A stretch of DNA of 64,000 bases from the NCBI GenBank assembly GCA_037127955.1, contig JBAXXI010000003.1, positions 7,771 through 71,770 of the forward strand, read 5' to 3'. Below, in pieces: positions 1 through 64,000 of this stretch (within the stretch, counting starts at the first letter, position 1; each line of letters starts with the position of its first letter). The position numbers and the translations under genes were made by a program. Origin of the DNA: Candidatus Berkelbacteria bacterium (GTDB taxonomy: Bacteria > Patescibacteriota > UBA1384 > UBA12157). The notes below the pieces were generated by a model that had not been told where the DNA came from, made no database searches, and saw nothing but the letters and a program-made list of their open reading frames with translations.

Positions 1-339
1 TTTAACACCCAAAATATCGGCCGCGGATTTAGCTTCTTTTTTTCTGGTTGAAACTAATTCGTTGTTACGCTTAGCCTCACCGGTTTTAACACCACCAGAA
101 CCGTCAAAAAAATAAGCGACCGTCACCTCAGCGCCGCTTTCGGTTATTTTTTTAATCGTACCGCCACAACCAAAACAATCATCGTCTGGGTGAGGCGCTA
201 AAACGAGGGCTTTTTTAACATGTATTTCTTCCGAGATCTCGACGTGGAAATTAAATTTGGTGGCATTATAAAATAGCTCGCTACCTAAAGCTTTTTTTAA
301 ACTATTCAGGGAAAACAGGGTTTTTAGCCACTTCGTCAT
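1..339 (-). CDS. PIG-L/LmbE-family deacetylase, N-terminal part (gene continues beyond window start)
   Basis: Minus-strand translation from the ATG at 339 gives MTKWLKTLF...KKALVLAPHPDDDCFGCGGTIKKITESGAEV, matching the AHPDD(E) metal-binding motif of LmbE-like deacetylases. AGGAAG lies upstream of the ATG. The gene overlaps the 3' end of the GT4 gene by about 38 nt in another frame. It is not in the supplied ORF track because it is truncated by the window edge. Confidence 0.6.
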   Translation of the reverse strand, partial: MTKWLKTLFSLNSLKKALGSELFYNATKFNFHVEISEEIHVKKALVLAPHPDDDCFGCGGTIKKITESGAEVTVAYFFDGSGGVKTGEAKRNNELVSTRKKEAKSAADILGVK

Positions 340-1423
340 AAACTTCCTCCACTTCTTTAATCATATCTTTAAGGTTAAATCTTACTACTGACTCACGACG
401 AGCCATTTCACCCATCTTTTTTGCCAAACCGCGATCGTGAAGCAATTTTAAAATCGCTTCCGATAACTCTTTGATCTGACCTGGCTCAACTAAAATTCCG
501 GATCGATTTTCCACCACTAATTCCGGAATACCACCGGTACGCGTAGCGACAATCGGCAATCCAACTGACATAGCCTGGACAATCGCCAAACCAAAGCTTT
601 CTGAAGTTGACGGTTGAACATATATATCAAGTTTAGCTAAACTTTTTTCCACATCAGCTTGAAAACCAGCAAATTTAACAAATTTTTGAAGTTTCAATTT
701 TTTCGTCAAACCAACCAGTTCTCGCTTAAAAGGACCGTCACCAATAATTTCAAGTCTAACTTCCGGAAATTCCTTCCGAACTTTAGGCAAAGCTGCAATC
801 AAATATTGAACACCTTTAAGCGGAATCAATGTGCCAACCGTTCCAAGCCAAATTTCTTTATCAGACTTAGTAAAAATATTGGCTTTAACTTTGGTCGGCT
901 CAATACCGTTGTAAATAACCCTAATTTTCTGGGCATAAGAAATATTATTATCGATCATGAAGTCTTTAACTGCTTCGGAGACAGCAATATTTTGAGTGGT
1001 AAATAAATCAAAAAACCAACCACCAACATGATGAAGATAATTTAAGGCTCGATTTTTCAAATTAAAATTTCTGGTCCAAAGGTGCTCAGTGTAGATTACT
1101 GGTATACCCAAGCCAAACGCCGCCATTCGTCCAAGCGCCCCTGCGCGTGTACCATGGACATGAATTAAATCTGGCACAAGATGCTTGATAGTTTTTCGAA
1201 TTTTTCCAATAGCCCGAAAATCAGATCGAGAATTCATTGAAATCACTTCGATGTCGATCGGTCGGTGTAAATTACGAATCTCGCCAGCCAACGGGCCAGG
1301 TGGACAAATACAAGCAATTTTATATTTAGTCGTATCAAGATTTTCTAAAATCGATAAGAGATGGCGCGGCGCGCCAGCAAGAGAGCTGTCTCCAATAATT
1401 TCCAAGACCTTAATTTTACTCAT
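302..1423 (-). CDS. GT4-family glycosyltransferase
   Basis: 373 aa with a GT-B fold signature and the C-terminal E-x7-E region (SESFGLAIVQAMSVGLPIVAT, GGIPELV). AAAGGA sits before the ATG. Confidence 0.85.
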   Translation of the reverse strand: MSKIKVLEIIGDSSLAGAPRHLLSILENLDTTKYKIACICPPGPLAGEIRNLHRPIDIEVISMNSRSDFRAIGKIRKTIKHLVPDLIHVHGTRAGALGRMAAFGLGIPVIYTEHLWTRNFNLKNRALNYLHHVGGWFFDLFTTQNIAVSEAVKDFMIDNNISYAQKIRVIYNGIEPTKVKANIFTKSDKEIWLGTVGTLIPLKGVQYLIAALPKVRKEFPEVRLEIIGDGPFKRELVGLTKKLKLQKFVKFAGFQADVEKSLAKLDIYVQPSTSESFGLAIVQAMSVGLPIVATRTGGIPELVVENRSGILVEPGQIKELSEAILKLLHDRGLAKKMGEMARRESVVRFNLKDMIKEVEEVYDEVAKNPVFPE

Positions 1424-1498
1424 ATAAATCCTTTGGAAATTTCCGCGGCAAATGGAGATTTGCCCATGATTTCTAATACTTTTATTTTCATATTAATT

Positions 1499-2998
1499 TT
1501 ATTTTAGCATATCGATGGCTTTTTTCATACGCGCTAAACTCTCGTCTTTACCAAAAAAACCAAGAAGTTCAAACGTACCGGGCGAGGCTGGTTTACCTGA
1601 AAGTGCGGCTCGAATTGGCCACAAAACTTCACCGGCCGAAAGACCAAGTTTAACGGCTAAGGCTCGAAGCAAATTATCAAGTGAATCACGACTAAAATCA
1701 TCTTCTTGCGCCAAAGCTTGACTCGATTCTTCTAAAGCTTTGAGTGTTGCCTCTTTTGTTCCCTTTTTAGGAATTAACAGGTCCGCTTCATAATTTGGCA
1801 GGTGAAAGAAAAAATCCGTTAGCTCTGGTAGTTCTGATAATTTCTTGAGTCGTTCCTGAACCAAAGCAATTATTTGTAAAAGTTCTTCACTTTCTTTTTT
1901 AATCAACCCAGCTTTTTGCAAAAACGGTAAAGCTCGATGAGTTAATTCACCTAAATCCATTTGACGAATATAGTAACCATTAAAATAATCGAGTTTAGTT
2001 TGATCAAAAATCGCTGGACTCTTACCAATATCAGCCAAATCAAAACCACTGGTTAAATCTTTAAGCGTATAAAGTTCGTCGGTCTTAGTCGGTCCATCCA
2101 AAATACTATTAACCGATGGTGACCAACCAAGTAAAACCATAAAATTAATCATGGCTTCTGGCAAATAACCCTGATCACGAAAATCATGACTAACTGAAAC
2201 CGGATTTTTACGCTTACTCATTTTGGTTTTGTCAGAATTTAAAATCATTGGCAAGTGACCATACTCCGGAATAGGCAAATTCATGGCCTGGGCTAACAAA
2301 ATTTGCCTTGGCGTATTCGACAAGTGATCCTCGCCTCTTATTACATGAGTAATTCTCATTTCCGTATCATCAACAATACCAGCGAACATAAAAGTCGGTA
2401 GTCCATCTGATTTCAGGACCACAAAATCACCAAATAATTTCGGATCAAATTCCATCGGACCTTTAATCAAATCTTTAAATTTCACCGGTTGATCTTCTTC
2501 AATTTTAAACCTTAAAGTTGAAGGTCTTCCCTCTTTTTCATATTGCGCAATTTGCTCAGGCGTTAAATTACGACATTTACCAGAGTACTTTGGAGGCAAA
2601 TGATTAGCTTCGGCTGACTTTTTCTCAGCCTCTAAATCTTCGGAAGTACAATAACAGCGATAAGCGTGACCATCAGCCAATAATTGATCAGCATATTTTT
2701 TATAAATCTCTGAGCGCTCACTTTGCCTGTAAGGACCAAATTCACCCTGAGTTTCCGGACCCTCATCGTAATCCATGCCCAACCAATTCATGCATTCCAT
2801 AATATCAATTTCGTATTCCTCGGTTGAACGTTCTTTATCTGTATCTTCAATCCTTAAAATAAATTTACCGCCGAATCTACGAGTAAATAACCAGTTAAAA
2901 AGCGCGGCGCGGGCCGTACCAATATGAAAAAAACCGGTTGGACTTGGGGCAATTCTGGTTCTAATTTCTTCTGACATATTTTCCTTTTTAACCTCCAT
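1499..2998 (-). CDS. gltX: glutamyl-tRNA synthetase
   Basis: HIGH motif (PTGFFHIGTARAALFNW) and KMSKR motif (KMSKRKNP). The true start is possibly M8 at 2977, which has an AAGGA SD. Confidence 0.95.
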   Translation of the reverse strand: MEVKKENMSEEIRTRIAPSPTGFFHIGTARAALFNWLFTRRFGGKFILRIEDTDKERSTEEYEIDIMECMNWLGMDYDEGPETQGEFGPYRQSERSEIYKKYADQLLADGHAYRCYCTSEDLEAEKKSAEANHLPPKYSGKCRNLTPEQIAQYEKEGRPSTLRFKIEEDQPVKFKDLIKGPMEFDPKLFGDFVVLKSDGLPTFMFAGIVDDTEMRITHVIRGEDHLSNTPRQILLAQAMNLPIPEYGHLPMILNSDKTKMSKRKNPVSVSHDFRDQGYLPEAMINFMVLLGWSPSVNSILDGPTKTDELYTLKDLTSGFDLADIGKSPAIFDQTKLDYFNGYYIRQMDLGELTHRALPFLQKAGLIKKESEELLQIIALVQERLKKLSELPELTDFFFHLPNYEADLLIPKKGTKEATLKALEESSQALAQEDDFSRDSLDNLLRALAVKLGLSAGEVLWPIRAALSGKPASPGTFELLGFFGKDESLARMKKAIDMLK

Positions 2999-3039
2999 AT
3001 TTTCGGAGGAGAATCGACAATCTTATTTATTTTAGCGTA

Positions 3040-3393
3040 TCACATTTCTTCAACGGCGTTAACAAAATGCTCGACAGTATTTGTGCTTTCATCAATCCCA
3101 ATAACATCAATACGGATGTCGTGATCAGGAAACTTTTGACTGAGGGCTCTGGCCAACTGACGCAATTTGTATTGTTTGTGCCAATCGACTTCTTCTTGCG
3201 GCAGACCATACAAAAAATTTGATTTAGTTTTAACTTCAACAATAACTAGAGTTTTACCATCTTGCATTAAAATATCGATTTCGCCGCAAGGTAAGCGCAG
3301 GTTTCTAGTCACTAAAACATAATGCTTTTTAAGTAAATACTCTAAAGCCGCATCTTCGCCGCTAGCACCCAATTTTTTACGCTCAAAAGACAT
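3040..3393 (-). CDS. YraN/UPF0102-family endonuclease-like protein
   Basis: 117 aa. The conserved GE.D..........VEVK pattern is present (CGEIDILMQDGKTLVIVEVKTK). Confidence 0.75.
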   Translation of the reverse strand: MSFERKKLGASGEDAALEYLLKKHYVLVTRNLRLPCGEIDILMQDGKTLVIVEVKTKSNFLYGLPQEEVDWHKQYKLRQLARALSQKFPDHDIRIDVIGIDESTNTVEHFVNAVEEM

Positions 3394-3403
3394 ATTTTTG
3401 CTC

Positions 3404-3432
3404 TAAAAAAATCCCGACAAGCGGGATTTTTT
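3404..3432. terminator. intrinsic terminator hairpin (ATCCCG-ACAAG-CGGGAT) flanked by A- and T-tracts
   Basis: Perfect 6-bp stem with flanking A7 and T6 runs, lying downstream of rplS on the minus strand. Confidence 0.6.
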
Positions 3433-3469
3433 CATATATTTATATAATTTTTAAAATAAACCCGCACTT

Positions 3470-3994
3470 TTATTCGGCTTTTTCTTCAGTTTTCTCTTCT
3501 AAGTGAGCCTGAACCGCTTCTTCAAATTTTTCTTCAAGAGCTTGTTCTTCTTTTTCTTTTTCAGCTAATTTAGCTTCGGCTTCAGCGGCTTTTTCGGCTT
3601 CAATTCGAGCGATTTCTTCATCAGCACTTGGTTCTTCCCAAATTTCGCCTGATTTAGTTTCAACTACTTTTTTCTTTTTCTTACCAACCAAATCACGCAC
3701 AAAGTAAAGTTTAGCTCTACCTGGAGCATAACTTTTAACTTTTTCAAATTTCACGATTAATGGCGAATGAATTGGAAAAGTTCGTTCAATACCGATACCA
3801 TCGGTCACACGTCGAACTTTAATTGAGCCATCTAAACCTTTACCATGCTTGGTGGTAATCACTAAGCCTTCAAAATTCTGAATACGAGTTTTCGAGCCTT
3901 CAGTAATTTTAAAAGAAATCTTGACGGTATCGCCAACATTGATATCTGGTACATTTTTCTTTTGATAGCTTTTGGTTAAACTTTGAATATCCAT
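3470..3994 (-). CDS. rplS: 50S ribosomal protein L19 with about 60-aa Glu/Lys/Ala-rich C-terminal extension
   Basis: The N-terminal 115 aa match L19 (MDIQSLTKSYQKK...KLYFVRDLVGKK). The tail AEKAAEAEAKLAEKEKEEQALEEK... is low-complexity. Confidence 0.9.
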   Translation of the reverse strand: MDIQSLTKSYQKKNVPDINVGDTVKISFKITEGSKTRIQNFEGLVITTKHGKGLDGSIKVRRVTDGIGIERTFPIHSPLIVKFEKVKSYAPGRAKLYFVRDLVGKKKKKVVETKSGEIWEEPSADEEIARIEAEKAAEAEAKLAEKEKEEQALEEKFEEAVQAHLEEKTEEKAE

Positions 3995-4171
3995 TTTTTA
4001 CTCCGCAAATTAAAAATTAGAGAAACTAATTCCTTTATATTTCTTGGGTTTTATTAACCCTAAATTCTTTTATTATCTTACCAGAAAGTCAGATATTTGT
4101 AAAGAGGCAGGATTTAAAAAATCACTTCGATTTCTCAAGAAGTGATTTTTTTATTTTAGTACAGTTGAATC

Positions 4172-4444
4172 TTAACTCACGGAAACGATAGTTTTATTAC
4201 CTTTTGAACCAGTAAATTTCATGACTTGAGTTTTCTTGAAATTAACTTTACCGGCAACTTTTGCATATAAAGTATCGTCCGCGCCCATCGCAGTACCCTC
4301 GCCAGAATAAAACTTGCTACCACGTTGTCGAACAATAATTTGACCGGCTTCAATAGTCTGACCACCGAATATTTTAACGCCGAGACGTTTGGCTCGACTG
4401 TCGCGACCTAATTTACTTGTACCCTTCGCCTTTGTATGTGCCAT
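4172..4444 (-). CDS. rpmA: 50S ribosomal protein L27
   Basis: [28 protein letters not shown]...[10 protein letters not shown] matches the L27 consensus. Confidence 0.95.
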
Positions 4445-4597
4445 TTGGACTCCAATTTTCTATTTCTATTTTCTAATACTAATTTCTAAACTTTAATATA
4501 CCTCATTTAATCATAAAAATCAAGATTTGTCAACCATTCTATTGTCTGTTAAGATGGTTTTAGGTCCTTCAACTAATTTAATTAGGTTATTTTATAT

Positions 4598-7500
4598 ATG
4601 CCAAACTTTGTCCACTTACATACTCATTCGCATTATTCTTTACTCGACGGTATGGGAAAACTCCCAGACCTAATTAAACGTGCCAAAGAACTAAATATGG
4701 ACACACTAGCTTTAACTGACCATGGTGTTATGTATGGAGCGATTGAATTTTACAAAAAATGTCATGATGAAGGTATTAAAGCAATTATCGGCGTTGAAGC
4801 CTATGTCGCTCCTAGAACCATGAAAGATAAGGAGCCGAAAGTCGATAGTTCACCTTACCATTTGGTTTTGTTGGCTAAAAACGAAGAAGGCTATCAAAAT
4901 CTACTTAAAATAACGACTGTCGCTCACCTCGAAGGCTACTATTATAAACCAAGAGTGGACAAAGAATTTCTAAGGACCCACGGTAAAGGTATTATTGCTT
5001 TATCTGCCTGTTTAGCCGGCGAAGTCCCGCGCATGGTTAATTCAGATCAAAAAGATCGAGCCCTCGAAGCAATTAAAGAATATCAGGAAATTTTCGGTAA
5101 AGAAAATTTTTATCTCGAATTACAATATCACCCAGAACTACCTGAGCAAGTTAAGGTTAATAAAGGCCTGATTGAATTAGCTCGAGAATTAAATATTGGC
5201 CTAGTTTGCACGAGCGATATTCACTATGTTCGCGCCGAAGATCGAGACGCCCATGAAGTTTTGCTCGCCATTCAAACCGGTAAAGATTTTGATGACGAAA
5301 ACAGGCTTTCACTTAAAGAATTCGATTTATCCATGACGTCACCTGAAGATATGGCTGAACATTTTAAAGAAGTCCCAGATGCTTTAACCAATACCTTAAA
5401 AATTGCCGAGCAATGCACTTTGGAATTAAAACTCGGCCAAACCATTTTGCCTAAATTTGACACTCCAGACAATCTTTCAAGTGAAGAATATCTAAATAAA
5501 CTTTGCTACGAGGGCGCCGAAGCCCGTTATGGCAAAATCACTCCGCAAATCAAAGAAAGACTTGATTATGAACTGTCTATTATCTTAAAATGTCACTTTG
5601 AAGACTATTTCTTAATCGTTCGAGATTACGTTAAATTCGCTAAAGATGCCGGAATTATGGTTGGACCTGGTCGTGGCTCGGCCGCTGGCTCAATCGTAGC
5701 CTATGTTTTGGAAATCACCGATCTTGACCCGATTTATTATGACTTACTTTTTGAAAGATTTTTAAATCCAGAACGTATTTCCCCTCCTGATGTGGACTTA
5801 GATTTTGCTGACGACCGCCGTGGCGAAGTCATCCAATATATTTCTGATAAATATGGCAAAGATCATGTGGCCCAAATTATTACTTTCGGTTTAATGAAAG
5901 CTCGTATGGTCATTCGTGATGTAACCAGAGCCCTAGGTATGAGCTATGATGACGGTGATCGAATCGCTAAACTTATTCCAATGGGCATGAATCTCGATGA
6001 AGCCATTGCTAGTGTTGCTGAACTTAAAAAAATTTACGATAACGAACCACCTTTTCGACGTTTAATCGATATGGCTAAACGACTCGAAAACGTCGCTCGT
6101 AACGCTGGCACGCATGCCGCCGGCGTCGTCATTTCTCAAGATGATTTAACTAACTTTGTTCCACTTCAATTTCCACCACGAGGTGAAAACAATATTGTCA
6201 CCCAATATTCCATGAAATATATCGACGAAGTCGGTCTATTAAAAGTTGATATTTTGGGTCTATCCAACCTTACAATTATTAAAAATGCTCTTAGAATTAT
6301 CAAAAAAACCGCGGACGTCGACATCGATCTAAGTAAAATTCCAATGGACGATAATGAAAGTTACGAATTACTGGCCCGAGGCGATTCTTCAGGCGTATTT
6401 CAGCTTGAATCCGATGGCATGAAGCGTTACCTTAAAGAACTCAAGCCAACCAGGTTTGAAGATATCATTTCTATGGTCGCTCTTTACCGACCAGGACCAA
6501 TGGATTCGATTCCAGACTTTATTGACGCCAAACATGGGCGCAAACAGATCACTTATCTTGATCCAAAACTTGAACCAATTCTTTCCAGTACTTATGGTGT
6601 CATTGTTACTCAGGACCAGGTGTTACAGATTGCTCGCCATTTTTCCGGTTTCACTTATGGACAAGCCGATATTCTTCGTAAAGCCGTGGGTAAAAAGAAT
6701 AAAGTTCTCCTTGATGAACAAAAACATAAATTTATCGAAGGTGCGATTAAAGAAGGTGCGTCTCACAATACTGCTCAAGCCGTTTGGGACTTTATCGAAC
6801 CTTTCGCCAGGTATGGCTTTAACCGTGCTCACGCGGCTTGCTATGCCATGATTAGTTACCAAACCGCCTATTTGAAGGCCCACTACCCTTCAGCCTTTAT
6901 GGCCGCTTGGTTGACCGCTGAACAACAAAATATCGACAAAATTGCCTTTGCTATTGGCGAATGCCAACGCATGAGTATCGAGGTCTTACCTCCAGATGTC
7001 AATGAATCATTTGTTGAATTCGGTGTAGTCAAAAGTACTGGCAATATCCGTTTTGGTTTAGCGGCAGTGAAAAATGTTGGAGTTGGAGTTTCAGAAAAAA
7101 TTGTCGAAGAACGTAAAAACAACGGTCCATATTTAAGTTTTGGTGAATTTGTTACTAGGTTAACCGGTAAAGTTTTAAATAAAAAAGTCATCGAAGCCTT
7201 AGCTAAAGCCGGCGCACTCGATCATTTAGTTGAACGTAACCAGGTTTTAACCCAAATCGAAGTGATTTTAAAATTCATTTCCAATTTAGATAAAAGTGAT
7301 AAACATAATCAAATGAATCTATTTAGCGATATGACCGCTAACGCGCCTTTAGCCGAACTTAAACTTGAATCAGTCGAGCCAGCGCCACAAAAACAACGCT
7401 TAGCTTGGGAAAAAGAATTACTTGGTATTTATCTTTCCGAACATCCGCTTAAAGGTGTTGCTTCAAAACTCTTATCTTTAGGTACTTCAATCGCCGAAAT

Positions 7501-8068
7501 TGAAACTCTACCATCGGAAACCAAGGTTAAATTTGGTGGTGTTATTAGTCAATCTCGTAAAATTATGACTAAAAACAAAGAACCAATGATGTTTGTCACA
7601 ATCGAAGATTTAACTGGCAAAATTGAAGTGATCGTCTTTCCACGGACCTTGGCCCAAAATCCTAATATTTGGACTTCGGACGAACCTTTAGTAATCAACG
7701 GTCGGCTCGATCGCAAGGAAAACTTGCCTAAAGTGATTGCTCAAAGCGCTGAAATTCTTGATGAAGCCAACGATAATCCAGGTGACGAAGTAGTTGTCGC
7801 CGAAAATGACGCAAAACGCAAAACTGCAGCAGAAAAAATCGTGATCACTCTACCAGGCCGCGCTCAAAAAGATATTCTTCTTAAAATCAAAGATATTTTA
7901 GCTCAATATGTAGTTCCGGACGGCGTACCAGGTCTGGCTGTCTATCTTAAAATTCCAAAAAATATCGGCTATGAAGAAATAAAAACTAAAACAACCGTCG
8001 AACTTAAAGCCGCTCTCACCAGACAACTGGGAGAAGCTATTGATGGCGGCAAAATTGAAATTCTCTAA
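4598..8068 (+). CDS. dnaE: DNA polymerase III alpha subunit
   Basis: 1156 aa. N-terminal PHP domain (FVHLHTHSHYSLLDG), polymerase core and a C-terminal OB fold. Preceded by a TTGTCA-17-TAAGAT promoter. Confidence 0.95.
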   Translation: MPNFVHLHTHSHYSLLDGMGKLPDLIKRAKELNMDTLALTDHGVMYGAIEFYKKCHDEGIKAIIGVEAYVAPRTMKDKEPKVDSSPYHLVLLAKNEEGYQNLLKITTVAHLEGYYYKPRVDKEFLRTHGKGIIALSACLAGEVPRMVNSDQKDRALEAIKEYQEIFGKENFYLELQYHPELPEQVKVNKGLIELARELNIGLVCTSDIHYVRAEDRDAHEVLLAIQTGKDFDDENRLSLKEFDLSMTSPEDMAEHFKEVPDALTNTLKIAEQCTLELKLGQTILPKFDTPDNLSSEEYLNKLCYEGAEARYGKITPQIKERLDYELSIILKCHFEDYFLIVRDYVKFAKDAGIMVGPGRGSAAGSIVAYVLEITDLDPIYYDLLFERFLNPERISPPDVDLDFADDRRGEVIQYISDKYGKDHVAQIITFGLMKARMVIRDVTRALGMSYDDGDRIAKLIPMGMNLDEAIASVAELKKIYDNEPPFRRLIDMAKRLENVARNAGTHAAGVVISQDDLTNFVPLQFPPRGENNIVTQYSMKYIDEVGLLKVDILGLSNLTIIKNALRIIKKTADVDIDLSKIPMDDNESYELLARGDSSGVFQLESDGMKRYLKELKPTRFEDIISMVALYRPGPMDSIPDFIDAKHGRKQITYLDPKLEPILSSTYGVIVTQDQVLQIARHFSGFTYGQADILRKAVGKKNKVLLDEQKHKFIEGAIKEGASHNTAQAVWDFIEPFARYGFNRAHAACYAMISYQTAYLKAHYPSAFMAAWLTAEQQNIDKIAFAIGECQRMSIEVLPPDVNESFVEFGVVKSTGNIRFGLAAVKNVGVGVSEKIVEERKNNGPYLSFGEFVTRLTGKVLNKKVIEALAKAGALDHLVERNQVLTQIEVILKFISNLDKSDKHNQMNLFSDMTANAPLAELKLESVEPAPQKQRLAWEKELLGIYLSEHPLKGVASKLLSLGTSIAEIETLPSETKVKFGGVISQSRKIMTKNKEPMMFVTIEDLTGKIEVIVFPRTLAQNPNIWTSDEPLVINGRLDRKENLPKVIAQSAEILDEANDNPGDEVVVAENDAKRKTAAEKIVITLPGRAQKDILLKIKDILAQYVVPDGVPGLAVYLKIPKNIGYEEIKTKTTVELKAALTRQLGEAIDGGKIEIL

Positions 8069-8150
8069 TTTGACATCGTGACCAGATTATCTTACGCTTA
8101 ATATAGGTATATTTATCAAGTAAAGTCATAAACTTTCCAGGAGGTAAAAT

Positions 8151-8504
8151 ATGAACGAAGAAAAAACCACAACACCCGGACCAGAACACTTAAGCCCAAA
8201 TGTAGCCGCCGCTCTTTGTTATTTTCTTTGGATGGTTGGCGGTATCGTTTTCTATCTAACCAGTAAAAATGAATATGTCCGCTTCCACGCCATGCAATCT
8301 TTGCTTTTTAGCGCTGCTATTGCCGTAATTTATGTTTTCCTTATGGTTTTCGGTTTTATGCTCTGGTTTTTACTCGGCATTGTTTCAATCTTGATTTACA
8401 CGGCCGTTTTTGCCGTCTGGCTTTTACTCATGATTAAGGCTTATCAAGGTGAAAAATTCAAACTACCTTATTTGGGTCAAATGGCCGAAAAACTAATCAA
8501 ATAA
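8151..8504 (+). CDS. small integral membrane protein (DUF4870-like)
   Basis: 117 aa with 3 predicted TM helices. An SD (GGAGG) precedes the ATG. Confidence 0.6.
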   Translation: MNEEKTTTPGPEHLSPNVAAALCYFLWMVGGIVFYLTSKNEYVRFHAMQSLLFSAAIAVIYVFLMVFGFMLWFLLGIVSILIYTAVFAVWLLLMIKAYQGEKFKLPYLGQMAEKLIK

Positions 8505-8517
8505 GAAACTTAGGTAC

Positions 8518-8548
8518 TAAAAAAACGACCGAAATGGTCGTTTTTTTG
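8518..8548. terminator. bidirectional intrinsic terminator (CGACC-GAAAT-GGTCG) with A7/T7 flanks
   Basis: Hairpin between convergent genes (8151-8504 on + and 8566-9063 on -). Confidence 0.7.
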
Positions 8549-8565
8549 ATTTTGTAATTATAAAT

Positions 8566-9063
8566 TTAATTTTTATATTTCTTCGCCAAAGTTGCAATTT
8601 TTTCCTGTAAAAAATGAGGATTTTCAACATTTTCCACCACAATCATCGAAACTTCATCACCCACTGTTGATATTTTTACATCGCCAAAATTCAATAAACT
8701 TTTAATTAAGCCTTTGATCTCGTAATTAATATTCATAACATTATCAAGTTCAGTTTCTGAAACTCGACGATTGAAAAAACTTTTTTGATCAATCTTAATA
8801 ATCCGATGATTTGTCAAAATCAATAAATCGTTACTGTACGAGTACCAAACGATCGTTACATAAATTAAAACAAAACAAACACCAACGGCCAATAATCCAA
8901 TTGTAAAAGCATTCCAGTGACCGATTAAAATACCGGCGAAAACAATTAATATTACTAAAATTATATTAAAAATCGCTCGAGCCAAAACCCAAGGATGCTG
9001 GCGAACCGTCATAATGACTTCTTCGTCGGCTGCTTGATTGTCGAGCTCTAAATCTGCTTTCAT
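8566..9063 (-). CDS. membrane-anchored bacterial PH-domain (bPH_2/DUF304-like) protein
   Basis: 165 aa. Two TM helices followed by a PH-like C-terminal region. Confidence 0.55.
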   Translation of the reverse strand: MKADLELDNQAADEEVIMTVRQHPWVLARAIFNIILVILIVFAGILIGHWNAFTIGLLAVGVCFVLIYVTIVWYSYSNDLLILTNHRIIKIDQKSFFNRRVSETELDNVMNINYEIKGLIKSLLNFGDVKISTVGDEVSMIVVENVENPHFLQEKIATLAKKYKN

Positions 9064-9171
9064 AAATCCCTACCTTTTATTTAACGCCAAAGCTTGGCAA
9101 AAAATGGTAAAATCATGCCAACCATTAAAATAATAATCACCATGATAAAAACTGCTTTGCGTAATTTTTTA

Positions 9172-10272
9172 TTAAACATTTTTCCCTCTTTTCCTCTTTC
9201 TCCATTCTAATACAATTAAGCCAATGGCTAAAGTCCCCATGACGATTAATAGCCAAACTGTTGCTTGAACTTTACCAGCGGTCTGAGAAAAAATCGCCAC
9301 CGCCCCAAAAATGGCCGAAATCAAATACAAAGTTAAAACGGCTTGTCGTTGGGTTAAACCAACATCAATTAATCGATGGTGAAGATGAAATTTATCGGCT
9401 TTAAAAGGAGAATTCCCTGACATAATTCGTCGCAAAGCCACCCATACCACATCGAGCACTGGAATACCTAAAACCAAAAAAGCAGTAGCAACTTTACCAC
9501 CGGAAATAACTGCTAACACGCCCAATAAATAGCCTAAAAACATACTCCCAGAGTCACCCATAAAGATTTTCGCTGGGTTAAAATTCCAAGGAATAAAACC
9601 TAGTACCGAACCAGCAAAAATCAAAGATAAAAGCGCGGCCGCCGGTTGACCTAAAGACAAGCTTAAAAAGAAAATGCTCACCGCCGCAATCACAGCTATA
9701 CCGCCCGCCAAACCATCGAGACCATCAAGAAAATTCAAAGTATTAATCATTAAAACAATCCAAAATACAGTTAATAAATTAGACCAGACGGTAAAATGAA
9801 AAGGTATGCCAAATAAACTATAATTCCAAATCAAATTACCTAAATCGATATGTAAACCGGCCGGCAACCTGATATAACCAATATTTAAACCAAAACTCAC
9901 TACAATAGTCGCCGCTACAATATGCCAAAAAAGCTTCCACCAAGGTTTGACCCCACTTACGTCGTCAACAATACCAACCACCAGCAAAACCACGGCACCA
10001 AAAAGCACTCCAATCAATTTCTGATCAAAAATTAAAATTTTAGCACTACCAAAATCCAATCGATTAGCGGCCAAAGCATAACCAATAGTAGTTAATAAAA
10101 AGGCTAAAACAATCGCCAACCCACCAAGTCGAGGCGTGGCTTTTTCATGAATCTTGCGGCCGCCGGGCTCGTCAAAAATACCTAATTTTTCTGCCAAAAC
10201 CTTAACCGAATAAGTTAGTCCGCCGGTCATTAACGCGGCAATGACCAAAGGCGCAATATAATTTTGAATCAT
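9172..10272 (-). CDS. polyprenyl-phosphate sugar-1-phosphate transferase, MraY/WecA (GT4 glycosyltransferase family 4)
   Basis: About 10 TM helices. Motifs VGIVDDVSG, NFLDGLDGLAGG, IFMGDSGSMFLGY and HLHHRL. Confidence 0.8.
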   Translation of the reverse strand: MIQNYIAPLVIAALMTGGLTYSVKVLAEKLGIFDEPGGRKIHEKATPRLGGLAIVLAFLLTTIGYALAANRLDFGSAKILIFDQKLIGVLFGAVVLLVVGIVDDVSGVKPWWKLFWHIVAATIVVSFGLNIGYIRLPAGLHIDLGNLIWNYSLFGIPFHFTVWSNLLTVFWIVLMINTLNFLDGLDGLAGGIAVIAAVSIFFLSLSLGQPAAALLSLIFAGSVLGFIPWNFNPAKIFMGDSGSMFLGYLLGVLAVISGGKVATAFLVLGIPVLDVVWVALRRIMSGNSPFKADKFHLHHRLIDVGLTQRQAVLTLYLISAIFGAVAIFSQTAGKVQATVWLLIVMGTLAIGLIVLEWRKRKRGKNV

Positions 10273-10868
10273 TTTTTTAAGTCCTTCTGAATCACTTTAA
10301 ATATATCTTCGGCTTCTTGTTCTGGCGTTTGGGTTGCGTCAATTTTAATCCATTGACCAAAAACTTTTTTTTGAGCTAATTGATCGTATAGATCCGCCGT
10401 TTTTTTAAATAAAGGTTTATTTTGTTCATTTCTGTCACTACCCTTGGCTTCTTTGGTTTTACGATCAAAAGCCGTTTTCCAAGGCAACTGTAAATAAAAT
10501 ATCCTGTCCGGTCTCTCCAACTCAAACAGTTTTGCCATAGCTAAACCTTTTTCCACCGAAAACCCTTGCGCCCCTTGAAAAACCAAAGTACAAGGCAAAT
10601 ATCGATCAATAATCAAAACTTTTTTTCTTAATTTTTTAATTCTAGCTTTTTCTTCAACCATCTGACCAATAAACGCGATAAATTGGGCCTCGTTGGTCAT
10701 CTCTGTTTTTCTATCCAAAAAATCGTAAATATCACGACCAAAAGGCAAAGACGGTACCGGATATTTTAAAGTCTCGTATGGAATTTTGGCTTCGGTTAAT
10801 TTCTTTTCTAAAGCCCGGCGCACCACGCCGCAACCCGCTCCATCAATTCCTTCGATCGAATAAAACAT
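10269..10868 (-). CDS. thymidylate-kinase-like protein with degenerate P-loop
   Basis: The P-loop reads EGIDGAGCGVV where Tmk has GxDGxGKTT, so the Lys-Thr is absent. There is a 4-nt overlap with the upstream MraY-like gene. Confidence 0.55.
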   Translation of the reverse strand: MFYSIEGIDGAGCGVVRRALEKKLTEAKIPYETLKYPVPSLPFGRDIYDFLDRKTEMTNEAQFIAFIGQMVEEKARIKKLRKKVLIIDRYLPCTLVFQGAQGFSVEKGLAMAKLFELERPDRIFYLQLPWKTAFDRKTKEAKGSDRNEQNKPLFKKTADLYDQLAQKKVFGQWIKIDATQTPEQEAEDIFKVIQKDLKK

Positions 10869-10902
10869 CTTTTTCTTCCCTCTTTAAACAATAAATTCGC
10901 GC

Positions 10903-11505
10903 TTAGCCCCTCTTAACTTTTCCCCAGTCCTTAGAGTAAATCACGTTATCGGTCACCATTTCGTAATCCAAAATATCTTCATCGGTTAACCAGATTTTCA
11001 TTTCATCGCGAGCTTCGTCGACTGAACCAGATGCGTGAACCAAAGTATGAATCGGTCGCTCCATAATATCGGCAAAATCAAAACTTTCCATCGAATAATC
11101 ACCACGAATCGAACCCACATCAGCCACCATACAGTTAGTTGCTCCAGCTGTTTTTCGTCCCATCGCCACCGCATGAGGTCCTTCCCAAACTGTTACCAAA
11201 AGTGGTCTGTCAGCAAAATGCTCGATCAATCTTGTTCTAGTTCGGCGAGCCAATTCAAGCACGGTCATACCTGGATCAATACCTTTTTCCTGGTAACCTT
11301 TCATGGCTTTTTCACCATTTTGCGTCAACCAAGCCTCGTCATCTGGATAGTGTCGCCCAACCTGGTCAGCCGTTGGCGCCATCATCTTACAAGCCACCAA
11401 TTTTAATCCGCGTTTTTCAAATCGACTAATAAATTCACCGATCAAACCTCTTTGAATTGATTCTGGTTTAATAAAAACCACTGTTTGCTCTACATGTTGA
11501 TTCAT
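10903..11505 (-). CDS. ndk: nucleoside diphosphate kinase (elongated, about 200 aa)
   Basis: VVFIKPESIQRGLIGEFISRFEKRGLKLVACKMM and a catalytic-His region (TLVHASGSVDEA). The start was chosen at M5 (11505) because GGGAG SD precedes it. The ORF-track start is 11517. Confidence 0.8.
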   Translation of the reverse strand: MNQHVEQTVVFIKPESIQRGLIGEFISRFEKRGLKLVACKMMAPTADQVGRHYPDDEAWLTQNGEKAMKGYQEKGIDPGMTVLELARRTRTRLIEHFADRPLLVTVWEGPHAVAMGRKTAGATNCMVADVGSIRGDYSMESFDFADIMERPIHTLVHASGSVDEARDEMKIWLTDEDILDYEMVTDNVIYSKDWGKVKRG

Positions 11506-11520
11506 AATAACTCCCAAAAT

Positions 11521-12795
11521 TTAATACTTATTTAATACATTTTTAAACTTTTCTTCATCCTTGAACGGACCGACAATCGCCAAATTCAGACTTTCTTTGA
11601 CAAACAATTTCTGAGCCAATTTCTGAATATCTTCCTTGGCGACTTGCTCAATTTTTTTAACTAATTCTTCTGGATCTTCGATTTTACCCCATAATAATTC
11701 GCCTTTAGCCAAATAATCAGCTACAGCCAAAGATTCTTCAAGACTTAAATATAAATGACCTTTAAGATTTTCTTTGGCCCGGTTCAATTCTTCATCACTA
11801 ATTAACTCTGATTTCAACTTTTTCACTTCATTCAAAACAACTTCAACTGCTTCTTCAATTCTATTTACATCTACCCCGGCTTTGACTGCCCAAAAACCAG
11901 TATCTTGAAAATCCACCATATCTGCATGAACATAGTAACACAAACCACGACGCTCTCTAACCTCGATGAAAAGTCGGCTTGACATCATCTGCCCCATTAG
12001 GTTAGTTAAAACTTTTAGAATATAACGATCTTGATCTTGTCGACTAATTGAACGCCAAGCCAAAACGAAATGAGCCTGATCAGTTTCTTTATAATTAATT
12101 TTTAAAGTTGGTTTTAATTGATTTTCAACAGCTGGTAAATATTTATTTTTTTGACCAGAGGTGAAATCTTGAAATTTTTCCTTCACTAAACTCAACCAAT
12201 CAATTTTATCTGTACCACCAGCCACCGCTACCACCATATTTTCTGGTGTATAGTGAGCATTTTTATACTCAACCATTTGTTCGCGCGTCAGACCACGAAT
12301 AATTTCCTTTTCACCGGCAATACTACGCCCTAAAGGTTGATTCGGGTAAATTAATTCATTAATCACCAACTCCACCTTGTCACGCGGATCATCATTATAC
12401 ATATTAATTTCTTCAATAATGACACCTTTTTCACGCTCTAATTCCTCGGCGTCAAACTTTGAACCAAACATCATATCGGTCAAAACATCTAAACCGAGCT
12501 CAAAATGTTCGCTCGAAACTCTCACAAAATAACCGGTATATTCTTCACCGGTATAAGCGTTAAAACCAGCGCCGACACTATCTAGGTCGCGCGAAATATC
12601 AATTGTTTTTGGTCTTTTTTCGGTGCCCTTAAAAAACATATGCTCCAAAAAATGCGAAATACCATTGACTTTCGCCTCTTCATACCGAGAACCGACTCCA
12701 AATATAAACAAAATTGTGACAGCTTTAGTCCCACTAACCGGCGCGGTGATCACTCTTAGACCATTATCGAGTGTTGTAACTTGGTGATTTAACAT
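11521..12795 (-). CDS. M16-family zinc peptidase (pitrilysin-like)
   Basis: Inverted zinc motif HFLEHMFFKGT (HxxEH). 424 aa. Confidence 0.85.
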   Translation of the reverse strand: MLNHQVTTLDNGLRVITAPVSGTKAVTILFIFGVGSRYEEAKVNGISHFLEHMFFKGTEKRPKTIDISRDLDSVGAGFNAYTGEEYTGYFVRVSSEHFELGLDVLTDMMFGSKFDAEELEREKGVIIEEINMYNDDPRDKVELVINELIYPNQPLGRSIAGEKEIIRGLTREQMVEYKNAHYTPENMVVAVAGGTDKIDWLSLVKEKFQDFTSGQKNKYLPAVENQLKPTLKINYKETDQAHFVLAWRSISRQDQDRYILKVLTNLMGQMMSSRLFIEVRERRGLCYYVHADMVDFQDTGFWAVKAGVDVNRIEEAVEVVLNEVKKLKSELISDEELNRAKENLKGHLYLSLEESLAVADYLAKGELLWGKIEDPEELVKKIEQVAKEDIQKLAQKLFVKESLNLAIVGPFKDEEKFKNVLNKY

Positions 12796-12893
12796 AAAAT
12801 ATCCTCTTAGTTAAATCCAATATACCTTAAATTAAGTCGGTTTTCAAGGCACAAAAATTTTCAAATAAAAAAACCGCTCTCTAAAAGAACGGT

Positions 12894-13466
12894 CTAATAA
12901 TTTCTAATTTCCACGATTTGAATATTCTGGTACAAAAGCCCCATCGACCTGGCATAAACGTTAAATTCGATCACGCTATTTGAATATTCATCAAACAAAT
13001 CTGTGATAAATTCGTACAAGTCTTGCGCCATAACCGACAATAAAATTAATTTTGCCTCCAATCCCCAAGCATAGTGTTGATTCAAACCACCTTTGATCGG
13101 GTGATTAAAAAATTTCCAATTTGGCCTCGATTTGTAAGTTAACTCTAAAGTTCTTTCACTTCGCATTAATTGACAAATCATAACTAAATCTTCCTCGGGA
13201 ATCCACTCACTTAGATAAAAATAACTTTCGTTATAACCGCTTTTATAAATATCACTTATAATCGAACTGATCTTTTCATAAGGCACATTTTTATAATGAC
13301 TATGTTGGGGCCGACCAGCTCTAAACCTTATTATAACCGGTCCAGTGTAACCACTTTTATAAAAATCATTCAAAGTTGGCCAAATACGCGCGGTATTCCC
13401 AAATTTACCACTAATCAACAAGTCAAACATCTGATCCTTATTCTTAACCTCAATCAAGCTGGCCAC
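12894..13466 (-). CDS. hypothetical protein (190 aa), no recognisable domain
   Basis: Long ORF that I do not recognise. Confidence 0.5.
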   Translation of the reverse strand: MASLIEVKNKDQMFDLLISGKFGNTARIWPTLNDFYKSGYTGPVIIRFRAGRPQHSHYKNVPYEKISSIISDIYKSGYNESYFYLSEWIPEEDLVMICQLMRSERTLELTYKSRPNWKFFNHPIKGGLNQHYAWGLEAKLILLSVMAQDLYEFITDLFDEYSNSVIEFNVYARSMGLLYQNIQIVEIRNY

Positions 13467-13594
13467 CTCCCTTTTTCAATTATTAAGTTGAATCTCAACC
13501 TTAACAATAGTATATCTTTAAATCATTTTGTCAATACAAAAAATCTGCTTTCAAAGATGAAAGCTGACTTTTTATTTCCTATGTGATTTGCTTT

Positions 13595-13729
13595 TTAACT
13601 TAAAACATCGGTGAAAGCCGTAGGGTTTTCCTCGATATCACTTGATTCAACTAAAGTACCATCAGGTGTAATCGAATACTCGGTTGATTCAATTTGTTCG
13701 GCCACCGGGCATTTATTTTCGTTTTGCAT
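13595..13729 (-). CDS. possible small acidic protein (44 aa)
   Basis: Minus-strand ORF MQNENKCPVAEQIESTEYSITPDGTLVESSDIEENPTAFTDVLS, preceded by GGAGAGGG. It is below the ORF-track length cutoff. It sits upstream of, and co-oriented with, the 12894-13466 gene. Confidence 0.3.
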   Translation of the reverse strand: MQNENKCPVAEQIESTEYSITPDGTLVESSDIEENPTAFTDVLS

Positions 13730-13811
13730 TCCCTCTCCTTATTTATTTGACATTAAACCATTATATCACTTTTTTGGCCAAATGTCAAGGCGTAAACCAC
13801 CGCCTAAACAC

Positions 13812-13840
13812 TTGACAAACCTGTAAAACTGTGTTAAATT
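13812..13840 (+). promoter_or_regulatory. sigma-70-like promoter TTGACA-17-TAAATT
   Basis: Exact -35 hexamer and 17-nt spacer, about 80 nt upstream of the ATG at 13923. Confidence 0.5.
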
Positions 13841-13922
13841 ATGCTCAGTCTTAGTGATAACGACACTACTAAAGCACCTAGCTAGGTCTAGCAGGTTAAG
13901 ATTTAGTAAAAAAGGAGAAACT

Positions 13923-14639
13923 ATGACAAATGTACCTGTACAAATTACTCGCGACGGCAAGCTGGCCAACCCAGAAGCCGAGTTCAACCGCCCCAAAACC
14001 TGTCTCTACCGAGTTTGTTTTGGTGGCGACAATGATCCAATCATGGATCTTCTAACTTTTCATGGCGAATGGCCAATGGCAGTCACAAAAGACTACACTT
14101 TCGATGCTCATAAAAAAATGGTCATTGAAAAAAGTCCATGTCTTTCTGACTCCACTCATCACAACTATTGTGAATACATATTGGGTAAAGTAAAAACCAT
14201 TAACCCAATATCACAACTGGCCGAAGAGCGTCCAGGTTATACTCATCTTGTTTGGATAGATAAAATCGAGGATGCATTGTATTGCAAGGACAGAGTAAGA
14301 AAATTTTTCCGAACAAACTGCAAATACGCACCAAGCATATTTCTCTGGCATATAGGCTTTAATGATAATGGCGAATATCAAGCCGACAAAGTTGGTTTTC
14401 GCCAAAGCGCGTCATTCCCTGACCATATGTCCAGTTGTTCAGCCTTCTTCCGACACATGTACTATCCCGATGAGAATATTATGAAAATATATTTTTCTAA
14501 TAGTCTGGACGAAGGTTTGGAGTTATACGAATTTGGCAAACCAAAGGAAAGTATTTTCCCAAAAGAAAAATACCAATATTCGGTCTGGTTTAACACGACC
14601 GAGGCAGCCAATGCCTTTGTGGCGACCCTACAAAAATAA
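13923..14639 (+). CDS. hypothetical Cys/His-rich protein (238 aa)
   Basis: The start was chosen at 13923 because AAAAGGAGAAACT precedes the ATG; the ORF-track start is 13854. Eight Cys plus several His residues. GC is higher than the surroundings. Confidence 0.55.
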   Translation: MTNVPVQITRDGKLANPEAEFNRPKTCLYRVCFGGDNDPIMDLLTFHGEWPMAVTKDYTFDAHKKMVIEKSPCLSDSTHHNYCEYILGKVKTINPISQLAEERPGYTHLVWIDKIEDALYCKDRVRKFFRTNCKYAPSIFLWHIGFNDNGEYQADKVGFRQSASFPDHMSSCSAFFRHMYYPDENIMKIYFSNSLDEGLELYEFGKPKESIFPKEKYQYSVWFNTTEAANAFVATLQK

Positions 14640-14647
14640 CTAAATAT

Positions 14648-14672
14648 AACCCGTGAGAAATCGCGGGTTTTT
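14648..14672 (+). terminator. intrinsic terminator CCCGTGAGAAATCGCGGG + T5
   Basis: Hairpin with a U-tract directly after the stop of the preceding gene. Confidence 0.7.
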
Positions 14673-14696
14673 AAATACAAAATTAACAAAGCAGGG

Positions 14697-14725
14697 GTTG
14701 ACATCTCTCGAGAAATATGATATAT
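14697..14725 (+). promoter_or_regulatory. sigma-70-like promoter TTGACA-17-TATATT
   Basis: Exact -35 hexamer and 17-nt spacer. Upstream of the 14805 gene. Confidence 0.5.
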
Positions 14726-14804
14726 TTACCAGTTGCAAATGAATCTTAAAAATCAAAATCAAACTACTGCTCAAGCAACTAAAGCAGTAAAAAGGAAGTG
14801 GAAA

Positions 14805-15599
14805 ATGGCAGATCCTGTCACAATAATCAGTCCTCGTGGAGCGCAAATTATTGCCTCTAACAATGTTATCGAAATGCCAGATACAAATCTCTGGGAAATC
14901 GTACCGCGCAATACCGCGCGCATTAAAATGGGCACACCAGGCGCACCATGGCCACCAGACCTCGAAGACAAAGTTGAACAATGGCGAAGCGGCAAACTGG
15001 TCAACCTGACCAAAAACGGTCAAATCCGTTACGGCGTCAGCGCCGCCATTATGGGCAGAGAAGGTGTTCGACTTTGGCCGATTTTCGGTCAAAATAGTCC
15101 AACTCACCCAACCCGCCCCAATGAATTGACGCCACCGGCTGGACTTCCGGACGGACCCGACATTTTAGAAAAAGCTATGACCGAACTGGGCCAGGAAATA
15201 ATTATTACCCTTGATGGTCATGTTGGCTTCTGGAGTTTTAACGGAACTATACTGGAACCAGAATGGGTTGTTCAGTACGCCAAAGATCATGAATTAAAAA
15301 TTAATCATGATTTGATTGTACCAGTTAATCTCTTGCACGATATGCCGGAAATGGTTTCAATCGTCGCTGGTGACCAAAAAATTCATTGTTGGGTGGCTTG
15401 GGAATTTGACACCGGAGCCATGGAAATCATGATTCCAATGTCTGCCGAACTACCAAAAAACATCATTTTAAAAGATGGCGAACGCTTTGATAACGGCCAA
15501 TGGCGCGGATCAAATGTGGTTCAGATGAAACTCGGCGAAAAGGCTGAACTAATAATGCGGCGTTTCCTGGACGCAAAAACCAAAGGTTTCTGTCGCTAA
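14805..15599 (+). CDS. hypothetical protein (264 aa), no recognisable domain
   Basis: The start was chosen at 14805 because AAGGAAGTGG precedes the ATG; the ORF-track start is 14733. Elevated GC, around 50%. Confidence 0.55.
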   Translation: MADPVTIISPRGAQIIASNNVIEMPDTNLWEIVPRNTARIKMGTPGAPWPPDLEDKVEQWRSGKLVNLTKNGQIRYGVSAAIMGREGVRLWPIFGQNSPTHPTRPNELTPPAGLPDGPDILEKAMTELGQEIIITLDGHVGFWSFNGTILEPEWVVQYAKDHELKINHDLIVPVNLLHDMPEMVSIVAGDQKIHCWVAWEFDTGAMEIMIPMSAELPKNIILKDGERFDNGQWRGSNVVQMKLGEKAELIMRRFLDAKTKGFCR

Positions 15600-15610
15600 A
15601 CTATCTCGCA

Positions 15611-15636
15611 AGAGGTACCGAAAGGTACCTCTTTTT
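15611..15636 (+). terminator. intrinsic terminator GAGGTACCGAAAGGTACCTC + T5
   Basis: Perfect 8-bp stem with a GAAA loop and a U-tract. Confidence 0.75.
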
Positions 15637-15646
15637 AATATCAATT

Positions 15647-15675
15647 TTGACTTTTTAAATTCAATATTATATGAT
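15647..15675 (+). promoter_or_regulatory. sigma-70-like promoter TTGACT-17-TATGAT
   Basis: Hexamers with a 17-nt spacer upstream of the 15723 gene. Confidence 0.45.
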
Positions 15676-15722
15676 TAGAATGTACAGAAAAACGAACTTA
15701 AAATAAAAATGGAGGGAGCCAA

Positions 15723-16892
15723 ATGGCTAATTTAAAAGTATCACTCGAAAACATCATTCCGCTCACTGAGGCGCGCGATCATTTTTCACAAATCGTGGCC
15801 GATGTTCAAAAAGACAAACTCTACATTTTAACCAAAGGTGGTAAACCAGCTGTGGCCGTGATCGATGTCAAATATTTAGGCGCCATTACCGGCGGCAGTG
15901 TTAATCTTGGCCATGTCGAAACAGAAATTCAAAAAGATCCAATCAAAGTTGGCCGCACCCCAATGATCAAAGTGGCTGAAAATACTGCTCAACCAAGCGG
16001 TTTTAAACCATATACCCCTGCCCCACTTCAAACCAATAGTTTCACTCAAAATAAACCAACTACTCCGAACGCCTCAACCACTAATTTTCAGCCAAAACCA
16101 ATTTTTGGCCAAAATTCAACATCTAACAACTCGAATGAACCAGTTAAGGTCAATTTTCAGCCAGCCACGCCCGCTTCCCCAATCATTCCACCTCAAACCC
16201 CAGTCGCCCCGAGTCCAAAACCAGCCGAAACCAGTAATTTCAGTGGTTTTAATGCACCAAAACCAACTATGCCAGTAACCCCAAAACCTTTTACACCAGC
16301 AGCTACAGCTCCGGTTGCACCGGCTTTTACACCGACCACACCTCCAGCTTCAGTACCGACACCTCAGGCTTCATCTAGTTTTACCAACAACGCTAGTTCT
16401 TCATCGTCAGTTACTCCAACTCCAGCACCAACCTCAACTTTTAATGCACCTCGACCATTTACTCCACCAATTCCACCACAGGCTCCAGTAGCACCAAAAC
16501 CGGCTGCACCGCTAACGATGCCACCGCTTGGACAAATCGACACGCCAGCCAACGCACCTAAAACCGAGACGACTGACACTATTTCTGTCTCTAATTCAAA
16601 TCCATTTACTAGTAGTAACACCAACCCAGTCAAATCACCAATTATCATGAACAATAGTCAACCAACCAGTACGCCACCAAGCGAAACACCAAAACCTGTT
16701 GCACCAACCACTGGTACTGGTTTAAATATGACTTCAACTATGCCAAAAGATAATACTGGCGATACGATTAATGTAATTGAGCTAAACGATGAACCAGAAA
16801 ATCCAACCACTAAGCCAATCTCGCCGGATGACAAGGTTGGTCCAGCTCAATATTCCAGCCAAGACGATGTCGATGATATGGTTTTAGACTAA
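15723..16892 (+). CDS. Phd/YefM-like N-terminal domain fused to a roughly 330-aa Pro/Thr/Ala/Ser-rich low-complexity region
   Basis: The N-terminus IPLTEARDHFSQIVADVQKDKLYILTKGGKPAVAVIDVKYL matches the Phd/YefM antitoxin fold pattern. The remainder is a PT-rich repeat region with an acidic C-terminus. GGAGGG SD precedes the ATG. Confidence 0.65.
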   Translation: MANLKVSLENIIPLTEARDHFSQIVADVQKDKLYILTKGGKPAVAVIDVKYLGAITGGSVNLGHVETEIQKDPIKVGRTPMIKVAENTAQPSGFKPYTPAPLQTNSFTQNKPTTPNASTTNFQPKPIFGQNSTSNNSNEPVKVNFQPATPASPIIPPQTPVAPSPKPAETSNFSGFNAPKPTMPVTPKPFTPAATAPVAPAFTPTTPPASVPTPQASSSFTNNASSSSSVTPTPAPTSTFNAPRPFTPPIPPQAPVAPKPAAPLTMPPLGQIDTPANAPKTETTDTISVSNSNPFTSSNTNPVKSPIIMNNSQPTSTPPSETPKPVAPTTGTGLNMTSTMPKDNTGDTINVIELNDEPENPTTKPISPDDKVGPAQYSSQDDVDDMVLD

Positions 16893-16905
16893 AACTAAAA
16901 AAATA

Positions 16906-16941
16906 CTAAAAAAGATACCGCTACAAACGGTATCTTTTTTT
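16906..16941. terminator. bidirectional terminator GATACCG-CTACAAA-CGGTATC with A/T flanks
   Basis: Lies between convergent genes. Confidence 0.7.
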
Positions 16942-16959
16942 ATTTAAAACAAATTTTAA

Positions 16960-17565
16960 CTAAACGTAACCAAAAACAAAGAAAACTAACAAGGTAATAA
17001 CCGTGGTGACCAAAGCCCCAAAAGTCGTCTGCCAAAGACTATGACGTTTACGGTAAATTCTTGACCAGGCCAAAGGTATTAAAATGAGGTATAACCACCA
17101 AAATTTTGGACCAAAAATAATCACCGCAATAGTCGCAATCGAAGCAAAAGTGCCAGTATGAACACTAATTTTCCACCATTGAGAAATAATGGCTAAAACT
17201 AAACTATTTAGAGCATAAATTACCGCGATCACAAAAACCGGTCGAACAGCGTGTAAGCAAAACAAAACTAAAGCACCGACCAAAGCTGAAATAGCCATGA
17301 CGATCATCGGAATTTTGCGTTCATTTGGGTTAGCCATATGAATATCGGTGATTTTTCGAGCTTCAAACAACCAAAGGATATAAAAACCAGGCAAAATGGT
17401 TGAAAATGAAAAGAAAGTCAACATCCAAGGCATAAATTGGTTCAAGTCTTGGGCATAATTATAAACAATCAATACGGTAAAAACGACCGCCGCAACATAT
17501 GGGCTGAAAAATGCGGAAATTCCGAAAGCAATATAATCCAAAAATTTTCGATTAGCCGTTTTCAT
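16960..17565 (-). CDS. polytopic membrane protein (201 aa)
   Basis: About 6 TM helices. Overlaps the upstream PAP2 gene by 4 nt. Confidence 0.55.
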   Translation of the reverse strand: MKTANRKFLDYIAFGISAFFSPYVAAVVFTVLIVYNYAQDLNQFMPWMLTFFSFSTILPGFYILWLFEARKITDIHMANPNERKIPMIVMAISALVGALVLFCLHAVRPVFVIAVIYALNSLVLAIISQWWKISVHTGTFASIATIAVIIFGPKFWWLYLILIPLAWSRIYRKRHSLWQTTFGALVTTVITLLVFFVFGYV

Positions 17566-18131
17566 GCCAAATTTACCTTTTTTGCTAATTTAATCACAAA
17601 TTCATAAACAATATTTAAAGGTTTATCAAACAAATAAACCAAGTAGGCCGTGAAAATACCAATGATAGCACCAGCCAAAACATCGGTTGGCCAATGTATC
17701 CCGGTGGCAACTCTAAAAATCGCATTAATACTAGCTAAAACAAAGAAGGCTACACCCATTTTTTTATTACCAGAAAACCAAAAACTCGCCGCGATCGCAA
17801 AGAAAACCGTAGCATGATCAGACGGAAAAGAATAAGTTGGTCGATGAAACAAAAGTTCGCGCACACCACCAGAGTCAAACGGTCTGGCTCGATGAATAAA
17901 TTGACCGATCGAATGGGCAAAAACTAAAAACGCCACTAAAGCTGAACCAGCGGCACGCATGGCCACTTTTTTACTTTTTTGATCATAAAACCATAACCAA
18001 AGCAGTATAATTGGCAAAACATAGATCAAATATTCAGCAAATAATTTGTTCCAAAAACCCCAATCTTTAACAAAATTGTTTAACCACAGTAAGATTTTCA
18101 AATCCAGAGCCTGAATGTAATTAATCATCAT
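17562..18131 (-). CDS. PAP2-family membrane phosphatase
   Basis: PAP2 motifs PSDHATVFFAIAASF and HWPTDVLAGAIIG. Confidence 0.8.
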   Translation of the reverse strand: MMINYIQALDLKILLWLNNFVKDWGFWNKLFAEYLIYVLPIILLWLWFYDQKSKKVAMRAAGSALVAFLVFAHSIGQFIHRARPFDSGGVRELLFHRPTYSFPSDHATVFFAIAASFWFSGNKKMGVAFFVLASINAIFRVATGIHWPTDVLAGAIIGIFTAYLVYLFDKPLNIVYEFVIKLAKKVNLA

Positions 18132-18159
18132 ATTATTACTGTAACAAGAAACATTTTCT

Positions 18160-18188
18160 TTGACAAGTCAAGCTTTGCGTCGCATAAT
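18160..18188 (+). promoter_or_regulatory. sigma-70-like promoter TTGACA-17-CATAAT
   Basis: Upstream of the Xer recombinase gene. Confidence 0.45.
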
Positions 18189-18224
18189 TTAAATAGATAA
18201 TAAAGATTAAATTTTAAGGAAAAT

Positions 18225-19211
18225 ATGACTATAAAAAATCTCATCACTCAATATTTAGAATACCTAGAAATCGAAAAAGGTCGCTCTCTTTTGACAGTGC
18301 GCAATTACGATCGTTATCTTCAGGATTTTGCCCATTTTGCCAAAAGTAAAGAAGTTGAAACCCCAGAAAAAATTGATTTAGAACTTATTCGCCAATACCG
18401 CTTAGTGATCAATCGCACCGAAATTTCCAAAAAAACACAAAATTACTACCTGATCGCTTTGCGTAGTTTCTTAAAATTTCTAGCACGTAAAGATATCCAA
18501 ACCTTAGCACCAGAAAAAATTGAACTGGCCAAAGTTGACGAACACCAAATTACATTTCTCGACAGCGAAGAATTAACTGATTTGATCAGTAAACCAGAAT
18601 TAAGTACACCTCAAGGCCGCCGCGATCGCGCCATTTTAGATCTTCTTTTTTCGACTGGTTTACGCGTTTCAGAGCTGTGTAACCTGAAAAAAACCGATAT
18701 TAATTTGGACCGGTCCGAATTTTCCGTCAAAGGTAAAGGCGGTAAAATTCGCGTGGTTTTTCTTGACCAAGAATCCAAACAATCTTTACAACGCTACCTT
18801 GACCGCCGCACCGATAAATCTGAATTTTTGTTTGTTTCTTATGGTCACACCAACGAAGAAAAAATTCAAGTTCAAGAAGAAGATCGACCCATGACTCCGC
18901 GGTCAGTTCAACGAATGATTGTCAAATACGCTCACCTAGCCGGTATCACCAAACAAGTGACACCGCACGTTTTGCGTCACTCTTTTGCTACCGACCTTTT
19001 AATGAGCGGGGCTGATTTGCGAGCCGTTCAGGCACTCTTGGGTCACTCCTCGATCACTACCACTCAAATTTATACTCATGTCACTGATCAACACCTTCAT
19101 GATGTTCACCAGGCTTTCCATGGTTTGAGAAATCAAACTCAAGAAGAAATTGATGAAACTGAACCAGAAATTATTGAACCTGAAATGATCGATGAAGAAA
19201 TAGCCGAATAA
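18225..19211 (+). CDS. tyrosine recombinase XerC/XerD family
   Basis: RHSFATDLLMSGADLRAVQALLGHSSITTTQIYTHV with the catalytic Tyr. Acidic C-terminal tail. Confidence 0.85.
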   Translation: MTIKNLITQYLEYLEIEKGRSLLTVRNYDRYLQDFAHFAKSKEVETPEKIDLELIRQYRLVINRTEISKKTQNYYLIALRSFLKFLARKDIQTLAPEKIELAKVDEHQITFLDSEELTDLISKPELSTPQGRRDRAILDLLFSTGLRVSELCNLKKTDINLDRSEFSVKGKGGKIRVVFLDQESKQSLQRYLDRRTDKSEFLFVSYGHTNEEKIQVQEEDRPMTPRSVQRMIVKYAHLAGITKQVTPHVLRHSFATDLLMSGADLRAVQALLGHSSITTTQIYTHVTDQHLHDVHQAFHGLRNQTQEEIDETEPEIIEPEMIDEEIAE

Positions 19212-19224
19212 ACAACCGATGGTC

Positions 19225-19253
19225 TTGACTCAAACTCAAATTTAAGGTATAAT
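19225..19253 (+). promoter_or_regulatory. sigma-70-like promoter TTGACT-17-TATAAT
   Basis: Near-consensus hexamers upstream of the 19285 gene. Confidence 0.5.
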
Positions 19254-19284
19254 CTGAGTAATATTTTAAATAGGGGGAAATTTA

Positions 19285-19647
19285 ATGCAACTTGAAATGT
19301 ACCTTTTGATCGGACTAATCGTCGTCTTCCTCATTGTTTGTGGCTACTTTTTGTTAAAATGGGTCACTTTACTTGATTTTCAAAAAGTTTTATCAGAAAA
19401 CTCCAACGATGGCCGAGCCTACCAGATCATTAAATGTTATGGTTTTATTAGCACTTTTTTGCTCTACCCGGGCATCATGAAAGAAGCTAAACAGATTCTT
19501 GAACGTCAAAATCGAACGCGTTTGATTTACAAATTCAACCGCATCTCAAAAATCAAAACCAAAAAGCCAATTGATGTCTACACTGACGACCCACAAATCA
19601 ACCAGATTGTCGATCAAAAACTCGATATACCTGAAGATTTACACTAA
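19285..19647 (+). CDS. hypothetical membrane-anchored protein (120 aa)
   Basis: GGGGGAAA SD. N-terminal TM helix. Confidence 0.55.
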   Translation: MQLEMYLLIGLIVVFLIVCGYFLLKWVTLLDFQKVLSENSNDGRAYQIIKCYGFISTFLLYPGIMKEAKQILERQNRTRLIYKFNRISKIKTKKPIDVYTDDPQINQIVDQKLDIPEDLH

Positions 19648-19653
19648 TTTTCT

Positions 19654-19679
19654 AACCGCTGTTTATTCAGCGGTTTTTT
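19654..19679 (+). terminator. intrinsic terminator AACCGCTG-TTTATT-CAGCGGTT + T6
   Basis: Hairpin with a U-tract immediately after the stop. Confidence 0.75.
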
Positions 19680-19702
19680 AATTTTCTAAATCCCCTGCCT
19701 TC

Positions 19703-19731
19703 TTGACATTTCTCCTTAAATGACGTATAAT
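19703..19731 (+). promoter_or_regulatory. consensus sigma-70 promoter TTGACA-17-TATAAT
   Basis: Both hexamers are exact consensus. Confidence 0.6.
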
Positions 19732-19769
19732 CTTCAAGAAGTTATAAACTTCAAAAAAAGGAGGCGCAC

Positions 19770-20405
19770 ATGAATAATACCATCGAAAAAAGACCAAATC
19801 TTGAAGATTTGAACCTACTCAAGCAGCATGCGGATTTCTTTAACGAAATTGTCGCTCAACACGGTTTTACTCAAGACGATCGACTCAGGGCAATCGAAGC
19901 GGAAATCGTAGCTTTACCTTTAGGTGAAGAAAACGACGAAAAACTCTCGGACCTAATGAGCGAATACCAGGATTTTGCCGCGCAACTTTGCACAAATGAA
20001 AAAATCAATCGTGGTCGGCTTTTCTCCGAATTAGCTATCTCGGCTAAACGCGGTGACTTACAAATGTTTGATGAACAATTCAACGAACTAATGTATGACC
20101 GCCGCAATTTCGAAGATCTAACTGACGAGCAATTTGGAAAAACCGATATGATTTTCGAAGAAATTAAAGCCTTAATTCAAGAAATTATTGAACACAATAA
20201 ATCTCTTGAAATCGTGACGAATGCAACTGAACCAACCAACTGGGAATTAGCTCAGGCCCTGACCGGCGTCCTATCAATAACTGATTGTGCCGAACTGGCT
20301 AATATGGAATTCGATGACGCACTCGGCTACGCCATTACCCTTCTTTACGAAGCCGGCGTATCAGACCCGGAAACCTTGCTTAAAAACAAGGGAATCCTTA
20401 AGTAA
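19770..20405 (+). CDS. hypothetical acidic soluble protein (211 aa)
   Basis: AAAGGAGG SD. No recognisable domain. Confidence 0.55.
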   Translation: MNNTIEKRPNLEDLNLLKQHADFFNEIVAQHGFTQDDRLRAIEAEIVALPLGEENDEKLSDLMSEYQDFAAQLCTNEKINRGRLFSELAISAKRGDLQMFDEQFNELMYDRRNFEDLTDEQFGKTDMIFEEIKALIQEIIEHNKSLEIVTNATEPTNWELAQALTGVLSITDCAELANMEFDDALGYAITLLYEAGVSDPETLLKNKGILK

Positions 20406-20412
20406 TCCCCCT

Positions 20413-20438
20413 GCACCACCCTTAATCGGGTGGTTTTT
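20413..20438 (+). terminator. intrinsic terminator CACCACCC-TTAATC-GGGTGGTT + T5
   Basis: Hairpin with a U-tract. Confidence 0.75.
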
Positions 20439-20463
20439 AATTACGAAAATCAGCCTACACCCC

Positions 20464-20492
20464 TTGACAACTAACCAGTTTCGTAGTATACT
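20464..20492 (+). promoter_or_regulatory. sigma-70 promoter TTGACA-17-TATACT
   Basis: Exact -35 hexamer, 17-nt spacer, and a -10 hexamer matching consensus at 5 of 6 positions. Confidence 0.6.
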
Positions 20493-20530
20493 ACAGAGTA
20501 CCAAAATTCGGTACAAAGGGGAGGAAAAAA

Positions 20531-20895
20531 TGCACCTAAAATTAGATAGAGCCGATCTCAAAGAAGAAGAGATTGATCGATCGTTAAGTACAGTTAAGTT
20601 TGAACATCTAAATGAGCGTGCGCAAATGGCCGTAATAGCGGCTGGTTCCGCCATGATTGAAAGCGGCAATCTATACGAAATAATCTACGCACCAAAATTA
20701 AGATTCGCTTGTAAAGACAAAATATTTGAGGTAGAAACAACACTGAGTATTAACACTATTGCCATGGTTGAATTACCGGATGGAACAACATTACTAATAA
20801 CAAGAAATACAGAAAATCCATTTGCAATCAATCATATATCTCAAGTAATGGTTGAAAAATCTACATCATTTCTGAAAGCTAAAATAGTTACCTAA
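20531..20895 (+). CDS. hypothetical protein (121 aa)
   Basis: GGGGAGGAAAAA precedes the ATG at 20531. The ORF-track ORF starts further upstream at 20287, within the previous gene. Confidence 0.5.
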
Positions 20896-20898
20896 CAC

Positions 20899-20923
20899 AC
20901 CACCCCGGTTTTCCGGGGTTTTT
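20899..20923 (+). terminator. intrinsic terminator CCCCGG-TTTT-CCGGGG + T5
   Basis: GC hairpin with a U-tract. Confidence 0.75.
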
Positions 20924-21013
20924 AAATACTAAACAACACACTTCCATTTTCCCTCTTTTTCAGGTAAGATGGCATTGTAATACTAAATATAAATTATCAA
21001 ATAAAGGAAATAT

Positions 21014-22069
21014 ATGAGCTTGAAAATCGGAATTGTTGGACTGCCAAATGTCGGCAAATCAACCTTATTTAATGCTTTGGTCAAAGGTTCGCACGCTGAA
21101 AGCGCAAACTACCCTTTTTGTACCATTGAACCAAATATCGGGATTGTCGAAGTACCTGACGAAAGATTAGCCAAATTGGCCAAAATCGAAAAAAGCGTCA
21201 AAATTGTACCAGCCGTCGTCGAGTTTGTCGATATTGCTGGTTTAGTCAAAGGTGCCAGCAAAGGCGAGGGTTTAGGTAACAAGTTTTTAGCCGCCATTCG
21301 CGAGTGCGACGCCATCGCTCAAGTCGTACGGTTTTTTGAAGATGAAAATATCACCCATGTCGCTAACAAAGTTAGTCCAACCGATGATATTTATACTATT
21401 GAAACCGAGCTTCAGCTGGCCGATATTGCCACTGTTGAAAAACGTTTGGAATCAGCCAAAAAAGAACTTAAAACTAATAAAGAAATGGCCGATTTAATTT
21501 CTGCTTTAGAAAAAATCAAAACCTTGCTTTACGCTGGCCAAAACGCTCGCGAAGCTAGCTTAAATGAAAAAGAAACCAAACAAGTCAAACTTTTAGAACT
21601 CATGACCATGAAACCAGTTTTGTATATTGCCAACTGTTCCGAGGATCAACTTAAGAGTTTTAATGACGATAAATTTATCCCAATTTCGGCTAAAATCGAG
21701 TCAGAATTAAACGAACTCGATGATGCTGAAAAGAAGGAATATTTAGCCGAACTTGGTCTTGAAACTTCGGGACTCGAAAAGCTCATCAAAGAAGCTTATA
21801 AAACTTTAGGGCTGATTTCCTACCTCACCGCCGGTGTTCAAGAAACCAGGGCCTGGACCATTCACGAAGGCTGGACCGCGCCACAAGCCGCCGGGGTTAT
21901 CCATGGTGATTTTGAACGCGGTTTTATTGCCGCCGAAACCATTAAATACACTGATTTTGTAGCCAATAATGGTTGGGCTGGTTGCCGACCGAAAGGCTTG
22001 GTTAAAACCCAAGGTAAAGAATATGTGATGCATGATGGCGATATTGTTCTTTTCAGGTTTAACGTTTAA
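21014..22069 (+). CDS. ychF: ribosome-binding ATPase YchF (Obg-family GTPase)
   Basis: G1 motif GIVGLPNVGKST, NKxD-like region and a TGS C-terminal domain. Confidence 0.9.
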   Translation: MSLKIGIVGLPNVGKSTLFNALVKGSHAESANYPFCTIEPNIGIVEVPDERLAKLAKIEKSVKIVPAVVEFVDIAGLVKGASKGEGLGNKFLAAIRECDAIAQVVRFFEDENITHVANKVSPTDDIYTIETELQLADIATVEKRLESAKKELKTNKEMADLISALEKIKTLLYAGQNAREASLNEKETKQVKLLELMTMKPVLYIANCSEDQLKSFNDDKFIPISAKIESELNELDDAEKKEYLAELGLETSGLEKLIKEAYKTLGLISYLTAGVQETRAWTIHEGWTAPQAAGVIHGDFERGFIAAETIKYTDFVANNGWAGCRPKGLVKTQGKEYVMHDGDIVLFRFNV

Positions 22070-22079
22070 ACAAATACTC

Positions 22080-22108
22080 TTGTCAAAAAAATAAATATAT
22101 GGTATATT
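22080..22108 (+). promoter_or_regulatory. sigma-70-like promoter TTGTCA-17-TATATT
   Basis: Upstream of rpsF, followed by a leader of about 100 nt. Confidence 0.45.
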
Positions 22109-22218
22109 ACGAATGCACAAGAAATATTAAATGCTTTTACCTTTTTGTCGATAATTAAAAGACAAAAATCCATTGATTGTCTGTGCCAATCAGTTAAAAG
22201 CGAGGCAAAGGAAAACGT

Positions 22219-22881
22219 ATGAAAACTTACGAAATTACTTTTATTACTCGAGAAGAGCCTAAAGAATCGTCTGTCAAAAAAGACATTGAAAATCTTAACG
22301 GACGAATTTTAAGCATCTCAAACATGGGACAAAAAACTTTTGTCTACCCGATCGAAAAAGAAAAGAGCGGTTTTTACACCACTTATATTTTCGAAATGGA
22401 ACCAGAAAAACTTCAGGACTTTAGTCGCAAACTCGGCCTCGGCGAGGAAATTTTGCGTCACTTAATTGTGAGCTTAAGCCCATCTGAAGTCTTGGCTAAA
22501 TTCCCTGTTGACGGTAAAGTGGCTGAAATAGCACTTACCCCAGAAACCGAATTAATGGTTGAACCAGAAATGGCGCTTGAAATTGAACCAGAAAAAACCA
22601 TTGAAGAAGTTAAAATCGAAGAACCAGTAGTTGAAGAAACTATTGTTGAAGAAAAAGTAGAAGAACCAAAGAAAGAAGCCAAAAAGACTGTTAAAAAAGT
22701 TGAAAAGGCCGAAGTCAAAGAAACCAAAGTTAGAGAAGAAGTTAAAACTGAAAAACCAAAAAAAGCTGAAAAAGAAAAAATCGAAAAACCAGCTAAAAAA
22801 GAGGTTGAAACTGAAGTTGAAGAAGAGGAAGAACGTTTAGAAGCTTTGGACAAAAAATTAGAAGAATTATTAAAAGATTAA
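22219..22881 (+). CDS. rpsF: 30S ribosomal protein S6 with about 110-aa Glu/Lys/Val-rich C-terminal extension
   Basis: The N-terminal part MKTYEITFITRE...GQKTFVYPIEK matches S6. The tail is repetitive (EEPVVEETIVEEKVEEPKKEAKK...). Confidence 0.85.
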   Translation: MKTYEITFITREEPKESSVKKDIENLNGRILSISNMGQKTFVYPIEKEKSGFYTTYIFEMEPEKLQDFSRKLGLGEEILRHLIVSLSPSEVLAKFPVDGKVAEIALTPETELMVEPEMALEIEPEKTIEEVKIEEPVVEETIVEEKVEEPKKEAKKTVKKVEKAEVKETKVREEVKTEKPKKAEKEKIEKPAKKEVETEVEEEEERLEALDKKLEELLKD

Positions 22882-22913
22882 TTGATTGAATTTTAATCAT
22901 ATATGGAGGTCCC

Positions 22914-23390
22914 ATGTTTAGTCTTAACCGCGCGCAAATCATTGGTAATTTAACTCGCGACCCTGAGATGCGATACACTCCGAACGGTCAAGCAGTAGCA
23001 AGTTTTGCTATCGCCACCAATCGTCGTTGGAAAGATAAAGATGGTAATAATCAAGAACAAACCGAGTTTCACGATGTCGTAGCTTGGGGTAAATTAGCCG
23101 AAATCATGACCCAAATCCTTCATAAAGGTAATAAAGTTTATGTTGAAGGCCGACTCCAAACCAGACAATGGGAAGCTCAAGATGGTGCCAAAAGAAATAA
23201 AACCGAAGTCGTGATTGAAGATTTTGTGGCTTTGTCACCTAAAGGCGAATTTGTCCCAGGTAGCGCTCACGAAGAACCAGATTTTTCCGCCGCACCAACC
23301 GAAGACGATAAACCAGCCGCCAAAAAACCTGTTGCTAAAAAAGAAGTGGCAGATGAAGAAGAAATAAATTTAGACGAAATACCGTTTTAA
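22914..23390 (+). CDS. ssb: single-stranded DNA-binding protein
   Basis: LNRAQIIGNLTRDPEMRYTPNG, an OB fold, and the acidic C-terminal tip DEIPF. Confidence 0.9.
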   Translation: MFSLNRAQIIGNLTRDPEMRYTPNGQAVASFAIATNRRWKDKDGNNQEQTEFHDVVAWGKLAEIMTQILHKGNKVYVEGRLQTRQWEAQDGAKRNKTEVVIEDFVALSPKGEFVPGSAHEEPDFSAAPTEDDKPAAKKPVAKKEVADEEEINLDEIPF

Positions 23391-23419
23391 TAAATCGTTA
23401 ATCGTCGCAAAGGAATATT

Positions 23420-23641
23420 ATGAGAAAACAAACTTATACAAAACGACAATGCATTTTTTGCAAAAAGAAAATTGATTTTATTGATTACAAAGACGCCAGT
23501 TCTTTGAATCGTTTTTTAAGTCCATGGGCTAAACTCAAATCAGCTCATGACACTGGTAACTGCGCTAAACACCAACGCAGATTGGCCGAAGCTATCAAAC
23601 GCGCTCGTTTCTTAGCTCTTTTACCATACGTAAAGCGATAG
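23420..23641 (+). CDS. rpsR: 30S ribosomal protein S18
   Basis: CIFCKKKIDFIDYKD...RFLS consensus of S18. Confidence 0.9.
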   Translation: MRKQTYTKRQCIFCKKKIDFIDYKDASSLNRFLSPWAKLKSAHDTGNCAKHQRRLAEAIKRARFLALLPYVKR

Positions 23642-23774
23642 AGAGCAAAGCTCTCGCGGAATTTCAGTATTCCGAAATAAAGACTTTTAGTCTTATAGCA
23701 GTATAGACTTATAGTATTATTTACTACAAGTCTAGAAGTCTACAGATCTATAAGTCTATTCCAAAGGATTAGCA

Positions 23775-24332
23775 ATGCTAACTATTAGTGATTTGAAAAT
23801 TGGAACCAGAGTTCTGTTCAACGACAATCCTTGTATTGTGGTTTACTCAGAACACTCAAAACAAGGCCGTGCCGGAGCCGTGCTTCGTTGTAAGCTCAAA
23901 AACTTACTCAACGGCGCTACCGTTGAACACACTTTTGCTGGTGCGGAAAAATTGGAAGAAGCTGATTTGCAAACCAAAAAAGCTCAATTCCTCTACCGCG
24001 AAGGCAATCAATTTTTCTTTATGGATTCAGAATCATTCGAACAATTTGAGCTCAATAAAACTCAAATTGGTGAATCGGCTGATTTCTTAAAAGACGGTGA
24101 AGAGGTTGATCTACTCTATTTCAACGGCAACCCGATCAATATTCAATTACCGATCAAAATGACATTTAAAATTACCTATACCGAACCTGGTTTTAAGGGT
24201 AATACCGCTACTAACGTGTTAAAACCAGCTACTATCGAAACCGGCGCTGAGGTTAAAGTTCCGATTTTTGTTAAAGAAGGCGACCTGATCGTGGTTGATA
24301 CCAGAAGTGGCTCATACGTCGAAAGAGCATAA
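23775..24332 (+). CDS. efp: elongation factor P
   Basis: 185 aa, with the KPG loop region (SKQGRAGAVLRCKLKN). Confidence 0.9.
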   Translation: MLTISDLKIGTRVLFNDNPCIVVYSEHSKQGRAGAVLRCKLKNLLNGATVEHTFAGAEKLEEADLQTKKAQFLYREGNQFFFMDSESFEQFELNKTQIGESADFLKDGEEVDLLYFNGNPINIQLPIKMTFKITYTEPGFKGNTATNVLKPATIETGAEVKVPIFVKEGDLIVVDTRSGSYVERA

Positions 24333-24428
24333 GATATAAAACTAAATCAATATAGTAAAAAACACTAACTTAAAACATTGGTGTTTTTTTATTCTCTTTC
24401 AAATTAAAATTTATGCTATAATCAGATT

Positions 24429-24935
24429 ATGATTACACAAGCTTCTAAACTCATTCACTTACCTGTTGCGGCCGAAGACGCCTTGAGTAAGGTCGGCATT
24501 ATTAAAGATATTATTGTTGATCCAGAAACTGGTGTACTTTTGGGTTTTTTGGTTATAGTGGGCTTGTTTACGCCAGCCATGGCTCTTTCGGTTCGCGATA
24601 TCAAATTCTGGGACCAAGACGCGATCATTACCGCCTCAGAGGAAAATTTGGTTAACCCGGCAGAAATTATTCGAATTAAACACGTTTTAGATCAAAAAAT
24701 TAATCTGATGAATTTACCAGCTGAAACCGAAAATGGTAAATCACTTGGTTTTGTGGAAGATTTTATAATCGATACCGAAACGGAAAGTGTGACAGCCTAC
24801 CATTTACGTGATCTACTCGGCTCGACCCGCATTATCCCGGCCGATAAAGTCATAAAAATTGACCAAAAAATTATTTTTCAAAATGACGATGAAACTATCA
24901 ACGCCGAAAATATTGGCGAAGTATCTTTAGCTTAA
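24429..24935 (+). CDS. tandem PRC-barrel domain protein
   Basis: Two PRC-barrel-like segments (LIHLPV...GIIKDIIVD; LMNLPAET...GFVEDFIID). Confidence 0.6.
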   Translation: MITQASKLIHLPVAAEDALSKVGIIKDIIVDPETGVLLGFLVIVGLFTPAMALSVRDIKFWDQDAIITASEENLVNPAEIIRIKHVLDQKINLMNLPAETENGKSLGFVEDFIIDTETESVTAYHLRDLLGSTRIIPADKVIKIDQKIIFQNDDETINAENIGEVSLA

Positions 24936-24950
24936 TTTCAAGGAGATATT

Positions 24951-25286
24951 ATGGCTCGATCAGATTTAACTAAAAAAGTCCTGGAAATTGTTTCAAAAAT
25001 TCCCAAAGGCCAACTTATGACCTATCACCAGGTTGCCAAACTCGCCGGTCAACCTAAAGCTTATCGCGCCATTGGCTCAATTTTAAACCGTAACTATCGC
25101 AAAAAAGAATGGCAATTACCCCTTGATAGCGGCGAACCAATACCAGGTCACCGAGTAATCCGATCCGATGGCCATATTGGGAGTTACGCCCTCGGCAAAA
25201 TCGATAAGGTTCAAATCTTAATTTCAGAGGGTCATGTGGTTGAAAATGGCCGCATCAAATTACCTAAATTAATGGAAAACAATTAG
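24951..25286 (+). CDS. alkyltransferase-like (ATL) protein, MGMT DNA-binding domain without catalytic Cys
   Basis: HTH region MTYHQVAKLAGQPKAYRAIG. The PCHR active-site motif is replaced by PGHRV. Confidence 0.7.
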   Translation: MARSDLTKKVLEIVSKIPKGQLMTYHQVAKLAGQPKAYRAIGSILNRNYRKKEWQLPLDSGEPIPGHRVIRSDGHIGSYALGKIDKVQILISEGHVVENGRIKLPKLMENN

Positions 25287-25328
25287 TCCTTCTTTATGTA
25301 AGAATAATTAGGACAAAGAAAGGAAACG

Positions 25329-26300
25329 ATGAACGAAACCGAACAATTTGCGCCAATTCCCTATCAAAAAATTGATTTTAAAGATGGTTCAGTTGAAATC
25401 CCGACCAAACCACTTTGCGATATAGAACAAATACATGCAGCTCAGGAAATCGTCGATCAAAATTACCCGGAACTAGCCTCCATGTTACGTGAAGGCCACC
25501 CTTGGCGGGAAATGAAAAATCTTCATGCCCTACAAACTCAGGAACAAAGCATGGATGTTTTAGTCGAAGAAATCGGTTTCGATCTAAACGACCCTAACGC
25601 ACGCTTAGCTATATTTATTAGCGAAATTCACGATCTCGGAAGAGTTATCGACGGCTTAAAAAACGAAAAATTACCTATTCCTCAAGAATTTGAAGGATTG
25701 GCTCATCACGGTCAATTTTCAGTCAAAATTTTAGAAGAATGGCATGCTTTAGATGGCTTTCCAGCAGAAACTCAAGAAATCATCAAATTTGCCGTTGAAC
25801 ACCATGCCAATAAATCTACCGCTGCCTTGCCAGAAAATGCATCTGATTTACAAAAAACTGAATATGTTTATAATTGTATTTTTCGAGATATAGATAAACT
25901 AACTCTGCTTGTTGGCAAAGGTGAAAAATATCTTTATGACCCAAAAGTCAGATCTGATCAATTTAATATTGTAAAAGGTAAAGTTGGTCAAGACGAAGCT
26001 GGCAATGAAAGATTTTTGGGAGAAAATGGTCAAGTTACACAAGAAGCCATGGACCTCTTTCTTAACAATAAACTCAATGATGTCAATAAACTTTTTACCT
26101 ATGAAACATACATGCTCAATGTTTTAGGTTTCATTTTTGATATAAATTTAGTCGGGGTTTTAAAAAATGTGGCTGAATCAGGGATTGTTGAGAAATTTTT
26201 AAACTACTTTGAGCAAAGACTTTCAACAGATCAATTTCAAGCTATCAACCAAAAAGTCCATTCTTATCTTGAAGAAAGAGGAATTGAATTGTCAGAATAG
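25329..26300 (+). CDS. HD-domain phosphohydrolase-like protein
   Basis: H..D signature (IFISEIHDLGRV) and downstream His clusters. Confidence 0.55.
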   Translation: MNETEQFAPIPYQKIDFKDGSVEIPTKPLCDIEQIHAAQEIVDQNYPELASMLREGHPWREMKNLHALQTQEQSMDVLVEEIGFDLNDPNARLAIFISEIHDLGRVIDGLKNEKLPIPQEFEGLAHHGQFSVKILEEWHALDGFPAETQEIIKFAVEHHANKSTAALPENASDLQKTEYVYNCIFRDIDKLTLLVGKGEKYLYDPKVRSDQFNIVKGKVGQDEAGNERFLGENGQVTQEAMDLFLNNKLNDVNKLFTYETYMLNVLGFIFDINLVGVLKNVAESGIVEKFLNYFEQRLSTDQFQAINQKVHSYLEERGIELSE

Positions 26301-26322
26301 AATATCACTAATTTAAGTATCA

Positions 26323-26358
26323 AAAAAAGCGCCCGAGTAAAACTCTGGGCGCTTTTTT
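26323..26358. terminator. bidirectional terminator GCGCCCGAG-TAAAA-CTCTGGGCGC with A7/T6 flanks
   Basis: Lies between convergent genes. Confidence 0.75.
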
Positions 26359-26359
26359 A

Positions 26360-27097
26360 TTATTTAATATTTTCTATCACCTGATCAGGCAAGGTTTTAG
26401 CTGTTGATTCAATAATGATTTCATCGTGCCTATAAGCATAGAGTGGACCAAAAAACAGCCCAGCCATAAAGTACCAGATTACATCATCGATTGGCACGTT
26501 AAAAATTACTATATCTGGCACATTTTTAAATAAATAAAAGTTATGCACCCAACCAGGCGAAACATATTCAAGAAAAGAATAAACAATCATCGCAAATAAT
26601 AAAATAAATATACCTGTAAAAAGCGAATCAATGATTAAGTCTGAACGCTGAATATACATAATTAAAATCGGAACACCAAAAGCAAAGATAGTTGCGATCA
26701 AACTATTAAACCCTAGAACAAAGAAAACAAGAAAAAATATTCCCGGCAACAACCACATCACCAAATGATGAAATTGATTTCTTTTAATATGTTCTTTTTT
26801 AGATAAATGAATACCTCTTAAATTTTTTCTTAACACTATCTCATATAAAACAGTTGCTACACCACTCAAGGCAAAAGCAAAAAACAATGCCTCTATTACA
26901 CCTATTTGAGTATTTGTTAGATTGGCTGGCCGCCAATAATCTTTATAGTAAGCTATTTCTGAAATAGGACCAGCAAGAACAAATAAAAATGATGTATTTA
27001 ACATTTCCTTGCGAACATCCTTGCGCCAAATAAAAAGAAAAATCCATAACAAAAAGAATAGTGCACCCATCAAAATATAAACATATTTATAATCCAT
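26360..27097 (-). CDS. polytopic membrane protein (245 aa, about 7 TM helices)
   Basis: Hydrophobicity pattern only; no recognisable motif. Confidence 0.5.
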   Translation of the reverse strand: MDYKYVYILMGALFFLLWIFLFIWRKDVRKEMLNTSFLFVLAGPISEIAYYKDYWRPANLTNTQIGVIEALFFAFALSGVATVLYEIVLRKNLRGIHLSKKEHIKRNQFHHLVMWLLPGIFFLVFFVLGFNSLIATIFAFGVPILIMYIQRSDLIIDSLFTGIFILLFAMIVYSFLEYVSPGWVHNFYLFKNVPDIVIFNVPIDDVIWYFMAGLFFGPLYAYRHDEIIIESTAKTLPDQVIENIK

Positions 27098-27170
27098 GTA
27101 CTTATTATATTTGAAAAAAGCGCATTTGTCATACGCTTTTTTCGTTTTGGTTAGAACAATACCTGAATAG

Positions 27171-28799
<1,629 letters not shown>

Positions 28800-28903
28800 T
28801 TAAAGTTCAAAGTTTAAGGTTTAAAGCTGAATGGAATCAAACTATTATTTATAATAATATTTCCACGCACTTTCAACTTTTCACCTTTTACTTTTAACTA
28901 TAA

Positions 28904-29200
28904 TTATTGAATAATCGCGATAATATCTTCTTGTTTTAAAACAATCACTTTTTGACCATCAACTTTTACCTCATCACCAGCATATTCGCGGTAAAGCACA
29001 AAATCATCAACCTTAACCACCATTGGTAATAATTTACCATCTTCAAATTTACCTTCACCCACGACCAGAACCTTACCTTTATGGGATTTTTCTTTAGCCG
29101 TATCTGGAATAATGATACCAGACTTGGTCACAGATTCCTGTTCGAGCGGCAAAATTACCACTCTGTCACTCAATGGTTTGATAATCAATTTAACCTCCAT
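28904..29200 (-). CDS. groS: co-chaperonin GroES
   Basis: IKPLSDRVVILPLEQESVTKSGIIIPDTAKEK. 98 aa. Confidence 0.95.
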   Translation of the reverse strand: MEVKLIIKPLSDRVVILPLEQESVTKSGIIIPDTAKEKSHKGKVLVVGEGKFEDGKLLPMVVKVDDFVLYREYAGDEVKVDGQKVIVLKQEDIIAIIQ

Positions 29201-29354
29201 TTACGTTAAAAAATTGCAAATAAAAAAACAATCCTCACTCCTTTTTAAAGTAAAAATTGTTCAAATTGTTAGGAGAAAAGCTAAGGGGGATAAGCTTTCT
29301 CCTAACAATCTTATTTTAGCAAAACCCACCTGATTGTCAACTATTTCAAGTATC

Positions 29355-29380
29355 AAAAAAGACCCGAGCGGGTCTTTTTT
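29355..29380. terminator. bidirectional terminator AAAAAAGACCCG-AGC-GGGTCTTTTTT
   Basis: Palindromic hairpin with A/T flanks. One of a family of three similar terminators in this window. Confidence 0.7.
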
Positions 29381-29401
29381 GCTTAACTTATCTAAACTAT
29401 T

Positions 29402-30217
29402 CTATAAAGGTAAAGTGGCGGTTAAAACTTTACTATCCCCTGGATTGTATTTGACCGCATATTTCACATCAGAGGTATTACCGTCTAAGATATCCTTTGT
29501 TGTAGTAACATATCCATCGTAATATGCAACACTTCTCTTGGCATAGTTAAAAATACTAGCAGTTAAAGTATTTTGATCAACCGCACCAGTCACTGTATAA
29601 GCTACATACCAATCAGATCGAATCGGTGTATCGACACCAACCTTCAAAGTTGCTGTATGACCATCATCAATAACTTTAATCTCATTAACACAAGCAGCTT
29701 TAGCTTTGGTAATCACATCAGCATCAGCAACAGCAAATTCACCTTTAGTGTTAGTTGTACCAGTAAATTCTAACGGGAAATAAGTATCAGATTCTTTAGC
29801 TCCACTATAGCTGTAAGTATAGGTACAAGCAGCATAAACAGTCGCTTTAACCGCCACATTGGCCGAAGCAACTCCAGCTTTTGTTACCTTCATTGTCACT
29901 TGACCGGCAACTGGAGTAGTTGTGGTGGTAGTATTTGTATTAGTTGTGGCTGTAGTCGTAGCCGATGTCTTGCTTGGATTAGCCTGATTATCCATAAAAT
30001 TTATAACTCTGGTAAACTGAGTGTTTGAGTGGCCTTGCATAAACTTTTTCCAAGTAGCCATGTTTTGAACACAGTTTTTCCACTGTGTACCCTTAACGCC
30101 AGCACAATAATCTTGGCTAAAAGCATCGGCTGAGGCTTGCCAATAGTAGTAACCGATTCCACCTCCGATTATTACAATCGCCGCAATAATCAATCCCACG
30201 AGTAACTTTTTGTTCAT
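29402..30217 (-). CDS. membrane-anchored secreted protein, paralog A (Thr-rich linker plus beta-rich C-terminal domain)
   Basis: GGAGG SD. N-terminal TM helix. The 62-aa Cys-containing module GYYYWQASADAFSQDYCAGVKGTQWKNCVQNM...NQANPSK is identical to paralog B. The C-terminal domain is divergent. Confidence 0.65.
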   Translation of the reverse strand: MNKKLLVGLIIAAIVIIGGGIGYYYWQASADAFSQDYCAGVKGTQWKNCVQNMATWKKFMQGHSNTQFTRVINFMDNQANPSKTSATTTATTNTNTTTTTTPVAGQVTMKVTKAGVASANVAVKATVYAACTYTYSYSGAKESDTYFPLEFTGTTNTKGEFAVADADVITKAKAACVNEIKVIDDGHTATLKVGVDTPIRSDWYVAYTVTGAVDQNTLTASIFNYAKRSVAYYDGYVTTTKDILDGNTSDVKYAVKYNPGDSKVLTATLPL

Positions 30218-30316
30218 TTAAACCTCCTCATTTTTGAGTTTTTGTTTATTAATCTATACTTGTATTAATCATAAAACTATTATAAAAATAATGCAATATT
30301 TTCTTCAATAAGCACC

Positions 30317-30343
30317 AAAAAGACCCCGGAGGGGGTCTTTTTT
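30317..30343. terminator. bidirectional terminator AAAAAGACCCC-GGA-GGGGGTCTTTTTT
   Basis: Same hairpin family as 29355 and 33770. Confidence 0.7.
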
Positions 30344-30369
30344 ATATAACTTAAATCTTATTTAATTAG

Positions 30370-31032
30370 TTAGAGATTTGGTTGAGCGCCAACAGGTACA
30401 CTAACAGTGACACTACCACCAGCCGTGGTTAAGGTTACCGGGTAAGAACCAACTACTAATCTTAAAGCACTGATTTTGCAAGTAACCTTAGTATCAGACC
30501 AAGAAACTACTTGAAGATCACCTGTATTTAACTTGAGTGTTGATGTTCCTTGGGTCGCACCAAAACCTGTACCATTAAGAGTCAAAACTGATTCAGCATT
30601 TTCTCCAGAAGTTAATGCTGGTAACAAAGATGAACTGGTTAAAACTGGCTTAGCCACAGCTGGACAAGCTTTATAAACACAACCAGAAACAGCCGTATCA
30701 TAACCAACCAAAGTACCATCCGGACAAGTTTTCATCACGGCTGGACAAGCACTGCTATTAGACGAACTTCCCGAACTAGAACCCTTGCTTGGATTAGCCT
30801 GATTATCCATAAAATTTATAACTCTGGTAAACTGAGTGTTTGAGTGGCCTTGCATAAACTTTTTCCAAGTAGCCATGTTTTGAACACAGTTTTTCCACTG
30901 TGTACCCTTAACGCCAGCACAATAATCTTGGCTAAAAGCATCGGCTGAGGCTTGCCAATAGTAGTAACCTAAACCGCCACCAATTACCAAGACGGCACCA
31001 ATAATGAGTCCGATAAGCCATTTTCTGTTCAT
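30370..31032 (-). CDS. membrane-anchored secreted protein, paralog B (Ser-rich linker, Cys pairs, IPT/TIG-like C-terminal domain)
   Basis: The start was chosen at 31032 (MNRKWLIGL) because AAAGGTG SD precedes it; the ORF-track start is 31050. It shares the N-terminal module with paralog A. LTLNGTGFG resembles an IPT/TIG motif. Confidence 0.6.
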   Translation of the reverse strand: MNRKWLIGLIIGAVLVIGGGLGYYYWQASADAFSQDYCAGVKGTQWKNCVQNMATWKKFMQGHSNTQFTRVINFMDNQANPSKGSSSGSSSNSSACPAVMKTCPDGTLVGYDTAVSGCVYKACPAVAKPVLTSSSLLPALTSGENAESVLTLNGTGFGATQGTSTLKLNTGDLQVVSWSDTKVTCKISALRLVVGSYPVTLTTAGGSVTVSVPVGAQPNL

Positions 31033-31105
31033 AATTCCCACACCTTTCAAGTTTTATTTATAGATATATTAAGTATAAAACTATCAAAATAATTAAGCAA
31101 TAATC

Positions 31106-31753
31106 CTAAATTTTATCAGGGTGAAACCTTAATTCTTTACTAGATATAAAAATTTGACCTGATTTTGCCCTTATCGTTCTTTGATCTTTTAGAATTCGAT
31201 TTTTTTGATACTGACCTAATACTCGCTCTCCCAAGTCGCTAAAAAATAAATCAAAAATTAATTCATTAATTTTACGAAAAATAAAAATAAACTTTGAACA
31301 AGTGTTTGCTAGTACACTTATTCTTCCCAAATCTTGGAAATCATAACCAAAATCTTGAATCCACTGATTTTTCTGTTTAAAAACTTTAAAAATATCATTT
31401 TCTTGCCAAAGTAACTTTGTAAAACTATGATTTCTGGCTAATTGAGTCGTTTTGATTGATAATTCCAACTTGTCAGTGGTTTGATACAAATTCAGGCAAA
31501 TTCGACCAGCAATCTTGTTCTCATACCTTTTAAGCCCAAAGATCATCATTATTAAAATACTAAAAAAACGACAAGTCCAAATCCGACCTGGTTTGGCAAT
31601 AATAATCAAGTCAATATCGGACCGTTCACTCGCCTCACCTCTAGCCAATGAACCATTTAAACCGATCATCCTGATAAACGGCATAAATTGAAGCAAGAAA
31701 CTAGCTAATCTGGCCCGATGCCAATATTTTGTTTGAATCTCAATCTTTTTCAC
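31106..31753 (-). CDS. Pol-beta-superfamily nucleotidyltransferase (stand-alone)
   Basis: GLNGSLARGEASERSDIDLIII contains the GS and DxD motifs. Confidence 0.7.
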   Translation of the reverse strand: MKKIEIQTKYWHRARLASFLLQFMPFIRMIGLNGSLARGEASERSDIDLIIIAKPGRIWTCRFFSILIMMIFGLKRYENKIAGRICLNLYQTTDKLELSIKTTQLARNHSFTKLLWQENDIFKVFKQKNQWIQDFGYDFQDLGRISVLANTCSKFIFIFRKINELIFDLFFSDLGERVLGQYQKNRILKDQRTIRAKSGQIFISSKELRFHPDKI

Positions 31754-31858
31754 ATTTCCTCATAAATTCCATGCAAATCCATTTGCACGCTTGTAGTATA
31801 TCACAACTCTTGGTAAAATAAGTGTAAATTCGAAATTGCTTTAAAAGTCAGGAGGAAT

Positions 31859-32323
31859 ATGAATCAACCAGTGGAAAATACCCCTTCTACCCCGCAAACT
31901 CAAAATCAACCAGAAAAACCAATTATCAAAAATCCACGCTTGGTTAAAACTATTATTATTGCTGTTATTTGTGTGGTTATTCTTGTCTTGACCTCAATCA
32001 TTGTCTTAAACCAGATCAAACAGAAAAACACTCAAACTCAGGTTAAAAATGGCAAAACCTTAGTTCAATTAGTTTTTAACTTAAGAAACGAAATCGATAC
32101 TTTTTACCAAAAAAATCAATCATATAAAAGTTGGCAGGCCGACAGTCAAATTTTAGCTCAGGCCACAAGCCTTGGATCAACTATTAACGTGGTCAGACCT
32201 GATTTCCAACATTACATGTTTTATGCTTTTATCCCGGCAGATCAAAAGTATTTCTGTGTCGACAACACGCAATTTGCTGGCGAAATCAATAAAATCTCGG
32301 TCAACCAAACTAAATGCCAATAA
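31859..32323 (+). CDS. small type-II-membrane / pilin-like secreted protein, paralog 1
   Basis: N-terminal TM helix, then a domain that ends in a Cys...Cys pair (CVDNTQFAGEINKISVNQTKCQ). It is paralogous to 33318-33755. Confidence 0.55.
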   Translation: MNQPVENTPSTPQTQNQPEKPIIKNPRLVKTIIIAVICVVILVLTSIIVLNQIKQKNTQTQVKNGKTLVQLVFNLRNEIDTFYQKNQSYKSWQADSQILAQATSLGSTINVVRPDFQHYMFYAFIPADQKYFCVDNTQFAGEINKISVNQTKCQ

Positions 32324-32337
32324 ACATAGGAGTAAAA

Positions 32338-33299
32338 TGAAAATATTTTCCGGTATTCAGCCATCAGGCGAATTCCATTTAGGTAATTACTTAGGAGCCA
32401 TGAAAAACTGGGTCAAGCTCCAAGAAACAAATGACTGTATTTTTAGTATTGTTGATTTACACGCCATTACGGTTGATTACGATTCAAAAACCCTTTCAGA
32501 AAAAATTATCAATGCCACAAAAGATGCCTTGGCGGTTGGTATTGATCCAGAAAAATCGATTTTATTCGTTCAATCAGGCGTCAAAGAGCATGCTGAATTA
32601 GCTTGGCTTCTCAATACCATTTCGACTATCGGCGAACTCAACCGTATGACCCAATATAAAGAAAAAAGTGAAAAACACGAACAACGCGTCGGTCTTTTTG
32701 ATTATCCAGTTTTAATGGCCGCCGACATTTTACTCTATAAATCCGAAGGTGTGCCAGTTGGCGAAGATCAAGTTCAGCATGTCGAATTAACCCGTGATTT
32801 AGCCGCCCGATTTAATCATAAGTTTGGTGAAACTTTTCCAATTCCTCAATCACTTTTAACCGAAACCAAACGTGTAATGAGTCTTGATGGCAATGGCAAA
32901 ATGAGTAAATCTAACGCCGCTTCAACCTATATTGCCCTTAACGATACACCAGAAGTCATCCGTAAAAAAATTGGCTCAGCTACCACTGACCAAGGCAATG
33001 AACCGGAAATTTCTGCGGCCACCAAAAATCTATTTGGACTTTTAGAGGTATTTGCGGGTAAGGATCGAGCTGAATACTACTTTAAGGCTCGCCAAGCAGG
33101 CACCATCAAATATTCTGAATTAAAACCAGAATTAGCCGAAGCTATCATTGCCGAACTCGCCCCGATTCAAGCACGAAGGGCCGAAATTACCGATGAACAA
33201 GTTAAAGAAGTCTTAGCTTCTGGCGCCAAAAAAGCTCAAATTATAGCCTCGAAAAATATGGTTGAAATCAAACAAAAAATGGGTTTTATGTCTAAATAA
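32338..33299 (+). CDS. trpS: tryptophanyl-tRNA synthetase
   Basis: The start was chosen at 32338 (MKIFSGIQPSGEFHLGNYLGA) because GGAG SD precedes it; the ORF-track start is 32172. A KMSKS motif is present (KMSKSNA). Confidence 0.93.
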
Positions 33300-33317
33300 T
33301 TAAATTAGGAGGGATTC

Positions 33318-33755
33318 GTGGAAGAAAAAGAGATCGAAAAAACCGAACCAAACAAGAAAAAACACTTAAAAATTAGCTGGTGGTTAATAGTTGTGGCCAT
33401 CTTGGCTTTCGGTGGTGCATTTTACTGTGTTTCACCAATCATCAAAAGTAAACAAACTTTAAATAAAACTCAGCCGGACACAAAAGAAGAAATTAATGTT
33501 AAACAAAAACTTTCTTCCTTACGCGGCGATATTGACCGTTATTTCGAAGCCAATAAAACTTATGAAGGTTGGACACCGAATGCCGGCGATCTAGCTAAGG
33601 TCAAGGCTGCTGGCTCAGAAATTAAAACTAAACTTAGCAAAGATGGCTATATGATTTACGCCAAAATGCCTAACTCGAAACTTATCTTCTGTATGGATAA
33701 AACTTTCACTGGCGAAATGAATACGATCAGCTCGTCACAAAAAACTTGTAAATAA
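33318..33755 (+). CDS. small type-II-membrane / pilin-like secreted protein, paralog 2
   Basis: Same architecture as 31859-32323 (TM helix, ...Y.GW..., CMDKTFTGEMNTISSSQKTCK). Confidence 0.55.
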   Translation: MEEKEIEKTEPNKKKHLKISWWLIVVAILAFGGAFYCVSPIIKSKQTLNKTQPDTKEEINVKQKLSSLRGDIDRYFEANKTYEGWTPNAGDLAKVKAAGSEIKTKLSKDGYMIYAKMPNSKLIFCMDKTFTGEMNTISSSQKTCK

Positions 33756-33769
33756 TACATTTGATATCT

Positions 33770-33797
33770 AAAAAAAGACCCCCGCGGGGGTCTTTTT
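33770..33797. terminator. bidirectional terminator AAAAAAAGACCCCCG-CGGGGGTCTTTTTT
   Basis: Perfect palindrome between convergent genes. Confidence 0.75.
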
Positions 33798-33808
33798 TGT
33801 TTTAACTA

Positions 33809-35161
33809 TTAAGCTTGAATCATTGCCAGTAACTCGTCTCGCATCTCTTCCATCTTTGCTTGACTCTTGGCTTCTACATTTAAGCGCAATAAAGGCTCTG
33901 TATTTGAAGTGCGAATCGAAGCGCGCCAATCAGTAAACTCAACCGACAAACCATCAAGTTTAGAAATTTCCCCATCAGCGTATTTGGTTTCAATTTCAGT
34001 CATTATCTCTTTGGCTTTTTCAGTTTTAGTATTAATTTCACCAGAAATGAAATACTTATCCCAATACGGTTTAAGCAAAGTATCCAAATCCCCTTCGGTT
34101 GAAACCATTTCTAGCACTATTAAAAGTGGGATCAAACCCGAATCAGCAAAATAAAAATCCCGAAAATATGTATGGCCCGAGGCTTCACCCGAAAAAACTG
34201 CATCAACTTTTCTCATCTTTTCTTTAATAAACGAGTGCCCCACTCGACTTGAGTCGACCTTACCGCCATTTTCCAGAGTCGAATCAATCACGGCCCAAGT
34301 GTAACGCGGATCATAAATAATAGTAGAAGCTGGGTATTTCTTTAGAATTCCTTTAATAAGTAAGGCGTTCATATGGTAAGGCTCAACGAAAGTACCACTG
34401 CCCGCACAAAAGAAAACACGGTCAGCGTCAGCATCCCAAGTTACGCCCAAATCTGCTTTAGAACTTTTTACTAATTCAACGAACTCTGGTCTATTTTCCG
34501 GTACAAATGGATCTGGTCTGCCTTTAGGAAAATTTCCGTCTGGCACTTCGTTCAGTCCCACTAACTCCAAGGATAAATTACCAATTTCCACCGCTTTTTT
34601 GAGCACTTCCCCTTCGTAACCAAAGTTCGGATTGTAAACTAATTTTAGAGGCTTAATTTTACTTATATCAACAAAATTAAGCGCAAACTTTACAAAATCT
34701 GCTAAAATATCTTTAGTTTCAACTTCTCCTTTAACGCTGGCTTTAACTGGTTCGTTTTCACCGGCCGCCCAATCACGGATTTCAAATATGCCAGTATCTG
34801 AAGAAATCGGAATCGCTTCTTCCCTAACCATCTTCATGCCGTTGTACTCGGCCGGGTTATGCGAGGCTGTCACCTGTATTCCACCGGCTAATTTATAAAA
34901 ACCAGTGGCAAAATAAATCATCTCGGTCGAAATCAAACCGACATCCACCACAGATACGCCGGCATCTGTTAAGCCTTCAATCAAAGCTTTTTTTAATTGT
35001 GGCGATGAAAGTCTCACATCCATACCCACCGCCACTTTACTTTGCGGCTTGATGATTTGGGCATAGGCTTGGCCAATTTTATAAACCAAATCTTCATTAA
35101 TTTGAATTGGGTAAATTCCCCGAATATCGTATGCTTTAAAAATCGATGTATCGATAGACAT
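33809..35161 (-). CDS. phosphoglucomutase/phosphomannomutase family protein
   Basis: Active-site Ser loop TASHNPAEYNGMK and a sugar-binding loop GEASGH. Confidence 0.9.
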   Translation of the reverse strand: MSIDTSIFKAYDIRGIYPIQINEDLVYKIGQAYAQIIKPQSKVAVGMDVRLSSPQLKKALIEGLTDAGVSVVDVGLISTEMIYFATGFYKLAGGIQVTASHNPAEYNGMKMVREEAIPISSDTGIFEIRDWAAGENEPVKASVKGEVETKDILADFVKFALNFVDISKIKPLKLVYNPNFGYEGEVLKKAVEIGNLSLELVGLNEVPDGNFPKGRPDPFVPENRPEFVELVKSSKADLGVTWDADADRVFFCAGSGTFVEPYHMNALLIKGILKKYPASTIIYDPRYTWAVIDSTLENGGKVDSSRVGHSFIKEKMRKVDAVFSGEASGHTYFRDFYFADSGLIPLLIVLEMVSTEGDLDTLLKPYWDKYFISGEINTKTEKAKEIMTEIETKYADGEISKLDGLSVEFTDWRASIRTSNTEPLLRLNVEAKSQAKMEEMRDELLAMIQA

Positions 35162-35249
35162 TTTCTACCTCGTTTTATTACTTATTAAACCTATCATAAT
35201 TCAGACCTGACAATTTGACAAATTTTGGGGTTACGGTTAAGTTAGGAAT

Positions 35250-36866
35250 ATGAAAAAGACTAAATACATTTTTGTCACGGGTGGCGTTCTTTCAGGTTTA
35301 GGCAAAGGCGTCACGGCCGCCAGTATTGGTAATCTTTTGGTTAGCCAGGGTTTTAAAGTCTGGATGCAAAAGTTTGACCAATATTTAAATGTCGACGCTG
35401 GCACACTTAACCCTAACGAGCACGGCGAGGTTTTTGTGCTCGACGACGGCGCTGAAACAGATTTGGATTTAGGTCACTACGAACGGTTTATCAATACCAA
35501 CTTAAACCGCACTTCTTCGGTTATGTCAGGTCAAATTTACAAAGCTATCTTGGAAAACGAACGCACCGGTAAATTCCTCGGCAAAACTATTCAAGTTATT
35601 CCTCATGTCACCGATGAGGTTAAAAGTCGTCTCAAAGCCGCAGTCGAAAGTTCTAATTGTGATGTTTTAATTACGGAAATCGGCGGCACAATTGGCGACT
35701 ACGAAGGTTTACATTTTGTTGAAGCCATCCGCCAAATGCAGTTTGATGCGGGTCGCGAAAATGTTTTGTATGTTCATGTTGGCTTTTTGCCTCACCTTGG
35801 CGCTTCCGATGAGCTCAAAACTAAACCAATTCAAAACAGTGTCCACAATTTACAATCTCTTGGTATCCAGCCTGATATTTTAGTCTGTCGCTCTGACCAC
35901 CCAGTTGATCGAAAAATGACTGATAAAATTGCCTTGTTTACTGGTATTGACCCTGATGCGGTTGTACCACTCGAAACTGTTAGCTCGATTTACCAAGTAC
36001 CGATTATTCTACAAAAATTGAAACTTGATAAAACCATTGCCCGCAAGCTTAAACTCAAACCGAAAAACGAAGATAATAAGGAATGGGCCAAATTTTTAAA
36101 TAAACTTTTAAAACCTAAAACTAAAAAAGTTAAAATTGCCCTAATTGCCAAATATTTAGGACTTAAAGATACTTATTTTTCCGTGACCGAAGCCTTAAAA
36201 ATCGCGGGAGTCACCAACGACGCCGATATCGAAATCGGTTGGATTGATGCCGAAGAAATTGAGAAGAGTGGAACTACAATTCTTAAAGAATACGATGGGA
36301 TTTTAGTCCCAGGCGGCTTTGGTAGTCGTGGGATTGAAGGAAAAATTCAAGCTATCAAATATGCTCGTGAGAAGAAAATTCCTTTTCTAGGCCTTTGCTA
36401 CGGCTTACAACTGGCAACAATTGAGTTTGCCCGCAACATAGCTGGACTCAAAGATGCTAATACCACCGAAATCGATGCCAAAACTCCTAACCCAGTCATC
36501 CATATCATGCCAGAACAGGTTAAACTTCTTGAAGGTGCCAACTATGGCGGCACTATGCGTCTCGGCGCCTATGACTGCAAATTAATTCCTGATACTATTT
36601 CAGCTAAAGCGTACAAACAAAGAATGATATCTGAAAGGCATAGACATAGGTACGAATTCAACAACGATTACCGCGAAATTTTAGAGAAAAAAGGTTTAGT
36701 GATCGCCGGCACCAGTCCAAATGGTAATTTAGTCGAAATAGTCGAGCTTAAAAACCACCCTTTCTTTGTCGCCACTCAGTTTCACCCAGAATTCATCTGT
36801 CGCCCACTCTCACCTCATCCACTCTTTGTCGAGTTCATTAAAACATGTTTAAAAAAATCCTCGTAA
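35250..36866 (+). CDS. pyrG: CTP synthase
   Basis: N-terminal synthetase domain (KYIFVTGGVLSGLGKG) and a C-terminal GATase domain (GLCYGLQ, HPEF). Confidence 0.95.
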   Translation: MKKTKYIFVTGGVLSGLGKGVTAASIGNLLVSQGFKVWMQKFDQYLNVDAGTLNPNEHGEVFVLDDGAETDLDLGHYERFINTNLNRTSSVMSGQIYKAILENERTGKFLGKTIQVIPHVTDEVKSRLKAAVESSNCDVLITEIGGTIGDYEGLHFVEAIRQMQFDAGRENVLYVHVGFLPHLGASDELKTKPIQNSVHNLQSLGIQPDILVCRSDHPVDRKMTDKIALFTGIDPDAVVPLETVSSIYQVPIILQKLKLDKTIARKLKLKPKNEDNKEWAKFLNKLLKPKTKKVKIALIAKYLGLKDTYFSVTEALKIAGVTNDADIEIGWIDAEEIEKSGTTILKEYDGILVPGGFGSRGIEGKIQAIKYAREKKIPFLGLCYGLQLATIEFARNIAGLKDANTTEIDAKTPNPVIHIMPEQVKLLEGANYGGTMRLGAYDCKLIPDTISAKAYKQRMISERHRHRYEFNNDYREILEKKGLVIAGTSPNGNLVEIVELKNHPFFVATQFHPEFICRPLSPHPLFVEFIKTCLKKSS

Positions 36867-36899
36867 ATTACGAGGATTTTTTAATTTATTTTTTAAGTT

Positions 36900-38720
36900 T
36901 TACTCGGCTGGCGGAATTTGAGTCCCTGGACCAACCAAATATGTCTCTGGAACAGGTACATATTTACTGACAAATTTATCGTCTTCCAAAACATTACCAG
37001 AAGCATCGTGAACTTTATAAGTAAAACTAGCGGTGACACCACGAGTAGCTCGCTCCACCAAACGCATGGCCCCGGTTTCCATGGTATCGGTCTCCCGATA
37101 AACCGTGTCACCAGGACTCACATAATCAAACAAAACCGGTGTAGAAACCTCTGATTTTCGTCCATCTTTAGTTCCGTAAATCTGAAAAGTCAAACCATTT
37201 TCAGACGGTACCGCCCAAATAAGGATTGGTGTTTTCATGGTATTAACAAATTTAAAATCAGGTTTCGGATCATAAATTGTCGCATCCATACCGACCGGTG
37301 GTTCATAGTAACTCACTCTAAATGAATGGTTTGTTCGGGCCGTTATTTTTAGACCAGCGTTCATAGCCGCCCGAAATAAAGTTGTAGAAACCTGACACAA
37401 GCCACCACCCACTTCAGGCGCAACCTCTGTACTATTTTTAATTACTAATTCTTTCCTAAAACCACTCTCTAAATCAATTGGTCCTAGAGCTTTAACCGTT
37501 GAAAACTCCTCGCCTGGTTTCACAATATGCCCAGAAATATTATTGGCGCCAAGAGTTAAATTATGAACTCGATTAGCCGTACTACCTCGCCACGAAGTCG
37601 TACCCTCGCCCACCAACTCTTTGATGCCATTGGCATCTGAGGAACTGGAAATTTCCGGTTTTATTTCACTAATTTTCAACTCCACCTTATCTTTTGAATT
37701 TAAAATTGCATCGGTTAATGCCATAATCGCCTTTTCCTGATCAAGTTCGTAACCAGTCTGTGCGGCCTGAAAAGCTGAAACTTTACCATTAACCACGGCA
37801 AATTTAGCGTCTTTGGCTGGTTGATCGATTTCTTTAGCCAAACCCTCAAGATATTTTTTCATTTTTTCTTGATTAATATCGAGAACTAATAAATAATTTC
37901 TATCTACCAAATCTTGACCTGGTTTAAAATCGATCAAATTAACTATATCTTTACTCTTTAAAGTAAAACTTTTGCCGCGTCCGGTCACCACGATCTCGTT
38001 GTCTAAAACCTTTTTAGTTTGCCCAATTATAGACTCTGCTTGGGCAGCTAAAATTTTTGGCTTAACAGTTTCGATAGTTAATTGAACTTGCTCACTAGTC
38101 GAAAAATTACCAAAATTAGCCAAAATTAAATCTTTGGCTTGATCCTGATTAAGTCTTTGGCCAATTTTCTCTGATACAACCTGAGGCACAAGATTGATAA
38201 TTTGAATGGTTGCGTCTTGCTCTGGCTGATCAGTTTCCTGAGCCATTGCTTTAACTTTTTGATCTAGTTTGTCTTGAGAATAAGAAAAAACCAAAGGATA
38301 ACGATTTGAGCCAAAAACTGACCAAATCTGTTCTTTAAAGATTTTTGCTAAATTACCTTTTCTACCTACCGACCAAGCCAATTCAACTGATTTATCAAGG
38401 TTATATTCACGATCAATATCTGTAGATTTAATTTTAAAATTTTTATCACCAACTTTAACTTCTATTACTTTTGAGCCTATTTGATCAAAATTTTGCGATA
38501 ATACTTCTTTAACTTGTGTCAAAGTTTTATTACTGACATCAACTCCGCCAATATAAGTATGAGCAAAAACTGTTTGAGAATAAATCAAATTAAAAACCGC
38601 ATAAACGATAACAAAAAACATAATTAAACCAAATAAAATTATACCAATTTTATAAAACATAAAATTAGCACGAGAGTCCTTGCTTTTTATTTTTTCCTGT
38701 TTTTTAACACTTTGAGTCAA
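36900..38720 (-). CDS. VanW-family protein with N-terminal TM anchor
   Basis: VanW-like core (GGGLCQVSTTLFRAAMNAGL). 606 aa. Confidence 0.75.
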   Translation of the reverse strand: MTQSVKKQEKIKSKDSRANFMFYKIGIILFGLIMFFVIVYAVFNLIYSQTVFAHTYIGGVDVSNKTLTQVKEVLSQNFDQIGSKVIEVKVGDKNFKIKSTDIDREYNLDKSVELAWSVGRKGNLAKIFKEQIWSVFGSNRYPLVFSYSQDKLDQKVKAMAQETDQPEQDATIQIINLVPQVVSEKIGQRLNQDQAKDLILANFGNFSTSEQVQLTIETVKPKILAAQAESIIGQTKKVLDNEIVVTGRGKSFTLKSKDIVNLIDFKPGQDLVDRNYLLVLDINQEKMKKYLEGLAKEIDQPAKDAKFAVVNGKVSAFQAAQTGYELDQEKAIMALTDAILNSKDKVELKISEIKPEISSSSDANGIKELVGEGTTSWRGSTANRVHNLTLGANNISGHIVKPGEEFSTVKALGPIDLESGFRKELVIKNSTEVAPEVGGGLCQVSTTLFRAAMNAGLKITARTNHSFRVSYYEPPVGMDATIYDPKPDFKFVNTMKTPILIWAVPSENGLTFQIYGTKDGRKSEVSTPVLFDYVSPGDTVYRETDTMETGAMRLVERATRGVTASFTYKVHDASGNVLEDDKFVSKYVPVPETYLVGPGTQIPPAE

Positions 38721-38833
38721 TTTCCCCTCTTAATACTAGTTAAAAGCTGAAAGTAAAAAGTTGAAAGTTTATGGAATTATAACTAATATATTTCCTTTTA
38801 CTTTAGACTTTGTACCTTAAACTTTATGCTATT

Positions 38834-39055
38834 TTACTTACCGTTGAGAATCTCTTCAAGGATAGTTTTAGCCATATTCTCTTCTTTCATTCTAGCGTCT
38901 TTTTCCGATAAAAAACAGAGGCGCATTTCTTCTCCAACCTTAATTGAATCTGGCAAATACTCTGAAGGAACTTCGATTTTCTGACCTTCAATTTCAATTT
39001 CAGACTTTTTTCCCTTTTTTTCAATTAATTTACAAATTAAAGTTTGAATAGTCAT
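38834..39055 (-). CDS. hypothetical small protein (73 aa)
   Basis: ORF only. It lies upstream of, and co-oriented with, the VanW-like gene. Confidence 0.4.
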   Translation of the reverse strand: MTIQTLICKLIEKKGKKSEIEIEGQKIEVPSEYLPDSIKVGEEMRLCFLSEKDARMKEENMAKTILEEILNGK

Positions 39056-39133
39056 AATTATCCCAATTAAAAAGCTTTGTGAGTATAAAGCACACCAAGT
39101 GCAGTCTCTATAATCACAAAGCTTAATTTAATT

Positions 39134-41131
39134 CTACTTTAAGAACTTAACAATCAAGAGAGCAACAATGTTAAGAATCTTAATCATTGGATTGATAGCT
39201 GGTCCAGCAGTATCCTTGTAAGGATCACCGACAGTATCACCAGTTACGGCAGCCGCATGAGCAAATGAGCCCTTACCGCCATGATTACCTTCTTCAATAT
39301 ATTTTTTAGCATTATCCCAGGCACCACCACCTGAAGTCATAGAAATAGCTACGAATAAACCGGTAATAATTGAACCAACCAATAAACCACCTAAAGCCAC
39401 TGCGCCAAGACCAAAACCAACCGCTAAAACCGCTACAATCGGAAGCAATGCTGGCACCACCATTTGTTTAATGGCAGCTTGAGTCACGATATCAACAGTT
39501 CTAGAATAATCAGGTTTAGCTTTGCCTTCCATAATTCCCTTGATTTCACGGAATTGGCGACGAACTTCTTCTACCACCGCGCCAGCTGTTTTACCAACAG
39601 CTTCCATACTCATCGCGGCAAAAAGATATGGTAACAAACCACCAATAAACAAACCGACTAAAACTTTTGGATTTGATAAATCAAAGAAAATTGCGCCATG
39701 AGTATTAGTATAATCTTGAACATACGCGGCAAAAAGTACCATTGCGGCTAAACCGGCCGAAGCAATCGCGTAACCTTTAGTCACAGCTTTAGTAGTGTTA
39801 CCAACAGCATCAAGTGGATCAGTTACAGCTCTAACAGAAGCTGGAAGTTCAGCCATTTCAGCAATACCACCAGCGTTATCGGTAATTGGACCATAAGAAT
39901 CGATAGCCACAATAATACCGGTCATACTAAGCATGGCAAAAGCCGCCACGGCAATTCCAAATAAACCTGATAATTGATAGGAAAACAAAGTTGCGGCAGA
40001 AATCATAATAATTGGCCAAGCTGTAGCTTTCATACTGACAGCCAAACCTTGAATTACGTTTGTACCATGACCTGTAGTTGAAGCCTGAGCAATCGAACGC
40101 ACTGGAGCGTAATGTGTTGAAGTGTAGTATTCAGTAATTACCACCATAGCCATTGTTAAACCGATACCAATTAAACTTGAATAAAAAATATTCATCACGT
40201 TAATACCGTCGATTCCACTAAGCATCCAACGGGTCACAAAATAAAAACCAACTGCAGCGATCACAGCAGCTGCAATCAAACCTTTATAAAGAGCGTGCAT
40301 AATCTTGTCGCCAGTTAATTTAACAAAGAATGTACCCAAGATTGAGGCTAAAATTGAAACACCACCAAGTACCAATGGCAATAAAACTACCATTTCGCTC
40401 TTGAAGAGTAATGAACCTAAAAGCATGGCAGCGACAGCGGTCACCGAATAAGTTTCAAACAAATCTGCGGCCATACCAGCACAGTCGCCCACGTTATCGC
40501 CGACATTGTCAGCAATAACAGCCGGGTTTCTCGGATCATCTTCAGGAATACCAGCTTCAACTTTACCAACTAAATCAGCACCCACATCAGCCGCTTTAGT
40601 GTAAATTCCACCACCCAAGCGAGCAAAAATCGAAATCAATGAACCGCCAAAACCCAAACCAACTAAGGCTTGAACATTATGGGTCAATAAATAAAGACCG
40701 GCTACACCCAAAAGACCTAATCCCACCACAAGCAAACCAGTCACGGCGCCGCCGCGAAAGGCCATGCTTAAAGCGGGCGCAAGCCCTTTTCGGGCGACCT
40801 CAGCAGTTCGCACATTGGCTCGAACAGAAACGTTCATACCAATAAAACCAGCTGCCGCTGACAAAATTGCTCCAATTAAAAATCCTAAAGAAGTCTGCCA
40901 TCCAAGCAAGAAATATAAACCAACCGCCAAAATGACCGCGATTACGGCTACGGTTTTATACTGACGAGACAAATAAGCCGAAGCGCCTTCTTGAATCGCA
41001 TTAGCAATTTGTTGCATTTTTGGGTTTCCGGCCGGACTTTTCATAATTCTCCAAACGAGAAAAAGTCCATAAAGCACTGCTAGCATACCTGAACCCAGGG
41101 AAATCACGTAGGTGAGATTGGTGGTTGTCAT
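39134..41131 (-). CDS. hppA: membrane-bound proton/sodium-translocating pyrophosphatase
   Basis: Hallmark motifs [26 protein letters not shown] and [14 protein letters not shown]. About 16 TM helices. Confidence 0.95.
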
Positions 41132-41154
41132 TTGACCTCCATGTATTTGATATT

Positions 41155-42285
41155 TTATTTTACTATTTCACGATATATTGATAAGGTTTCTTGAGCCGTT
41201 TTTTCCCAAGAAAACTTTTCTACTACTTTTCGACCCTCTTCAATTAATTTCTTTTTTAAAATTGGGTCAATAATAATTGATTTAATCTTATCCTTCATAT
41301 CCATCGAATCTGAAGGATTAAAGTAAATCGCCCCTTGATCATAAATTTCTGGCAAACTGGTTCTATCTGACGAAACAACTGGAATTCCAGCCGCCATTGC
41401 CTCCAAACCAGGTAAGCCAAAACCCTCATAGAAAGACGGAAATACAAAAACAGTTGCTAGCTTATACCAAGCAGCCAACTCTTCCTCTGAGACAAAACCT
41501 GTCTTAATAATATCACTCATATTAGGCGATTTGTCAATGGCCTCCGAGACTTCAGGAAAGGCTGGATCAACTTTTCCAACAATTACTAACTTAACCAGCA
41601 TATCTTTTCGCAATAGTTCAAAAGCCTCAATCAAACCTGTTAAATTTTTATGAGGACGCCACTGACCAACATAAAGTATGATTGATTGTTCACCAATCTT
41701 GTAAGTCTGTCTCATTTTTTCTAAAAGATCATCTGAAACCTTTACGAATGTTTTATCGTCCGCCGCTTCATACACAACCTTAACCTTATTCGTTGGAGTT
41801 TTAAAAACATCCAAAATATCTCTTTTAGTACTTTCGGAAACTGCCACAATCTTTTTGGCATTTCGACAAGCCTGACCAAAAATATATTTATAGCCTAATT
41901 TATAAATAAAATTCTTTTTCTGACGACCTTCATAAAAAAATAAGGTTAAATCATGGATTGTCACCACAAATTTACCCTTAAATCCAACCGGCACATTAAA
42001 ATTTAAGAAGTGCCATAAATCGCATTTTTGTGCTTTCAAAATTTTCGGTAAATAGATTTGCTCAGCTAAACTATAATGAGGAATATCAGTCACCACCACT
42101 TTTGCGTTCGGAAATTGTAGATTTGAATTTTTGAACTCTTTGGCATCTTCTGGAGTCATTAACAAAATATATTGATTTTCATGATCAATTTTGGCTAGAT
42201 TCTCAATTAAATTTTGACTGTAACGACCAATCCCTGCCACGCTTGTGCGATACAGCCTAGCATCAATTCCTATACGCATTTTCAC
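41155..42285 (-). CDS. GT4-family glycosyltransferase
   Basis: E-x7-E region [23 protein letters not shown]. Confidence 0.85.
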
Positions 42286-42311
42286 CCATATTTTAGATTA
42301 CAATTTAACGA

Positions 42312-43337
42312 CTACTTATTGTATTTCTTGATAATAGCCTGATAAGTTGTGAAAGCCTTTTTCAACTCACCAAAAGTATAAGTCCCGTCAGTCGCTTTTT
42401 TAGCATAAATCAAACCATAATACTCAGGTTTTTTGAGCGCCGTTTGTGTTGGTGCTTGATCGGTTAATTCTAGAATATAAAAACCTTTGATAATATCCTT
42501 GTTTAACCAAGCAAAATCCGCCATTTTCGAAATAAAATCAGATTGAACCTTTTCATCCATCCCCTTGGTTGAGTCCGGACGAGCGTTAACTTCAGTTAAA
42601 ATAATTGGTTTTTTAAATTCTTTCAAACGATCAAAAACCAGTTGACCACCATCTAAAGTTTTATCGCCAAGAAAACCCATATCGGAAAACCAGTTCCAAC
42701 CTAAAACATCAAATTTCACCCCGTCCCTGGTAATCATGTCGAAAAAGGCAAAATGCGTCCACTGATCATTGATCACAACCTGATTCTTCTTATCAACAGA
42801 CTTAACGCCATCTGAAGCACCCTTTAACCATTCTTTAATAATTTGATATTTAGCCTGGTCGTAGTCGCTTTCCTTGGTACCAGTATATTGGCCGCCTTTA
42901 AGCGCGGTCGAACCAGATTCACTCATTAATTGATAATAGACAACTTGTCCCTGTAATTTACCGGCTAACTTTTTACCAAGCGCATAACCTTCGTCATAAG
43001 GTTTTTTAACTTTCAAAATATCGGCTGGGGCAAAAGTAAACAAAACATCCATACCTTTAGCTTTCGCCGCTTGGACCATTTGAACCGAACGCTTATAACC
43101 AGCATGGGCATCATAATCAACTTTAATATAATTAACACCTAGTTTTTTATCGTAATCAAGTTCTTTATTCCAGTATTCTAAGGTATAATCTTGCAACGAA
43201 GCTTCGCGTGTCATCACCCCCCACATAAACGATCTTTTCTTAACGCTCTTACTGGCAATCAAAATTCCCCCAACGATACCCAAAATAACTACTAAACCAA
43301 TGGTAAGATAAAGCCAATTTTGTTTTAGAAACTTCAT
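42312..43337 (-). CDS. secreted TIM-barrel glycoside hydrolase-like protein (GH5/GH113-like)
   Basis: N-terminal TM/signal region. IILTEVN resembles the nucleophile-Glu motif of clan GH-A. Confidence 0.5.
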   Translation of the reverse strand: MKFLKQNWLYLTIGLVVILGIVGGILIASKSVKKRSFMWGVMTREASLQDYTLEYWNKELDYDKKLGVNYIKVDYDAHAGYKRSVQMVQAAKAKGMDVLFTFAPADILKVKKPYDEGYALGKKLAGKLQGQVVYYQLMSESGSTALKGGQYTGTKESDYDQAKYQIIKEWLKGASDGVKSVDKKNQVVINDQWTHFAFFDMITRDGVKFDVLGWNWFSDMGFLGDKTLDGGQLVFDRLKEFKKPIILTEVNARPDSTKGMDEKVQSDFISKMADFAWLNKDIIKGFYILELTDQAPTQTALKKPEYYGLIYAKKATDGTYTFGELKKAFTTYQAIIKKYNK

Positions 43338-43396
43338 GCCTCTCCTATTTTTTATTCTTCAGAATACTACGATTCCGCGATCGATTAAACGATCTT

Positions 43397-44626
43397 TTAA
43401 GATTGAGATGACTCAATTTTTTTTGTTTTACTTGTTATTAATAATAACATAGATCCAACTAAGAACCAAAATATTAGACTCAAATCATTTTTAAAATAAG
43501 GAGTGTCAATTAAACCTTGTAAAAGTAAGATAATCGTGGCTGTCATTATCTCAATTGCATGAGAATTTTTAAATTCCTGGCAGCCTTTTTGGAATACAAC
43601 AATCAAAACCCAAATAAAACTTGCAAAACCCAACAAACCGGTTGAAAGCCAAAACATTAAAAAAACATTGTGACTCGATAGAGCCCAGGGAGTAATATAC
43701 TCCGGAAAATTAACTCGATCCTTCGTTAACTTATTAAATTCATTTTGATAATTAGCTAAACCTAGGCCAAGAATTGGATGTTTTCGACCAAGTTCAAGAG
43801 AAGTTTGCCAGATTTGCCAACGAATGTTGTTGGAAGATGTCACTCGACTACCAGCTGCCGGGGATAATGCAAAATTTGGCTTAAAAACCGACCAAGAAAC
43901 AAAAGCTACGACTAAAATTAAAATACCTAAACCAATTTTTAGAAATAATTTTTCTCTGATAACTGACCAAAAATGCATGATTAAATAAAAACCCAGCCCA
44001 CCCAAAAGAGCCAAAAGCACCCCTCTCGAAGCTGAAAGATAGATAGCAATAAACCCCGCAATCACCGCCAACCAACCAATAATTAATTTTATGGTTTTGT
44101 GTCTTGATTCGACTCGCTTAGTCATTAATTCAAGGTTATGAGCCACAATTAAACCAATAATTGGACCCAAAAATAAAGCCGGATAATTTGGACTATAACC
44201 AAAGATTCCGACAATTCGACCATCAACAGTTAATTGACCTGTGATTTTTTGATAAATACTATAAAAAGAAACAATTAAACTCGAACCCATTAAACCGTTT
44301 AAAATTAGCAAAAAATCATCTTCCTTTAAGAAGGTTAAAATCAGAACAAAAACCAAAATCGGATCAAGAAAAAAGGCTTTAAATTGCCCCAAGGCCGCCA
44401 TTTTCTCTGGAGAAATCAAACTCGAAATTAAGGCAGCCAAGAGCATTAAAACTGCTGGTAACCAGTACTGCCAAGCAATTTTTCGAGCTTTCTTAAGGTT
44501 AAATAACCCAAAAATTACGCAAATATAAATTAATACTTCTAATAAGGTCGTCGGAATACCTAAAATATTAAACCTGATTAAATATGTTGGTAGTAATAAG
44601 GCAACAATCGCCATTAAATAATTCAT
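43397..44626 (-). CDS. O-antigen ligase/polymerase (Wzy_C)-like polytopic membrane protein
   Basis: About 10 TM helices plus a periplasmic loop. 409 aa. The start overlaps the upstream paralog by 4 nt. Confidence 0.55.
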   Translation of the reverse strand: MNYLMAIVALLLPTYLIRFNILGIPTTLLEVLIYICVIFGLFNLKKARKIAWQYWLPAVLMLLAALISSLISPEKMAALGQFKAFFLDPILVFVLILTFLKEDDFLLILNGLMGSSLIVSFYSIYQKITGQLTVDGRIVGIFGYSPNYPALFLGPIIGLIVAHNLELMTKRVESRHKTIKLIIGWLAVIAGFIAIYLSASRGVLLALLGGLGFYLIMHFWSVIREKLFLKIGLGILILVVAFVSWSVFKPNFALSPAAGSRVTSSNNIRWQIWQTSLELGRKHPILGLGLANYQNEFNKLTKDRVNFPEYITPWALSSHNVFLMFWLSTGLLGFASFIWVLIVVFQKGCQEFKNSHAIEIMTATIILLLQGLIDTPYFKNDLSLIFWFLVGSMLLLITSKTKKIESSQS

Positions 44627-46065
44627 AAACCTTCAACCTTTTTACTGTTTAATATTAAATTTTGCACTCCAACCATCAAACCCATTAAAACCCAAATATG
44701 TATAATGTATAAGGTAGAAAACGACATATACTGGATACAAACTCCAACAAATGACGCTAATAAACCAATCATGGTTAAACGCAAAAATTCATCTTTAGCT
44801 TTTTTAATCGCCACTAATGACCGAATAATCAAAGTCAAAATGATTAACATAAAGGCGGAGAAGCCAATAAAGCCAGTTTCAGCCAAAATCTCCAAATATT
44901 CATTATTGACAATATCCCAACCATGAGTTGGCGTTGACACGGGGTAACCCTTAGTAAATGGACCATAATTACCTAAACCGATCCCTAAAGCCGGATTGTG
45001 CTGATAAGCCTGATAAGCCAAATCAAAAGCATTTAGGCGACCCTGAACAGATTCGCCAACTGTATAATCTTTAAGAAAAACATGATTAATAAATTCGTTT
45101 GTCGCCCTAGTGTCACCTTTGGACAGCGCAAAAGCCACTCCATAACCGACAACAGCAACCGAGACGACCGCGATCAATACGTGTTTCCAGGTAAAAATCT
45201 TTTTAAACATTAAAACCGATAAGACTAGAAATGCGCCCACAAAGCCCAAATAAGCCCCGCGAGAAACAGTTAAAACAAAATTCACCAATAAAAGTACGGT
45301 TAATCCTAAAATAAGCCATTTACTCACGAATTCCTTGGTTTTACCAAAATAATAGGCCAAACCTAAACTGATCGGAATTAAAAGATAATCCGCAAAATAC
45401 AACGGCTCCATGGAAAACGCTTGAATACGCGGAAAACCAAAAACTCTTGAGTCATAACCCTGTTTTAAAAGAGTAATTGAATTGGGTAAACCCACCACAT
45501 CGCCAGCAAATTGAAATAAACCAAACAGACCGACAAACAAACTTGAAGCAAATAAAACACCAATCACTTTAACTAAATCTTCCTTCGTCTGAACCATATT
45601 GGTAGCCAAAACCGAAAGCGCGATGGTAAACAAAACAAAGGCCGTCACCACATAACCACGCTCTAAATTGATAGCCTGAGTCAAACTTAATAAAATAGCC
45701 ATGCAAAATAACCCGAGTGGTACAGTTAAAGCACTGGCAGTCAATTTCCATTTTTTCCCGTTGAACATTAAAGCCAAAACCCAAGCCAAAAGCACAATAA
45801 ACCCTAAAATGGTATTGATTTTAATATTCACTCCGCCTAAATCATAGGTTGGAACCCGTTCAAACGGCAAGAAAAACACAATCGCCGAAAACCCCCATAA
45901 CGGATCACGGAAAATTTTAAAAATCGCTAAAACCACAAAAAATAGCACTGGGATAATGACTAAACCTAAAACACCAGTTTTAGCAATAACTAAACCAGCG
46001 GCCGCGGCCGCCAATAAGGTTAAAATCCCGATCACCCATTTTTCATTTAACGTTAATTTATTCAT
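44623..46065 (-). CDS. O-antigen ligase/polymerase (Wzy_C)-like polytopic membrane protein, paralog
   Basis: 480 aa, about 12 TM helices. A Wzy_C-like loop (TVSRGAYLGFVGAF). Confidence 0.55.
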   Translation of the reverse strand: MNKLTLNEKWVIGILTLLAAAAAGLVIAKTGVLGLVIIPVLFFVVLAIFKIFRDPLWGFSAIVFFLPFERVPTYDLGGVNIKINTILGFIVLLAWVLALMFNGKKWKLTASALTVPLGLFCMAILLSLTQAINLERGYVVTAFVLFTIALSVLATNMVQTKEDLVKVIGVLFASSLFVGLFGLFQFAGDVVGLPNSITLLKQGYDSRVFGFPRIQAFSMEPLYFADYLLIPISLGLAYYFGKTKEFVSKWLILGLTVLLLVNFVLTVSRGAYLGFVGAFLVLSVLMFKKIFTWKHVLIAVVSVAVVGYGVAFALSKGDTRATNEFINHVFLKDYTVGESVQGRLNAFDLAYQAYQHNPALGIGLGNYGPFTKGYPVSTPTHGWDIVNNEYLEILAETGFIGFSAFMLIILTLIIRSLVAIKKAKDEFLRLTMIGLLASFVGVCIQYMSFSTLYIIHIWVLMGLMVGVQNLILNSKKVEGL

Positions 46066-46074
46066 TTAAATTGA

Positions 46075-47136
46075 TTATACCAGTTTTAATAATATTTCTT
46101 CCACTTTTTCAATAGTTTTTTGTGCATCAAAATTCTTTAAAATATATTCTCGGCCTTTCTGACCCATATTTTGACGCATTTTTTCATCGGTTAAGAGTTG
46201 ACGCATTGCTTGCGCGATCGCTTTTGAATCTTTTTCCGGCACCAAAATTCCCACTTCAGGGTTAACGTATTCAGGAATCCCGCCAGACAAGGTAGTGATA
46301 ACCGGCACGCCACAACTTAGAGCCTGAAGATTAGTCATACCAATTTGTTCTTCCCAACGCTTCATGGTGATTGAAGCAGTAATAGTAAAGAGAGAACTAT
46401 TGATTAAGGTTGGTAAATCACTGTTTTTACTAAAACCTCGGCTCATTCTTGAACCATTAATCATGTAATCTAAATCGCCTTTACCAGAAAAATAAATTGA
46501 AACTTCAGGAAAATCTTTTTCGATCGATTTCCAAGCCTCAACCACATAAGGTAAACCTTTGGCTTCATCTAATCTACCCATAAAAAGAATTTTTTGTTCA
46601 TTTTTGATTTCTGACATTGGTCGAAAAATATCGGTTTCAATCCCCCAGATCCCATAAAGTATTTTGACCAATTTTTTTGGCTTAGTCCCCACTTCTAATA
46701 AATTTCGCTTTGCTCCTTCATTGAGATAAAAAATCAAACTGGCTGACTCGGCATATTTTTTTAAAATTTGTTTTAAAAATAAACCCGCTACTACCCCAAA
46801 ACGGTCGTTAACTGGTCTATTTTCCAACATGGGAAAAATTAAAGGTATATTCAGTTTTTTCGACACTTTTTTAGCCACCAAACACAATTTTAAGGCTTTT
46901 CTGGATGCATATGGTTCAGCACCCTGAATAATATCTGGCTTGAGGGTCAACAATTTTTGCTCTAAATCAGCCATATTTTCATATTTAACGGCGCCGACCA
47001 ATTCTTCTTCTTTTAGATCGCCATAAGGTGCATTTTCATAAAAATGAACTGGTTTAATTTGACTAAAATATTTCAGGGCGTCCTGATTATCAAACCTGAT
47101 ACTTTCAGTTAATATGGCTAAAACTGGTTTATTCAC
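46075..47136 (-). CDS. GT4-family glycosyltransferase
   Basis: GT-B C-terminal domain (GVPVITTLSGGIPEYV). Confidence 0.8.
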   Translation of the reverse strand: MNKPVLAILTESIRFDNQDALKYFSQIKPVHFYENAPYGDLKEEELVGAVKYENMADLEQKLLTLKPDIIQGAEPYASRKALKLCLVAKKVSKKLNIPLIFPMLENRPVNDRFGVVAGLFLKQILKKYAESASLIFYLNEGAKRNLLEVGTKPKKLVKILYGIWGIETDIFRPMSEIKNEQKILFMGRLDEAKGLPYVVEAWKSIEKDFPEVSIYFSGKGDLDYMINGSRMSRGFSKNSDLPTLINSSLFTITASITMKRWEEQIGMTNLQALSCGVPVITTLSGGIPEYVNPEVGILVPEKDSKAIAQAMRQLLTDEKMRQNMGQKGREYILKNFDAQKTIEKVEEILLKLV

Positions 47137-48241
47137 CTTTGACCTCTTTTAAAATATCTAATATCTTTTGAGCTGATACTTCCCAGGAGTACTTTTTGGC
47201 ATGCTCCAAAGCTTTTTGACCAAGGCTTTGCGCCAATTCTTTGTCCTCCAAGAGGCGCTGCAAGCCCCTAGCAATCGAGTTTATATCAAGTGGGTCAATT
47301 TGCACACCCCCATCTCCGACTGCTTCAGGTAGACTGGAAATATTACTGGTTAAAACTGGTACGCCATACTGCTGAGCCTCAATCACAGGTAGACCAAACC
47401 CTTCGTAAAGCGATGGATAGGCAAAAATTGCGGCCTGTCGGTAAAGTTCACCTAAATCCGCGTCAGAAACATAACCCAACCAGTTAACACCTTTAGTTTC
47501 CTTGATTTCCTCGAGTTCGAAAGCCGTATTCCAACCCTTAGCACCGACAATAACTAAAGGATATTTTTCTCTTAAATCCTCGCTCAATAACCGGTAAGCC
47601 TGAACCAAGCCTTTGAGGTTTTTTCTTGGTTCAAGTGTGCCCACAAACAAAATATAAGATTTTGATTTTAGATTTGAGGGCAATTTCCCTTTTTCGGGAA
47701 ATTGAGTTAGGCCTGGACCAACAATTTCGATTCTTTCAGGATTAATTTTAAGAAACTTTATGATATCATTTTTTGTTGATTCAGAAATCGCGATAATTTT
47801 TTTTGCCTTAGTACAAACTTTTTTTACTCTTTTATTGTGTCGAGCCGAAACCTCCTGACCACGTTGTTCAGGAAAAAGAAAAGTCGCCATATCATGAATT
47901 ATCACCACTTGAGGAGTTTTATAAGCTAAATGAACCTCAAAAAAACTTGGTGCCAACAAAATATCAGATTTATTATAAATATTCTCATAAAGAGCGTATG
48001 GCCAACCCCAAGCTAATTCCTTAAAATCACCCGGTAATTTCAACCTTTTAATCTTAACATTTGGCGCGATAAAATCTTTTAAATGTTCATTTTTTTCTTT
48101 ACTTTCACGAAAATGAGTTGAAAGCAAAACAAAATCATCGGTTTTACCGACTCTAATCAAATTTTGAGTAATTTCCCTGGTAAACCGACCAATACCGGCA
48201 TTTTCAATAATAGCTCTGGTGATATCGATACCAATTTTCAT
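47129..48241 (-). CDS. GT4-family glycosyltransferase
   Basis: YPSLYEGFGLPVIEAQQYGVPVLTS. Confidence 0.85.
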   Translation of the reverse strand: MKIGIDITRAIIENAGIGRFTREITQNLIRVGKTDDFVLLSTHFRESKEKNEHLKDFIAPNVKIKRLKLPGDFKELAWGWPYALYENIYNKSDILLAPSFFEVHLAYKTPQVVIIHDMATFLFPEQRGQEVSARHNKRVKKVCTKAKKIIAISESTKNDIIKFLKINPERIEIVGPGLTQFPEKGKLPSNLKSKSYILFVGTLEPRKNLKGLVQAYRLLSEDLREKYPLVIVGAKGWNTAFELEEIKETKGVNWLGYVSDADLGELYRQAAIFAYPSLYEGFGLPVIEAQQYGVPVLTSNISSLPEAVGDGGVQIDPLDINSIARGLQRLLEDKELAQSLGQKALEHAKKYSWEVSAQKILDILKEVKGE

Positions 48242-49317
48242 CTTTTTTTACCCACTTCTTCGTAAACCTTTACAGTTTCGCGAGCAGTTTTGGCCCAAGA
48301 AAACTTTTTGGCTTGCTCAAGCCCGGATAAACTCAGTTTTTCATGTAAATCTTTATCTGTTAAGACTTTAATAATATTTTCGGCCCAAACCTTTTCTTTG
48401 TCGATTGGCAAAAGAATACCAGCATCGCCAACCACTTCCGGAATTGACGAATTATCTGCCGCAATCACCGGAGTGCCACAACTTAAAGCTTCGAGTGGCG
48501 GAAAACCAAAACCCTCGTACAAACTTGGAAAACAAAAAAGATCAGCCGCGTTGTAAAGCCCCGGTAAATCTTCATCTGGCACATATCCTGGCAAAATGAC
48601 TTTATCCTCTAATTTGAGCTCTTTGATTAAATCAAACAAACTCTCGTAGTACCAACCTTTTTTCCCTGTTAAAACTAAATTATGCTCGATTTTGCCGGTT
48701 TTTAAAGCCTCGTGATAAGCCTTGACCAAAAACGGTAAATTTTTACGTGGCTCCAAGGTGCCCACGTCTAAAATAAATTTATCGCTGGTTTTATATTTAG
48801 CTTTTATTTCAGCAAGTTTTTGTGCATCATTAATCGGTTTAAATTCATCACCAACCGCCGAGTGAATGACTACGATTTTCTCTTCCGGAATCTTCAAAAG
48901 CGACATAATATCTCTTTTAGTATTTTCGCTAATGGCAATGATTTTGGCCGCTCGATTGTAGGTTAAAGGCATCCATTTAGAAAAATACAATCTTGAGCCA
49001 GACGGCATATTTTGCGGAAAATAGTGCGAAATTAAGTCGTGAATAGTTAAAATGATTTTTCCAGAATAAAAAAGCGGTGCTGAAAAACACGGTTGATGCA
49101 AAATATCAACATTAAGTTTTGAGGCTTTTGACGGGAAAGAACACTGATCCCAAACAAACCTTTGAGGTGTAGTAAAGTCTTTTTGGTCTTCTGGTGAGAT
49201 CAAAAAATATTCGTTAATCGAATCGACTTTTTTTAAATTTTCAACTAAATTCTTTACGTAGAAACCAAACCCAGACTTTTGTCCTAACGTTGTTTGCACG
49301 TCTATACCGATTTTCAT
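48238..49317 (-). CDS. GT4-family glycosyltransferase
   Basis: FPSLYEGFGFPPLEALSCGTPVIAA. Confidence 0.85.
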   Translation of the reverse strand: MKIGIDVQTTLGQKSGFGFYVKNLVENLKKVDSINEYFLISPEDQKDFTTPQRFVWDQCSFPSKASKLNVDILHQPCFSAPLFYSGKIILTIHDLISHYFPQNMPSGSRLYFSKWMPLTYNRAAKIIAISENTKRDIMSLLKIPEEKIVVIHSAVGDEFKPINDAQKLAEIKAKYKTSDKFILDVGTLEPRKNLPFLVKAYHEALKTGKIEHNLVLTGKKGWYYESLFDLIKELKLEDKVILPGYVPDEDLPGLYNAADLFCFPSLYEGFGFPPLEALSCGTPVIAADNSSIPEVVGDAGILLPIDKEKVWAENIIKVLTDKDLHEKLSLSGLEQAKKFSWAKTARETVKVYEEVGKKR

Positions 49318-49319
49318 AT

Positions 49320-50780
49320 CTATTCTCCTCGTTTAAACAAAACTAAAAACATATCTTTATTAATCGCGCGGCTAAACCATAAAATCAGTACATATATCAT
49401 ACAAGCTAAGGCGCACATCAAAACCCAATTGACCCCAGAACCAATAAAAATCAAGAATAAACCCATAACTAAACCAGCCAGCAAAGCTTTCCATAAAATC
49501 TGAAAATTCAACCTAGTCGACATATTGGCGTAAGCAATGCGCCAAGTAAAAATTAGAACAATCGCTTCAGTTAAAACCGTGACCAAAGCCGCGCCGATAT
49601 AGGAAAAATGCGGGATCAATAACCAGTTTAAACCTAAATTAAAAATGACAAAAATCAGGTTTGGCCAAATCAATTTAGCCTGTTTACCCAAAGCAATCAC
49701 TAAATAGTTGAAAATGATCGATAAAAAAGAAAAACAAACCGCAATAATTAAAATTTGTAAAGCCAAGACCGAGGTTGAAGCCAGACCGAAAACCGGTGGC
49801 ACAGTTTGAGCCACCACAAAGTCCTGACCAGCCACGATCCGAATAATCGGTTCAGCCGCATAAATAATTAAAATTGCGACCGGCAGTGCCAACATTAAAA
49901 GAAAATCAAAAGATTTCTGTAAAGTTGTCCTGAGTCGATCATCACCCGTATGAATATATCGGCTCATAATCGGAAAAATATTACCCATAAACATGCTTGG
50001 TAAAAGCAAAATCATTTCCAAAACCTTATAAGGTGGACCATAAATACCCACATCAGTCGAGGTTTTAAGGAGTGATAGCATCAAAGTATCGATACGAAAA
50101 TAGATCAAATTTAAAACCAAAACCACGGCCATTGGCCAGGCCTGAACAATCACCTGCTTCCAGTAAGCCCAATCAAAAGCTGGCCTAAATTTAACATAAG
50201 CCCGTCCCAACCAGGCACTTAATAACAAATTGACGATATTGCCAATCGCATAAGCCCAAAGAATCATAGTTAAACCATAGCCTTGTTTAATTAGGAAAAG
50301 TGTAAAAATCAAGATAATGATTCGACCCACTACATCAGTAATTGTGGCTTTATCCATTCGTAGTTTATTCTGAAAAACCCCGACATAGGTCGAATTGAGC
50401 GCCAAAAATAGCATGCTAAAAGCCGCGATACCAATACCGCTTTGGATCGAGGAATACTGTGGAATGAAAAAACTAATCAGGTAGCCTAGACCAAAAATCA
50501 CCACCCCGACCACGGTTCTTAAGGTTAGAATATTGGAAACAGCCTTATTAACATCAACATCTGGTTTAGCAATTTCACGTACCAAAATCCAAAAAAAGCC
50601 AAAATCCGCCAAAACCCCAAAAAAAGCTAAATAGGCAAAAATAGTAGTATATTCACCATAGCCGGCTACCCCCAAATAACGGGTTAAAGCCGCAACTAAA
50701 AACAGGGATATGACCGTGGTCGTTCCCTTGCCAATAATCTGAACAACTGTATTAAATGCTACTTTACGTGTTAATGACAT
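49320..50780 (-). CDS. Wzx-type polysaccharide flippase (MOP superfamily)
   Basis: About 14 TM helices. The ORF-track start at 50840 is a TTG codon. ATG at 50780 (MSLTRK) is preferred. Confidence 0.7.
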   Translation of the reverse strand: MSLTRKVAFNTVVQIIGKGTTTVISLFLVAALTRYLGVAGYGEYTTIFAYLAFFGVLADFGFFWILVREIAKPDVDVNKAVSNILTLRTVVGVVIFGLGYLISFFIPQYSSIQSGIGIAAFSMLFLALNSTYVGVFQNKLRMDKATITDVVGRIIILIFTLFLIKQGYGLTMILWAYAIGNIVNLLLSAWLGRAYVKFRPAFDWAYWKQVIVQAWPMAVVLVLNLIYFRIDTLMLSLLKTSTDVGIYGPPYKVLEMILLLPSMFMGNIFPIMSRYIHTGDDRLRTTLQKSFDFLLMLALPVAILIIYAAEPIIRIVAGQDFVVAQTVPPVFGLASTSVLALQILIIAVCFSFLSIIFNYLVIALGKQAKLIWPNLIFVIFNLGLNWLLIPHFSYIGAALVTVLTEAIVLIFTWRIAYANMSTRLNFQILWKALLAGLVMGLFLIFIGSGVNWVLMCALACMIYVLILWFSRAINKDMFLVLFKRGE

Positions 50781-51000
50781 TAGTTTAATTATATCAGTTT
50801 CAGTTAAATAAAAAAGACCAATATTATTATATAACAGCAATCTATTGGCTTATGACTTGAATTTATCATAAAAATCAGATATGATATTGATATCTTTGTA
50901 ATATCTGCAAGAATATCGCCCGCAAGCCTTTTGGCTTCGCCAAAGCTACGGTCGAATTGTAATATTTTATTCTTGCGACCAAAGGTCACACGAATAAAAT

Positions 51001-51076
51001 GCGCCCGTAGCTCAGTGGATAGAGCGTCTGCTTGCGGAGCAGAAGGCCACAGGTTCAAGTCCTGTCGGGCGCACCA
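51001..51076 (+). tRNA. tRNA-Arg (anticodon read as GCG)
   Basis: Cloverleaf with acceptor GCGCCCG/CGGGCGC, anticodon arm TCTGC-TTGCGGA-GCAGA, T-arm ACAGG-TTCAAGT-CCTGT and an encoded CCA. Confidence 0.75.
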
Positions 51077-52761
51077 TCAGTGATTAAGAGTAGTTTTTCA
51101 TAGTTTGGAGTGAGCGTAAAGTCGGTAACAGACCAGTCAAAAACAGGTTTGCCATCAGCTCTATCGCTCTTTTTTTGTGCTTGCAAAGTGAGGTTCAAAA
51201 AGTACTTTCTGATGATTTGGTCTTTGAGCTTGATATTGCGAGTGTTTATCAGTATTTCAACCATATCTTTGAAGAGTTCAAAGTATTTTTCATATGTCGG
51301 TATGGCGTTTTTTAAGTTCTCGATTTGAGCTTGAGTTTCCTTTATCTGGCTTTCAAAATACTCAATCTCTTTTTGGATTTGGTCTAAGTCGCCGCTATTA
51401 AAATGCTTCATCATTGTCGGGTCATTTCTTCTGACAATTTCTTTCGTTCTCTCATAAGTTTTAGTTCGTTCTGTTTTTTGTTGTCTTAGTGAGCGCAAAC
51501 GGCTATCTAATGAAGTTTCAACTTGCTTTGTAGTTTCTTCCTTTTCTTTAACCATCTGTTTATACATATCCATTGAAGTAAAATCGCATTTCTTAAAGTA
51601 ATCATAGATAAACTCAAGAGCGACTTTGGACCGAAATGATTTGCCGTGAACCGAGCAAGAGGGGTTATTACACCTAAACATATAGTAGTTTGTCTTTTTG
51701 GTTTTTGCTTTATTGTATTTTGTAGTAATACCAGAAATCATATCCGAACCACATTCGGCACATTTGATAATTCCCCTTAAAAGCATTTCTTTGTTTCTGG
51801 GTACGCCGATAGGTTTCTTGCTAATAAAAGATATGCCGTTGTAACTGTAATTATTGAGCTTGCAATACTCCTGAACGGTAATCATCGGGATAAAATCATA
51901 AATTTCTGTTAAATCAACAATCTCGGTGCCGTATTGCATTACGCCAGCATAAACAGGGTCTGAAAACATCACCGTTAAGGTATTATCAACAACTTTGTAA
52001 TGCATATTTCTTTCCCTATTAGCTACTGGAGCTCGGGTATATTTATTTTCATTTAGATACTTTTCTATTGCTTTGTAGTTCTGACCTTCCAGTCGCATTT
52101 CAAAAGCTCGCTTAATAAGCAACCAATTATCGCCATCTGGTCGCAATCTTTTGTTAATATCTTTGTAGTACCCTTGTTTGGGCGTATGAATTGATAAACC
52201 CGCTTGGGTACTTCTTCTTTGACCTCTAAGAACTTGTTCTCTCAAATGGTCTGAATACTGCTTTGAAAGCACAAAAGACATTCCAAGTAGCATTTTGCCC
52301 ATCGGCGAGTTTTCAAAAGTAAAAGTGGCAAATCTCAAATCTTTAATAATGTTTTCTTCTAAAAGATAGATTATTTCGCCAGCGTCTTTCATATTTCGTG
52401 CTAATCTGTCGGGGTGCCAGGCGAGAACGGCATTATATTTTCCCCTTTGAATATCTTCGAGCATTTTCTTAAACTTTGGTCTAATACCTGGCGCTTTTGC
52501 GCTTTCTTTTTCTCGAACTATATCGACAAGATTCAAATTATTTTTGGTTACTTGCATTTCAATACAGTCGGCAATTTGGTCTTCAAGCGACCGCTCTTGC
52601 TTCTCATCACCAGAGGTGGATTTTCTGACATATAAAACAAACTTTAGTTTAGTAACATCAATTACTGGTTCTGCGTCAAGCAAAGTTTGTTTTAACGCTT
52701 CCGCCAGTTCGCCAGTAGTCGTGAGAACGCTTTCAAGAGCTTGTTCTTTTTTGTTCATCAT
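51055..52761 (-). mobile_element. large serine recombinase (integrase) of an integrated element
   Basis: Catalytic region VLYVRKSTSGDEKQERSLEDQ...IYLLEENIIKDLRFATF. Zinc-ribbon and coiled-coil C-terminal region (CAECGS...CNNPSC). The stop codon lies inside the tRNA-Arg 3' end. The ATG overlaps the upstream stop in an ATGA arrangement. Confidence 0.85.
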
Positions 52762-53798
52762 AAAGTTTTTCCAATCGAAGAACCGTGAACTCTGAAATGA
52801 CATTTACCATTTTCTTCTTTTACTGTTTCGAGCTCTAAACTGCCATATTTCCCTGTAAATTTGTTGTTTGGATTATCACAAAGAGTTTTTATTACTTGTT
52901 CCGATTTTACAGTAAGGTATTGGTAAAAAGTGAAACAGTTTGTAATCTGCTCCAATAATTCAGGGATTGAAAGCACTTGATGAAGTTCAATCAGCATTAC
53001 ACCTTTATTCGAAACAGTATAATGGTTATGCGAGAATGCATTTCTAAGTTCATTATTGTAAAACGAGCTTATAATTTTGCCGACTTCGCTTTTAGCTTCT
53101 TTTGACCTGCTTAAAATCATATTTATTTTTCGCCAGTTGGTCATTTTATCTGAAAATAATGGTTTACAGACATCTGTAATATCTTTCGCTTTAATGTAAT
53201 CGGGATTTCCGTTCTCAATGATATTTTTTATTTTCCTGATTATTACCTGATAGTCAGGTGTTTTCTTTTCAAAAACATTCAAATCAAAACTTTCACCACA
53301 ACAGACATCAAGCAACCCATAAATAAAAATGTAAAATAAATAAAACTCAAGAATATGGCAATATAAAAAAATGAAAACTTTAATTAGCAAACCATCAGCT
53401 TGAAACAAATCGGGATTTCCAAGTAAAGAGAAGAAGTCGCCGAGTGTTTTATCCAGTTCTTTTCTTATGTCGTAATCATCACTTAATTGCATTAACCCAT
53501 TAAAATACAGATTGGCAATTACAAACTCTCTTTCATCTGTTTTTTGAGCAGATTCAAAAAGCTCATCAATCGTTTTTTGATACAGCGCTTTTGTTTCTTC
53601 TTTTGGAAATCTTAATTTTACAATCTTATCTTTTTCTTCGTTCATAATAACTGGACCAGTTTTAGACCACTTTTGGTTAAGCAGACCATCTGTCGGTAGA
53701 TTGAGGTTCATCAAAAGTAAAGCCGCTGGTAGTTCTTGCAAATACTGGTTGAACATCTTCTTTGTTGATAATATCCGAAAATCTGAATAATAAATCAA
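52758..53798 (-). CDS. HEPN-motif protein, Abi-like (possible Abi_2/AbiD-AbiF-type RNase)
   Basis: R-N-x3-H motif (ELRNAFSHNHY) matches the HEPN Rx4-6H signature. The size is similar to AbiD/AbiF. The start is uncertain: the ORF overlaps the HTH gene by 120 nt, and alternative ATGs lie at 53756, 53711 and 53645. Confidence 0.5.
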   Translation of the reverse strand: MIYYSDFRILSTKKMFNQYLQELPAALLLMNLNLPTDGLLNQKWSKTGPVIMNEEKDKIVKLRFPKEETKALYQKTIDELFESAQKTDEREFVIANLYFNGLMQLSDDYDIRKELDKTLGDFFSLLGNPDLFQADGLLIKVFIFLYCHILEFYLFYIFIYGLLDVCCGESFDLNVFEKKTPDYQVIIRKIKNIIENGNPDYIKAKDITDVCKPLFSDKMTNWRKINMILSRSKEAKSEVGKIISSFYNNELRNAFSHNHYTVSNKGVMLIELHQVLSIPELLEQITNCFTFYQYLTVKSEQVIKTLCDNPNNKFTGKYGSLELETVKEENGKCHFRVHGSSIGKTL

Positions 53799-54084
53799 TT
53801 AACTTACCAGTTGGAACATCGTTTAGTTTGCGGGTTGATAATTCACCCCTAATTAGCTCTAATTGCTCGCTATAGAGCTTTATGCGGTGTTCTCGACTTA
53901 TTTTATACTGTTCTCTTATTGATTCAAGCTCAATCTGTTTAAGGTTTGTTATCTCTTCCGCTAAATCTTTCGACCAATCAATTAGGGTGGTTTTACTGAC
54001 TTCTAATTCATCTGAAATTTTAGCAAAACTTTTACCTTTTGCCCTAAGTTCTACAAATTGTTGTTTCTTAGTTAAATCTTGCAT
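53677..54084 (-). CDS. helix-turn-helix DNA-binding protein
   Basis: HTH pattern ELRAKGKSFAKISDELEVSKTTLIDWSK, then a coiled-coil-like region. Confidence 0.6.
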   Translation of the reverse strand: MQDLTKKQQFVELRAKGKSFAKISDELEVSKTTLIDWSKDLAEEITNLKQIELESIREQYKISREHRIKLYSEQLELIRGELSTRKLNDVPTGKLIDLLFRFSDIINKEDVQPVFARTTSGFTFDEPQSTDRWSA

Positions 54085-54289
54085 TTGTTTGCTCCATAAT
54101 TACAATCTAATCATACCATAAAAACCGCTCTTCTAACAGTCGCAAAAGTAGTTTTTATTAGGTTCTAAATACCAGTATTTTTGAGACCAATTGAAATTAA
54201 AGTTCAGTTATGAGAAAATGGTTTCAGTTATAGTACATTATTACCCACCTAACCCTTAGGCAACCCCTAAGGTATGGTACCAATAAAAA

Positions 54290-54398
54290 TCACACGCAAA
54301 TAAAGGTGGTCTTCTGACCTCACCATTTGCGTGTGTCCGTATTCGAAAGAGTATGGGGTATCCCCGAAAGGGGGTGCCGAGGTTCGGGAGACCTTTTT
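54290..54398 (+). ncRNA. candidate structured RNA or terminator cluster (three hairpins plus T6)
   Basis: Hairpin CACACGCAAAT...ATTTGCGTGTG with an 11-bp stem, then GGGGTATCCCC and CCGAGGTTCGG hairpins, then a TTTTTT run. It lies 58 nt upstream of the 54457 gene. Confidence 0.3.
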
Positions 54399-54456
54399 TG
54401 TATTTAATAAATAACGAATTGAAACATTTTTTAATAAATTAAGGAAAGGAGCAAAA

Positions 54457-55200
54457 ATGCCCTTTATCTATCTCTTGGTTCTGGGAACATCTATCTGGGT
54501 TTTAGTTGATGGCTACAGGTACGAAATGAATAAAAACGAAAGTCCAATACTTTGGTTTATTGGTTGTCTATTACTTTGGATTATCGCTTTCCCTTGGTAC
54601 TTAGCTAAGAGAAATCATTATAAACTAAAAGATAATTCCGAAAAGGGCAAAGATTCAAAAGGTAGTTCCAAAATAGAATTAGGAAATCCGATAAAAACTC
54701 CTAATTTTCTTGCGATTGGCTGTGGTGGTCTAATACTGCTTATTATAATTGTTTCGATGATTAACAGTGGATTACAGGGAGCTAACAAAAAAGCTCAAGA
54801 TTTGAGTAAACAAAACTCTAACAACTCAACCAATACAAATCCGACACCCTCTAATAATAGCTCGTCTGCGCCACAAGTAAGTAATATCGCTGTTAATGGA
54901 GATGAAGCATATCTAAAGCTCCCAAATATAGATGATACTGGTTCTGCCATTCTATTAGCAACTGATAAAAAATATCTTGACGAGGTAACCAAAACTTTGA
55001 TAAACAAAGATTATATGGGAATACTTGAGTTAGCAGAACAAAACAAAGCATTTGCTGTACATAATGGTAGCAAAGTTCTCGTTATTGATGGCACTATGTT
55101 TGCTCGAAGAGTAAGAATTTTGCAAGGGACACAACCAGTTGATAGTGATAAGGTGGGCTTATCTGGCTGGGTTCCAATGGAGTGGGTAGTAAAAAAATAA
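54457..55200 (+). CDS. hypothetical membrane protein with Asn/Ser-rich linker and a C-terminal globular domain
   Basis: AAGGAAAGGAG SD. 2-3 TM helices. Confidence 0.55.
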   Translation: MPFIYLLVLGTSIWVLVDGYRYEMNKNESPILWFIGCLLLWIIAFPWYLAKRNHYKLKDNSEKGKDSKGSSKIELGNPIKTPNFLAIGCGGLILLIIIVSMINSGLQGANKKAQDLSKQNSNNSTNTNPTPSNNSSSAPQVSNIAVNGDEAYLKLPNIDDTGSAILLATDKKYLDEVTKTLINKDYMGILELAEQNKAFAVHNGSKVLVIDGTMFARRVRILQGTQPVDSDKVGLSGWVPMEWVVKK

Positions 55201-55224
55201 TTACCAAAAACAATAAAACAAAAG

Positions 55225-55249
55225 AGACGCTACAAAATGCGTCTTTTTT
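55225..55249. terminator. bidirectional terminator GACGC-TACAAAAT-GCGTC + T6
   Basis: Immediately after the 55200 stop. Confidence 0.7.
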
Positions 55250-55693
55250 GTTTCTAAAAGATTACATATCACAATACATCTACCTATAGTTCAAACCAAA
55301 ACTTGTTATGATTTAATGTCTTTGGTAACTTGGGGTTTTTCACCTAATTGTATGGTTTCACCATCATCAGAAATACCGACAAAACCACGAGCTGGAGAGT
55401 CATCTTTAGGTTCTTGTCTTGCTTGCTCTAATGAATTAGAAATGTCATTATTATTATCACTCATAGATTTAATATACCACGGAAAAGTCGGATTTAACAA
55501 GGTCTTTCTCGGTTAAAAGTGTTGTCAGTTCTCTAATAAAGGTTGAAATTATCTCCCAATTTGATAAGATGTATCTGGTAAGTTCAAATACACTATGTAC
55601 TTGAGCACCATTTTTTAAATTTTCTATGGAAGGGTCGCATAAGAACATTTTCTTCGGAAAATAACCTTGTCCAACCCATTCCTCACTTTGTTC

Positions 55694-55783
55694 GGAAGGG
55701 TCGCATAGTGGTCTAGTGCAGTGGTCTTGAAAACCGCCAGGCCTGCAAGGGTCTCGTGGGTCCGAATCCCACCCCTTCCGCCA
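55694..55783 (+). tRNA. tRNA-Ser (anticodon TGA), type II with long variable arm
   Basis: Acceptor GGAAGGG/CCCTTCC, anticodon loop CTTGAAA, a variable-arm hairpin, T-arm GTGGG-TCCGAAT-CCCAC and an encoded CCA. 90 nt. Confidence 0.8.
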
Positions 55784-55807
55784 TCTTTTTTAATAATATG
55801 AATCGAT

Positions 55808-56056
55808 ATGAATAATTGGTCAGTTTATATTTTGCAATGCTCAGATAACACCTATTATACTGGTATTACGACCGATATTGAAAAGCGATTAATCGCCCAT
55901 CAAACCGGCAAAGGCGCTAAATATACTGCTGGTCGATTACCTGTTAAAATCGTGTATTTCAAAGATAATCTAACCGAAAGTCAGGCTCGCAAAGAAGAAT
56001 TTAGAATCAAAAGTTTATCAAGATCTGATAAGATAAAACTGATATTTGATAAATAA
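55808..56056 (+). CDS. GIY-YIG nuclease-domain protein (YhbQ/UPF0213-like)
   Basis: WSVYILQCSDNTYYTGITTDIEKRLIAHQTG matches the GIY-YIG core (Y..Y.G, R, H). Confidence 0.8.
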   Translation: MNNWSVYILQCSDNTYYTGITTDIEKRLIAHQTGKGAKYTAGRLPVKIVYFKDNLTESQARKEEFRIKSLSRSDKIKLIFDK

Positions 56057-56109
56057 AAATGGTTTCCAAACCATTGATAGACAACTTAACAATTTGATAT
56101 AATTAATAT

Positions 56110-56724
56110 ATGAAATTCTATTCGAATGATATAGTCAATTTGGCTAGAGAAAAAAGAATTAAAGGTAATTCTATTAGAAAAATTTCCAAAGAATTACAAA
56201 TTTCAGATACTACTATTGGCAGATGGGTAAAAGATATAAAATCAGATTCTTTATCTTATAACAAAAATAGATTAAAAAATGAAGATGAGAAGCAGAAATA
56301 TAATCATCTTTTTAAAAACTTAAAAATTACAGCAAAAAATGCAAAATTATTTTGTAGTTTACTATATTGGTGCGAAGGATCGAAATACCCTTCTAGTAAC
56401 TGTGTCACTTTTGTAAATAGCGATTTCAAGTTAGTGAAAACATTCTTTCAATTATTGAAACAAGTCTTCGAAATAGATAACAATAAAGTTAGAATACACC
56501 TGCAAATACATGCAACTCACAACTTTGAAGAAGTAAGAAAATTCTGGAGTAAGTTACTTGCTATACCAGAAGAACAGTTTTACAAACCGACTATCACCAA
56601 TCCTGCCCAAAAAATGAAAAGATTAAATTACAAGGGCACTTGTACACTAAAATACTTTGACTCAAAAATATTATTACAGATTACTGGCATATTCGAAGAA
56701 TTTTCCAATAAAAATTTATCATAA
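56110..56724 (+). CDS. HTH-domain protein with possible LAGLIDADG-like endonuclease region
   Basis: N-terminal HTH (GNSIRKISKELQISDTTIGRWVKD). LLYWCEGSKYP weakly resembles a LAGLIDADG motif. Confidence 0.45.
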   Translation: MKFYSNDIVNLAREKRIKGNSIRKISKELQISDTTIGRWVKDIKSDSLSYNKNRLKNEDEKQKYNHLFKNLKITAKNAKLFCSLLYWCEGSKYPSSNCVTFVNSDFKLVKTFFQLLKQVFEIDNNKVRIHLQIHATHNFEEVRKFWSKLLAIPEEQFYKPTITNPAQKMKRLNYKGTCTLKYFDSKILLQITGIFEEFSNKNLS

Positions 56725-56738
56725 CTAAAAACGCATTC

Positions 56739-56827
56739 GGAGAGATCGCATAGTTGGTCTAGTGCGCCTCACTGCTAACGAGGTATACCGCAAGGTATCC
56801 AGGGTTCGAATCCCTGTCTCTCCGCCA
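56739..56827 (+). tRNA. tRNA-Ser (anticodon GCT), type II
   Basis: Acceptor GGAGAGA/TCTCTCC, anticodon loop CTGCTAA, variable-arm hairpin TATACC-GCAA-GGTAT, T-arm CAGGG-TTCGAAT-CCCTG and CCA. 89 nt. Confidence 0.8.
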
Positions 56828-56830
56828 ATT

Positions 56831-56854
56831 AAAAAACGCCTTAGGCGTTTTTTG
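56831..56854 (+). terminator. terminator AAAAAACGCC-TTA-GGCGTTTTTTG
   Basis: Hairpin with a U-tract directly after the tRNA. Confidence 0.7.
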
Positions 56855-56886
56855 TTTAATTCAAGATTAACAAGAAGCTCCCTCTC

Positions 56887-56915
56887 TTGACAATCAGACA
56901 AAACTGGACTAATAT
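56887..56915 (+). promoter_or_regulatory. sigma-70-like promoter TTGACA-17-TAATAT
   Basis: It leaves a leader of about 220 nt before the 57141 gene. Confidence 0.4.
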
Positions 56916-57140
56916 CAAGTGTAATTTGAAACTTAAAAATCTAGCTCGATTTGAGAGGCCTATCTTGACCATAATTTACAACTTTTATGGTTAAAACAGG
57001 ACTCTTAAAGAGAGTACCAAGACGGTATTGTTAGCTACCGCACAAAAAAACTAACCGGATCGATACGGTTTTGGAACGGCTTGCTTGAAACAGAGTAAGA
57101 AGTTGCCAAAAAAGTCACTTGGTTCGTCAGGAGAAATCCA

Positions 57141-57953
57141 ATGTTAAAACTTCCATTTTGGAAACAGCTGTGGCTCTGGATGTTGACTCCAGTCATACCA
57201 ACAATACTGTTGGTTTACCTTCGACCACTTCCAATCGAGAAATGTCTGTTTATCGGACTCTTATTTTTTATTGGAGTCTTGTATATCTGGTTCAATGTAA
57301 CTTGTGTAGATCGATACAACATCGAAATTGCCAAGAATCGAAAAAAAGAACTCGAGGAAAACCTTGAGGTCTTTGAATCATTAACTGGTCAAAAAATCAA
57401 CATTCCAGTCCTAAAAATTAATTATATTGAACTATATAATTGGAAACAATCATATCATGAATTCCTTGAAAATATCGCATCGCATACCACCGGTCTCTTC
57501 TCGCTTATAAAGCATATCAAAGAACATGACGTAAAAAATTGGATTTTAGAGATACAGTTTGAAACTAATAATTTTAAGGATATCCATAGCGATGGACGCT
57601 TAACAATAACGAATTATTATATTTGTTATGCTGACGGTCAAATAAAAAATTGGAGACTTGAAAACAATCAATATTTGGTTGATATGGATGGAAAGAAAAT
57701 TCTACTTGAGATGAACGAAAATTACAAATTATATATTACTAAAATTCTCTATATCATTAGACATTATCGCAGTGTTAAAGAGGTGGCACTCGATTATGCT
57801 TCAAAATACGTTGTTCCTATCATTGAAAAATCAAAGCATGCCTGCGCTTCAGATGACTTGAAAAGCGCAAGAATACTAATGACCGATCCAATCAAAATTA
57901 TTGTCAATACAGACCCAGCCTATCCGAAGTTATTTAACATTATTAAATATTAA
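57141..57953 (+). CDS. hypothetical membrane-anchored protein (270 aa), AT-rich
   Basis: GGAG SD. Two N-terminal TM helices. No recognisable domain. Confidence 0.5.
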   Translation: MLKLPFWKQLWLWMLTPVIPTILLVYLRPLPIEKCLFIGLLFFIGVLYIWFNVTCVDRYNIEIAKNRKKELEENLEVFESLTGQKINIPVLKINYIELYNWKQSYHEFLENIASHTTGLFSLIKHIKEHDVKNWILEIQFETNNFKDIHSDGRLTITNYYICYADGQIKNWRLENNQYLVDMDGKKILLEMNENYKLYITKILYIIRHYRSVKEVALDYASKYVVPIIEKSKHACASDDLKSARILMTDPIKIIVNTDPAYPKLFNIIKY

Positions 57954-57969
57954 ATAAACTTCAACCTCC

Positions 57970-57997
57970 AGCCGGACTTTTCAAGTCCGGCTTTTTT
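57970..57997 (+). terminator. terminator AGCCGGACTT-TTCA-AGTCCGGCT + T6
   Basis: Perfect 10-bp stem. Confidence 0.75.
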
Positions 57998-58031
57998 ATT
58001 ATAAAAAGTCTGTCAAACAGGTCTCTACACC

Positions 58032-58060
58032 TTGACTTTTGCTTAAATTTACAGTATAAT
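58032..58060 (+). promoter_or_regulatory. sigma-70 promoter TTGACT-17-TATAAT
   Basis: Upstream of the GT2 gene. Confidence 0.5.
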
Positions 58061-58118
58061 GTTATAATTATCACAAATAAGATATTGATATTTTAAACCA
58101 GAAAGAAACTGTAAATAT

Positions 58119-58808
58119 ATGAAATTAGCTATTTTAATTCCGGCTTACAATGAAGAAACCACTCTTGGTCATGTTATCGAAACTTTGCCAAAAACTATTC
58201 CGGGTATTTCAGATATAAAAGTTATTGTTGTTAATGATGGTTCAGCCGATAAAACTAAAGAAATTGCCCAAGCTTCCGGTGCAACTGTCATATCTCACTG
58301 GTTTAACCGCGGTCTAGGCGGTGCTTTAGGTACCGGTTTTGAGTATATTCGTCGACATGATTTTGATCTCCTGATTACCTTCGACGCCGACGGTCAACAC
58401 AATCCAAACGATATCGCTCCTGTTATCAAGCCAATTATTGACGGCAAAGCCGATGTTTCAATTGGTTCTCGTTTTATTGGCAACCTTGGCTCTATGCCTT
58501 GGTATCGCCGGATTGGTATTTTTGGTTTAAATGTAATCACTTATATGTTATTTTGGACTTGGACAACTGATTCACAATCAGGTATGCGCGCCTTTGGCCG
58601 TAAAGCTATTGAAAAAATCGAAATTCAAACCAATAAAATGGAAGTCTCTTCAGAGTTTTTTTATGAAATTCAAGCTAAGAACCTAAAATTAACTGAAGTA
58701 CCAATTCAGTCAATTTACACTGACTACTCGATTGCCAAAGGTCAAAAAAACATCAATGCTTTCAATATTTTGGCTAAATTAATTTACAGAAGGTTTTTTT
58801 CTAAATAA
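58119..58808 (+). CDS. GT2-family glycosyltransferase (DPM1/GtrB-like polyprenyl-phosphate sugar transferase)
   Basis: LAILIPAYNEETTL...VIVVNDGSADKT...DADGQH. Confidence 0.85.
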   Translation: MKLAILIPAYNEETTLGHVIETLPKTIPGISDIKVIVVNDGSADKTKEIAQASGATVISHWFNRGLGGALGTGFEYIRRHDFDLLITFDADGQHNPNDIAPVIKPIIDGKADVSIGSRFIGNLGSMPWYRRIGIFGLNVITYMLFWTWTTDSQSGMRAFGRKAIEKIEIQTNKMEVSSEFFYEIQAKNLKLTEVPIQSIYTDYSIAKGQKNINAFNILAKLIYRRFFSK

Positions 58809-58817
58809 TTATTAGAA

Positions 58818-59219
58818 TTGCGAGGATTCATGGACTTATTCGACCGTTTTCTAACCTTAGTCACCCCAATTCGGGTCATTTTAAGCTTGTTCGCAGTTTT
58901 TGCCTGGACCAGAGTCGTTTTAAGGTTCAAGGATAAAGTTGCAAACGCCAAAGAATTAGGTTTTTGGAGCCTAGTTTGGCTTGGTTTTATTATTATCATC
59001 TTTATACCTTATAAAACCACTTTTGTCGCTCATCTTTTAGGTATGGAGCGCGGTTTTGACGCTATGGCTTTAATCGCTATTGTTGCCCTATTTTACGCCG
59101 TTTACAGACTCTATATTAAAATGAACGAAGCAGAACGAGAAATTACTAAACTTGTACGCCAGGTTGCTTTAAAATTAGATGTGATTAACGGCGAAAAAGA
59201 CAAAACTGATCTTAAATAA
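58818..59219 (+). CDS. small membrane protein (DUF2304-like), GT2-associated
   Basis: Three TM helices plus a C-terminal coiled coil. Its position directly after a GT2 gene is a known association for this family. Confidence 0.55.
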   Translation: MRGFMDLFDRFLTLVTPIRVILSLFAVFAWTRVVLRFKDKVANAKELGFWSLVWLGFIIIIFIPYKTTFVAHLLGMERGFDAMALIAIVALFYAVYRLYIKMNEAEREITKLVRQVALKLDVINGEKDKTDLK

Positions 59220-59220
59220 A

Positions 59221-60432
59221 ATGAAAATTTTACTTATTACTCAATGGTACGAACCAGTTAAAGGCGCGGCAGCCAAAAGAACCGGCAAAATGGCCCGGTT
59301 TTTAACTGATGCCGGCCACAAAGTCACGGTTTTAACCAGTTTCCCCTCTTATCCGACCGGGATCGTACCAGCTGAATTTAAAGGTAAACTCTGGGATAAA
59401 CAAAAAAAAGATGGTATCGAGATAATCCGTATCTGGGAATTACCGGCTTCGACTCAAGATAGTACTATCAAGCGGCTCTTGAATATGTTAACTTTTGCCA
59501 AATCCGCCTTCTGGGGCGCACTTTTGTTAAAACCATATGACGCAGTCTTGGTTAGTTCTCCCTCGTTTTTAAGTGGGATTGCCGGTTTGGTCAACACCAG
59601 GACCAAAAAAAGTAAATTTTACTTTGACATCCGCGATTTATGGCCAGATTCAGCTATTGAACTCGGGGTTTTGCCAAAAACTGGCTTTGCCACCGAACAA
59701 ATGAAAAAACTGGAAAAAAAATTTTATAATCGCGCCACCAAAATTTTTACCGCAACTCCAGGGATTAAAGATCATTTATTAACCGAGAAAATTCCTTCTG
59801 ACAAGATTGAAGTTCTTTTAAATAGCGTTGATACCGATAAATTTAAACCGGTTGAAGCTAATTTTGACAAATACGGATTTAATCGTGGCGACTTTATCTG
59901 TGGTTATATCGGTAACCATAGCCGAGTTTATGACCTTGAAACAGTCATCAAGACCGCCGAAATTACTAAAAAGAATGAAAAAATTAAATATTTACTGGTT
60001 GGTGAAGGTGAAACCAAACAAAAACTAAAAGATTTAACTCAAAAATTAGACCTGAAAAACGTCTTTTTTATGGATCAAATGAGTTTAGACGAATTAGCTC
60101 CAATTACTGGTTTATTTAGTTTAGGTTTAGCCCCGATTTCCAATATCGGTGTTTCTCAAGAATCATTTCCATCTAAGACTTGTGAATATTTTGCCAGCGG
60201 TAAGCCCGTAGCTGCCTCTCTCGGCGGCGATATGGCCAAAATTATAACAGAATACGAGGTTGGTTTTCTTTACAAACCAGGCGATGCTAATGCCTTAGCC
60301 GAAATCATCTTAAATTTAAGCAAAAATCCCGAAAAAGCCCAAAAAATGGGTCAAAATGCCAGAAAACTCGCTTTAGACATGTTTTCAGATAAAATCTTTG
60401 CTGAAAAACTGATCTCTAGCCTTAAGGACTAA
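59221..60432 (+). CDS. GT4-family glycosyltransferase
   Basis: GT-B fold. 403 aa. TCEYFASGKPVAASLGGDMAKII. Confidence 0.8.
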   Translation: MKILLITQWYEPVKGAAAKRTGKMARFLTDAGHKVTVLTSFPSYPTGIVPAEFKGKLWDKQKKDGIEIIRIWELPASTQDSTIKRLLNMLTFAKSAFWGALLLKPYDAVLVSSPSFLSGIAGLVNTRTKKSKFYFDIRDLWPDSAIELGVLPKTGFATEQMKKLEKKFYNRATKIFTATPGIKDHLLTEKIPSDKIEVLLNSVDTDKFKPVEANFDKYGFNRGDFICGYIGNHSRVYDLETVIKTAEITKKNEKIKYLLVGEGETKQKLKDLTQKLDLKNVFFMDQMSLDELAPITGLFSLGLAPISNIGVSQESFPSKTCEYFASGKPVAASLGGDMAKIITEYEVGFLYKPGDANALAEIILNLSKNPEKAQKMGQNARKLALDMFSDKIFAEKLISSLKD

Positions 60433-60435
60433 AAT

Positions 60436-61233
60436 TTAATCTAAATTTGGCTTTGGATACATCGATACAACCTGATCAACAGTTTTAACTTGAATCTGAC
60501 CCTGATCTCTTTTCTGAGCAATATAAGACATAATCTCTTGCATATTTTTTTCTTTAATTTCAAACCTGGTCGTAGGATCCTCATTCACAGAATGAAAATA
60601 GATAATCAACCAACCTTTTTGATTAATTGCTTGATTAATTCTTTCCTTGACCACACTGATAGTACTCGATTGGCCGACCTCATAAGAAGAAAGGCCGTAA
60701 TTATTTAATTTATCCAGATGATTAATACCAGGATTGCCTCGAATCTGGTTCTTTCGGTTAGATTGATAATACTCTTCAATCAAGGCCAAAATATTACTGG
60801 TATATTGGCCATAAGGTGCGGCAAAAGATGTAACATTGTAACCATGTTGAGCAAAAATATCCTTCGCTCCAACTAATTCAGCGATCGCTTGATTGCGCGT
60901 TAGAGTATTAAGATGCGGGTGATTAACCGTATGACTAGCAATCTCCCACCCATTTTTATTCAGGTCATTTACATCATCCCAGGTCACAAATTCGTTTTTA
61001 CCAATAGACCCAGCGGTCAAATAAAAAGTGGCTGGAATATTGTATTTCTTCATAATCGGGTAAGCGCTATTATAAACAGTTTTAGAGCCATCATCAAAAG
61101 TAATTGTCACTATACCGGTCCATTTACTCGGATCGTTTCTAGGCACTTGATTTTTAACCATATAAAAACCAGCCGAACCTGAAAAAATGACAATTATAAT
61201 TAGTAAAATCGTATTTTTATTTAAAAATGACAT
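60436..61233 (-). CDS. polysaccharide deacetylase (CE4/NodB family), membrane-anchored
   Basis: NodB motifs VTITFDDG and HTVNHPHL. Confidence 0.85.
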   Translation of the reverse strand: MSFLNKNTILLIIIVIFSGSAGFYMVKNQVPRNDPSKWTGIVTITFDDGSKTVYNSAYPIMKKYNIPATFYLTAGSIGKNEFVTWDDVNDLNKNGWEIASHTVNHPHLNTLTRNQAIAELVGAKDIFAQHGYNVTSFAAPYGQYTSNILALIEEYYQSNRKNQIRGNPGINHLDKLNNYGLSSYEVGQSSTISVVKERINQAINQKGWLIIYFHSVNEDPTTRFEIKEKNMQEIMSYIAQKRDQGQIQVKTVDQVVSMYPKPNLD

Positions 61234-61248
61234 ATAGTTTTATTTAAA

Positions 61249-63615
61249 TTAATTTTTGGCTAATTCGTCGGCCTTGATCTTGGCTGCTGGCAAAACTTGA
61301 TAAATGACCGAGGTTTTTTTGAAGATTTTTTTAAAATATTGCGGGTAAGCGTCAAAAAACTCTTCTCCTTGATTGGCCGGATTATAAAGCACAATATACT
61401 CAGCTTTAGATTTACCAACCTGAATCATACGTTCCTCAAAAGTATGCTTATCTTCATAAATTAAATTATATCGATTCAGAACGCCGGTTCGGGGGTAAGC
61501 CGTCATAAATTGATCCAAAACTATCGGAAAAGTATAAACTGTTGAACCAGGAGTTAAGAAAACCGATTTTGGCGGCAAACTTTTCCTAATAAATTCAGCC
61601 ATATCTGCTCCACCAATCGATTTTTCGGTACTTGCGCGAAAACCATTGGCATCTACTGGTTTTAAAAAGATATTTTTCTGATAAGCATTTTTAAAATTAG
61701 TAAATAAATACTGATATGTTGGCGAAAAAAAGATAACTAATAGCGCGATAATGGCAAAACTTGAAAAAATACCGTTTTTAGGTTCGTCAAGATTGAAGAA
61801 TTCAATAATTTTTGGCTTCCATAGCTGCAAAACAATCAAAATGATAGCTAATAATACGATTGGTGCGAAAAAAGTTAAAAAATGTTTACCAAGCCAAATG
61901 TCAGTATTATCAGAGAAAATTTGATTGTAAATAGTGGCTACTGGCGCTAAAACAGTTTTGGTCGAATCTTTAGCTGAAGGGATCAATGCTAAATGAAACT
62001 GAGTTTTAACCATTAATCCAGCTATGACAACCAAAATCACATTACCTAGATACTGACCCCATTTTGGCAGATTAAGTTTAGAAATCAGTTTGTCCAAAAC
62101 TAAAACCATAAAACCAAAAACCAAAGCTAATGTTAAATAATGCCAAGTGATACTGCCGATTAGACGATTAACAAAAATGTAACCTAAGACTTTCAGTAAG
62201 AACACGGCCACTGGCTCTAGATATGCGATTGGCGCAATTAACATTAGAGCAAAAATGAAAACTAATTTACGATTTTTTATGGCGAGAGCCAAGGTGATCG
62301 GCGTTAATAAGTAAGCATATTTCGAATAAATATCGTAATCCTTAAAAGTCCCAAAACGTAATTGTTCAGGATCTAAATTAGTCGTATTTTGAATATTTTC
62401 CGCCATCACTTTAGTAATAATATGACTCTTTAATTCAAGGAAAATAAGAAATGGAACAAAAATAATAAAACTCCCAAGCAAGACCCAACCGATTCGTTGA
62501 ATCACTGTTTTGTAGTCAGGTTCCTGACGCTTCATAATTAACCAAATTACACCAAAAGCCACTAGTAAAACCAAATAATATAAATACTGAGTCAAATGAA
62601 TCGCAGCCATTAAAACTGCCATGACCGAAACTAAAATTAATAATTTTTGATTGGTCGAATCTTCAAAAATATACTTAAAGGTTAATGCTGTCACCAAAGG
62701 AAAAATCAACATATTGTTCAAAGTATCTGGTAAAGGTAAACAAGTAAAAAGATAGCCAGTATTCCAGTTAAAAATATAAATAACCACAAAAGCTACGCCA
62801 ATCCAGCTGAAGAATTTTTTCTGAAAAATTAATTGAAATAACCAACCCCAAATCACAAACGCCATAACCGATAATGGCACGCAAATCGCCTTCCACATAT
62901 TAATATGATCGGTTTGAGTCAAGGTTGAAAGTAAACCCAAGAAGACATGCCAAACCGGTAAACCATAAGCGATATGAATTGTATCACCTTTGACAAAACT
63001 CAAATTTGACGGCGTTAGTGGCTGTTGGCTCACCGCTTTTTGAAGAATAGACATATGAAAATCTGTGTCACCACCGCGCAACAGAGTGCCTGAAATCATT
63101 ACGGAAATCACCACACCGATTGCTACAATAAAGACTAAAAAGTATCCGATATTCTGCGCCTGCCAAATTTTAGTCCAATCAAAGGACCATTTCTCTACCT
63201 CTGTTTTACGCTTAAGATCAAAAAACAAAGCAGTCACTAACAAAACCGGGATTAATATCATAAAAACATCTGTTAGAACCTTTATGGTTAAACCGATCAT
63301 CATTGCCATAAAGCAAAGCAATAAGGAAAAGGCTAAACCTGAAGCAAACCATAGCACAAATTGACCTAGAGAATCGTTAGCAAATTTTATTTTAAATAAT
63401 CGAGTCAAACTAAACCCGGTCACAACCAGAATACCAATAAAAATTAAGGTGATTGACCAAGGTGTTAAAACAGTATTTCTAGCCATGACAAAACTAGCAA
63501 TCAACCATGCAAACATTACTCCGTACTGAACCATAATCATTTTTTTGTTTTTGAAATTAAACATCTTTAAAAATTCTCCTTGCCAACTACTTACTGCCAT
63601 TCTGGCGCCCGACAA
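61249..63615 (-). CDS. large polytopic membrane protein (788 aa), possibly YfhO/DUF2079-like glycosyl-polymer modifying enzyme
   Basis: At least 14 TM helices in the N-terminal 600 aa, plus a C-terminal extracytoplasmic domain. It sits in a glycan-biosynthesis neighbourhood. Confidence 0.45.
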   Translation of the reverse strand: MSGARMAVSSWQGEFLKMFNFKNKKMIMVQYGVMFAWLIASFVMARNTVLTPWSITLIFIGILVVTGFSLTRLFKIKFANDSLGQFVLWFASGLAFSLLLCFMAMMIGLTIKVLTDVFMILIPVLLVTALFFDLKRKTEVEKWSFDWTKIWQAQNIGYFLVFIVAIGVVISVMISGTLLRGGDTDFHMSILQKAVSQQPLTPSNLSFVKGDTIHIAYGLPVWHVFLGLLSTLTQTDHINMWKAICVPLSVMAFVIWGWLFQLIFQKKFFSWIGVAFVVIYIFNWNTGYLFTCLPLPDTLNNMLIFPLVTALTFKYIFEDSTNQKLLILVSVMAVLMAAIHLTQYLYYLVLLVAFGVIWLIMKRQEPDYKTVIQRIGWVLLGSFIIFVPFLIFLELKSHIITKVMAENIQNTTNLDPEQLRFGTFKDYDIYSKYAYLLTPITLALAIKNRKLVFIFALMLIAPIAYLEPVAVFLLKVLGYIFVNRLIGSITWHYLTLALVFGFMVLVLDKLISKLNLPKWGQYLGNVILVVIAGLMVKTQFHLALIPSAKDSTKTVLAPVATIYNQIFSDNTDIWLGKHFLTFFAPIVLLAIILIVLQLWKPKIIEFFNLDEPKNGIFSSFAIIALLVIFFSPTYQYLFTNFKNAYQKNIFLKPVDANGFRASTEKSIGGADMAEFIRKSLPPKSVFLTPGSTVYTFPIVLDQFMTAYPRTGVLNRYNLIYEDKHTFEERMIQVGKSKAEYIVLYNPANQGEEFFDAYPQYFKKIFKKTSVIYQVLPAAKIKADELAKN

Positions 63616-64000
63616 TTAAGTGGAGCCCGACAACCAGGTGGAAAAATATACTGATTCGAGGCTGCCACCGTATTAATCTTAACTTTATCAACTTGATATA
63701 AATCTGAGATTTGATTTTGATAAACCTTGGTCAAATAGCCAGATAAATTATCGAAATTGACATAATTTTTACTATTTTTTTTGGAAACAACCAATAGATA
63801 ATCAACATTATAAGCCGACAAACATTTGATTTTAATTGACATATCGGTCGTGGATTTATAAATTGCACTGAGCTCACGTTCAGGCTGAGTCCTCTCTGGC
63901 CAAGCCGCCATATGCACATCTACCAAAATCTCTAAATCACGATAAGCTTTATTACTTTCGAAAACTGAACCATATGGCACATTTTTTTGAATATAATTTA
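63591..64000 (-). CDS. hypothetical protein, C-terminal part (frame remains open past window end)
   Basis: The ORF-track start is a GTG codon at 63980. The frame is still open upstream to 64000. It overlaps the 788-aa membrane-protein gene by 25 nt. Confidence 0.4.
   Translation of the reverse strand, partial: NYIQKNVPYGSVFESNKAYRDLEILVDVHMAAWPERTQPERELSAIYKSTTDMSIKIKCLSAYNVDYLLVVSKKNSKNYVNFDNLSGYLTKVYQNQISDLYQVDKVKINTVAASNQYIFPPGCRAPLNCRAPEWQ

Follow-up and report, generated by a model that had tools for sequence, protein, structure and literature searches.

A perfect 186-nt repeat in two tandem genes for modular proteins of Candidatus Berkelbacteria, most likely left by recent gene conversion

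The window, by which we mean the whole 64-kb stretch of DNA that was analysed, comes from a MAG of Candidatus Berkelbacteria, an uncultivated and ultra-small bacterium, and carries two tandem genes on the minus strand, here called A and B. They occupy a slot between a nucleotidyltransferase-domain gene and groES, and part of their DNA is repeated exactly. The features of the locus are listed below by descending coordinate.

31106-31753, minus strand: nucleotidyltransferase-domain gene (PF01909, 26.2 bits), upstream border of the slot
30370-31032, minus strand: gene B, ORF of 220 aa; putative signal/anchor, module, Ser-rich linker, four-Cys segment, TIG domain
30970-31032, minus strand: gene B codons 1-21, MNRK and a hydrophobic segment
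30784-30969, minus strand: module copy in gene B, codons 22-83, perfect 186-nt repeat
30664-30747, minus strand: four-Cys segment of gene B, aa 96-123 (ACPAVMKTCPDG...GCVYKACP), conserved in gene 3 of locus L007
30415-30633, minus strand: IPT/TIG domain of gene B, aa 134-206 (PF01833)
30317-30342, minus strand: terminator-like hairpin between genes B and A, following B (repeat family D2)
30279-30308, minus strand: promoter-like site upstream of gene A, TTGAAG-18-TATAAT, a consensus match only
29402-30217, minus strand: gene A, ORF of 271 aa; putative signal/anchor, module, Thr-rich linker, uncharacterised beta-rich C-terminal domain
30155-30217, minus strand: gene A codons 1-21, MNKK and a hydrophobic segment, diverged from B
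29969-30154, minus strand: gene A copy of the module, codons 22-83, perfect 186-nt repeat, proposed as the conversion tract
29405-29905, minus strand: C-terminal beta-rich domain of gene A, about aa 105-271, family unassigned
29355-29380, minus strand: GC-rich hairpin and T-run after gene A (repeat families D2 and I7), resembling the terminator of B
28904-29200, minus strand: groES (Cpn10), downstream border of the slot, followed by groEL (27171-28781, Cpn60)

The start of gene B was placed at the ATG at 31032, as indicated by the family alignment and NCBI protein P0153, and not at the mechanical TTG at 31050. Both products are on record at NCBI, that of gene A as exactly the same protein (MEI6040008.1, hypothetical protein WCP93_01510, Candidatus Berkelbacteria) and that of gene B as an IPT/TIG domain-containing protein (MEI6040009.1). 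The gene A protein has no matches in Pfam or NCBIfam. For its C-terminal domain AF2 predicts beta strands, with pLDDT of 70-83 over about aa 110-190, and homologs of the domain occur in P0026 (E=1e-8) and P0102; a Foldseek search of protein A against the PDB gave no match better than E=0.03. The TIG domain of gene B scores 26.5 bits against PF01833 (E=6.5e-6), above the gathering cut-off of 20.9, and the region is matched by hundreds of multi-TIG proteins. The hairpin after gene A was not flagged by a consensus scan.

Direct string comparison identified a maximal exact match of 186 nt between 29969-30154 and 30784-30969, one base longer than the 185 bp noted in an initial annotation of this DNA (29970-30154 and 30785-30969, likewise confirmed as identical). 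The tract spans codons 22-83 (62 aa) of both genes with zero differences, and its two copies lie 815 nt apart in direct orientation. In a repeat search the similarity of A and B around the tract covered 249 nt at 91% and reached both start codons, and a further 50 nt upstream of the starts were 76% identical (30249-30298 vs 31053-31102); the promoter-like site of gene A sits inside this 50-nt stretch. The borders of the tract are sharp. Across codons 1-21 the genes agree at 40 of 63 nt (63%), and 8 of the 13 codons specifying the same residue differ synonymously, against 0 of 62 in codons 22-83. On the codon 84 side, 30-nt blocks match at 4-13 of 30 positions, which is chance level, and the C-termini are unrelated from codon 84 on (BLASTP E=0.48). 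The 5' end of the tract coincides with the family-conserved motif GYYYW and the 3' end with ANPSK. These results agree with the initial annotation, which had described paralogs with a common 62-aa Cys-containing module (there are two cysteines), diverged signal/TM regions and different C-terminal parts, one Thr-rich and beta-rich, the other Ser-rich with an IPT/TIG-like domain.

That annotation had also proposed a search for further copies of the module; a 14-mer scan of the whole 64-kb window yielded no third copy, and the 14-mer match at 56205 was rejected as a chance match in an unrelated HTH ORF. At a neighbour identity of 63%, 186 matches in a row have a chance of 0.63^186, or about 1e-37. 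In comparable pairs about 45-60% of same-residue codons carry synonymous changes, and at that rate zero synonymous changes in 62 codons have a probability below 1e-15. Given these odds, chance cannot produce the tract. A structured RNA or an antisense gene behind the identity was not supported, as no Rfam families were found in 29000-31300 and the plus strand of the repeat holds only short ORFs (42-47 aa) that clip the repeat ends. The GC content of genes A and B (0.35-0.43) is unremarkable for the region, and a foreign origin was rejected. A DGR with a TR/VR pair was likewise rejected, since the window lacks a reverse transcriptase (no YxDD-containing ORF >150 aa was found in it) and the copies are identical at adenines too.

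The shared part appears to define an undescribed and apparently Berkelbacteria-restricted protein family. Its members combine a Sec-type signal/anchor, an ASAD motif, a module of ~55 aa with two cysteines, a low-complexity Thr/Ser/Pro linker and a C-terminal domain, which in relatives is beta/gamma-crystallin-like, InlB-B-repeat-like, Ig-like or absent. In an exhaustive HMMER protein search the family matches were N-terminal only, with differing C-termini, and a later search with a profile added proteins of 73-101 aa that consist of the module only. A word-index protein search with the 85-aa N-terminus gave one match and missed identical proteins, and is thus uninformative on family size. The two module cysteines, the first at residue 38, are invariant in the family, and ASAD is nearly invariant in an alignment of 14 members. 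Compared with Pfam, NCBIfam and a PDB sequence profile, the module gave sub-threshold noise only. It was helical in both AF2 runs, at low confidence (models' pLDDT 55.7 and 61.5), and a Foldseek search against the PDB gave nothing below E=4.6. Literature searches covering Berkelbacteria, gene conversion in Patescibacteria and CPR surface proteins turned up no mention of the family.

The N-terminus consists of MNKK and ~20 hydrophobic residues (Kyte-Doolittle peak 3.4), followed by Q-A-S-A|D. A-S-A|D looks like a signal-peptidase site, in which case the module would form the N-terminus of a released mature protein, and cleavage after ASA would give the predicted N-terminal peptide DAFSQDYCAGVK. 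At low confidence, AF2 draws one continuous helix across the ASA|D site. Of the earlier description of the module as membrane-proximal and Cys-containing, the cysteines stand, and the membrane-proximal position is uncertain in view of this resemblance. We infer from these sequence features that the A and B proteins are exported, cleaved and located at the surface. Two other assignments of the N-terminus were rejected. The class III signal of a type IV pilin or pseudopilin (G then F/M, Glu at +5) is absent from A, B and the family alignment, and the pilin match in the PDB sequence profile (E=0.13) covers the hydrophobic segment only. Similarly, a bacterial lipoprotein would need a lipobox, which is missing, and the first Cys lies well past the ASAD motif.

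Module genes occupy the same slot in related genomes. A nucleotidyltransferase-like gene adjoins them in loci L005, L007, L009 and L015 (synteny), and among loci whose downstream flank is present in the contig, groES-groEL lies downstream in L005, L007, L009/L010 and the P0026 contig. The slot holds one module gene in L005 and L009/L010, two in the window and the P0026 contig, and three in L007 and L015. The modules of the three tandem genes of L007 are 60-63% identical at the nucleotide level, with longest shared runs of 11-14 nt; the longest shared run among the three of L015 is at most 17 nt, and the modules of the L003/L008 pair are 62% identical. The window module is 73% identical to that of L005 in amino acids, with synonymous differences in 19 of 45 same-residue codons, and GroEL is 83% identical between the two. 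In P0036 and P0048 the first ~230 nt of the genes agree at 86% of nucleotides, in an alignment that extends ~35 nt upstream of the start codon, and the flanks are unrelated. When genome contigs and metagenome contigs were scanned, the close-relative alignment A1 gave no matches, and alignment A3 found one Berkelbacteria genome locus (L005) and two metagenome loci. Two further matches were false leads: L014 is a DUF305-like protein, and L006 (Vibrio) matched in nothing but the hydrophobic segment. L005 also carries RT and Avd genes, and a TR/VR pair was not found in the L005 DNA examined.

The repeat and both tandem junctions recur in other assemblies, at 100% in NCBI GCA_964547745.1 and JGI 3300021349 and at 99.6% in ENA ERZ4223250, and the junctions of each copy with its own flanks recur in independent assemblies. 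All of these assemblies were built as graphs from short reads, with the repeat as one edge common to the two genes, so that central identity is not separable per copy and read-independent sequence of the middle of both copies comes from no contig. Modules that are merely similar might on this account have been collapsed to one consensus by graph simplification or polishing, an explanation that we regard as highly improbable. The locus does bear marks of assembly trouble: GCA_964547745.1 (L001) has a 100-N gap replacing 30839-30914 in copy B, with 55 nt of repeat on each side; contig L002 stops exactly 127 nt inside copy A; and the 744-nt MEGAHIT k141 contig L004 (protein P0002) follows a chimeric path, joining the upstream region and signal of A, the module and the C-terminus of B at 100% identity. 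However, such breaks, gaps and chimeras need exact shared k-mers of assembler size (55, 127, 141), so that the reads behind them speak for an exact repeat of no less than about 141 nt. Furthermore, three different assemblers and samples gave the same sequence, and the low-coverage contig L011 has SNPs in the flank of B and none in the module. We conclude that the assembler breaks, gaps and chimeras show the repeat to be real, that small differences between the copies could have been collapsed, and that the P0002 chimera probably arose by misassembly at the repeat. The same chimera has a bearing on programmed or high-frequency variation, in which the module would be a recombination handle for swapping, deleting or amplifying C-terminal domains, with antigenic or host-range variation as the outcome. 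Its junction is what unequal crossing-over or an excised circle would leave, the slot varies between related genomes in C-terminal domains and copy number, and P0036 and P0048 keep their similarity to the 5' part. Yet L004, the one candidate recombinant variant seen in the population, is equally the exact wrong-turn path through a collapsed 186-nt repeat and hence weak evidence. Only two copies exist, both of them complete genes, and a separate GC-rich hairpin and T-run follows each; promoterless cassettes are absent, and the neighbouring genes include no recombinase or invertase; and the 15-billion-protein collection holds no B-N/A-C deletion hybrid, the 90% cluster of A having one member. 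We consider programmed variation very unlikely. The antigenic diversification raised as a possibility in the initial annotation is not upheld, given two copies in the window and a module invariant among four other contigs of the same population; it fails by the refuting condition which that annotation had itself named, and the chimeric contig and the turnover of C-terminal domains in the slot between species are weak points in its favour.

Another explanation, which we judge unlikely, is a recent partial duplication or domain fusion, whereby illegitimate recombination pasted in the module, with an already present, diverged signal on one side of it and a foreign C-terminal domain on the other. 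All homology does stop where the identity stops on the 3' side, domain shuffling in the family is extensive, and homologous conversion would be hampered if the paralogs already present had low identity. Against this, two precise in-frame illegitimate junctions would be required, and the diverged homology runs on through the signal region and the 50 nt upstream, as if both genes had possessed the module; arrays of 2-3 complete module genes are, moreover, the norm in relatives. 

Based on these results, we think it probable that A and B are old tandem paralogs of an exported modular family and that the perfect tract is a recent gene-conversion patch. The run of identity (186 of 186 nt) goes far beyond its diverged flank (40 of 63 nt), and the arrays of 2-3 genes in the relatives' slot, with 60-63% module identity, point to paralogs older than the tract, as do the diverged yet homologous signal and upstream stretches of A and B. 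Tandem paralogs elsewhere have not been homogenised, which indicates that the array is old and that protein-level constraint does not explain identity at the DNA level. Because those paralogs are only 60-63% identical, gene conversion, most likely with one copy overwriting part of the other, is the best reading of the perfect tract. Each paralog would be exported with the module, a linker and an interchangeable C-terminal domain of beta-sandwich type, and a recent non-reciprocal recombination would have replaced the module of one gene by that of the other, leaving the diverged promoter/signal region and the unrelated 3' part untouched. Microhomology at GYYYW and ANPSK would permit recombination or template switching between the copies. 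In a putative surface-binding role, the module may be what all members use for export, anchoring or docking, and binding specificity may differ with the C-terminal domain. We infer the mechanism of conversion. Scans of contig collections turned up no closely related genome in which A and B both have orthologs, so the event is given neither a date nor a direction here. Homologous recombination at ~60% identity is inefficient, which counts against conversion and leaves its start without explanation; continuous homogenisation since duplication, or template switching, are alternatives to a single conversion. The initial annotation had suggested gene conversion or cassette exchange. Conversion is supported by the paralogs elsewhere; ongoing cassette exchange is not, as there are no silent cassettes and no neighbouring recombinase. 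Overall, the tract is real and the probable conversion behind it fairly ordinary; as an instance of concerted evolution it is solid and no surprise.

Berkelbacteria, like other members of the Candidate Phyla Radiation, are presumed to live in attachment to other microbes, and to our knowledge almost nothing is known of CPR bacterial surface proteins. The locus defines what appears to be an undescribed, lineage-restricted family of putatively exported modular proteins with a fixed genomic address, whose binding-type domains change from genome to genome, and it offers a clean example of probable intragenomic gene conversion in a very small genome. In practical terms, a 186-nt exact repeat suffices to break, gap or chimerise a locus in public assemblies. 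A speculative and unlikely possibility is that the module is a dedicated handle in episymbiont host recognition. The protein would then dock diverse binding domains on a common partner at the Berkelbacteria cell surface, and the homogenised DNA would allow exchange, amplification or loss of C-terminal binding domains in the array upstream of groESL and between strains; L004 would be a real recombinant and the variable slot of 1-3 genes the long-term trace. Were the module such a recombination handle, the locus could be counted as a candidate determinant of host range.

In Helicobacter pylori, gene conversion has been described for adhesin or outer-membrane protein genes that are paralogs, babA/babB and sabA/sabB/hopQ (reviewed in PMC3960876). 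As proposed here, intragenomic non-reciprocal recombination of surface-protein paralogs yields identical tracts and chimeric genes in which other gene parts differ. In H. pylori, the paralogs are dispersed, with a variable middle between 5' and 3' ends that are conserved, and conversion has been observed experimentally and alters adhesion. In contrast, A and B are tandem, have only the N-terminal 186-nt module in common and encode proteins unrelated to Hop/Bab, with switching known from no observation.

The cassette-based antigenic variation systems of Neisseria pilE/pilS, Borrelia vlsE and the Mycoplasma surface-lipoprotein families use one expression site with many silent promoterless cassettes, or site-specific invertases. 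They resemble the A/B locus in a conserved 5'/N-terminal part with variable downstream parts and in recombination through shared sequence. Unlike them, A and B are two complete expressed-type genes, the two being the only copies in 64 kb and both full-length, with neither silent copies nor a neighbouring recombinase, and the available contigs show no variation in the population. Rhs and CdiA polymorphic toxin loci likewise pair a conserved N-terminal part with displaceable C-terminal domains, and their tandem alternative copies can recombine through the conserved sequence. A polymorphic toxin locus was nevertheless rejected, as the C-termini are TIG, crystallin-like, Ig-like, Flg_new_2 or unassigned beta domains and not toxins; immunity genes and orphan C-terminal cassettes lacking a promoter are absent, the neighbours being groES and the nucleotidyltransferase-domain gene.

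A common anchoring module with variable functional domains is characteristic of SLH-domain proteins, Clostridioides difficile CWB2 and choline-binding proteins. As in the Berkelbacteria family, one module recurs in many paralogs, fused by linkers to diverse binding or enzymatic domains. The Berkelbacteria module differs in having no match in Pfam, NCBIfam, PDB sequence profiles or Foldseek, and in being N-terminal, ~55 aa long, apparently helical and furnished with two cysteines, and it also occurs as a stand-alone protein of 73-101 aa. Taken together, these modular cell-surface families are most likely the closest functional analogy for the module, with a putative role in anchoring.

Direct string comparison of 29969-30154 with 30784-30969 gave a maximal exact match of 186 nt, confirming the identity of 29970-30154 and 30785-30969 reported in the initial annotation and extending it by one base. 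The two copies lie in tandem genes, A and B, arranged as follows.

27171-28781, groEL, flanking
28904-29200, groES, flanking
29355-29380, GC-rich hairpin with T-run, after gene A
29402-30217, minus strand, gene A, ORF of 271 aa (MEI6040008.1, hypothetical protein WCP93_01510)
30317-30342, GC-rich hairpin with T-run, after gene B
30370-31032, minus strand, gene B, ORF of 220 aa from ATG (MEI6040009.1, IPT/TIG domain-containing protein)
31106-31753, nucleotidyltransferase-domain gene, flanking

The two proteins are catalogued from a Candidatus Berkelbacteria MAG, MEI6040009.1 on a 77.9-kb contig. A TTG start for gene B at 31050 was rejected, as neither the family alignment nor the NCBI annotation backs it. 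A promoter-like site is present for gene A; no Rfam family was found in the repeat region, where base composition is unremarkable. In the C-terminus of gene B, a four-Cys segment precedes a TIG domain at aa 134-206 (PF01833; 26.5 bits, cut-off 20.9). The gene A C-terminus had no Pfam or NCBIfam match and is beta-rich in an AF2 model (pLDDT 70-83 over approximately aa 110-190, 55.7 overall), for which Foldseek against the PDB returned no significant match.

The borders of the repeat are sharp. Over codons 1-21, A and B agree at 40 of 63 nt; 16 codons are different, and synonymous changes affect 8 of the 13 that encode the same residue. Codons 22-83, the module, are identical at 186 of 186 nt (0 of 62 codons differing), and from codon 84 on the sequences are unrelated, with identity 3' of the tract (gene orientation) at chance level and a BLASTP E-value of 0.48 between the C-terminal parts. 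In a repeat search, similarity between the copies stretched to 249 nt at 91%, and 50 nt further upstream were also alike at 76% (30249-30298 and 31053-31102). The tract ends coincide with the family-conserved motifs GYYYW and ANPSK.

A check for further copies, run within the 64-kb window only, gave these two and no third; a lone 14-mer match at 56205 is not a copy and sits in an unrelated HTH ORF. That ORF (56110-56724, 204 aa, sub-threshold helix-turn-helix matches) and an 82-aa GIY-YIG ORF (55808-56056; PF01541, 54 bits) lie between two tRNA genes (55694-55780 and 56739-56824), and 55694-56824 is possibly a small insertion of mobile or homing type. Elsewhere in the window, a LOOT RNA (54246-54378, plus strand; RF03000, 66.6 bits, gathering score 46.4) lies upstream of an ORF for a 247-aa membrane protein (54457-55200).

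The locus is also covered by four other contigs. L001 (a 228-kb contig of NCBI GCA_964547745.1) matches the window at 100%, with a 100-N gap in place of 30839-30914 within copy B that is flanked on either side by 55 nt of the repeat; owing to this scaffold gap (9280-9379), gene B is called there as a truncated 146-aa protein, P0155. L002 (JGI 3300021349), also 100% identical, covers gene B plus the intergenic sequence and ends exactly 127 nt into copy A. L011 (ENA ERZ4223250, coverage 1.25) corresponds to 31175-30274. Its four mismatches all precede the module, two of them ahead of the start codon and the other two within the first nine codons of B. L004 (ENA ERZ27300127, k141_502409, MEGAHIT k141, 744 nt) links 30277-29969 to 30969-30349 via the repeat and encodes P0002, the cluster representative for gene B in protein collections, which combines the signal of A, the module and the C-terminus of B. 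This chimera is probably an assembly wrong turn through the 186-nt repeat. The B 3' end, intergenic region and A 5' end are contiguous in L001 and L002, and L011 stops 57 nt short of the A start codon; thus the tandem arrangement is real.

An exhaustive HMMER search with protein B returned many multi-TIG proteins matching at the C-terminus and a few matching residues 1 to approximately 90 only (P0022, P0025, P0026, P0036, P0048, P0100, P0102, P0107, P0113, P0120 and P0139); a later profile search contributed proteins, 73-101 aa long, that consist of the module alone. All members begin M-[NS]-K-K followed by approximately 20 hydrophobic residues. The family has a nearly invariant A-S-A-D motif, compatible with the -3/-1 rule of signal peptidase I, an invariant pair of cysteines at a spacing of 11 residues, conserved N and F residues, and a Thr/Ser/Pro-rich linker leading to differing C-termini:

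A-like beta domain: P0026 (E=1e-8 against A), P0102
beta/gamma-crystallin or Inhibitor_I36-like: P0048, P0036, L005 gene
Flg_new_2 (InlB B-repeat-like): P0139
domain without Pfam match: P0107 and L007 gene 3, alike in sequence
no C-terminal domain: some members

The tail of P0025 (...SLIHISEPTRPY) resembles translated sequencing-adapter sequence, in which case this 132-aa entry would be artefactually truncated. The module matched no Pfam, NCBIfam or PDB sequence. AF2 predicts it to be helical at low confidence, with two helices in the full-length model (pLDDT 50-60) and three in the module-only model (mean 61.5), for which Foldseek gave no significant match. We found no description in the literature of the family or of gene conversion in Berkelbacteria. 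The protein family is new, uncharacterised and apparently lineage-specific.

Module genes directly adjoin the nucleotidyltransferase-like gene in every locus with enough flank, and groES-groEL lies downstream in every locus whose contig reaches there (groES side only on the P0026 contig). The contents of this slot vary:

one gene: L005 (uncultured Ca. Berkelbacteria CAIRFN010000004.1, crystallin-like); L009/L010 (P0048)
two genes: the window; P0026 contig (84 and 280 aa)
three genes: L007 (273 aa, A-like; 97 aa, module only; 224 aa, with B-like Cys segment)
three genes: L015 (80 aa, 77 aa and a long P0120-like gene)

Since GroEL of the window is approximately 82-83% identical to that of slot-bearing genomes, the slot changes its gene number and C-terminal domains at about the depth of a genus or family. 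Nearby, two paralogous small membrane-anchored proteins flank trpS (31859-32323 and 33318-33755, plus strand; 154 and 145 aa; 30% identical, BLASTP E=4e-18). Both carry a Cys pair at the C-terminus and neither has a Pfam family; the two proteins are kept at the same positions in L005 (2036-2476, 3488-3952).

In the tandem paralogs of L007, L015 and L003/L008, module nucleotide identity is 60-63%, the same level as in the A/B signal regions, with 45-50% synonymous codon differences and no identical run longer than 17 bases. Thus the tandem duplication is old, and DNA identity is not preserved by protein constraint. Between the window and L005 the module has 73% amino acid identity, with 19 of 45 same-residue codons changed. 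On sequence grounds, a substitution-free 186-nt tract beside a diverged yet homologous 5' flank is the signature of recent non-reciprocal transfer. Gene conversion between the A and B modules is therefore probably the correct reading, and the initial claim of gene conversion is well supported by the contrast between tract and flank and by the unhomogenised paralogs elsewhere. Recent pasting of the module by illegitimate recombination is an unlikely alternative to conversion of this homologous pair.

Collapse of non-identical copies into one by the assembler is quite improbable. An exact repeat longer than k produces such a gap, such a break and such a chimera as occur here at k = 55, 127 and 141, which argues that the repeat is real. 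The contigs, which hold no read-independent sequence for the centre of both copies, argue for exactness over at least approximately 141 nt. A true high-frequency variation mechanism is also improbable: the L004 junction is as expected of unequal crossing-over or an excised circle, but a wrong turn at a collapsed repeat would follow precisely the same path, and the assembly is fragmented and probably of low coverage. Cassette-type antigenic variation is not supported: the locus has two complete genes in direct orientation, silent cassettes are absent, and none of the neighbouring genes encodes a recombinase. Nor is there module variation among available contigs or a deletion-type hybrid in the protein collection. 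The suggested antigenic or functional diversification is speculative. A DGR is excluded by the lack of a reverse transcriptase in the window and by copies identical at adenines. L005 does carry DGR components at its contig end (266-1652; RVT_1, 78.5 bits, and a bAvd-like gene, 52 bits), approximately 3 kb from the module gene and with no window counterpart; no TR/VR pair of at least 40 nt was found in the 15 kb of L005 examined.

Gene conversion would have involved recent non-reciprocal copying of the module between the two genes, with microhomology at the GYYYW and ANPSK ends available for recombination. Between partners presumed only approximately 60% identical, it could have started by RecA-dependent conversion or by template switching between copies 815 nt apart; homogenisation might also have been continuous since duplication. 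Separately, L013 1467-2357 (P0036) and L010 610-1821 (P0048), both from JGI metagenome Ga0194057, share 86% nucleotide identity over the first approximately 230 nt of the gene, including a stretch of approximately 70 nt with a single mismatch. The alignment reaches approximately 35 nt upstream of the start codon; further upstream and in the C-terminal parts the DNA is unrelated. The pattern makes a second mosaic of the N-terminal module, older in appearance, between genes at different loci or in different strains.

Surface families such as SLH, CWB2 and choline-binding proteins fuse one anchoring module to variable domains. The Berkelbacteria family resembles these in architecture, but its module is unrelated in sequence, and any shared role would be by analogy only. 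The event itself is of a known kind, and the novelty lies in the protein family. In Helicobacter pylori, RecA-dependent gene conversion among bab/sab adhesin paralogs yields identical tracts and chimeric genes (PMC3960876), and this is mechanistically the closest documented analogue of the A/B tract.

Follow-up and report, generated by a model that had tools for sequence, protein, structure and literature searches.

Serine integrases usually target protein-coding or intergenic sites. An integrase gene that is split by integration is known from the SSV1-type fusellovirus of Sulfolobus, which integrates into a tRNA gene; attP lies inside the open reading frame (ORF) of int, only the episome holds the gene intact, and this archaeal-virus enzyme, a tyrosine recombinase, loses much of its length to the split. 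Islands of the Islander/TIGER type at tRNA and tmRNA genes also carry tyrosine integrases (Williams 2002, cited in PMC12884075). Among the Prochlorococcus tycheposons and related tRNA-gene elements, the describing paper counts 27 of 937 whose enzyme is a large serine recombinase (LSR) in place of a tyrosine recombinase (bioRxiv 10.1101/2020.12.28.424599).

The locus described here lies in Candidatus Berkelbacteria bacterium, in a stretch of 64,000 nucleotides (the window), at the extreme 3′ end of a tRNA-Arg gene. Its LSR has the Resolvase/Recombinase/zinc-ribbon architecture of phage and ICE serine integrases (A118/LI, phiC31, Bxb1, TP901-1, SPbeta SprA, SCCmec Ccr), and the crossover is likewise short and without a long direct repeat. 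Unlike those systems, the window family targets tRNA or tmRNA genes at their extreme 3′ end, appears to place attP in the LSR ORF, so that the protein differs between integrated and excised states, and comprises very small elements (2.6–11 kb) without phage or conjugation genes. As in Islander/TIGER islands, the integrase gene lies beside the 3′ end of a tRNA that is kept functional, the cargo is variable and often defence-like, and one tRNA can be a hot spot for different elements (here in L087 and L088). However, the enzyme class is different, the identity block is 2–7 nt rather than tens of nt, and the far tRNA-like sequence is probably not a gene fragment that was displaced but an attP arm offset by 5 nt. 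With SSV1-type integrases the window LSR would share an attP within the integrase ORF and a gene partitioned at a tRNA, but it is a bacterial serine recombinase that loses only a 46-aa C-terminal tail and keeps its catalytic and DNA-binding domains. Tycheposons are likewise small cargo-bearing elements at tRNA genes in streamlined genomes, but mostly with tyrosine recombinases and often with replication genes; the passages of that paper available to us make no mention of a split recombinase gene or a CCA-end crossover (bioRxiv 10.1101/2020.12.28.424599). Among searchable papers we found no description of a split-LSR layout at a tRNA 3′ end.

We consider it likely that the feature is a 4.5-kb integrative element, inserted by its own LSR at the CA of the CCA end of tRNA-Arg, with attP inside the LSR gene.

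Anatomy of the element

The integrated element occupies 51077–55610 (4,534 bp) and contains the LSR, a HEPN-like gene, an HTH gene, a LOOT RNA, a membrane protein and a 64-aa ORF. The features of the element and its flanks are, in window coordinates:

41155–50840, minus strand: left flank with four GT4, two Wzy and one Wzx gene (Pfam)
51001–51076, plus strand: tRNA-Arg(GCG), target gene (ARAGORN; Rfam 74.9 bits)
about 51040–51074: 3′ part of tRNA-Arg, B arm of the attachment site
51075–51076: candidate attL crossover, CA of the encoded CCA end
51055–52761, minus strand: LSR, integrated form, 568 aa as called on identical contigs (Pfam)
52758–53711, minus strand: HEPN-like cargo gene; likely true start M23 at 53645, giving 295 aa
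53677–54084, minus strand: 135-aa HTH protein, conserved LSR partner in the subfamily
54165–54175: internal junction of integration module and variable cargo; L090 is similar up to ~54170, the LOOT flank of L091 from ~54172 on
54246–54378, plus strand: LOOT RNA (RF03000; Rfam 66.6 bits, gathering score 46.4)
54457–55200, plus strand: variable cargo, a membrane-anchored protein of 247 aa whose linker is rich in Thr/Ser/Asn
55306–55500, minus strand: 64-aa acidic ORF adjoining the far end
55469–55609, minus strand: detached LSR 3′ end, 46 codons (GAQVHSVFELTRYILSNWEIISTFIRELTTLLTEKDLVKSDFSVVY) and stop
55577–55608, plus strand: P arm of the attachment site (GGTAAGTTCAAATACACTATGTACTTGAGCAC), mimic of the tRNA-Arg 3′ end
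55609–55610: candidate attR crossover, CA; similarity to L117 and L092 stops exactly here
55611–55641, plus strand: host flank (B′ side), a 17-nt AT-rich spacer, then 14 nt that repeat the tRNA-Ser(tga) 5′ end (55628–55641)
55694–55783, plus strand: tRNA-Ser(tga) (ARAGORN; Rfam)
55808–56056: GIY-YIG gene (Pfam, E = 1.9e-14)
56739–56827, plus strand: tRNA-Ser(gct) (ARAGORN; Rfam)
from 58119: right flank, GT2, then DUF2304, GT4 and deacetylase genes

All the features named in the preliminary description are present in the sequence at the coordinates it gave, the HEPN assignment being tentative and the HTH match weak. Its central claim, an integrated element at the tRNA-Arg 3′ end driven by a large serine recombinase, is borne out by the LSR domains and by empty sites in relatives.

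The recombinase gene and its detached tail

The LSR matches the Pfam domains Resolvase (3.6e-21), Recombinase (2.1e-6) and Zn_ribbon_recom (4.4e-7), and its profile matches the TP901-1 catalytic domain. Identity to phage LSRs is only 24–28%, and there are more than 1400 homologues. The R-K-S and Cys residues are invariant, and the ORF is intact, including the catalytic Ser and the zinc-ribbon Cys residues. As had been proposed, the integrase gene reads into the attachment site and its stop overlaps the tRNA 3′ end: the TGA (51055–51057) lies within the T-loop, the antisense overlap is 22 nt, and the last six codons plus stop (DG-APDRT and stop) are antisense tRNA-Arg. A homologue adjoining ABC-transporter genes (P0001, 96% identical) differs from the window LSR solely in the tRNA-encoded tail.

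At the far end, the tail at 55469–55609 falls in the LSR frame only once attL and attR are joined into attP. Joining the ends in silico extends the LSR ORF from 568 to 608 aa in the window, and yields 606 aa in L117. The 46-codon tail is kept in the window, L117, L092 and L091 with a pN/pS of 0.29–0.45, which includes codons outside the att arm; judged from these alignments, it is under purifying selection, and it may have a function. We scanned the far ends of 52 related loci with neutral criteria (an offset mimic followed, in the frame of the LSR, by 30 or more open codons). The +5 mimic was followed by such a frame in 23 of 52 loci, other offsets in 1–8 loci, and 14 of 27 such tails end in Tyr, mostly preceded by two hydrophobic residues.

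Attachment sites and probable crossover

The two ends of the element share an identical stretch of just 7 nt, GCACCAT; a long direct repeat as in tyrosine integrases is absent, as expected for a serine recombinase. The far-junction mimic spans 55577–55610 and has the CA of CCA in common with the tRNA end, and the similarity of L117 and L092 terminates right after ...TTGAGCACCA. CA is the one dinucleotide that the two junctions share in each of the window, L117/L090, L091 and the L092 relic. It is favoured as the probable crossover dinucleotide, but AT (51076–77) is also compatible with three of the four junction pairs. The reconstructed attP reads ...GTACTTGAGCAC CA TCAGTGATTAAGAG..., with an inverted symmetry whose centre falls one base right of CA; the symmetry of the P′ and B′ half-sites is weak.

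The T-loop motif GTTCAA lies 16 nt from CA in the tRNA (51053–51058) and 21 nt from CA in the P arm, that is, 5 nt farther out, and the same geometry is found in L091 and L092. The inner bases of the mimic covary with the target tRNA (GCAC, GTAC, TCCAC). In phage and ICE serine integrases the attP half-site is like that of attB, except that its outer motif stands 5 bp farther from the centre, a shift described for the ZD motif of attB relative to attP (PMC3783163). By sequence, the 5-nt offset of the window mimic matches this attP/attB geometry (PMC3783163).

The host flank at 55611–55641 resembles the empty site of L116 (CCA, a 19-nt spacer, tRNA-Ser(tga)). The 14-nt tRNA-Ser fragment beside attR has no place in the proposed model.

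Cargo and internal junction

The HEPN-like gene lies in a 906-nt cassette (52753–53658) that is missing from the closest relative; in L090/L117, which lack it, the HTH gene adjoins the LSR directly. An RNxFxH motif is invariant in 16 homologues, the PADLOC Csx1/Csm6 HEPN region matches weakly (E = 2.6e-4), and the AF2 model has a pLDDT of 86. Neither Pfam nor a Foldseek search of the PDB gave a match, and we assign the HEPN identity tentatively. One homologue (P0242) resides in a different LSR island, at a tmRNA gene.

The 135-aa HTH protein, whose HTH_23 match is weak (E = 9e-4, below the Pfam cut-off), is always encoded immediately upstream of the LSR (93% identity in L090/L117, 58% in L001/L091) and may be a regulator or directionality factor. 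The junction at 54165–54175 was considered as an element end and rejected, the true attR being at 55609–55610. The LOOT RNA also occurs within the related L091 element (49.7 bits). The 247-aa membrane protein had no family match in profile searches; different proteins of similar architecture take its position in L091 (249 aa) and L117 (274 aa). The 64-aa ORF shares 78% amino acid identity with L117, 60% with L092 and 58% with L091.

Relatives and the family-wide pattern

The element of L117/L090 has an LSR with 96% amino acid identity and lacks the HEPN cassette, a 274-aa gene replacing the LOOT RNA and the 247-aa gene. That of L091/L001 (LSR 67% identical) occupies a tRNA-Arg(gcg) in another neighbourhood and carries HNH, a 243-aa gene, Schlafen/AlbA_2 genes and LOOT. 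Across the 72 homologue genome loci with a complete LSR 3′ end, the LSR reads into a tRNA in 55 (46 stop inside the antisense tRNA, nine cross the whole tRNA). Since tRNA genes make up only 0.93% of the DNA in these loci, the overlap is far beyond chance. The targets comprise 23 anticodon species, and one family member, fetched separately from the 72, lies at a tmRNA gene. In L087 and L088, two unrelated LSR elements sit in one tRNA-Ser(gct) and diverge 1 nt beyond CCA.

As had been suggested, we compared the locus with relatives lacking the insertion, and found empty sites in L087–L089 and L116; all are from other species (Wzx 72–75% amino acid identity), none from the window's own population. 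In L087–L089, which represent one related species, the order is Wzx, RR, tRNA-Arg(gcg), tRNA-Ser(tga), tRNA-Ser(gct) ... GT2, with a 76-nt tRNA-Arg that has no insert and is 100% identical to the window's in the unoccupied L087.

Alternative explanations

The preliminary description had the element run to 57997 and split the polysaccharide locus. A single ~7-kb element of this kind (51001–57997), with both tRNA-Ser genes, GIY-YIG and the 204-aa and 270-aa genes as cargo in a once contiguous locus, would fit the small genes, RNAs, AT-rich DNA and mildly deviant k-mers of 51–58 kb, a 270-aa ORF without homologue elsewhere, and breaks in two assemblies near 58054–58074. Yet the tRNA cluster stands beside Wzx, and in L087 between Wzx and GT2, in related species whose tRNA-Arg is unoccupied; in L116 (adjoining Wzx 72% identical to the window's) tRNA-Arg directly precedes tRNA-Ser(tga), with 19 nt between them; and in L117 tRNA-Ser(tga) and GIY-YIG are preserved in synteny outside the island. 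A direct repeat of the tRNA-Arg end was sought at 57.9–58.1 kb and none was found, the far junction with its mimic and detached tail lying at 55469–55610, and the first 17 bases of L085, which are unmatched, resemble sequencing adapter. We regard this reading as hardly credible. Of the cargo proposed, the HEPN-like, HTH and membrane protein genes stand; the two tRNA-Ser genes and GIY-YIG belong to the host and are conserved in relatives, and the 204-aa and 270-aa ORFs were not shown to be cargo. A GC plot did reveal the AT-rich segment (0.244 at 56000–56499) but not a clearly foreign composition: the element has 34.7% GC where the window averages 37.4%, and k-mers deviate modestly, over the whole of 51–58 kb. 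Conversely, the mobile unit could be only a 3.1-kb module (51077–54174: LSR, HEPN-like and HTH genes), with LOOT, the 247-aa gene and the 64-aa ORF as host or older-island remains and 55577–55610 as an old scar. The changes in similarity near 54170 and 54172, an ACCA at 54171–54174, and a Saccharibacteria segment of just ~2 kb with 91–93% identity between differing flanks speak for it. It is unlikely, given that the tail is in frame with the window LSR and co-conserved in four elements, and that the 64-aa ORF/P-arm block (55281–55611) has 89% nucleotide identity to L117, near the 92% of the LSR and far above the 71% of Wzx, and accompanies the LSR into other neighbourhoods (L091, L092). From 54175 onward there is no recombinase remnant, and a short repeat near 54144 is no better than chance.

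Crossover within the tRNA (T-loop or anticodon) in the manner of tyrosine integrases, with the element supplying a new 3′ end and the far copy being the displaced, decaying host end, seems very improbable. The far end does resemble a tRNA 3′ end from T-loop through CCA, and in L038 the tRNA end recurs as a 22-nt repeat at a distance of 5.3 kb. However, the same 5-nt insertion is found in the far copy of four elements aimed at two tRNA species, +5 is alone among all offsets enriched in the 52 loci, and between the window and L090 the T-stem bases flanking the T-loop on either side change together. In different hosts the far copy is kept along with the element, and the peptide that it encodes is conserved, a pattern that random decay is not expected to yield; the tRNA-Ser is identical after two unrelated elements; and the enzyme is a serine, not a tyrosine, recombinase. 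A different question is whether the window copy is an immobile relic, its truncated 568-aa LSR inactive or domesticated and the element fixed in the chromosome. This concerns present activity only, is compatible with the anatomy proposed here, and strikes us as possible though rather doubtful. Because all five samples of the window population have an occupied site, at 100% identity, the copy may be fixed or inactive. We saw no excised circle or attP junction (provirus contigs show no circular forms), IMG/VR does not contain the exact attP pattern, the detached tail is not present at the end of any of the 120 best LSR protein homologues, and the family has decayed relics (L092/L093). Against this, the LSR ORF with its catalytic Ser and zinc-ribbon Cys residues is intact, as are both att arms and the tail under apparent purifying selection, and the cargo cassette was acquired after the split from the L117 element; the window copy may still be active today.

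Proposed integration mechanism

In the model that we favour, the LSR would insert its own element at the terminal CA of the CCA end encoded by tRNA-Arg(GCG), leaving the tRNA intact. The host half-site would be the acceptor/T-arm DNA of the tRNA, and the far-end half-site of the element would copy this sequence with the outer T-loop motif shifted 5 bp outward. Because attP would sit inside the LSR gene, integration would split that gene and detach its last 46 codons, now at 55469–55609. The integrated gene would terminate with six codons and a stop from the antisense tRNA, so that the protein would measure 568 aa when the element is integrated and 608 aa when it is excised. Between the conserved ends, the HTH partner gene and the small conserved ORF would accompany exchangeable cargo (here the HEPN-like cassette, the LOOT RNA and a surface protein). 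Over 20 different tRNA genes, and tmRNA, would be targets of the same design, which appears to be common across Patescibacteria.

The recombinase and its overlap with tRNA-Arg

The open reading frame at 51055–52761 (minus strand) encodes an N-terminal resolvase catalytic domain (PF00239, E = 3.6e-21), a recombinase domain (PF07508, E = 2.1e-6) and then a zinc ribbon (PF13408, E = 4.4e-7), the latter two passing curated cut-offs. This combination of Resolvase, Recombinase and Zn_ribbon_recom domains therefore marks a large serine recombinase (LSR), and together with the geometry of the attachment sites it identifies the protein, at the level of sequence, as a member of that family. Across 20 homologues, R45-K46-S47, which includes the nucleophilic serine, is invariant, as are the zinc-ribbon cysteines C333, C336 and C368, with C363 almost so. 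TP901-1 integrase and a conjugative-transposon recombinase give profile matches through their catalytic domains, and identity to phage LSRs is 24–28%. A coiled-coil motif within the zinc-ribbon domain is a hallmark of LSRs, and residues ~420–500 are charged and heptad-like as judged by eye. No recombinase remnants were found elsewhere in the window, and a promoter scan gave a number of sites not above chance expectation.

The integrated LSR has 568 residues according to the gene call on identical public contigs. Its last codons (GAT GGT GCG CCC GAC AGG ACT TGA) come from the tRNA-Arg 3′ end read on the opposite strand, where TTCAA of the T-loop supplies the stop codon. The preliminary description had the recombinase reading into tRNA-Arg, which these codons and the LSR domains bear out, and the polysaccharide genes on either side are as it described them. 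ARAGORN places three tRNA genes around the element, all on the plus strand, and Rfam agrees with each.

Features around the element
41155–50840, left flank: GT4 genes, two Wzy genes and Wzx
51001–51076, plus strand, tRNA-Arg(gcg)
55694–55783, plus strand, tRNA-Ser(tga)
56739–56827, plus strand, tRNA-Ser(gct)
58119, right flank: GT2, then DUF2304, GT4 and deacetylase genes

The two ends of the element

To locate the far end, we compared the window with related elements. L117 and L090, contigs of relatives, carry the same element at tRNA-Arg beside a host Wzx that is 71% identical (nucleotides) to that of the window; identity is 92% for the LSR gene (96% for the protein), 88% for the HTH region and 89% for the block 55281–55611. 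In L117, the sequence past this last block continues with NUDIX, tRNA-Ser(tga) and GIY-YIG genes. Similarity between L117 and the window ends exactly past ...TTGAGCACCA(T); the decayed relic L092 stops at the identical point and the related element L091 at the equivalent one.

The far end of the window element (55577–55610) reads GGTAAGTTCAAATACACTATGTACTTGAGCAC followed by CA, a mimic of the tRNA-Arg 3′ end, CACAGGTTCAAGTCCTGTCGGGCGCAC followed by CA, in which the inner bases match. The mimic comprises 32 nt and has a 5-nt insertion: in the window, L091 and L092 alike, 21 nt separate the T-loop motif GTTCAA from CA at the far end, as opposed to 16 nt in the tRNA. In L091 the junction pair is GGGTAC-CA (mimic) and ...GGCGTAC-CA (tRNA), and in the L092 relic the mimic GTCCAC-CA matches a tRNA-Ala end, both with the same 16/21 spacing. 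As the inner bases follow each element's own tRNA, the mimic covaries with the target. In serine integrases, the zinc-ribbon-domain motif lies 5 bp nearer the centre in attB than in attP (PMC3783163); the P/B half-site pair fits this rule clearly, while the P′/B′ pair is weak.

The preliminary description had suggested a search for a direct repeat of the tRNA-Arg 3′ end. At up to three mismatches, the last 25 nt have no copy within the window besides the tRNA itself, an ungapped search for tRNA-end repeats across 47 loci was mostly negative, and only GCACCAT is identical at both ends; both searches missed the far-end mimic at 55577–55610 because of its 5-nt insertion.

No dinucleotide other than CA occurs at both junctions in all four elements, and in L087 and L088, which carry two unrelated LSR elements in one tRNA-Ser(gct), the sequences part 1 nt past CCA. 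We therefore place the crossover at CA of CCA as the candidate dinucleotide, giving an element of 51077–55610 (4,534 bp), a putative attP junction of GTACTTGAGCACCATCAGTGATTAAGAG and a predicted restored attB of CGGGCGCACCATTTTTTAAATTTTCTATGG. An element at tRNA-Arg is real, but smaller than the ~7 kb (51001–57997) first proposed. Compositional profiling, also suggested there, did pick up GC and k-mer signals, but these are weak and non-localising.

Other candidate ends were rejected. A 21-nt repeat (51086–51106 and 54144–54164) scored 13 against 12.0 ± 1.65 for shuffled controls, and is not above them. An end at 54170–54174, proposed from L090 and L091, becomes an internal module junction in the light of L116, L117 and the tail reading frame. 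The public contig L085 appears to join the window at 58074, and its first 17 bases (ATGTGTATAAGAGACAG) have no match to the window; these presumably derive from a sequencing adapter (Nextera-type), which makes the apparent junction artefactual. For the L087 locus, intergenic DNA is too diverged to locate the far end by alignment to the window, and a motif search placed it at L087 position 328.

The recombinase gene, as reconstructed, is partitioned

Joining 51077 to 55608 through the shared CA leaves the LSR frame open for 46 more codons, ending ...LLLITDGAQVHSVFELTRYILSNWEIISTFIRELTTLLTEKDLVKSDFSVVY and a stop codon, so that the reconstructed gene encodes 608 residues where the integrated gene encodes 568. 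By this reconstruction attP lies inside the LSR reading frame, and integration would partition the gene. The same end-joining in L117 gives 606 residues, and both L091 and the L092 relic have tails of exactly 46 codons with a conserved protein sequence. Between the window and L117 the tail has pS 0.21 and pN 0.06, and between the window and L092 pS 0.52 and pN 0.24. pN is also low relative to pS in tail codons 12–46, outside the att arm. Some of the tail substitutions are silent, CTG to TTA for example, and no start codon is conserved for the tail itself.

We also looked for tails by neutral criteria, requiring that 4 nt match the tRNA end, that 7 or more of 12 positions match the T-loop region at a set offset, and that the LSR frame stay open for 30 codons or more. 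With an offset of +5, 23 of 52 loci pass, compared with 1–8 loci at offsets of −5, −3, 0, 3, 7 and 10. The consensus of the tails is G-x6-(L/F)-E-L...ΦΦY; 14 of the 27 found end in tyrosine, typically preceded by two hydrophobic residues, and the island sizes that they imply are 2.6–11 kb.

The flanking tRNA-Ser genes belong to the host

The window population is represented by five samples (ERZ27299977, ERZ27300010, ERZ27300137, JGI 3300021349 and SRR7053532), whose contigs are 100% identical to window 48119–64000 and all carry the insert; the window Wzx protein is likewise 100% identical to a protein of a ‘Candidatus Berkelbacteria’ MAG. Comparison with syntenic genomes, as the preliminary description had advised, yielded empty sites in other species. 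In three related loci (L087–L089; Wzx 75% identical in amino acids), the order is H+-PPase...Wzy, Wzy...Wzx, response regulator, tRNA-Arg(gcg), LAGLIDADG-like ORF, tRNA-Ser(tga), tRNA-Ser(gct). Their tRNA-Arg equals that of the window over all 76 nt and holds no insert, with divergence directly after CCAT, and in L087 GT2 lies on the far side of the tRNA cluster. A further locus, L116 (Wzx 72%), has tRNA-Arg(gcg), 19 nt and then tRNA-Ser(tga), a clean empty site.

Since these loci have the tRNA cluster beside Wzx in the absence of the element, the tRNA-Ser genes belong to the host. In L117, synteny beyond the element includes tRNA-Ser(tga) and GIY-YIG, and L087 keeps tRNA-Ser(gct); counting the tRNA-Ser genes and the GIY-YIG nuclease as cargo was therefore mistaken. 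The flank past attR, with a 17-nt AT-rich spacer and then 14 nt of tRNA-Ser 5′ end, resembles in layout the L116 empty site (19-nt spacer, then tRNA-Ser). These 14 nt (GGAAGGGTCGCATA) are an exact copy, at 55628–55641, of the tRNA-Ser(tga) 5′ end (55694–55707), 66 nt upstream of the real gene.

Two further reading frames are outside the island. A 204-residue protein (56110–56724, plus strand) with an N-terminal HTH is encoded where AT content peaks in the region (GC 0.244), with GIY-YIG on one side and tRNA-Ser(gct) on the other; its only matches are weak ones of the transposase HTH type, and it is not similar to the LAGLIDADG-like ORF that L087 has in the corresponding position. In a search of 5.8 billion proteins, the 270-residue ORF (57141–57953, plus strand) matched nothing but itself. 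Its position immediately downstream of tRNA-Ser(gct), a site occupied by LSR islands in L087 and L088, leads us to speculate that it may be what is left of an earlier island.

Cargo

The element has conserved ends, one made up of the HTH and LSR genes and the other of a 64-residue ORF, the tail and the P arm, while the middle is variable.

Middle cargo of three related elements
Window: HEPN-like cassette, LOOT RNA, 247-residue membrane protein
L117: 274-residue protein only
L091: Schlafen/AlbA_2, 243-residue gene, HNH endonuclease, LOOT RNA, 249-residue membrane protein

The HEPN-like gene forms a 906-nt cassette (52753–53658) between the HTH and LSR genes, with an ATGA stop/start overlap, and is missing in L090 and L117. 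HEPN domains are recognised by an Rx4-6H motif in a four-helix bundle. The protein (317/295 residues) belongs to a small family (61 representatives among 1.8 billion proteins), and RNxFxH is invariant in 16 homologues. It matches the HEPN region of Csx1/Csm6 in PADLOC (E = 2.6e-4), single family members give faint HEPN_Cthe2314 and Csx1_HEPN matches, and the AF2 model is confident (pLDDT 86); Foldseek found no match to it in the PDB. We tentatively assign it as a HEPN-domain protein.

The orphan sRNA motif LOOT (RF03000) lies at 54246–54378 (plus strand), covering model positions 1–121 of 121 at 66.6 bits (gathering threshold 46.4). A second copy sits in the related L091 element (L091 2997–3125), and from these two elements LOOT may be a mobile-element cargo RNA.

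A family of tRNA-targeting recombinases in Patescibacteria

The LSR has more than 1400 homologues, nearly all in Patescibacteria. We surveyed 80 genome loci, in which tRNA genes make up 0.93% of the DNA; the associated tRNAs cover 23 anticodon species.

Position of the LSR 3′ end among the 72 loci in which it is complete
Stop within an antisense tRNA: 46
ORF through the whole tRNA: 9
tRNA start within 200 nt of the LSR: 4
No tRNA at the LSR end: 13

The loci read through completely, with no stop within the antisense tRNA, are L008, L039, L049, L061, L065, L067, L072, L073 and L076, and involve mostly tRNA-Ser. The homologous protein P0001, 96% identical to the window LSR, adjoins ABC-transporter genes, and its sole difference is the tRNA-encoded tail (NGAPRGI vs DGAPDRT).

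Several other islands were encountered. Found separately from the survey, a same-family LSR in L115 (5368–11596) shares 50 nt with the 3′ end of a tmRNA gene, in an island carrying a HEPN-like homologue and FtsK_gamma, Terminase_2-like HTH and HNH_2 proteins. The two unrelated LSR islands in the single tRNA-Ser(gct) occur in one related species (L087 218–8190 and L088 1–8190): one has Replic_Relax, reverse-transcriptase fragments and a bAvd-like gene, and looks like a diversity-generating retroelement, and the other has a Toprim primase and DUF5659. The decayed island (L092 1300–3521, L093 1–3660) keeps only the last 137 LSR codons, the 64-residue ORF and the tail, and has ATTGGTGG repeats on its flanks; beside it, 65 nt of the tRNA-Ala(tgc) 3′ flank are present a second time.

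Discussion

The site, both junctions, the attP-like geometry and the split, conserved reading frame can be read directly from the sequences compared here. In the mechanism we propose, the LSR would recombine the tRNA end with attP, which consists of P arm, CA and a P′ arm lying in the 3′ coding region of the LSR gene itself. Integration would leave the tRNA intact and replace its trailer, and excision would restore the 608-residue gene. The 135-residue HTH protein or the 64-residue ORF may regulate or direct the reaction, and both are candidates only. No excised form was seen: of 120 homologous proteins none bore the tail, IMG/VR lacked the exact attP junction pattern, and the relatives retrieved from IMG/VR were trimmed proviruses with no terminal repeats.

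A further reading, which we consider rather unlikely, is that integration toggles the LSR itself, with the 608-residue excised and 568-residue integrated isoforms recombining different sites. The enzyme made from the excised circle would have the conserved ~46-residue C-terminal tail ending hydrophobic-hydrophobic-Tyr, which in the integrated enzyme would be swapped for a few antisense-tRNA residues. The full-length form might then act on attP × attB and the shortened form on attL × attR, or the reverse, giving directionality control to an LSR in place of a separate factor, or alongside one. On this reading the tRNA acceptor/T-arm DNA would also be a retargetable half-site, given that members of the family now occupy more than 20 tRNA species and tmRNA.

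In lifestyle the element resembles tRNA islands, which as a rule rely on tyrosine integrases: its integrase adjoins the tRNA 3′ end, and relatives (L116 and L087–L089) have empty sites. In archaeal viruses of the SSV1 type, the integrase gene is split by integration and the enzyme is a tyrosine recombinase. By reconstruction the LSR gene is split in a similar way, but by a serine recombinase in a Berkelbacteria genome; the likeness is one of working, and the element is neither related to the SSV1 type nor a member of it.

Serine integrases are major genome-engineering tools, and control of their direction is an active structural question. In the literature searched, the only LSRs reported at tRNA genes belong to a minority of tycheposon-like elements (bioRxiv 10.1101/2020.12.28.424599), and we found no account of this Patescibacteria group of LSRs or of a serine integrase that is split in nature. 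What is of interest is the design common to many relatives, a split serine integrase directed at tRNA ends. A family with differing C-termini in the integrated and excised states makes the directionality idea directly testable (608 versus 568 residues). The targets (tRNA 3′ ends) and matching attP arms are readable from sequence, giving dozens of predicted enzyme/site pairs, and for the hard-to-manipulate Patescibacteria such enzymes could open a way to genetic tools. It is now possible to delimit small tRNA-gene islands in these reduced genomes, among them islands with defence-like genes and the orphan LOOT RNA.

Follow-up and report, generated by a model that had tools for sequence, protein, structure and literature searches.

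Gene organization of the integrative element

The window, that is, the whole stretch of DNA analyzed (64,000 nt of Candidatus Berkelbacteria bacterium, Patescibacteriota; GCA_037127955.1, contig JBAXXI010000003.1, 7,771–71,770 of the forward strand), carries at a tRNA-Arg gene an integrative element of ~4.6 kb, whose minus-strand operon encodes an HTH protein, a HEPN-like protein and a large serine recombinase (Table 1).

Table 1. Features of the element, numbered by position in the window
Feature	Position	Strand	Basis
tRNA-Arg(GCG), right-hand junction of the element	51001..51076	+	ARAGORN; Rfam, 74.9 bits
Large serine recombinase, 568 aa	51055..52761	-	Pfam and PHROG matches
ATGA stop/start overlap of cargo gene and recombinase gene	52758..52761	-	Read directly from the sequence
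HEPN-like cargo gene, 295 aa plus TGA, start ATG 53645	52758..53645	-	Homologue alignment; homology boundary at 53659
Codons R201-N-A-F-S-H206, candidate HEPN catalytic Rx4H motif, followed by Y209	53028..53045	-	Conservation; models
Codons Y95-C-H-I-L-E100, second conserved motif with invariant Tyr and Glu	53346..53363	-	Conservation in relatives
31-nt spacer behind the HTH stop with conserved CCAAAAGTGGTCTAAAACTGGTCC motif; cargo starts past the spacer	53646..53676	-	Comparison with L014, L015 and L005
HTH protein, 135 aa, encoded at the head of the operon; core partner of the recombinase	53677..54084	-	HTH_23, HTH_7; relatives
LOOT RNA (Rfam RF03000), divergent from the HTH-cargo-recombinase operon	54246..54378	+	Covariance-model score
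Predicted membrane protein, 247 aa, content of the second variable slot	54457..55200	+	No family match
Conserved 52-aa ORF, left part of the element	55306..55464	-	Protein alignment; conserved block
Candidate left attachment site, imperfect palindrome resembling the tRNA-Arg 3′ end	55570..55611	-	Inferred from sequence

The recombinase matched Resolvase (PF00239, 3.6e-21), Recombinase (PF07508, 2.1e-6) and Zn_ribbon_recom (PF13408, 4.4e-7) of Pfam as well as PHROG 95 (integrase, 3e-59); with the Resolvase and Recombinase domains and the zinc ribbon all present, it is a large serine recombinase by domain content. Species genomes searched with this protein yielded no relatives. The final 22 nt of its gene overlap the 3′ end of tRNA-Arg, and the recombinase genes of three unrelated elements also terminate inside a tRNA or tmRNA gene, at its 3′ end.

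At the opposite end, the putative left attachment site, in which ATGGTGCTCAAGTACATAGTGTATTTGAACTTACC was compared with the reverse complement of tRNA-Arg, ATGGTGCGCCCGACAGGACTTGAACC, is kept in two related elements, L014 and L005, at the point where the block of element-level identity begins. An imperfect direct repeat (51078–51106 and 54137–54164) was rejected as the element ends in favor of a boundary at ~55611, because the block 55611..55281 shows element-level identity with L014 (89.5%) and L005 (79%). Elsewhere in the window, no displaced copy of the tRNA-Arg 3′ end was found at up to 3 mismatches, and scans for promoters and terminators gave uninformative counts at background level. The slot filled here by the predicted membrane protein, which found no match in family searches, holds non-homologous genes in L014 (274 aa, PsbP_2-like) and in L005 (204 aa, plus SHOCT); the 204-aa protein of L005 is unrelated to the 204-aa protein encoded in the window.

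Boundaries of the HEPN-like gene

An earlier note on this DNA had described a 346-aa protein containing ELRNAFSHNHY, whose gene overlapped the HTH gene by ~120 nt and the recombinase gene at its stop codon. The minus-strand ORF 52758..53798 indeed encodes this sequence (R-N-A-F-S-H at 53045..53028); the 346-aa reading, which begins at TTG, is merely the longest ORF. Four homologues (P0002–P0005; 291–295 aa, 44–60% identical) all start within 3 residues of Met52, corresponding to ATG 53645. Moreover, the DNA from 54169 to 53659 is 88% homologous by blastn to the HTH gene and spacer of elements lacking the HEPN-like gene, so that the upstream extension is HTH-gene sequence read in another frame. 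Because both the homologues and the cargo-free elements place the start at ATG 53645, the true gene, as judged by these comparisons, encodes 295 residues and begins 31 nt past the HTH stop, and both the length of 346 aa and the overlap with the HTH gene are artefacts. Public gene calls for the HEPN-like protein (317 and 327 aa) are likewise overlong at the N-terminus, which calls for caution in annotation.

The overlap at the other end was confirmed. The TGA of the cargo gene (52760..52758) overlaps the in-frame ATG of the recombinase gene (52761..52759) within TATGATGAAC, and this ATG is the start used by gene callers for the 568-aa recombinase. The coupling recurs in L005, where the same junction reads TAATG, whereas the cargo-free L014 has a 46-nt spacer instead. 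GGAG lies 7 nt ahead of the ATG of the HTH gene. Since the HEPN-like gene has no recognizable Shine-Dalgarno sequence of its own, begins 31 nt past the HTH stop and runs into the recombinase start codon, it probably relies on the HTH-cargo-recombinase transcript of the element for its expression.

A cargo slot between the HTH and recombinase genes

In elements without a HEPN gene (L014, L015 and L023), the recombinase and HTH proteins are 96.6% and 92.6% identical in amino acid sequence to those of the window, respectively. Comparison with a cargo-free element by blastn showed that the HEPN-like gene replaces 32 bp of the 46-nt spacer; the CCAAAAGTGGTCTAAAACTGGTCC motif behind the HTH stop is also found in L014, L015 and L005, and the cargo is inserted downstream of it. 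The same slot in L005 holds three cargo genes, namely AlbA_2, a 241-aa gene and a HEPN-like gene. Thus, the HEPN-like gene is a swappable, optional cargo. Whether or not cargo is present, the HTH gene accompanies the same recombinase, and these two genes therefore constitute, by sequence comparison, the core of the element. Between the window and a cargo-free relative, the element proteins are 92.6–96.6% identical, compared with 70.6% for the flanking host protein.

Hotspots with varying defence genes are described for P2-like phages and P4-like satellites (PMC9122126). The likeness to these hotspots lies in the fixed position and the exchangeable genes (here 0, 1 or 3) within near-identical elements; the present case differs in being a serine-recombinase element of a CPR bacterium with the slot inside the HTH-recombinase operon. 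Neither the neighboring genes nor the cargo gave a significant match to a defence model in PADLOC, so that the slot is only presumed to serve in defence.

The HTH gene belongs with the recombinase

The earlier note had read the HTH and HEPN-like genes as a candidate defence or addiction module. An HTH protein is indeed encoded just upstream (Pfam HTH_23, E=9e-4; HTH_7, 0.024), and an HTH antitoxin paired with a HEPN toxin in the same operon, stabilizing the element, would have a precedent in Tha/Ith of Staphylococcus aureus prophages, where a small protein annotated as 'excisionase' beside the integrase is the inhibitor of a HEPN protein (PMC11087260); the earlier note had known of no description of this exact pairing, and Tha/Ith is a comparable arrangement already published. 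The gene neighborhoods, however, argue against a two-gene toxin-antitoxin module. The HTH gene stands directly ahead of the same recombinase gene, with no HEPN gene, in L014, L015, L023 and the P0172 contig; two other genes part it from the HEPN-like gene in L005, where the HTH protein is 70% identical (92.6% in L014); the HEPN-like gene has no HTH neighbor in L007, L008, L013, L018, L019 and plasmids; and the gene overlap that had suggested the pairing does not exist. Accordingly, the conserved adjacency of HTH and HEPN-like genes that would mark a type II toxin-antitoxin system was absent from the loci compared. These observations largely refute the toxin-antitoxin reading, which we consider very unlikely. 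The mobile element of the earlier proposal stands, the dedicated pair does not, and the HTH gene goes with the recombinase rather than with the HEPN-like gene.

Scanning with the HTH alignment returned a single locus, L023, from metagenomes and none from the viral collection. No homology was detectable between the HTH protein and the terminase-small-subunit-like proteins at the same position in L007 and L024.

Conservation of the RNxxxH motif

A library search detected at least 247 cluster representatives related to the HEPN-like protein at E≤1e-3. In a protein this long, chance alone would be expected to produce a lone Rx4H match. The RNAFSH motif, by the measure of the alignments, is more than chance, because R201, N202 and H206 show little or no variation among ~150 cluster representatives with identities as low as ~20%; loss of these residues in homologues, which the earlier note had named as a possible refutation, was thus not seen. 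RN[AS]FxH was present in nearly every full-length protein among 153 tested, a set including the best 150 of the 247 matches at E≤1e-3. R201-x4-H206 is invariant in alignments A1, A2 and A4, in agreement with the Rx4-6H signature of the HEPN superfamily that the earlier note had recognized in ELRNAFSHNHY, and N202, the polar residue right behind the Arg that is also characteristic of HEPN domains, is conserved in ~98% of relatives. Four further residues, Y95, E100, N110 and Y209, are near-invariant among relatives; Y95 and E100 are conserved in 98% and 99%, respectively, of 121 sequences (the query and 120 relatives), and neither varies in A4. The upstream acidic residue typical of HEPN domains may be E100, which has Phe at +4 and so departs from the usual Ex3[KR] form.

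Predicted fold and comparison with known HEPN families

Structure prediction, which the earlier note had suggested as a check, gave AF2 models with a HEPN-type bundle (pLDDT 81.7 over the whole protein, 91.0 within the core). Both models place the motif at a helix end, as described for HEPN domains (PMC3710099), with a beta-hairpin and then a long helix after it; the predicted bundle has four helices running up and down, an insert between helices 2 and 3 and the motif ending helix 3. We infer from these models that the 295-aa protein has a HEPN fold, to which a ~70-residue helical insert, a beta-hairpin past the motif, a C-terminal beta-sheet and extra N-terminal helices would be added.

Curated HEPN profiles were not matched: searches of Pfam, NCBIfam and PHROGs with the protein gave no match, and those with its relatives (69 and 10 more) placed none in a HEPN or other family, with Pfam thresholds of up to E≤10. 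In PADLOC, the query alone among 69 members matched, weakly, the HEPN portion of a Csx1/Csm6 model (E=2.4e-4); unlike Csx1/Csm6, the protein has neither a CARF domain nor a CRISPR-Cas context. The designation 'Abi-like' in the family sense did not survive the search with Abi_2 (PF07751), which matched neither the protein (E≤1), nor the 69 relatives (E≤0.01), nor the 10 more (E≤10). RiboL-PSP-HEPN (PF18735) likewise gave no profile match to the protein or the relatives tested. With Ribo L-PSP-HEPN and AbiD/AbiF (Abi_2) proteins (PMC3710099), the protein shares R-N-x3-H, a single chain of 250–350 aa and mobile or defence contexts; it differs in that the Pfam models of both families miss it and 79 relatives and in that the window has no L-PSP gene. 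Alignment by hhalign with the Ymh HEPN family matched the RNxxSH motif alone at negligible probability, A2 and A4, used as profiles against PDB sequences, gave only chance-level matches, and Foldseek found no match in the PDB. Nor were relatives of the family found in the species-genome and viral collections searched. From the HepT (DUF86) toxins of HEPN-MNT systems (PDB 7ae2, 8xdj, 5yep and 1ylm), the protein differs in having no MNT partner, in being twice as long, with the predicted insert, hairpin and C-terminal sheet, and in the spacing of its Tyr (H-x-x-Y rather than H-x-Y); there was no sequence-profile match to HepT.

Together, the alignments and models point to membership in a previously unannotated family with HEPN character. 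The same conserved residues could be read otherwise: Y-C-H-x-x-E and R-N-x-F-x-H-x-x-Y may form a metal- or ligand-binding site or a non-catalytic RNA-binding site in a protein that is no nuclease, the likeness to HEPN being convergent. We regard this as rather unlikely, yet as the most serious of the alternatives considered here.

Genomic contexts of the family

Relatives of the HEPN-like protein recur in mobile and defence contexts. Three (L007, L008 and L018) reside in other serine-recombinase elements, that of L008 directly behind a Ymh-family HEPN gene. In L019, the relative comes after an EVE gene and one for Eco57I-type restriction-modification; in L013, a tyrosine integrase and an N6 methyltransferase lie nearby; and those on Agrobacterium plasmids adjoin KAP NTPase and TIR genes. 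Two distant relatives of one lineage (L009 and L011), and only these, stand directly behind Ribonuc_L-PSP genes, the association that named the Ribo L-PSP-HEPN family (PMC3710099).

These contexts also bear on whether the protein assists the serine recombinase, for instance by setting its directionality or regulating its expression, with translational coupling to maintain stoichiometry. The stop/start overlap with the recombinase gene in two elements and the repeated presence of the family in recombinase-bearing elements (the window, L005, L007, L008 and L018) would fit such a role. Nevertheless, the 96.6%-identical recombinase occupies the same tRNA-Arg site without the HEPN-like gene, the gene in L007, L008 and L018 lies 3–4 kb from the recombinase gene, the recombinases of L007 and L008 are just 21–22% identical to that of the window, and relatives with no nearby recombinase exist (L009, L011, L019 and the Agrobacterium plasmids). 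An accessory role is thus very improbable in our estimation.

LOOT RNA upstream of the operon

Divergently upstream of the operon lies LOOT, an orphan Rfam RNA, detected as a full-length match (1–121) that scored 66.6 bits, above the Rfam gathering threshold of 46.4 (E=2.6e-11). It occupies the same relative position in L005 and L007. A functional statement on LOOT was not found in the literature searched, and to our knowledge its occurrence in recombinase-bearing elements is the first genomic context known for this RNA.

LOOT might act as antitoxin, regulator or substrate of a HEPN-like RNase, in a manner resembling type III toxin-antitoxin systems. All three elements that have a close family member and enough context (the window, L005 and L007) carry LOOT upstream, and L014, the sole cargo-free element whose upstream region is complete, has none even at E≤1; these counts (3/3 vs 0/1) are, however, very small. 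Furthermore, five more LOOT RNAs occur in viral contigs with no HEPN-like gene inside the loci examined, the more distant family members L008 and L018 have no LOOT, and LOOT is present in single copy, unlike the repeat array of ToxI-type antitoxins. We accordingly give this idea the least credence of all. Somewhat less doubtful, though still quite unlikely, is that LOOT is a standard part of the divergent control region of CPR serine-recombinase elements and phages and that the HEPN-like RNase is regulated or neutralized by it.

Discussion

The interpretation we favor, by a modest degree over its being wrong, is that the 295-aa protein belongs to a family of HEPN character, carried as optional cargo in a fixed slot of the element, and that it is a likely single-protein RNase of the conflict or abortive-infection type. 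The helical bundle of the protein would carry an Rx4H site of the metal-independent RNase type, and the protein would be held inactive until triggered, possibly through the extra N-terminal helices and the C-terminal beta-sheet. Such an RNase may benefit the element by protecting its host.

The nearest described arrangement is Tha-1/Ith-1 of S. aureus prophages (phage 80alpha orf3 and 'xis'), a HEPN protein with a small inhibitor once annotated as excisionase (PMC11087260). Tha-1 is likewise a single protein of ~300 aa with an RNxxxH HEPN motif (R265NSIMH270; PMC11087260), and both proteins have their genes in the module nearest the integrase of an integrated element, presumably on the element's own operon in the present case, with a small gene of DNA-binding type nearby. 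The proposed mode of action, an abortive-infection-type RNase shielding the host of the element, would also be the same. There are clear differences: the HEPN domain of Tha-1 is C-terminal and gives weak Pfam HEPN matches, whereas our motif lies in the middle of a larger predicted bundle with no Pfam match; the Tha-1 element is a tyrosine-integrase prophage and ours a minimal serine-recombinase element; and the HTH gene, unlike Ith, travels with the recombinase rather than with the HEPN gene. Similarity to Tha-1 was not detected either by tblastn against 50,697 phage records (E≤1) or by hhalign of A4 with Tha-1 (probability 0.2%).

If the HEPN assignment holds, an unannotated family would be added to the HEPN conflict RNases, with at least 247 cluster representatives at E≤1e-3 and no coverage by Pfam, NCBIfam, PHROGs or PADLOC beyond the weak match given above. 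Were the proposed link to LOOT true, LOOT and the HEPN-like RNase would together form an RNA-protein conflict module of a new kind; failing that link, the HEPN-like gene would still represent a novel family of single-gene abortive infection in a phylum with a barely charted defence repertoire. The comparisons also show that very small serine-recombinase elements of Patescibacteria (CPR) carry exchangeable cargo within the recombinase operon. Given the tiny genomes of CPR bacteria, their small number of recognized defence systems and the near absence of experimental phage biology, such slots are a practical place for finding new systems.

HEPN-like gene as cargo of a recombinase element

In the window, which comes from a Candidatus Berkelbacteria MAG in which the HEPN-like protein is annotated as hypothetical, three genes run head-to-tail on the minus strand, encoding an HTH protein, the middle ORF, and a large serine recombinase. 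The middle ORF had been read in the earlier note as a 346-aa protein overlapping the HTH gene by about 120 nt. This reading, with a TTG start at 53798 and a 122-nt overlap, was found to be wrong. A search among 5.8 billion protein clusters gave only five related ones, and the four homologues from other organisms are 291–295 aa long, all starting within 3 residues of Met52 (ATG 53645). Moreover, elements without the middle gene match 54169..53659 at 88% with their HTH gene and downstream spacer (blastn, 2195..2706 of the cargo-free locus L014); hence the N-terminal extension is HTH-gene DNA in another frame. The real protein has 295 residues, and its gene begins 31 nt past the HTH stop. Inspection of its upstream sequence revealed no obvious Shine-Dalgarno sequence; GGAG lies 7 nt ahead of the ATG of the HTH gene. 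The proposed stop/start overlap with the recombinase gene is indeed present in the junction TATGATGAAC (ATG at 52761, TGA at 52760-52758), and recurs as TAATG in L005, the locus of a 60%-identical relative.

In public annotations, the start of the HEPN-like gene is placed too far upstream (317 and 327 aa). Over the recombinase gene (7239-9008), a JGI contig (L002, 3300021349) matches the window at 100% identity yet carries no gene call there, which looks like a gene-calling gap rather than a real difference; a 51-aa JGI fragment also belongs to the 90% recombinase cluster.

The HTH and HEPN-like genes, previously suggested to form a pair, do not. For two recombinases of the same 90% cluster (P0172 and P0174), the 135-aa gene stands immediately before the recombinase gene with nothing between, and L023 is an additional such case. 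The cargo-free L014 and L015 share their chromosomal location with the element of the window, flanked by tRNA-Arg on one side and a polysaccharide synthase gene on the other. In blastn, 52752..50999 of the window also matched L014 (2738..4491, 91.7%), and about 907 bp comprising the HEPN-like gene replace 32 bp of L014's 46-nt spacer; the conserved spacer motif CCAAAAGTGGTCTAAAACTGGTCC still follows the HTH stop, and the recombinase ATG is where the cargo terminates. The slot of L005 holds three genes, for a Schlafen/AlbA_2 protein, a 241-aa protein, and the HEPN-like protein. Between the window and L014, the recombinase and HTH proteins are 96.6% and 92.6% identical, whereas identity drops to 70.6% for the adjoining polysaccharide synthase of the host. 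It follows that the hosts diverged earlier than their HTH-recombinase units did, and that this unit is mobile, in agreement with the location in a mobile element suggested earlier. Accordingly, the object is not a new HTH-HEPN module but an unannotated HEPN-like cargo gene of a mobile element. An unlikely rival explanation makes the HEPN-like protein an accessory factor of the recombinase; the stop/start overlap speaks for it and the cargo-free loci against it.

Relationship to HEPN domains

Searched by profile, 1.84 billion cluster representatives yielded at least 247 relatives (E ≤ 1e-3), and R-N-[AS]-F-x-H occurs in almost all full-length ones (153 examined, including the best 150 of 247). 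In an alignment of 121 sequences (query plus 120 relatives), conservation was 100% for R201 and H206, 99% for E100, 98% for N202, Y95, and Y209, and 93% for N110, which is G in the close subfamily. Pfam, NCBIfam, and PHROGs gave zero matches to the protein, and none of 79 relatives matched Pfam HEPN families, although the cutoff was relaxed to E ≤ 10 for ten of these. PADLOC returned a single weak match, to the HEPN portion of the Csx1/Csm6 model (E = 2.4e-4), shared by none of 68 relatives. Profile searches of PDB sequences with the family were negative, as was hhalign against Tha-1; against the Ymh HEPN family, hhalign paired nothing beyond RNAFSH and RNEKSH, and the probability was negligible. 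By profile, the protein belongs neither to Abi_2, the family named in the earlier note, nor to RiboL-PSP-HEPN.

AlphaFold modelled the full-length protein with a pLDDT of 81.7; residues 80-260, modelled from a deeper alignment, reached 91.0. Both models place the motif at a helix end, followed by a beta-hairpin and a long final helix; Anantharaman et al. described the same motif placement in HEPN domains and the same hairpin in Csx1 (PMC3710099). Foldseek with the predicted fold against PDB gave zero matches, and every Z in structure comparison was below 6. A helical protein that is no nuclease is a less likely rival here. Motif and predicted fold together make membership in the HEPN superfamily fairly probable; no known HEPN family is assignable.

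As a HEPN protein, the product would be a solitary RNase expressed from the element's operon, presumably an abortive-infection-type effector from which the element would gain via its host. Among experimentally characterised proteins, Tha-1 of S. aureus prophages is the nearest analogue. This 301-aa HEPN protein (RNSIMH), whose gene adjoins that of the integrase and is expressed along with the lysogeny operon, is activated by phage tail proteins and inhibited by a small protein formerly called Xis (PMC11087260). A Tha/Ith-like HTH+HEPN pairing ranks low, because the HTH gene tracks the recombinase and not the HEPN-like gene.

Neighbours of the relatives

The gene of P0005 (46% identical) lies in an island of about 6 kb with an unrelated serine recombinase (21% identity), whose gene ends inside the tmRNA 3' end; 13 nt of the tmRNA terminus recur as a direct repeat bounding the island. 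The gene of P0155 (30%; L008 3681-4574) follows a Ymh-family HEPN gene (2903-3679) after a 1-nt gap, so that two different HEPN-type genes, Ymh/TIGR02391-family and HEPN-like, stand in tandem in a CPR recombinase element ending in tRNA-Asn; Patescibacteria have many members of the Ymh family (976 hits). The P0165 contig also bears a recombinase and a ParB-HTH gene, the P0167 gene overlaps an EVE-domain gene by 4 nt downstream of an Eco57I-type enzyme, P0162 has an N6 methyltransferase and a tyrosine integrase nearby, and P0158 and P0159 lie behind Ribonuc_L-PSP genes. Agrobacterium plasmid copies are in accessory regions, one adjoining KAP NTPase and TIR genes. Contexts of these kinds are typical of HEPN conflict proteins (PMC3710099). 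PADLOC models gave no convincing match to the neighbours of the HEPN-like gene and its relatives.

Element ends and LOOT RNA

A block with a 52-aa ORF (55611..55281) retains element-level identity (89.5%), and between it and the HTH gene lies a second variable slot with non-homologous contents across the three elements compared. On its left, the block ends in an imperfect palindrome similar to the tRNA-Arg 3' end; judged from sequence, this palindrome is the probable second attachment site, giving an element of about 4.6 kb. Three mutually distant recombinase genes (21–22% identity) end inside convergent tRNA or tmRNA 3' ends, so that the recombinase C-terminus is partly tRNA-encoded; the attachment site apparently overlaps the gene end.

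Features of the element and related loci
Feature	Locus	Position	Strand	Remark
HTH protein, 135 aa	window	54084..53677	minus	first of three genes
HEPN-like gene, real extent, 295 aa	window	53645..52758	minus	from homologue starts and cargo-free comparison
Large serine recombinase	window	ends 51055	minus	Resolvase, Recombinase, Zn-ribbon domains
Second slot	window	54169-55281		247-aa membrane protein, LOOT
Second slot	L014	1139-2195		274-aa PsbP_2-like protein
Second slot	L005	968-2015		204-aa protein, SHOCT, LOOT
Recombinase/tRNA-Arg overlap	window	51055-51076		22 nt
Recombinase/tmRNA overlap	L007	15210-15259		50 nt
Recombinase/tRNA-Asn overlap	L008	9768-9803		36 nt
LOOT	window	54246-54378	plus	divergent operon ends in recombinase
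LOOT	L005	2048-2175	minus	divergent operon ends in recombinase
LOOT	L007	12705-12820	minus	divergent operon ends in recombinase
LOOT	L024	5922-6043		divergent operon ends in recombinase
LOOT	L041	8399-8517		divergent operon ends in recombinase
LOOT	L089	194-323		adjoins recombinase
LOOT	L032	2421-2538
LOOT	L030	5520-5654

Just beyond the left end, 14 nt of the tRNA-Ser(TGA) 5' end, GGAAGGGTCGCATA, are exactly duplicated 66 nt upstream (55628-55641 and 55694-55707), which may be the scar of another insertion or excision; the corresponding interval in L014 holds a NUDIX gene. Between tRNA-Ser(TGA) and tRNA-Ser(GCT) are genes for an 82-aa GIY-YIG protein (55808-56056) and a 204-aa protein with an HTH-like N-terminal segment (56110-56724), which may be homing-endonuclease-like genes in a tRNA cluster.

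On a viral contig (L024 2416-5403), a ParB-N6/N4 methylase fusion, a 122-aa terminase-small-like HTH protein, and the terminase large subunit are encoded upstream of the recombinase, and the P0005 locus (L007) has a Terminase_2 protein where the window has the HTH protein. The latter may have arisen from a small terminase, in which case the element would be a prophage remnant or satellite; homology of the 135-aa protein to the small-terminase-like proteins of L007 and L024 was not detectable.

The metagenomic orphan RNA LOOT (Rfam RF03000) is encoded divergently to the HTH gene in the window and keeps the same relative position in L005 and L007, though the L007 recombinase is unrelated; it is absent from L014 (E ≤ 1). 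It co-occurs with all three close family members having enough context; a LOOT-RNA-partnered system is an unlikely rival explanation of the HEPN-like protein. A pattern scan of IMG/VR verified five further LOOT RNAs, none with a HEPN-like gene; three have a serine recombinase 0.1–3.6 kb away, and in two of these LOOT heads a divergent operon ending in the recombinase gene. One of the two operons runs from a ParB-methylase through a terminase-small-like HTH and the terminase large subunit to the recombinase. Altogether, a serine recombinase lies near LOOT at six of the eight loci, and the gene after LOOT always shares its orientation but differs in kind. Since it recurs in recombinase-bearing loci including those IMG/VR ones, LOOT seems to be a component of recombinase-integrating elements or phages; it has no specific tie to the HEPN-like gene. 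These results suggest a place for LOOT in the control region of such elements or phages of CPR bacteria; this association and the cargo slot of the CPR recombinase element are the two parts worth pursuing.
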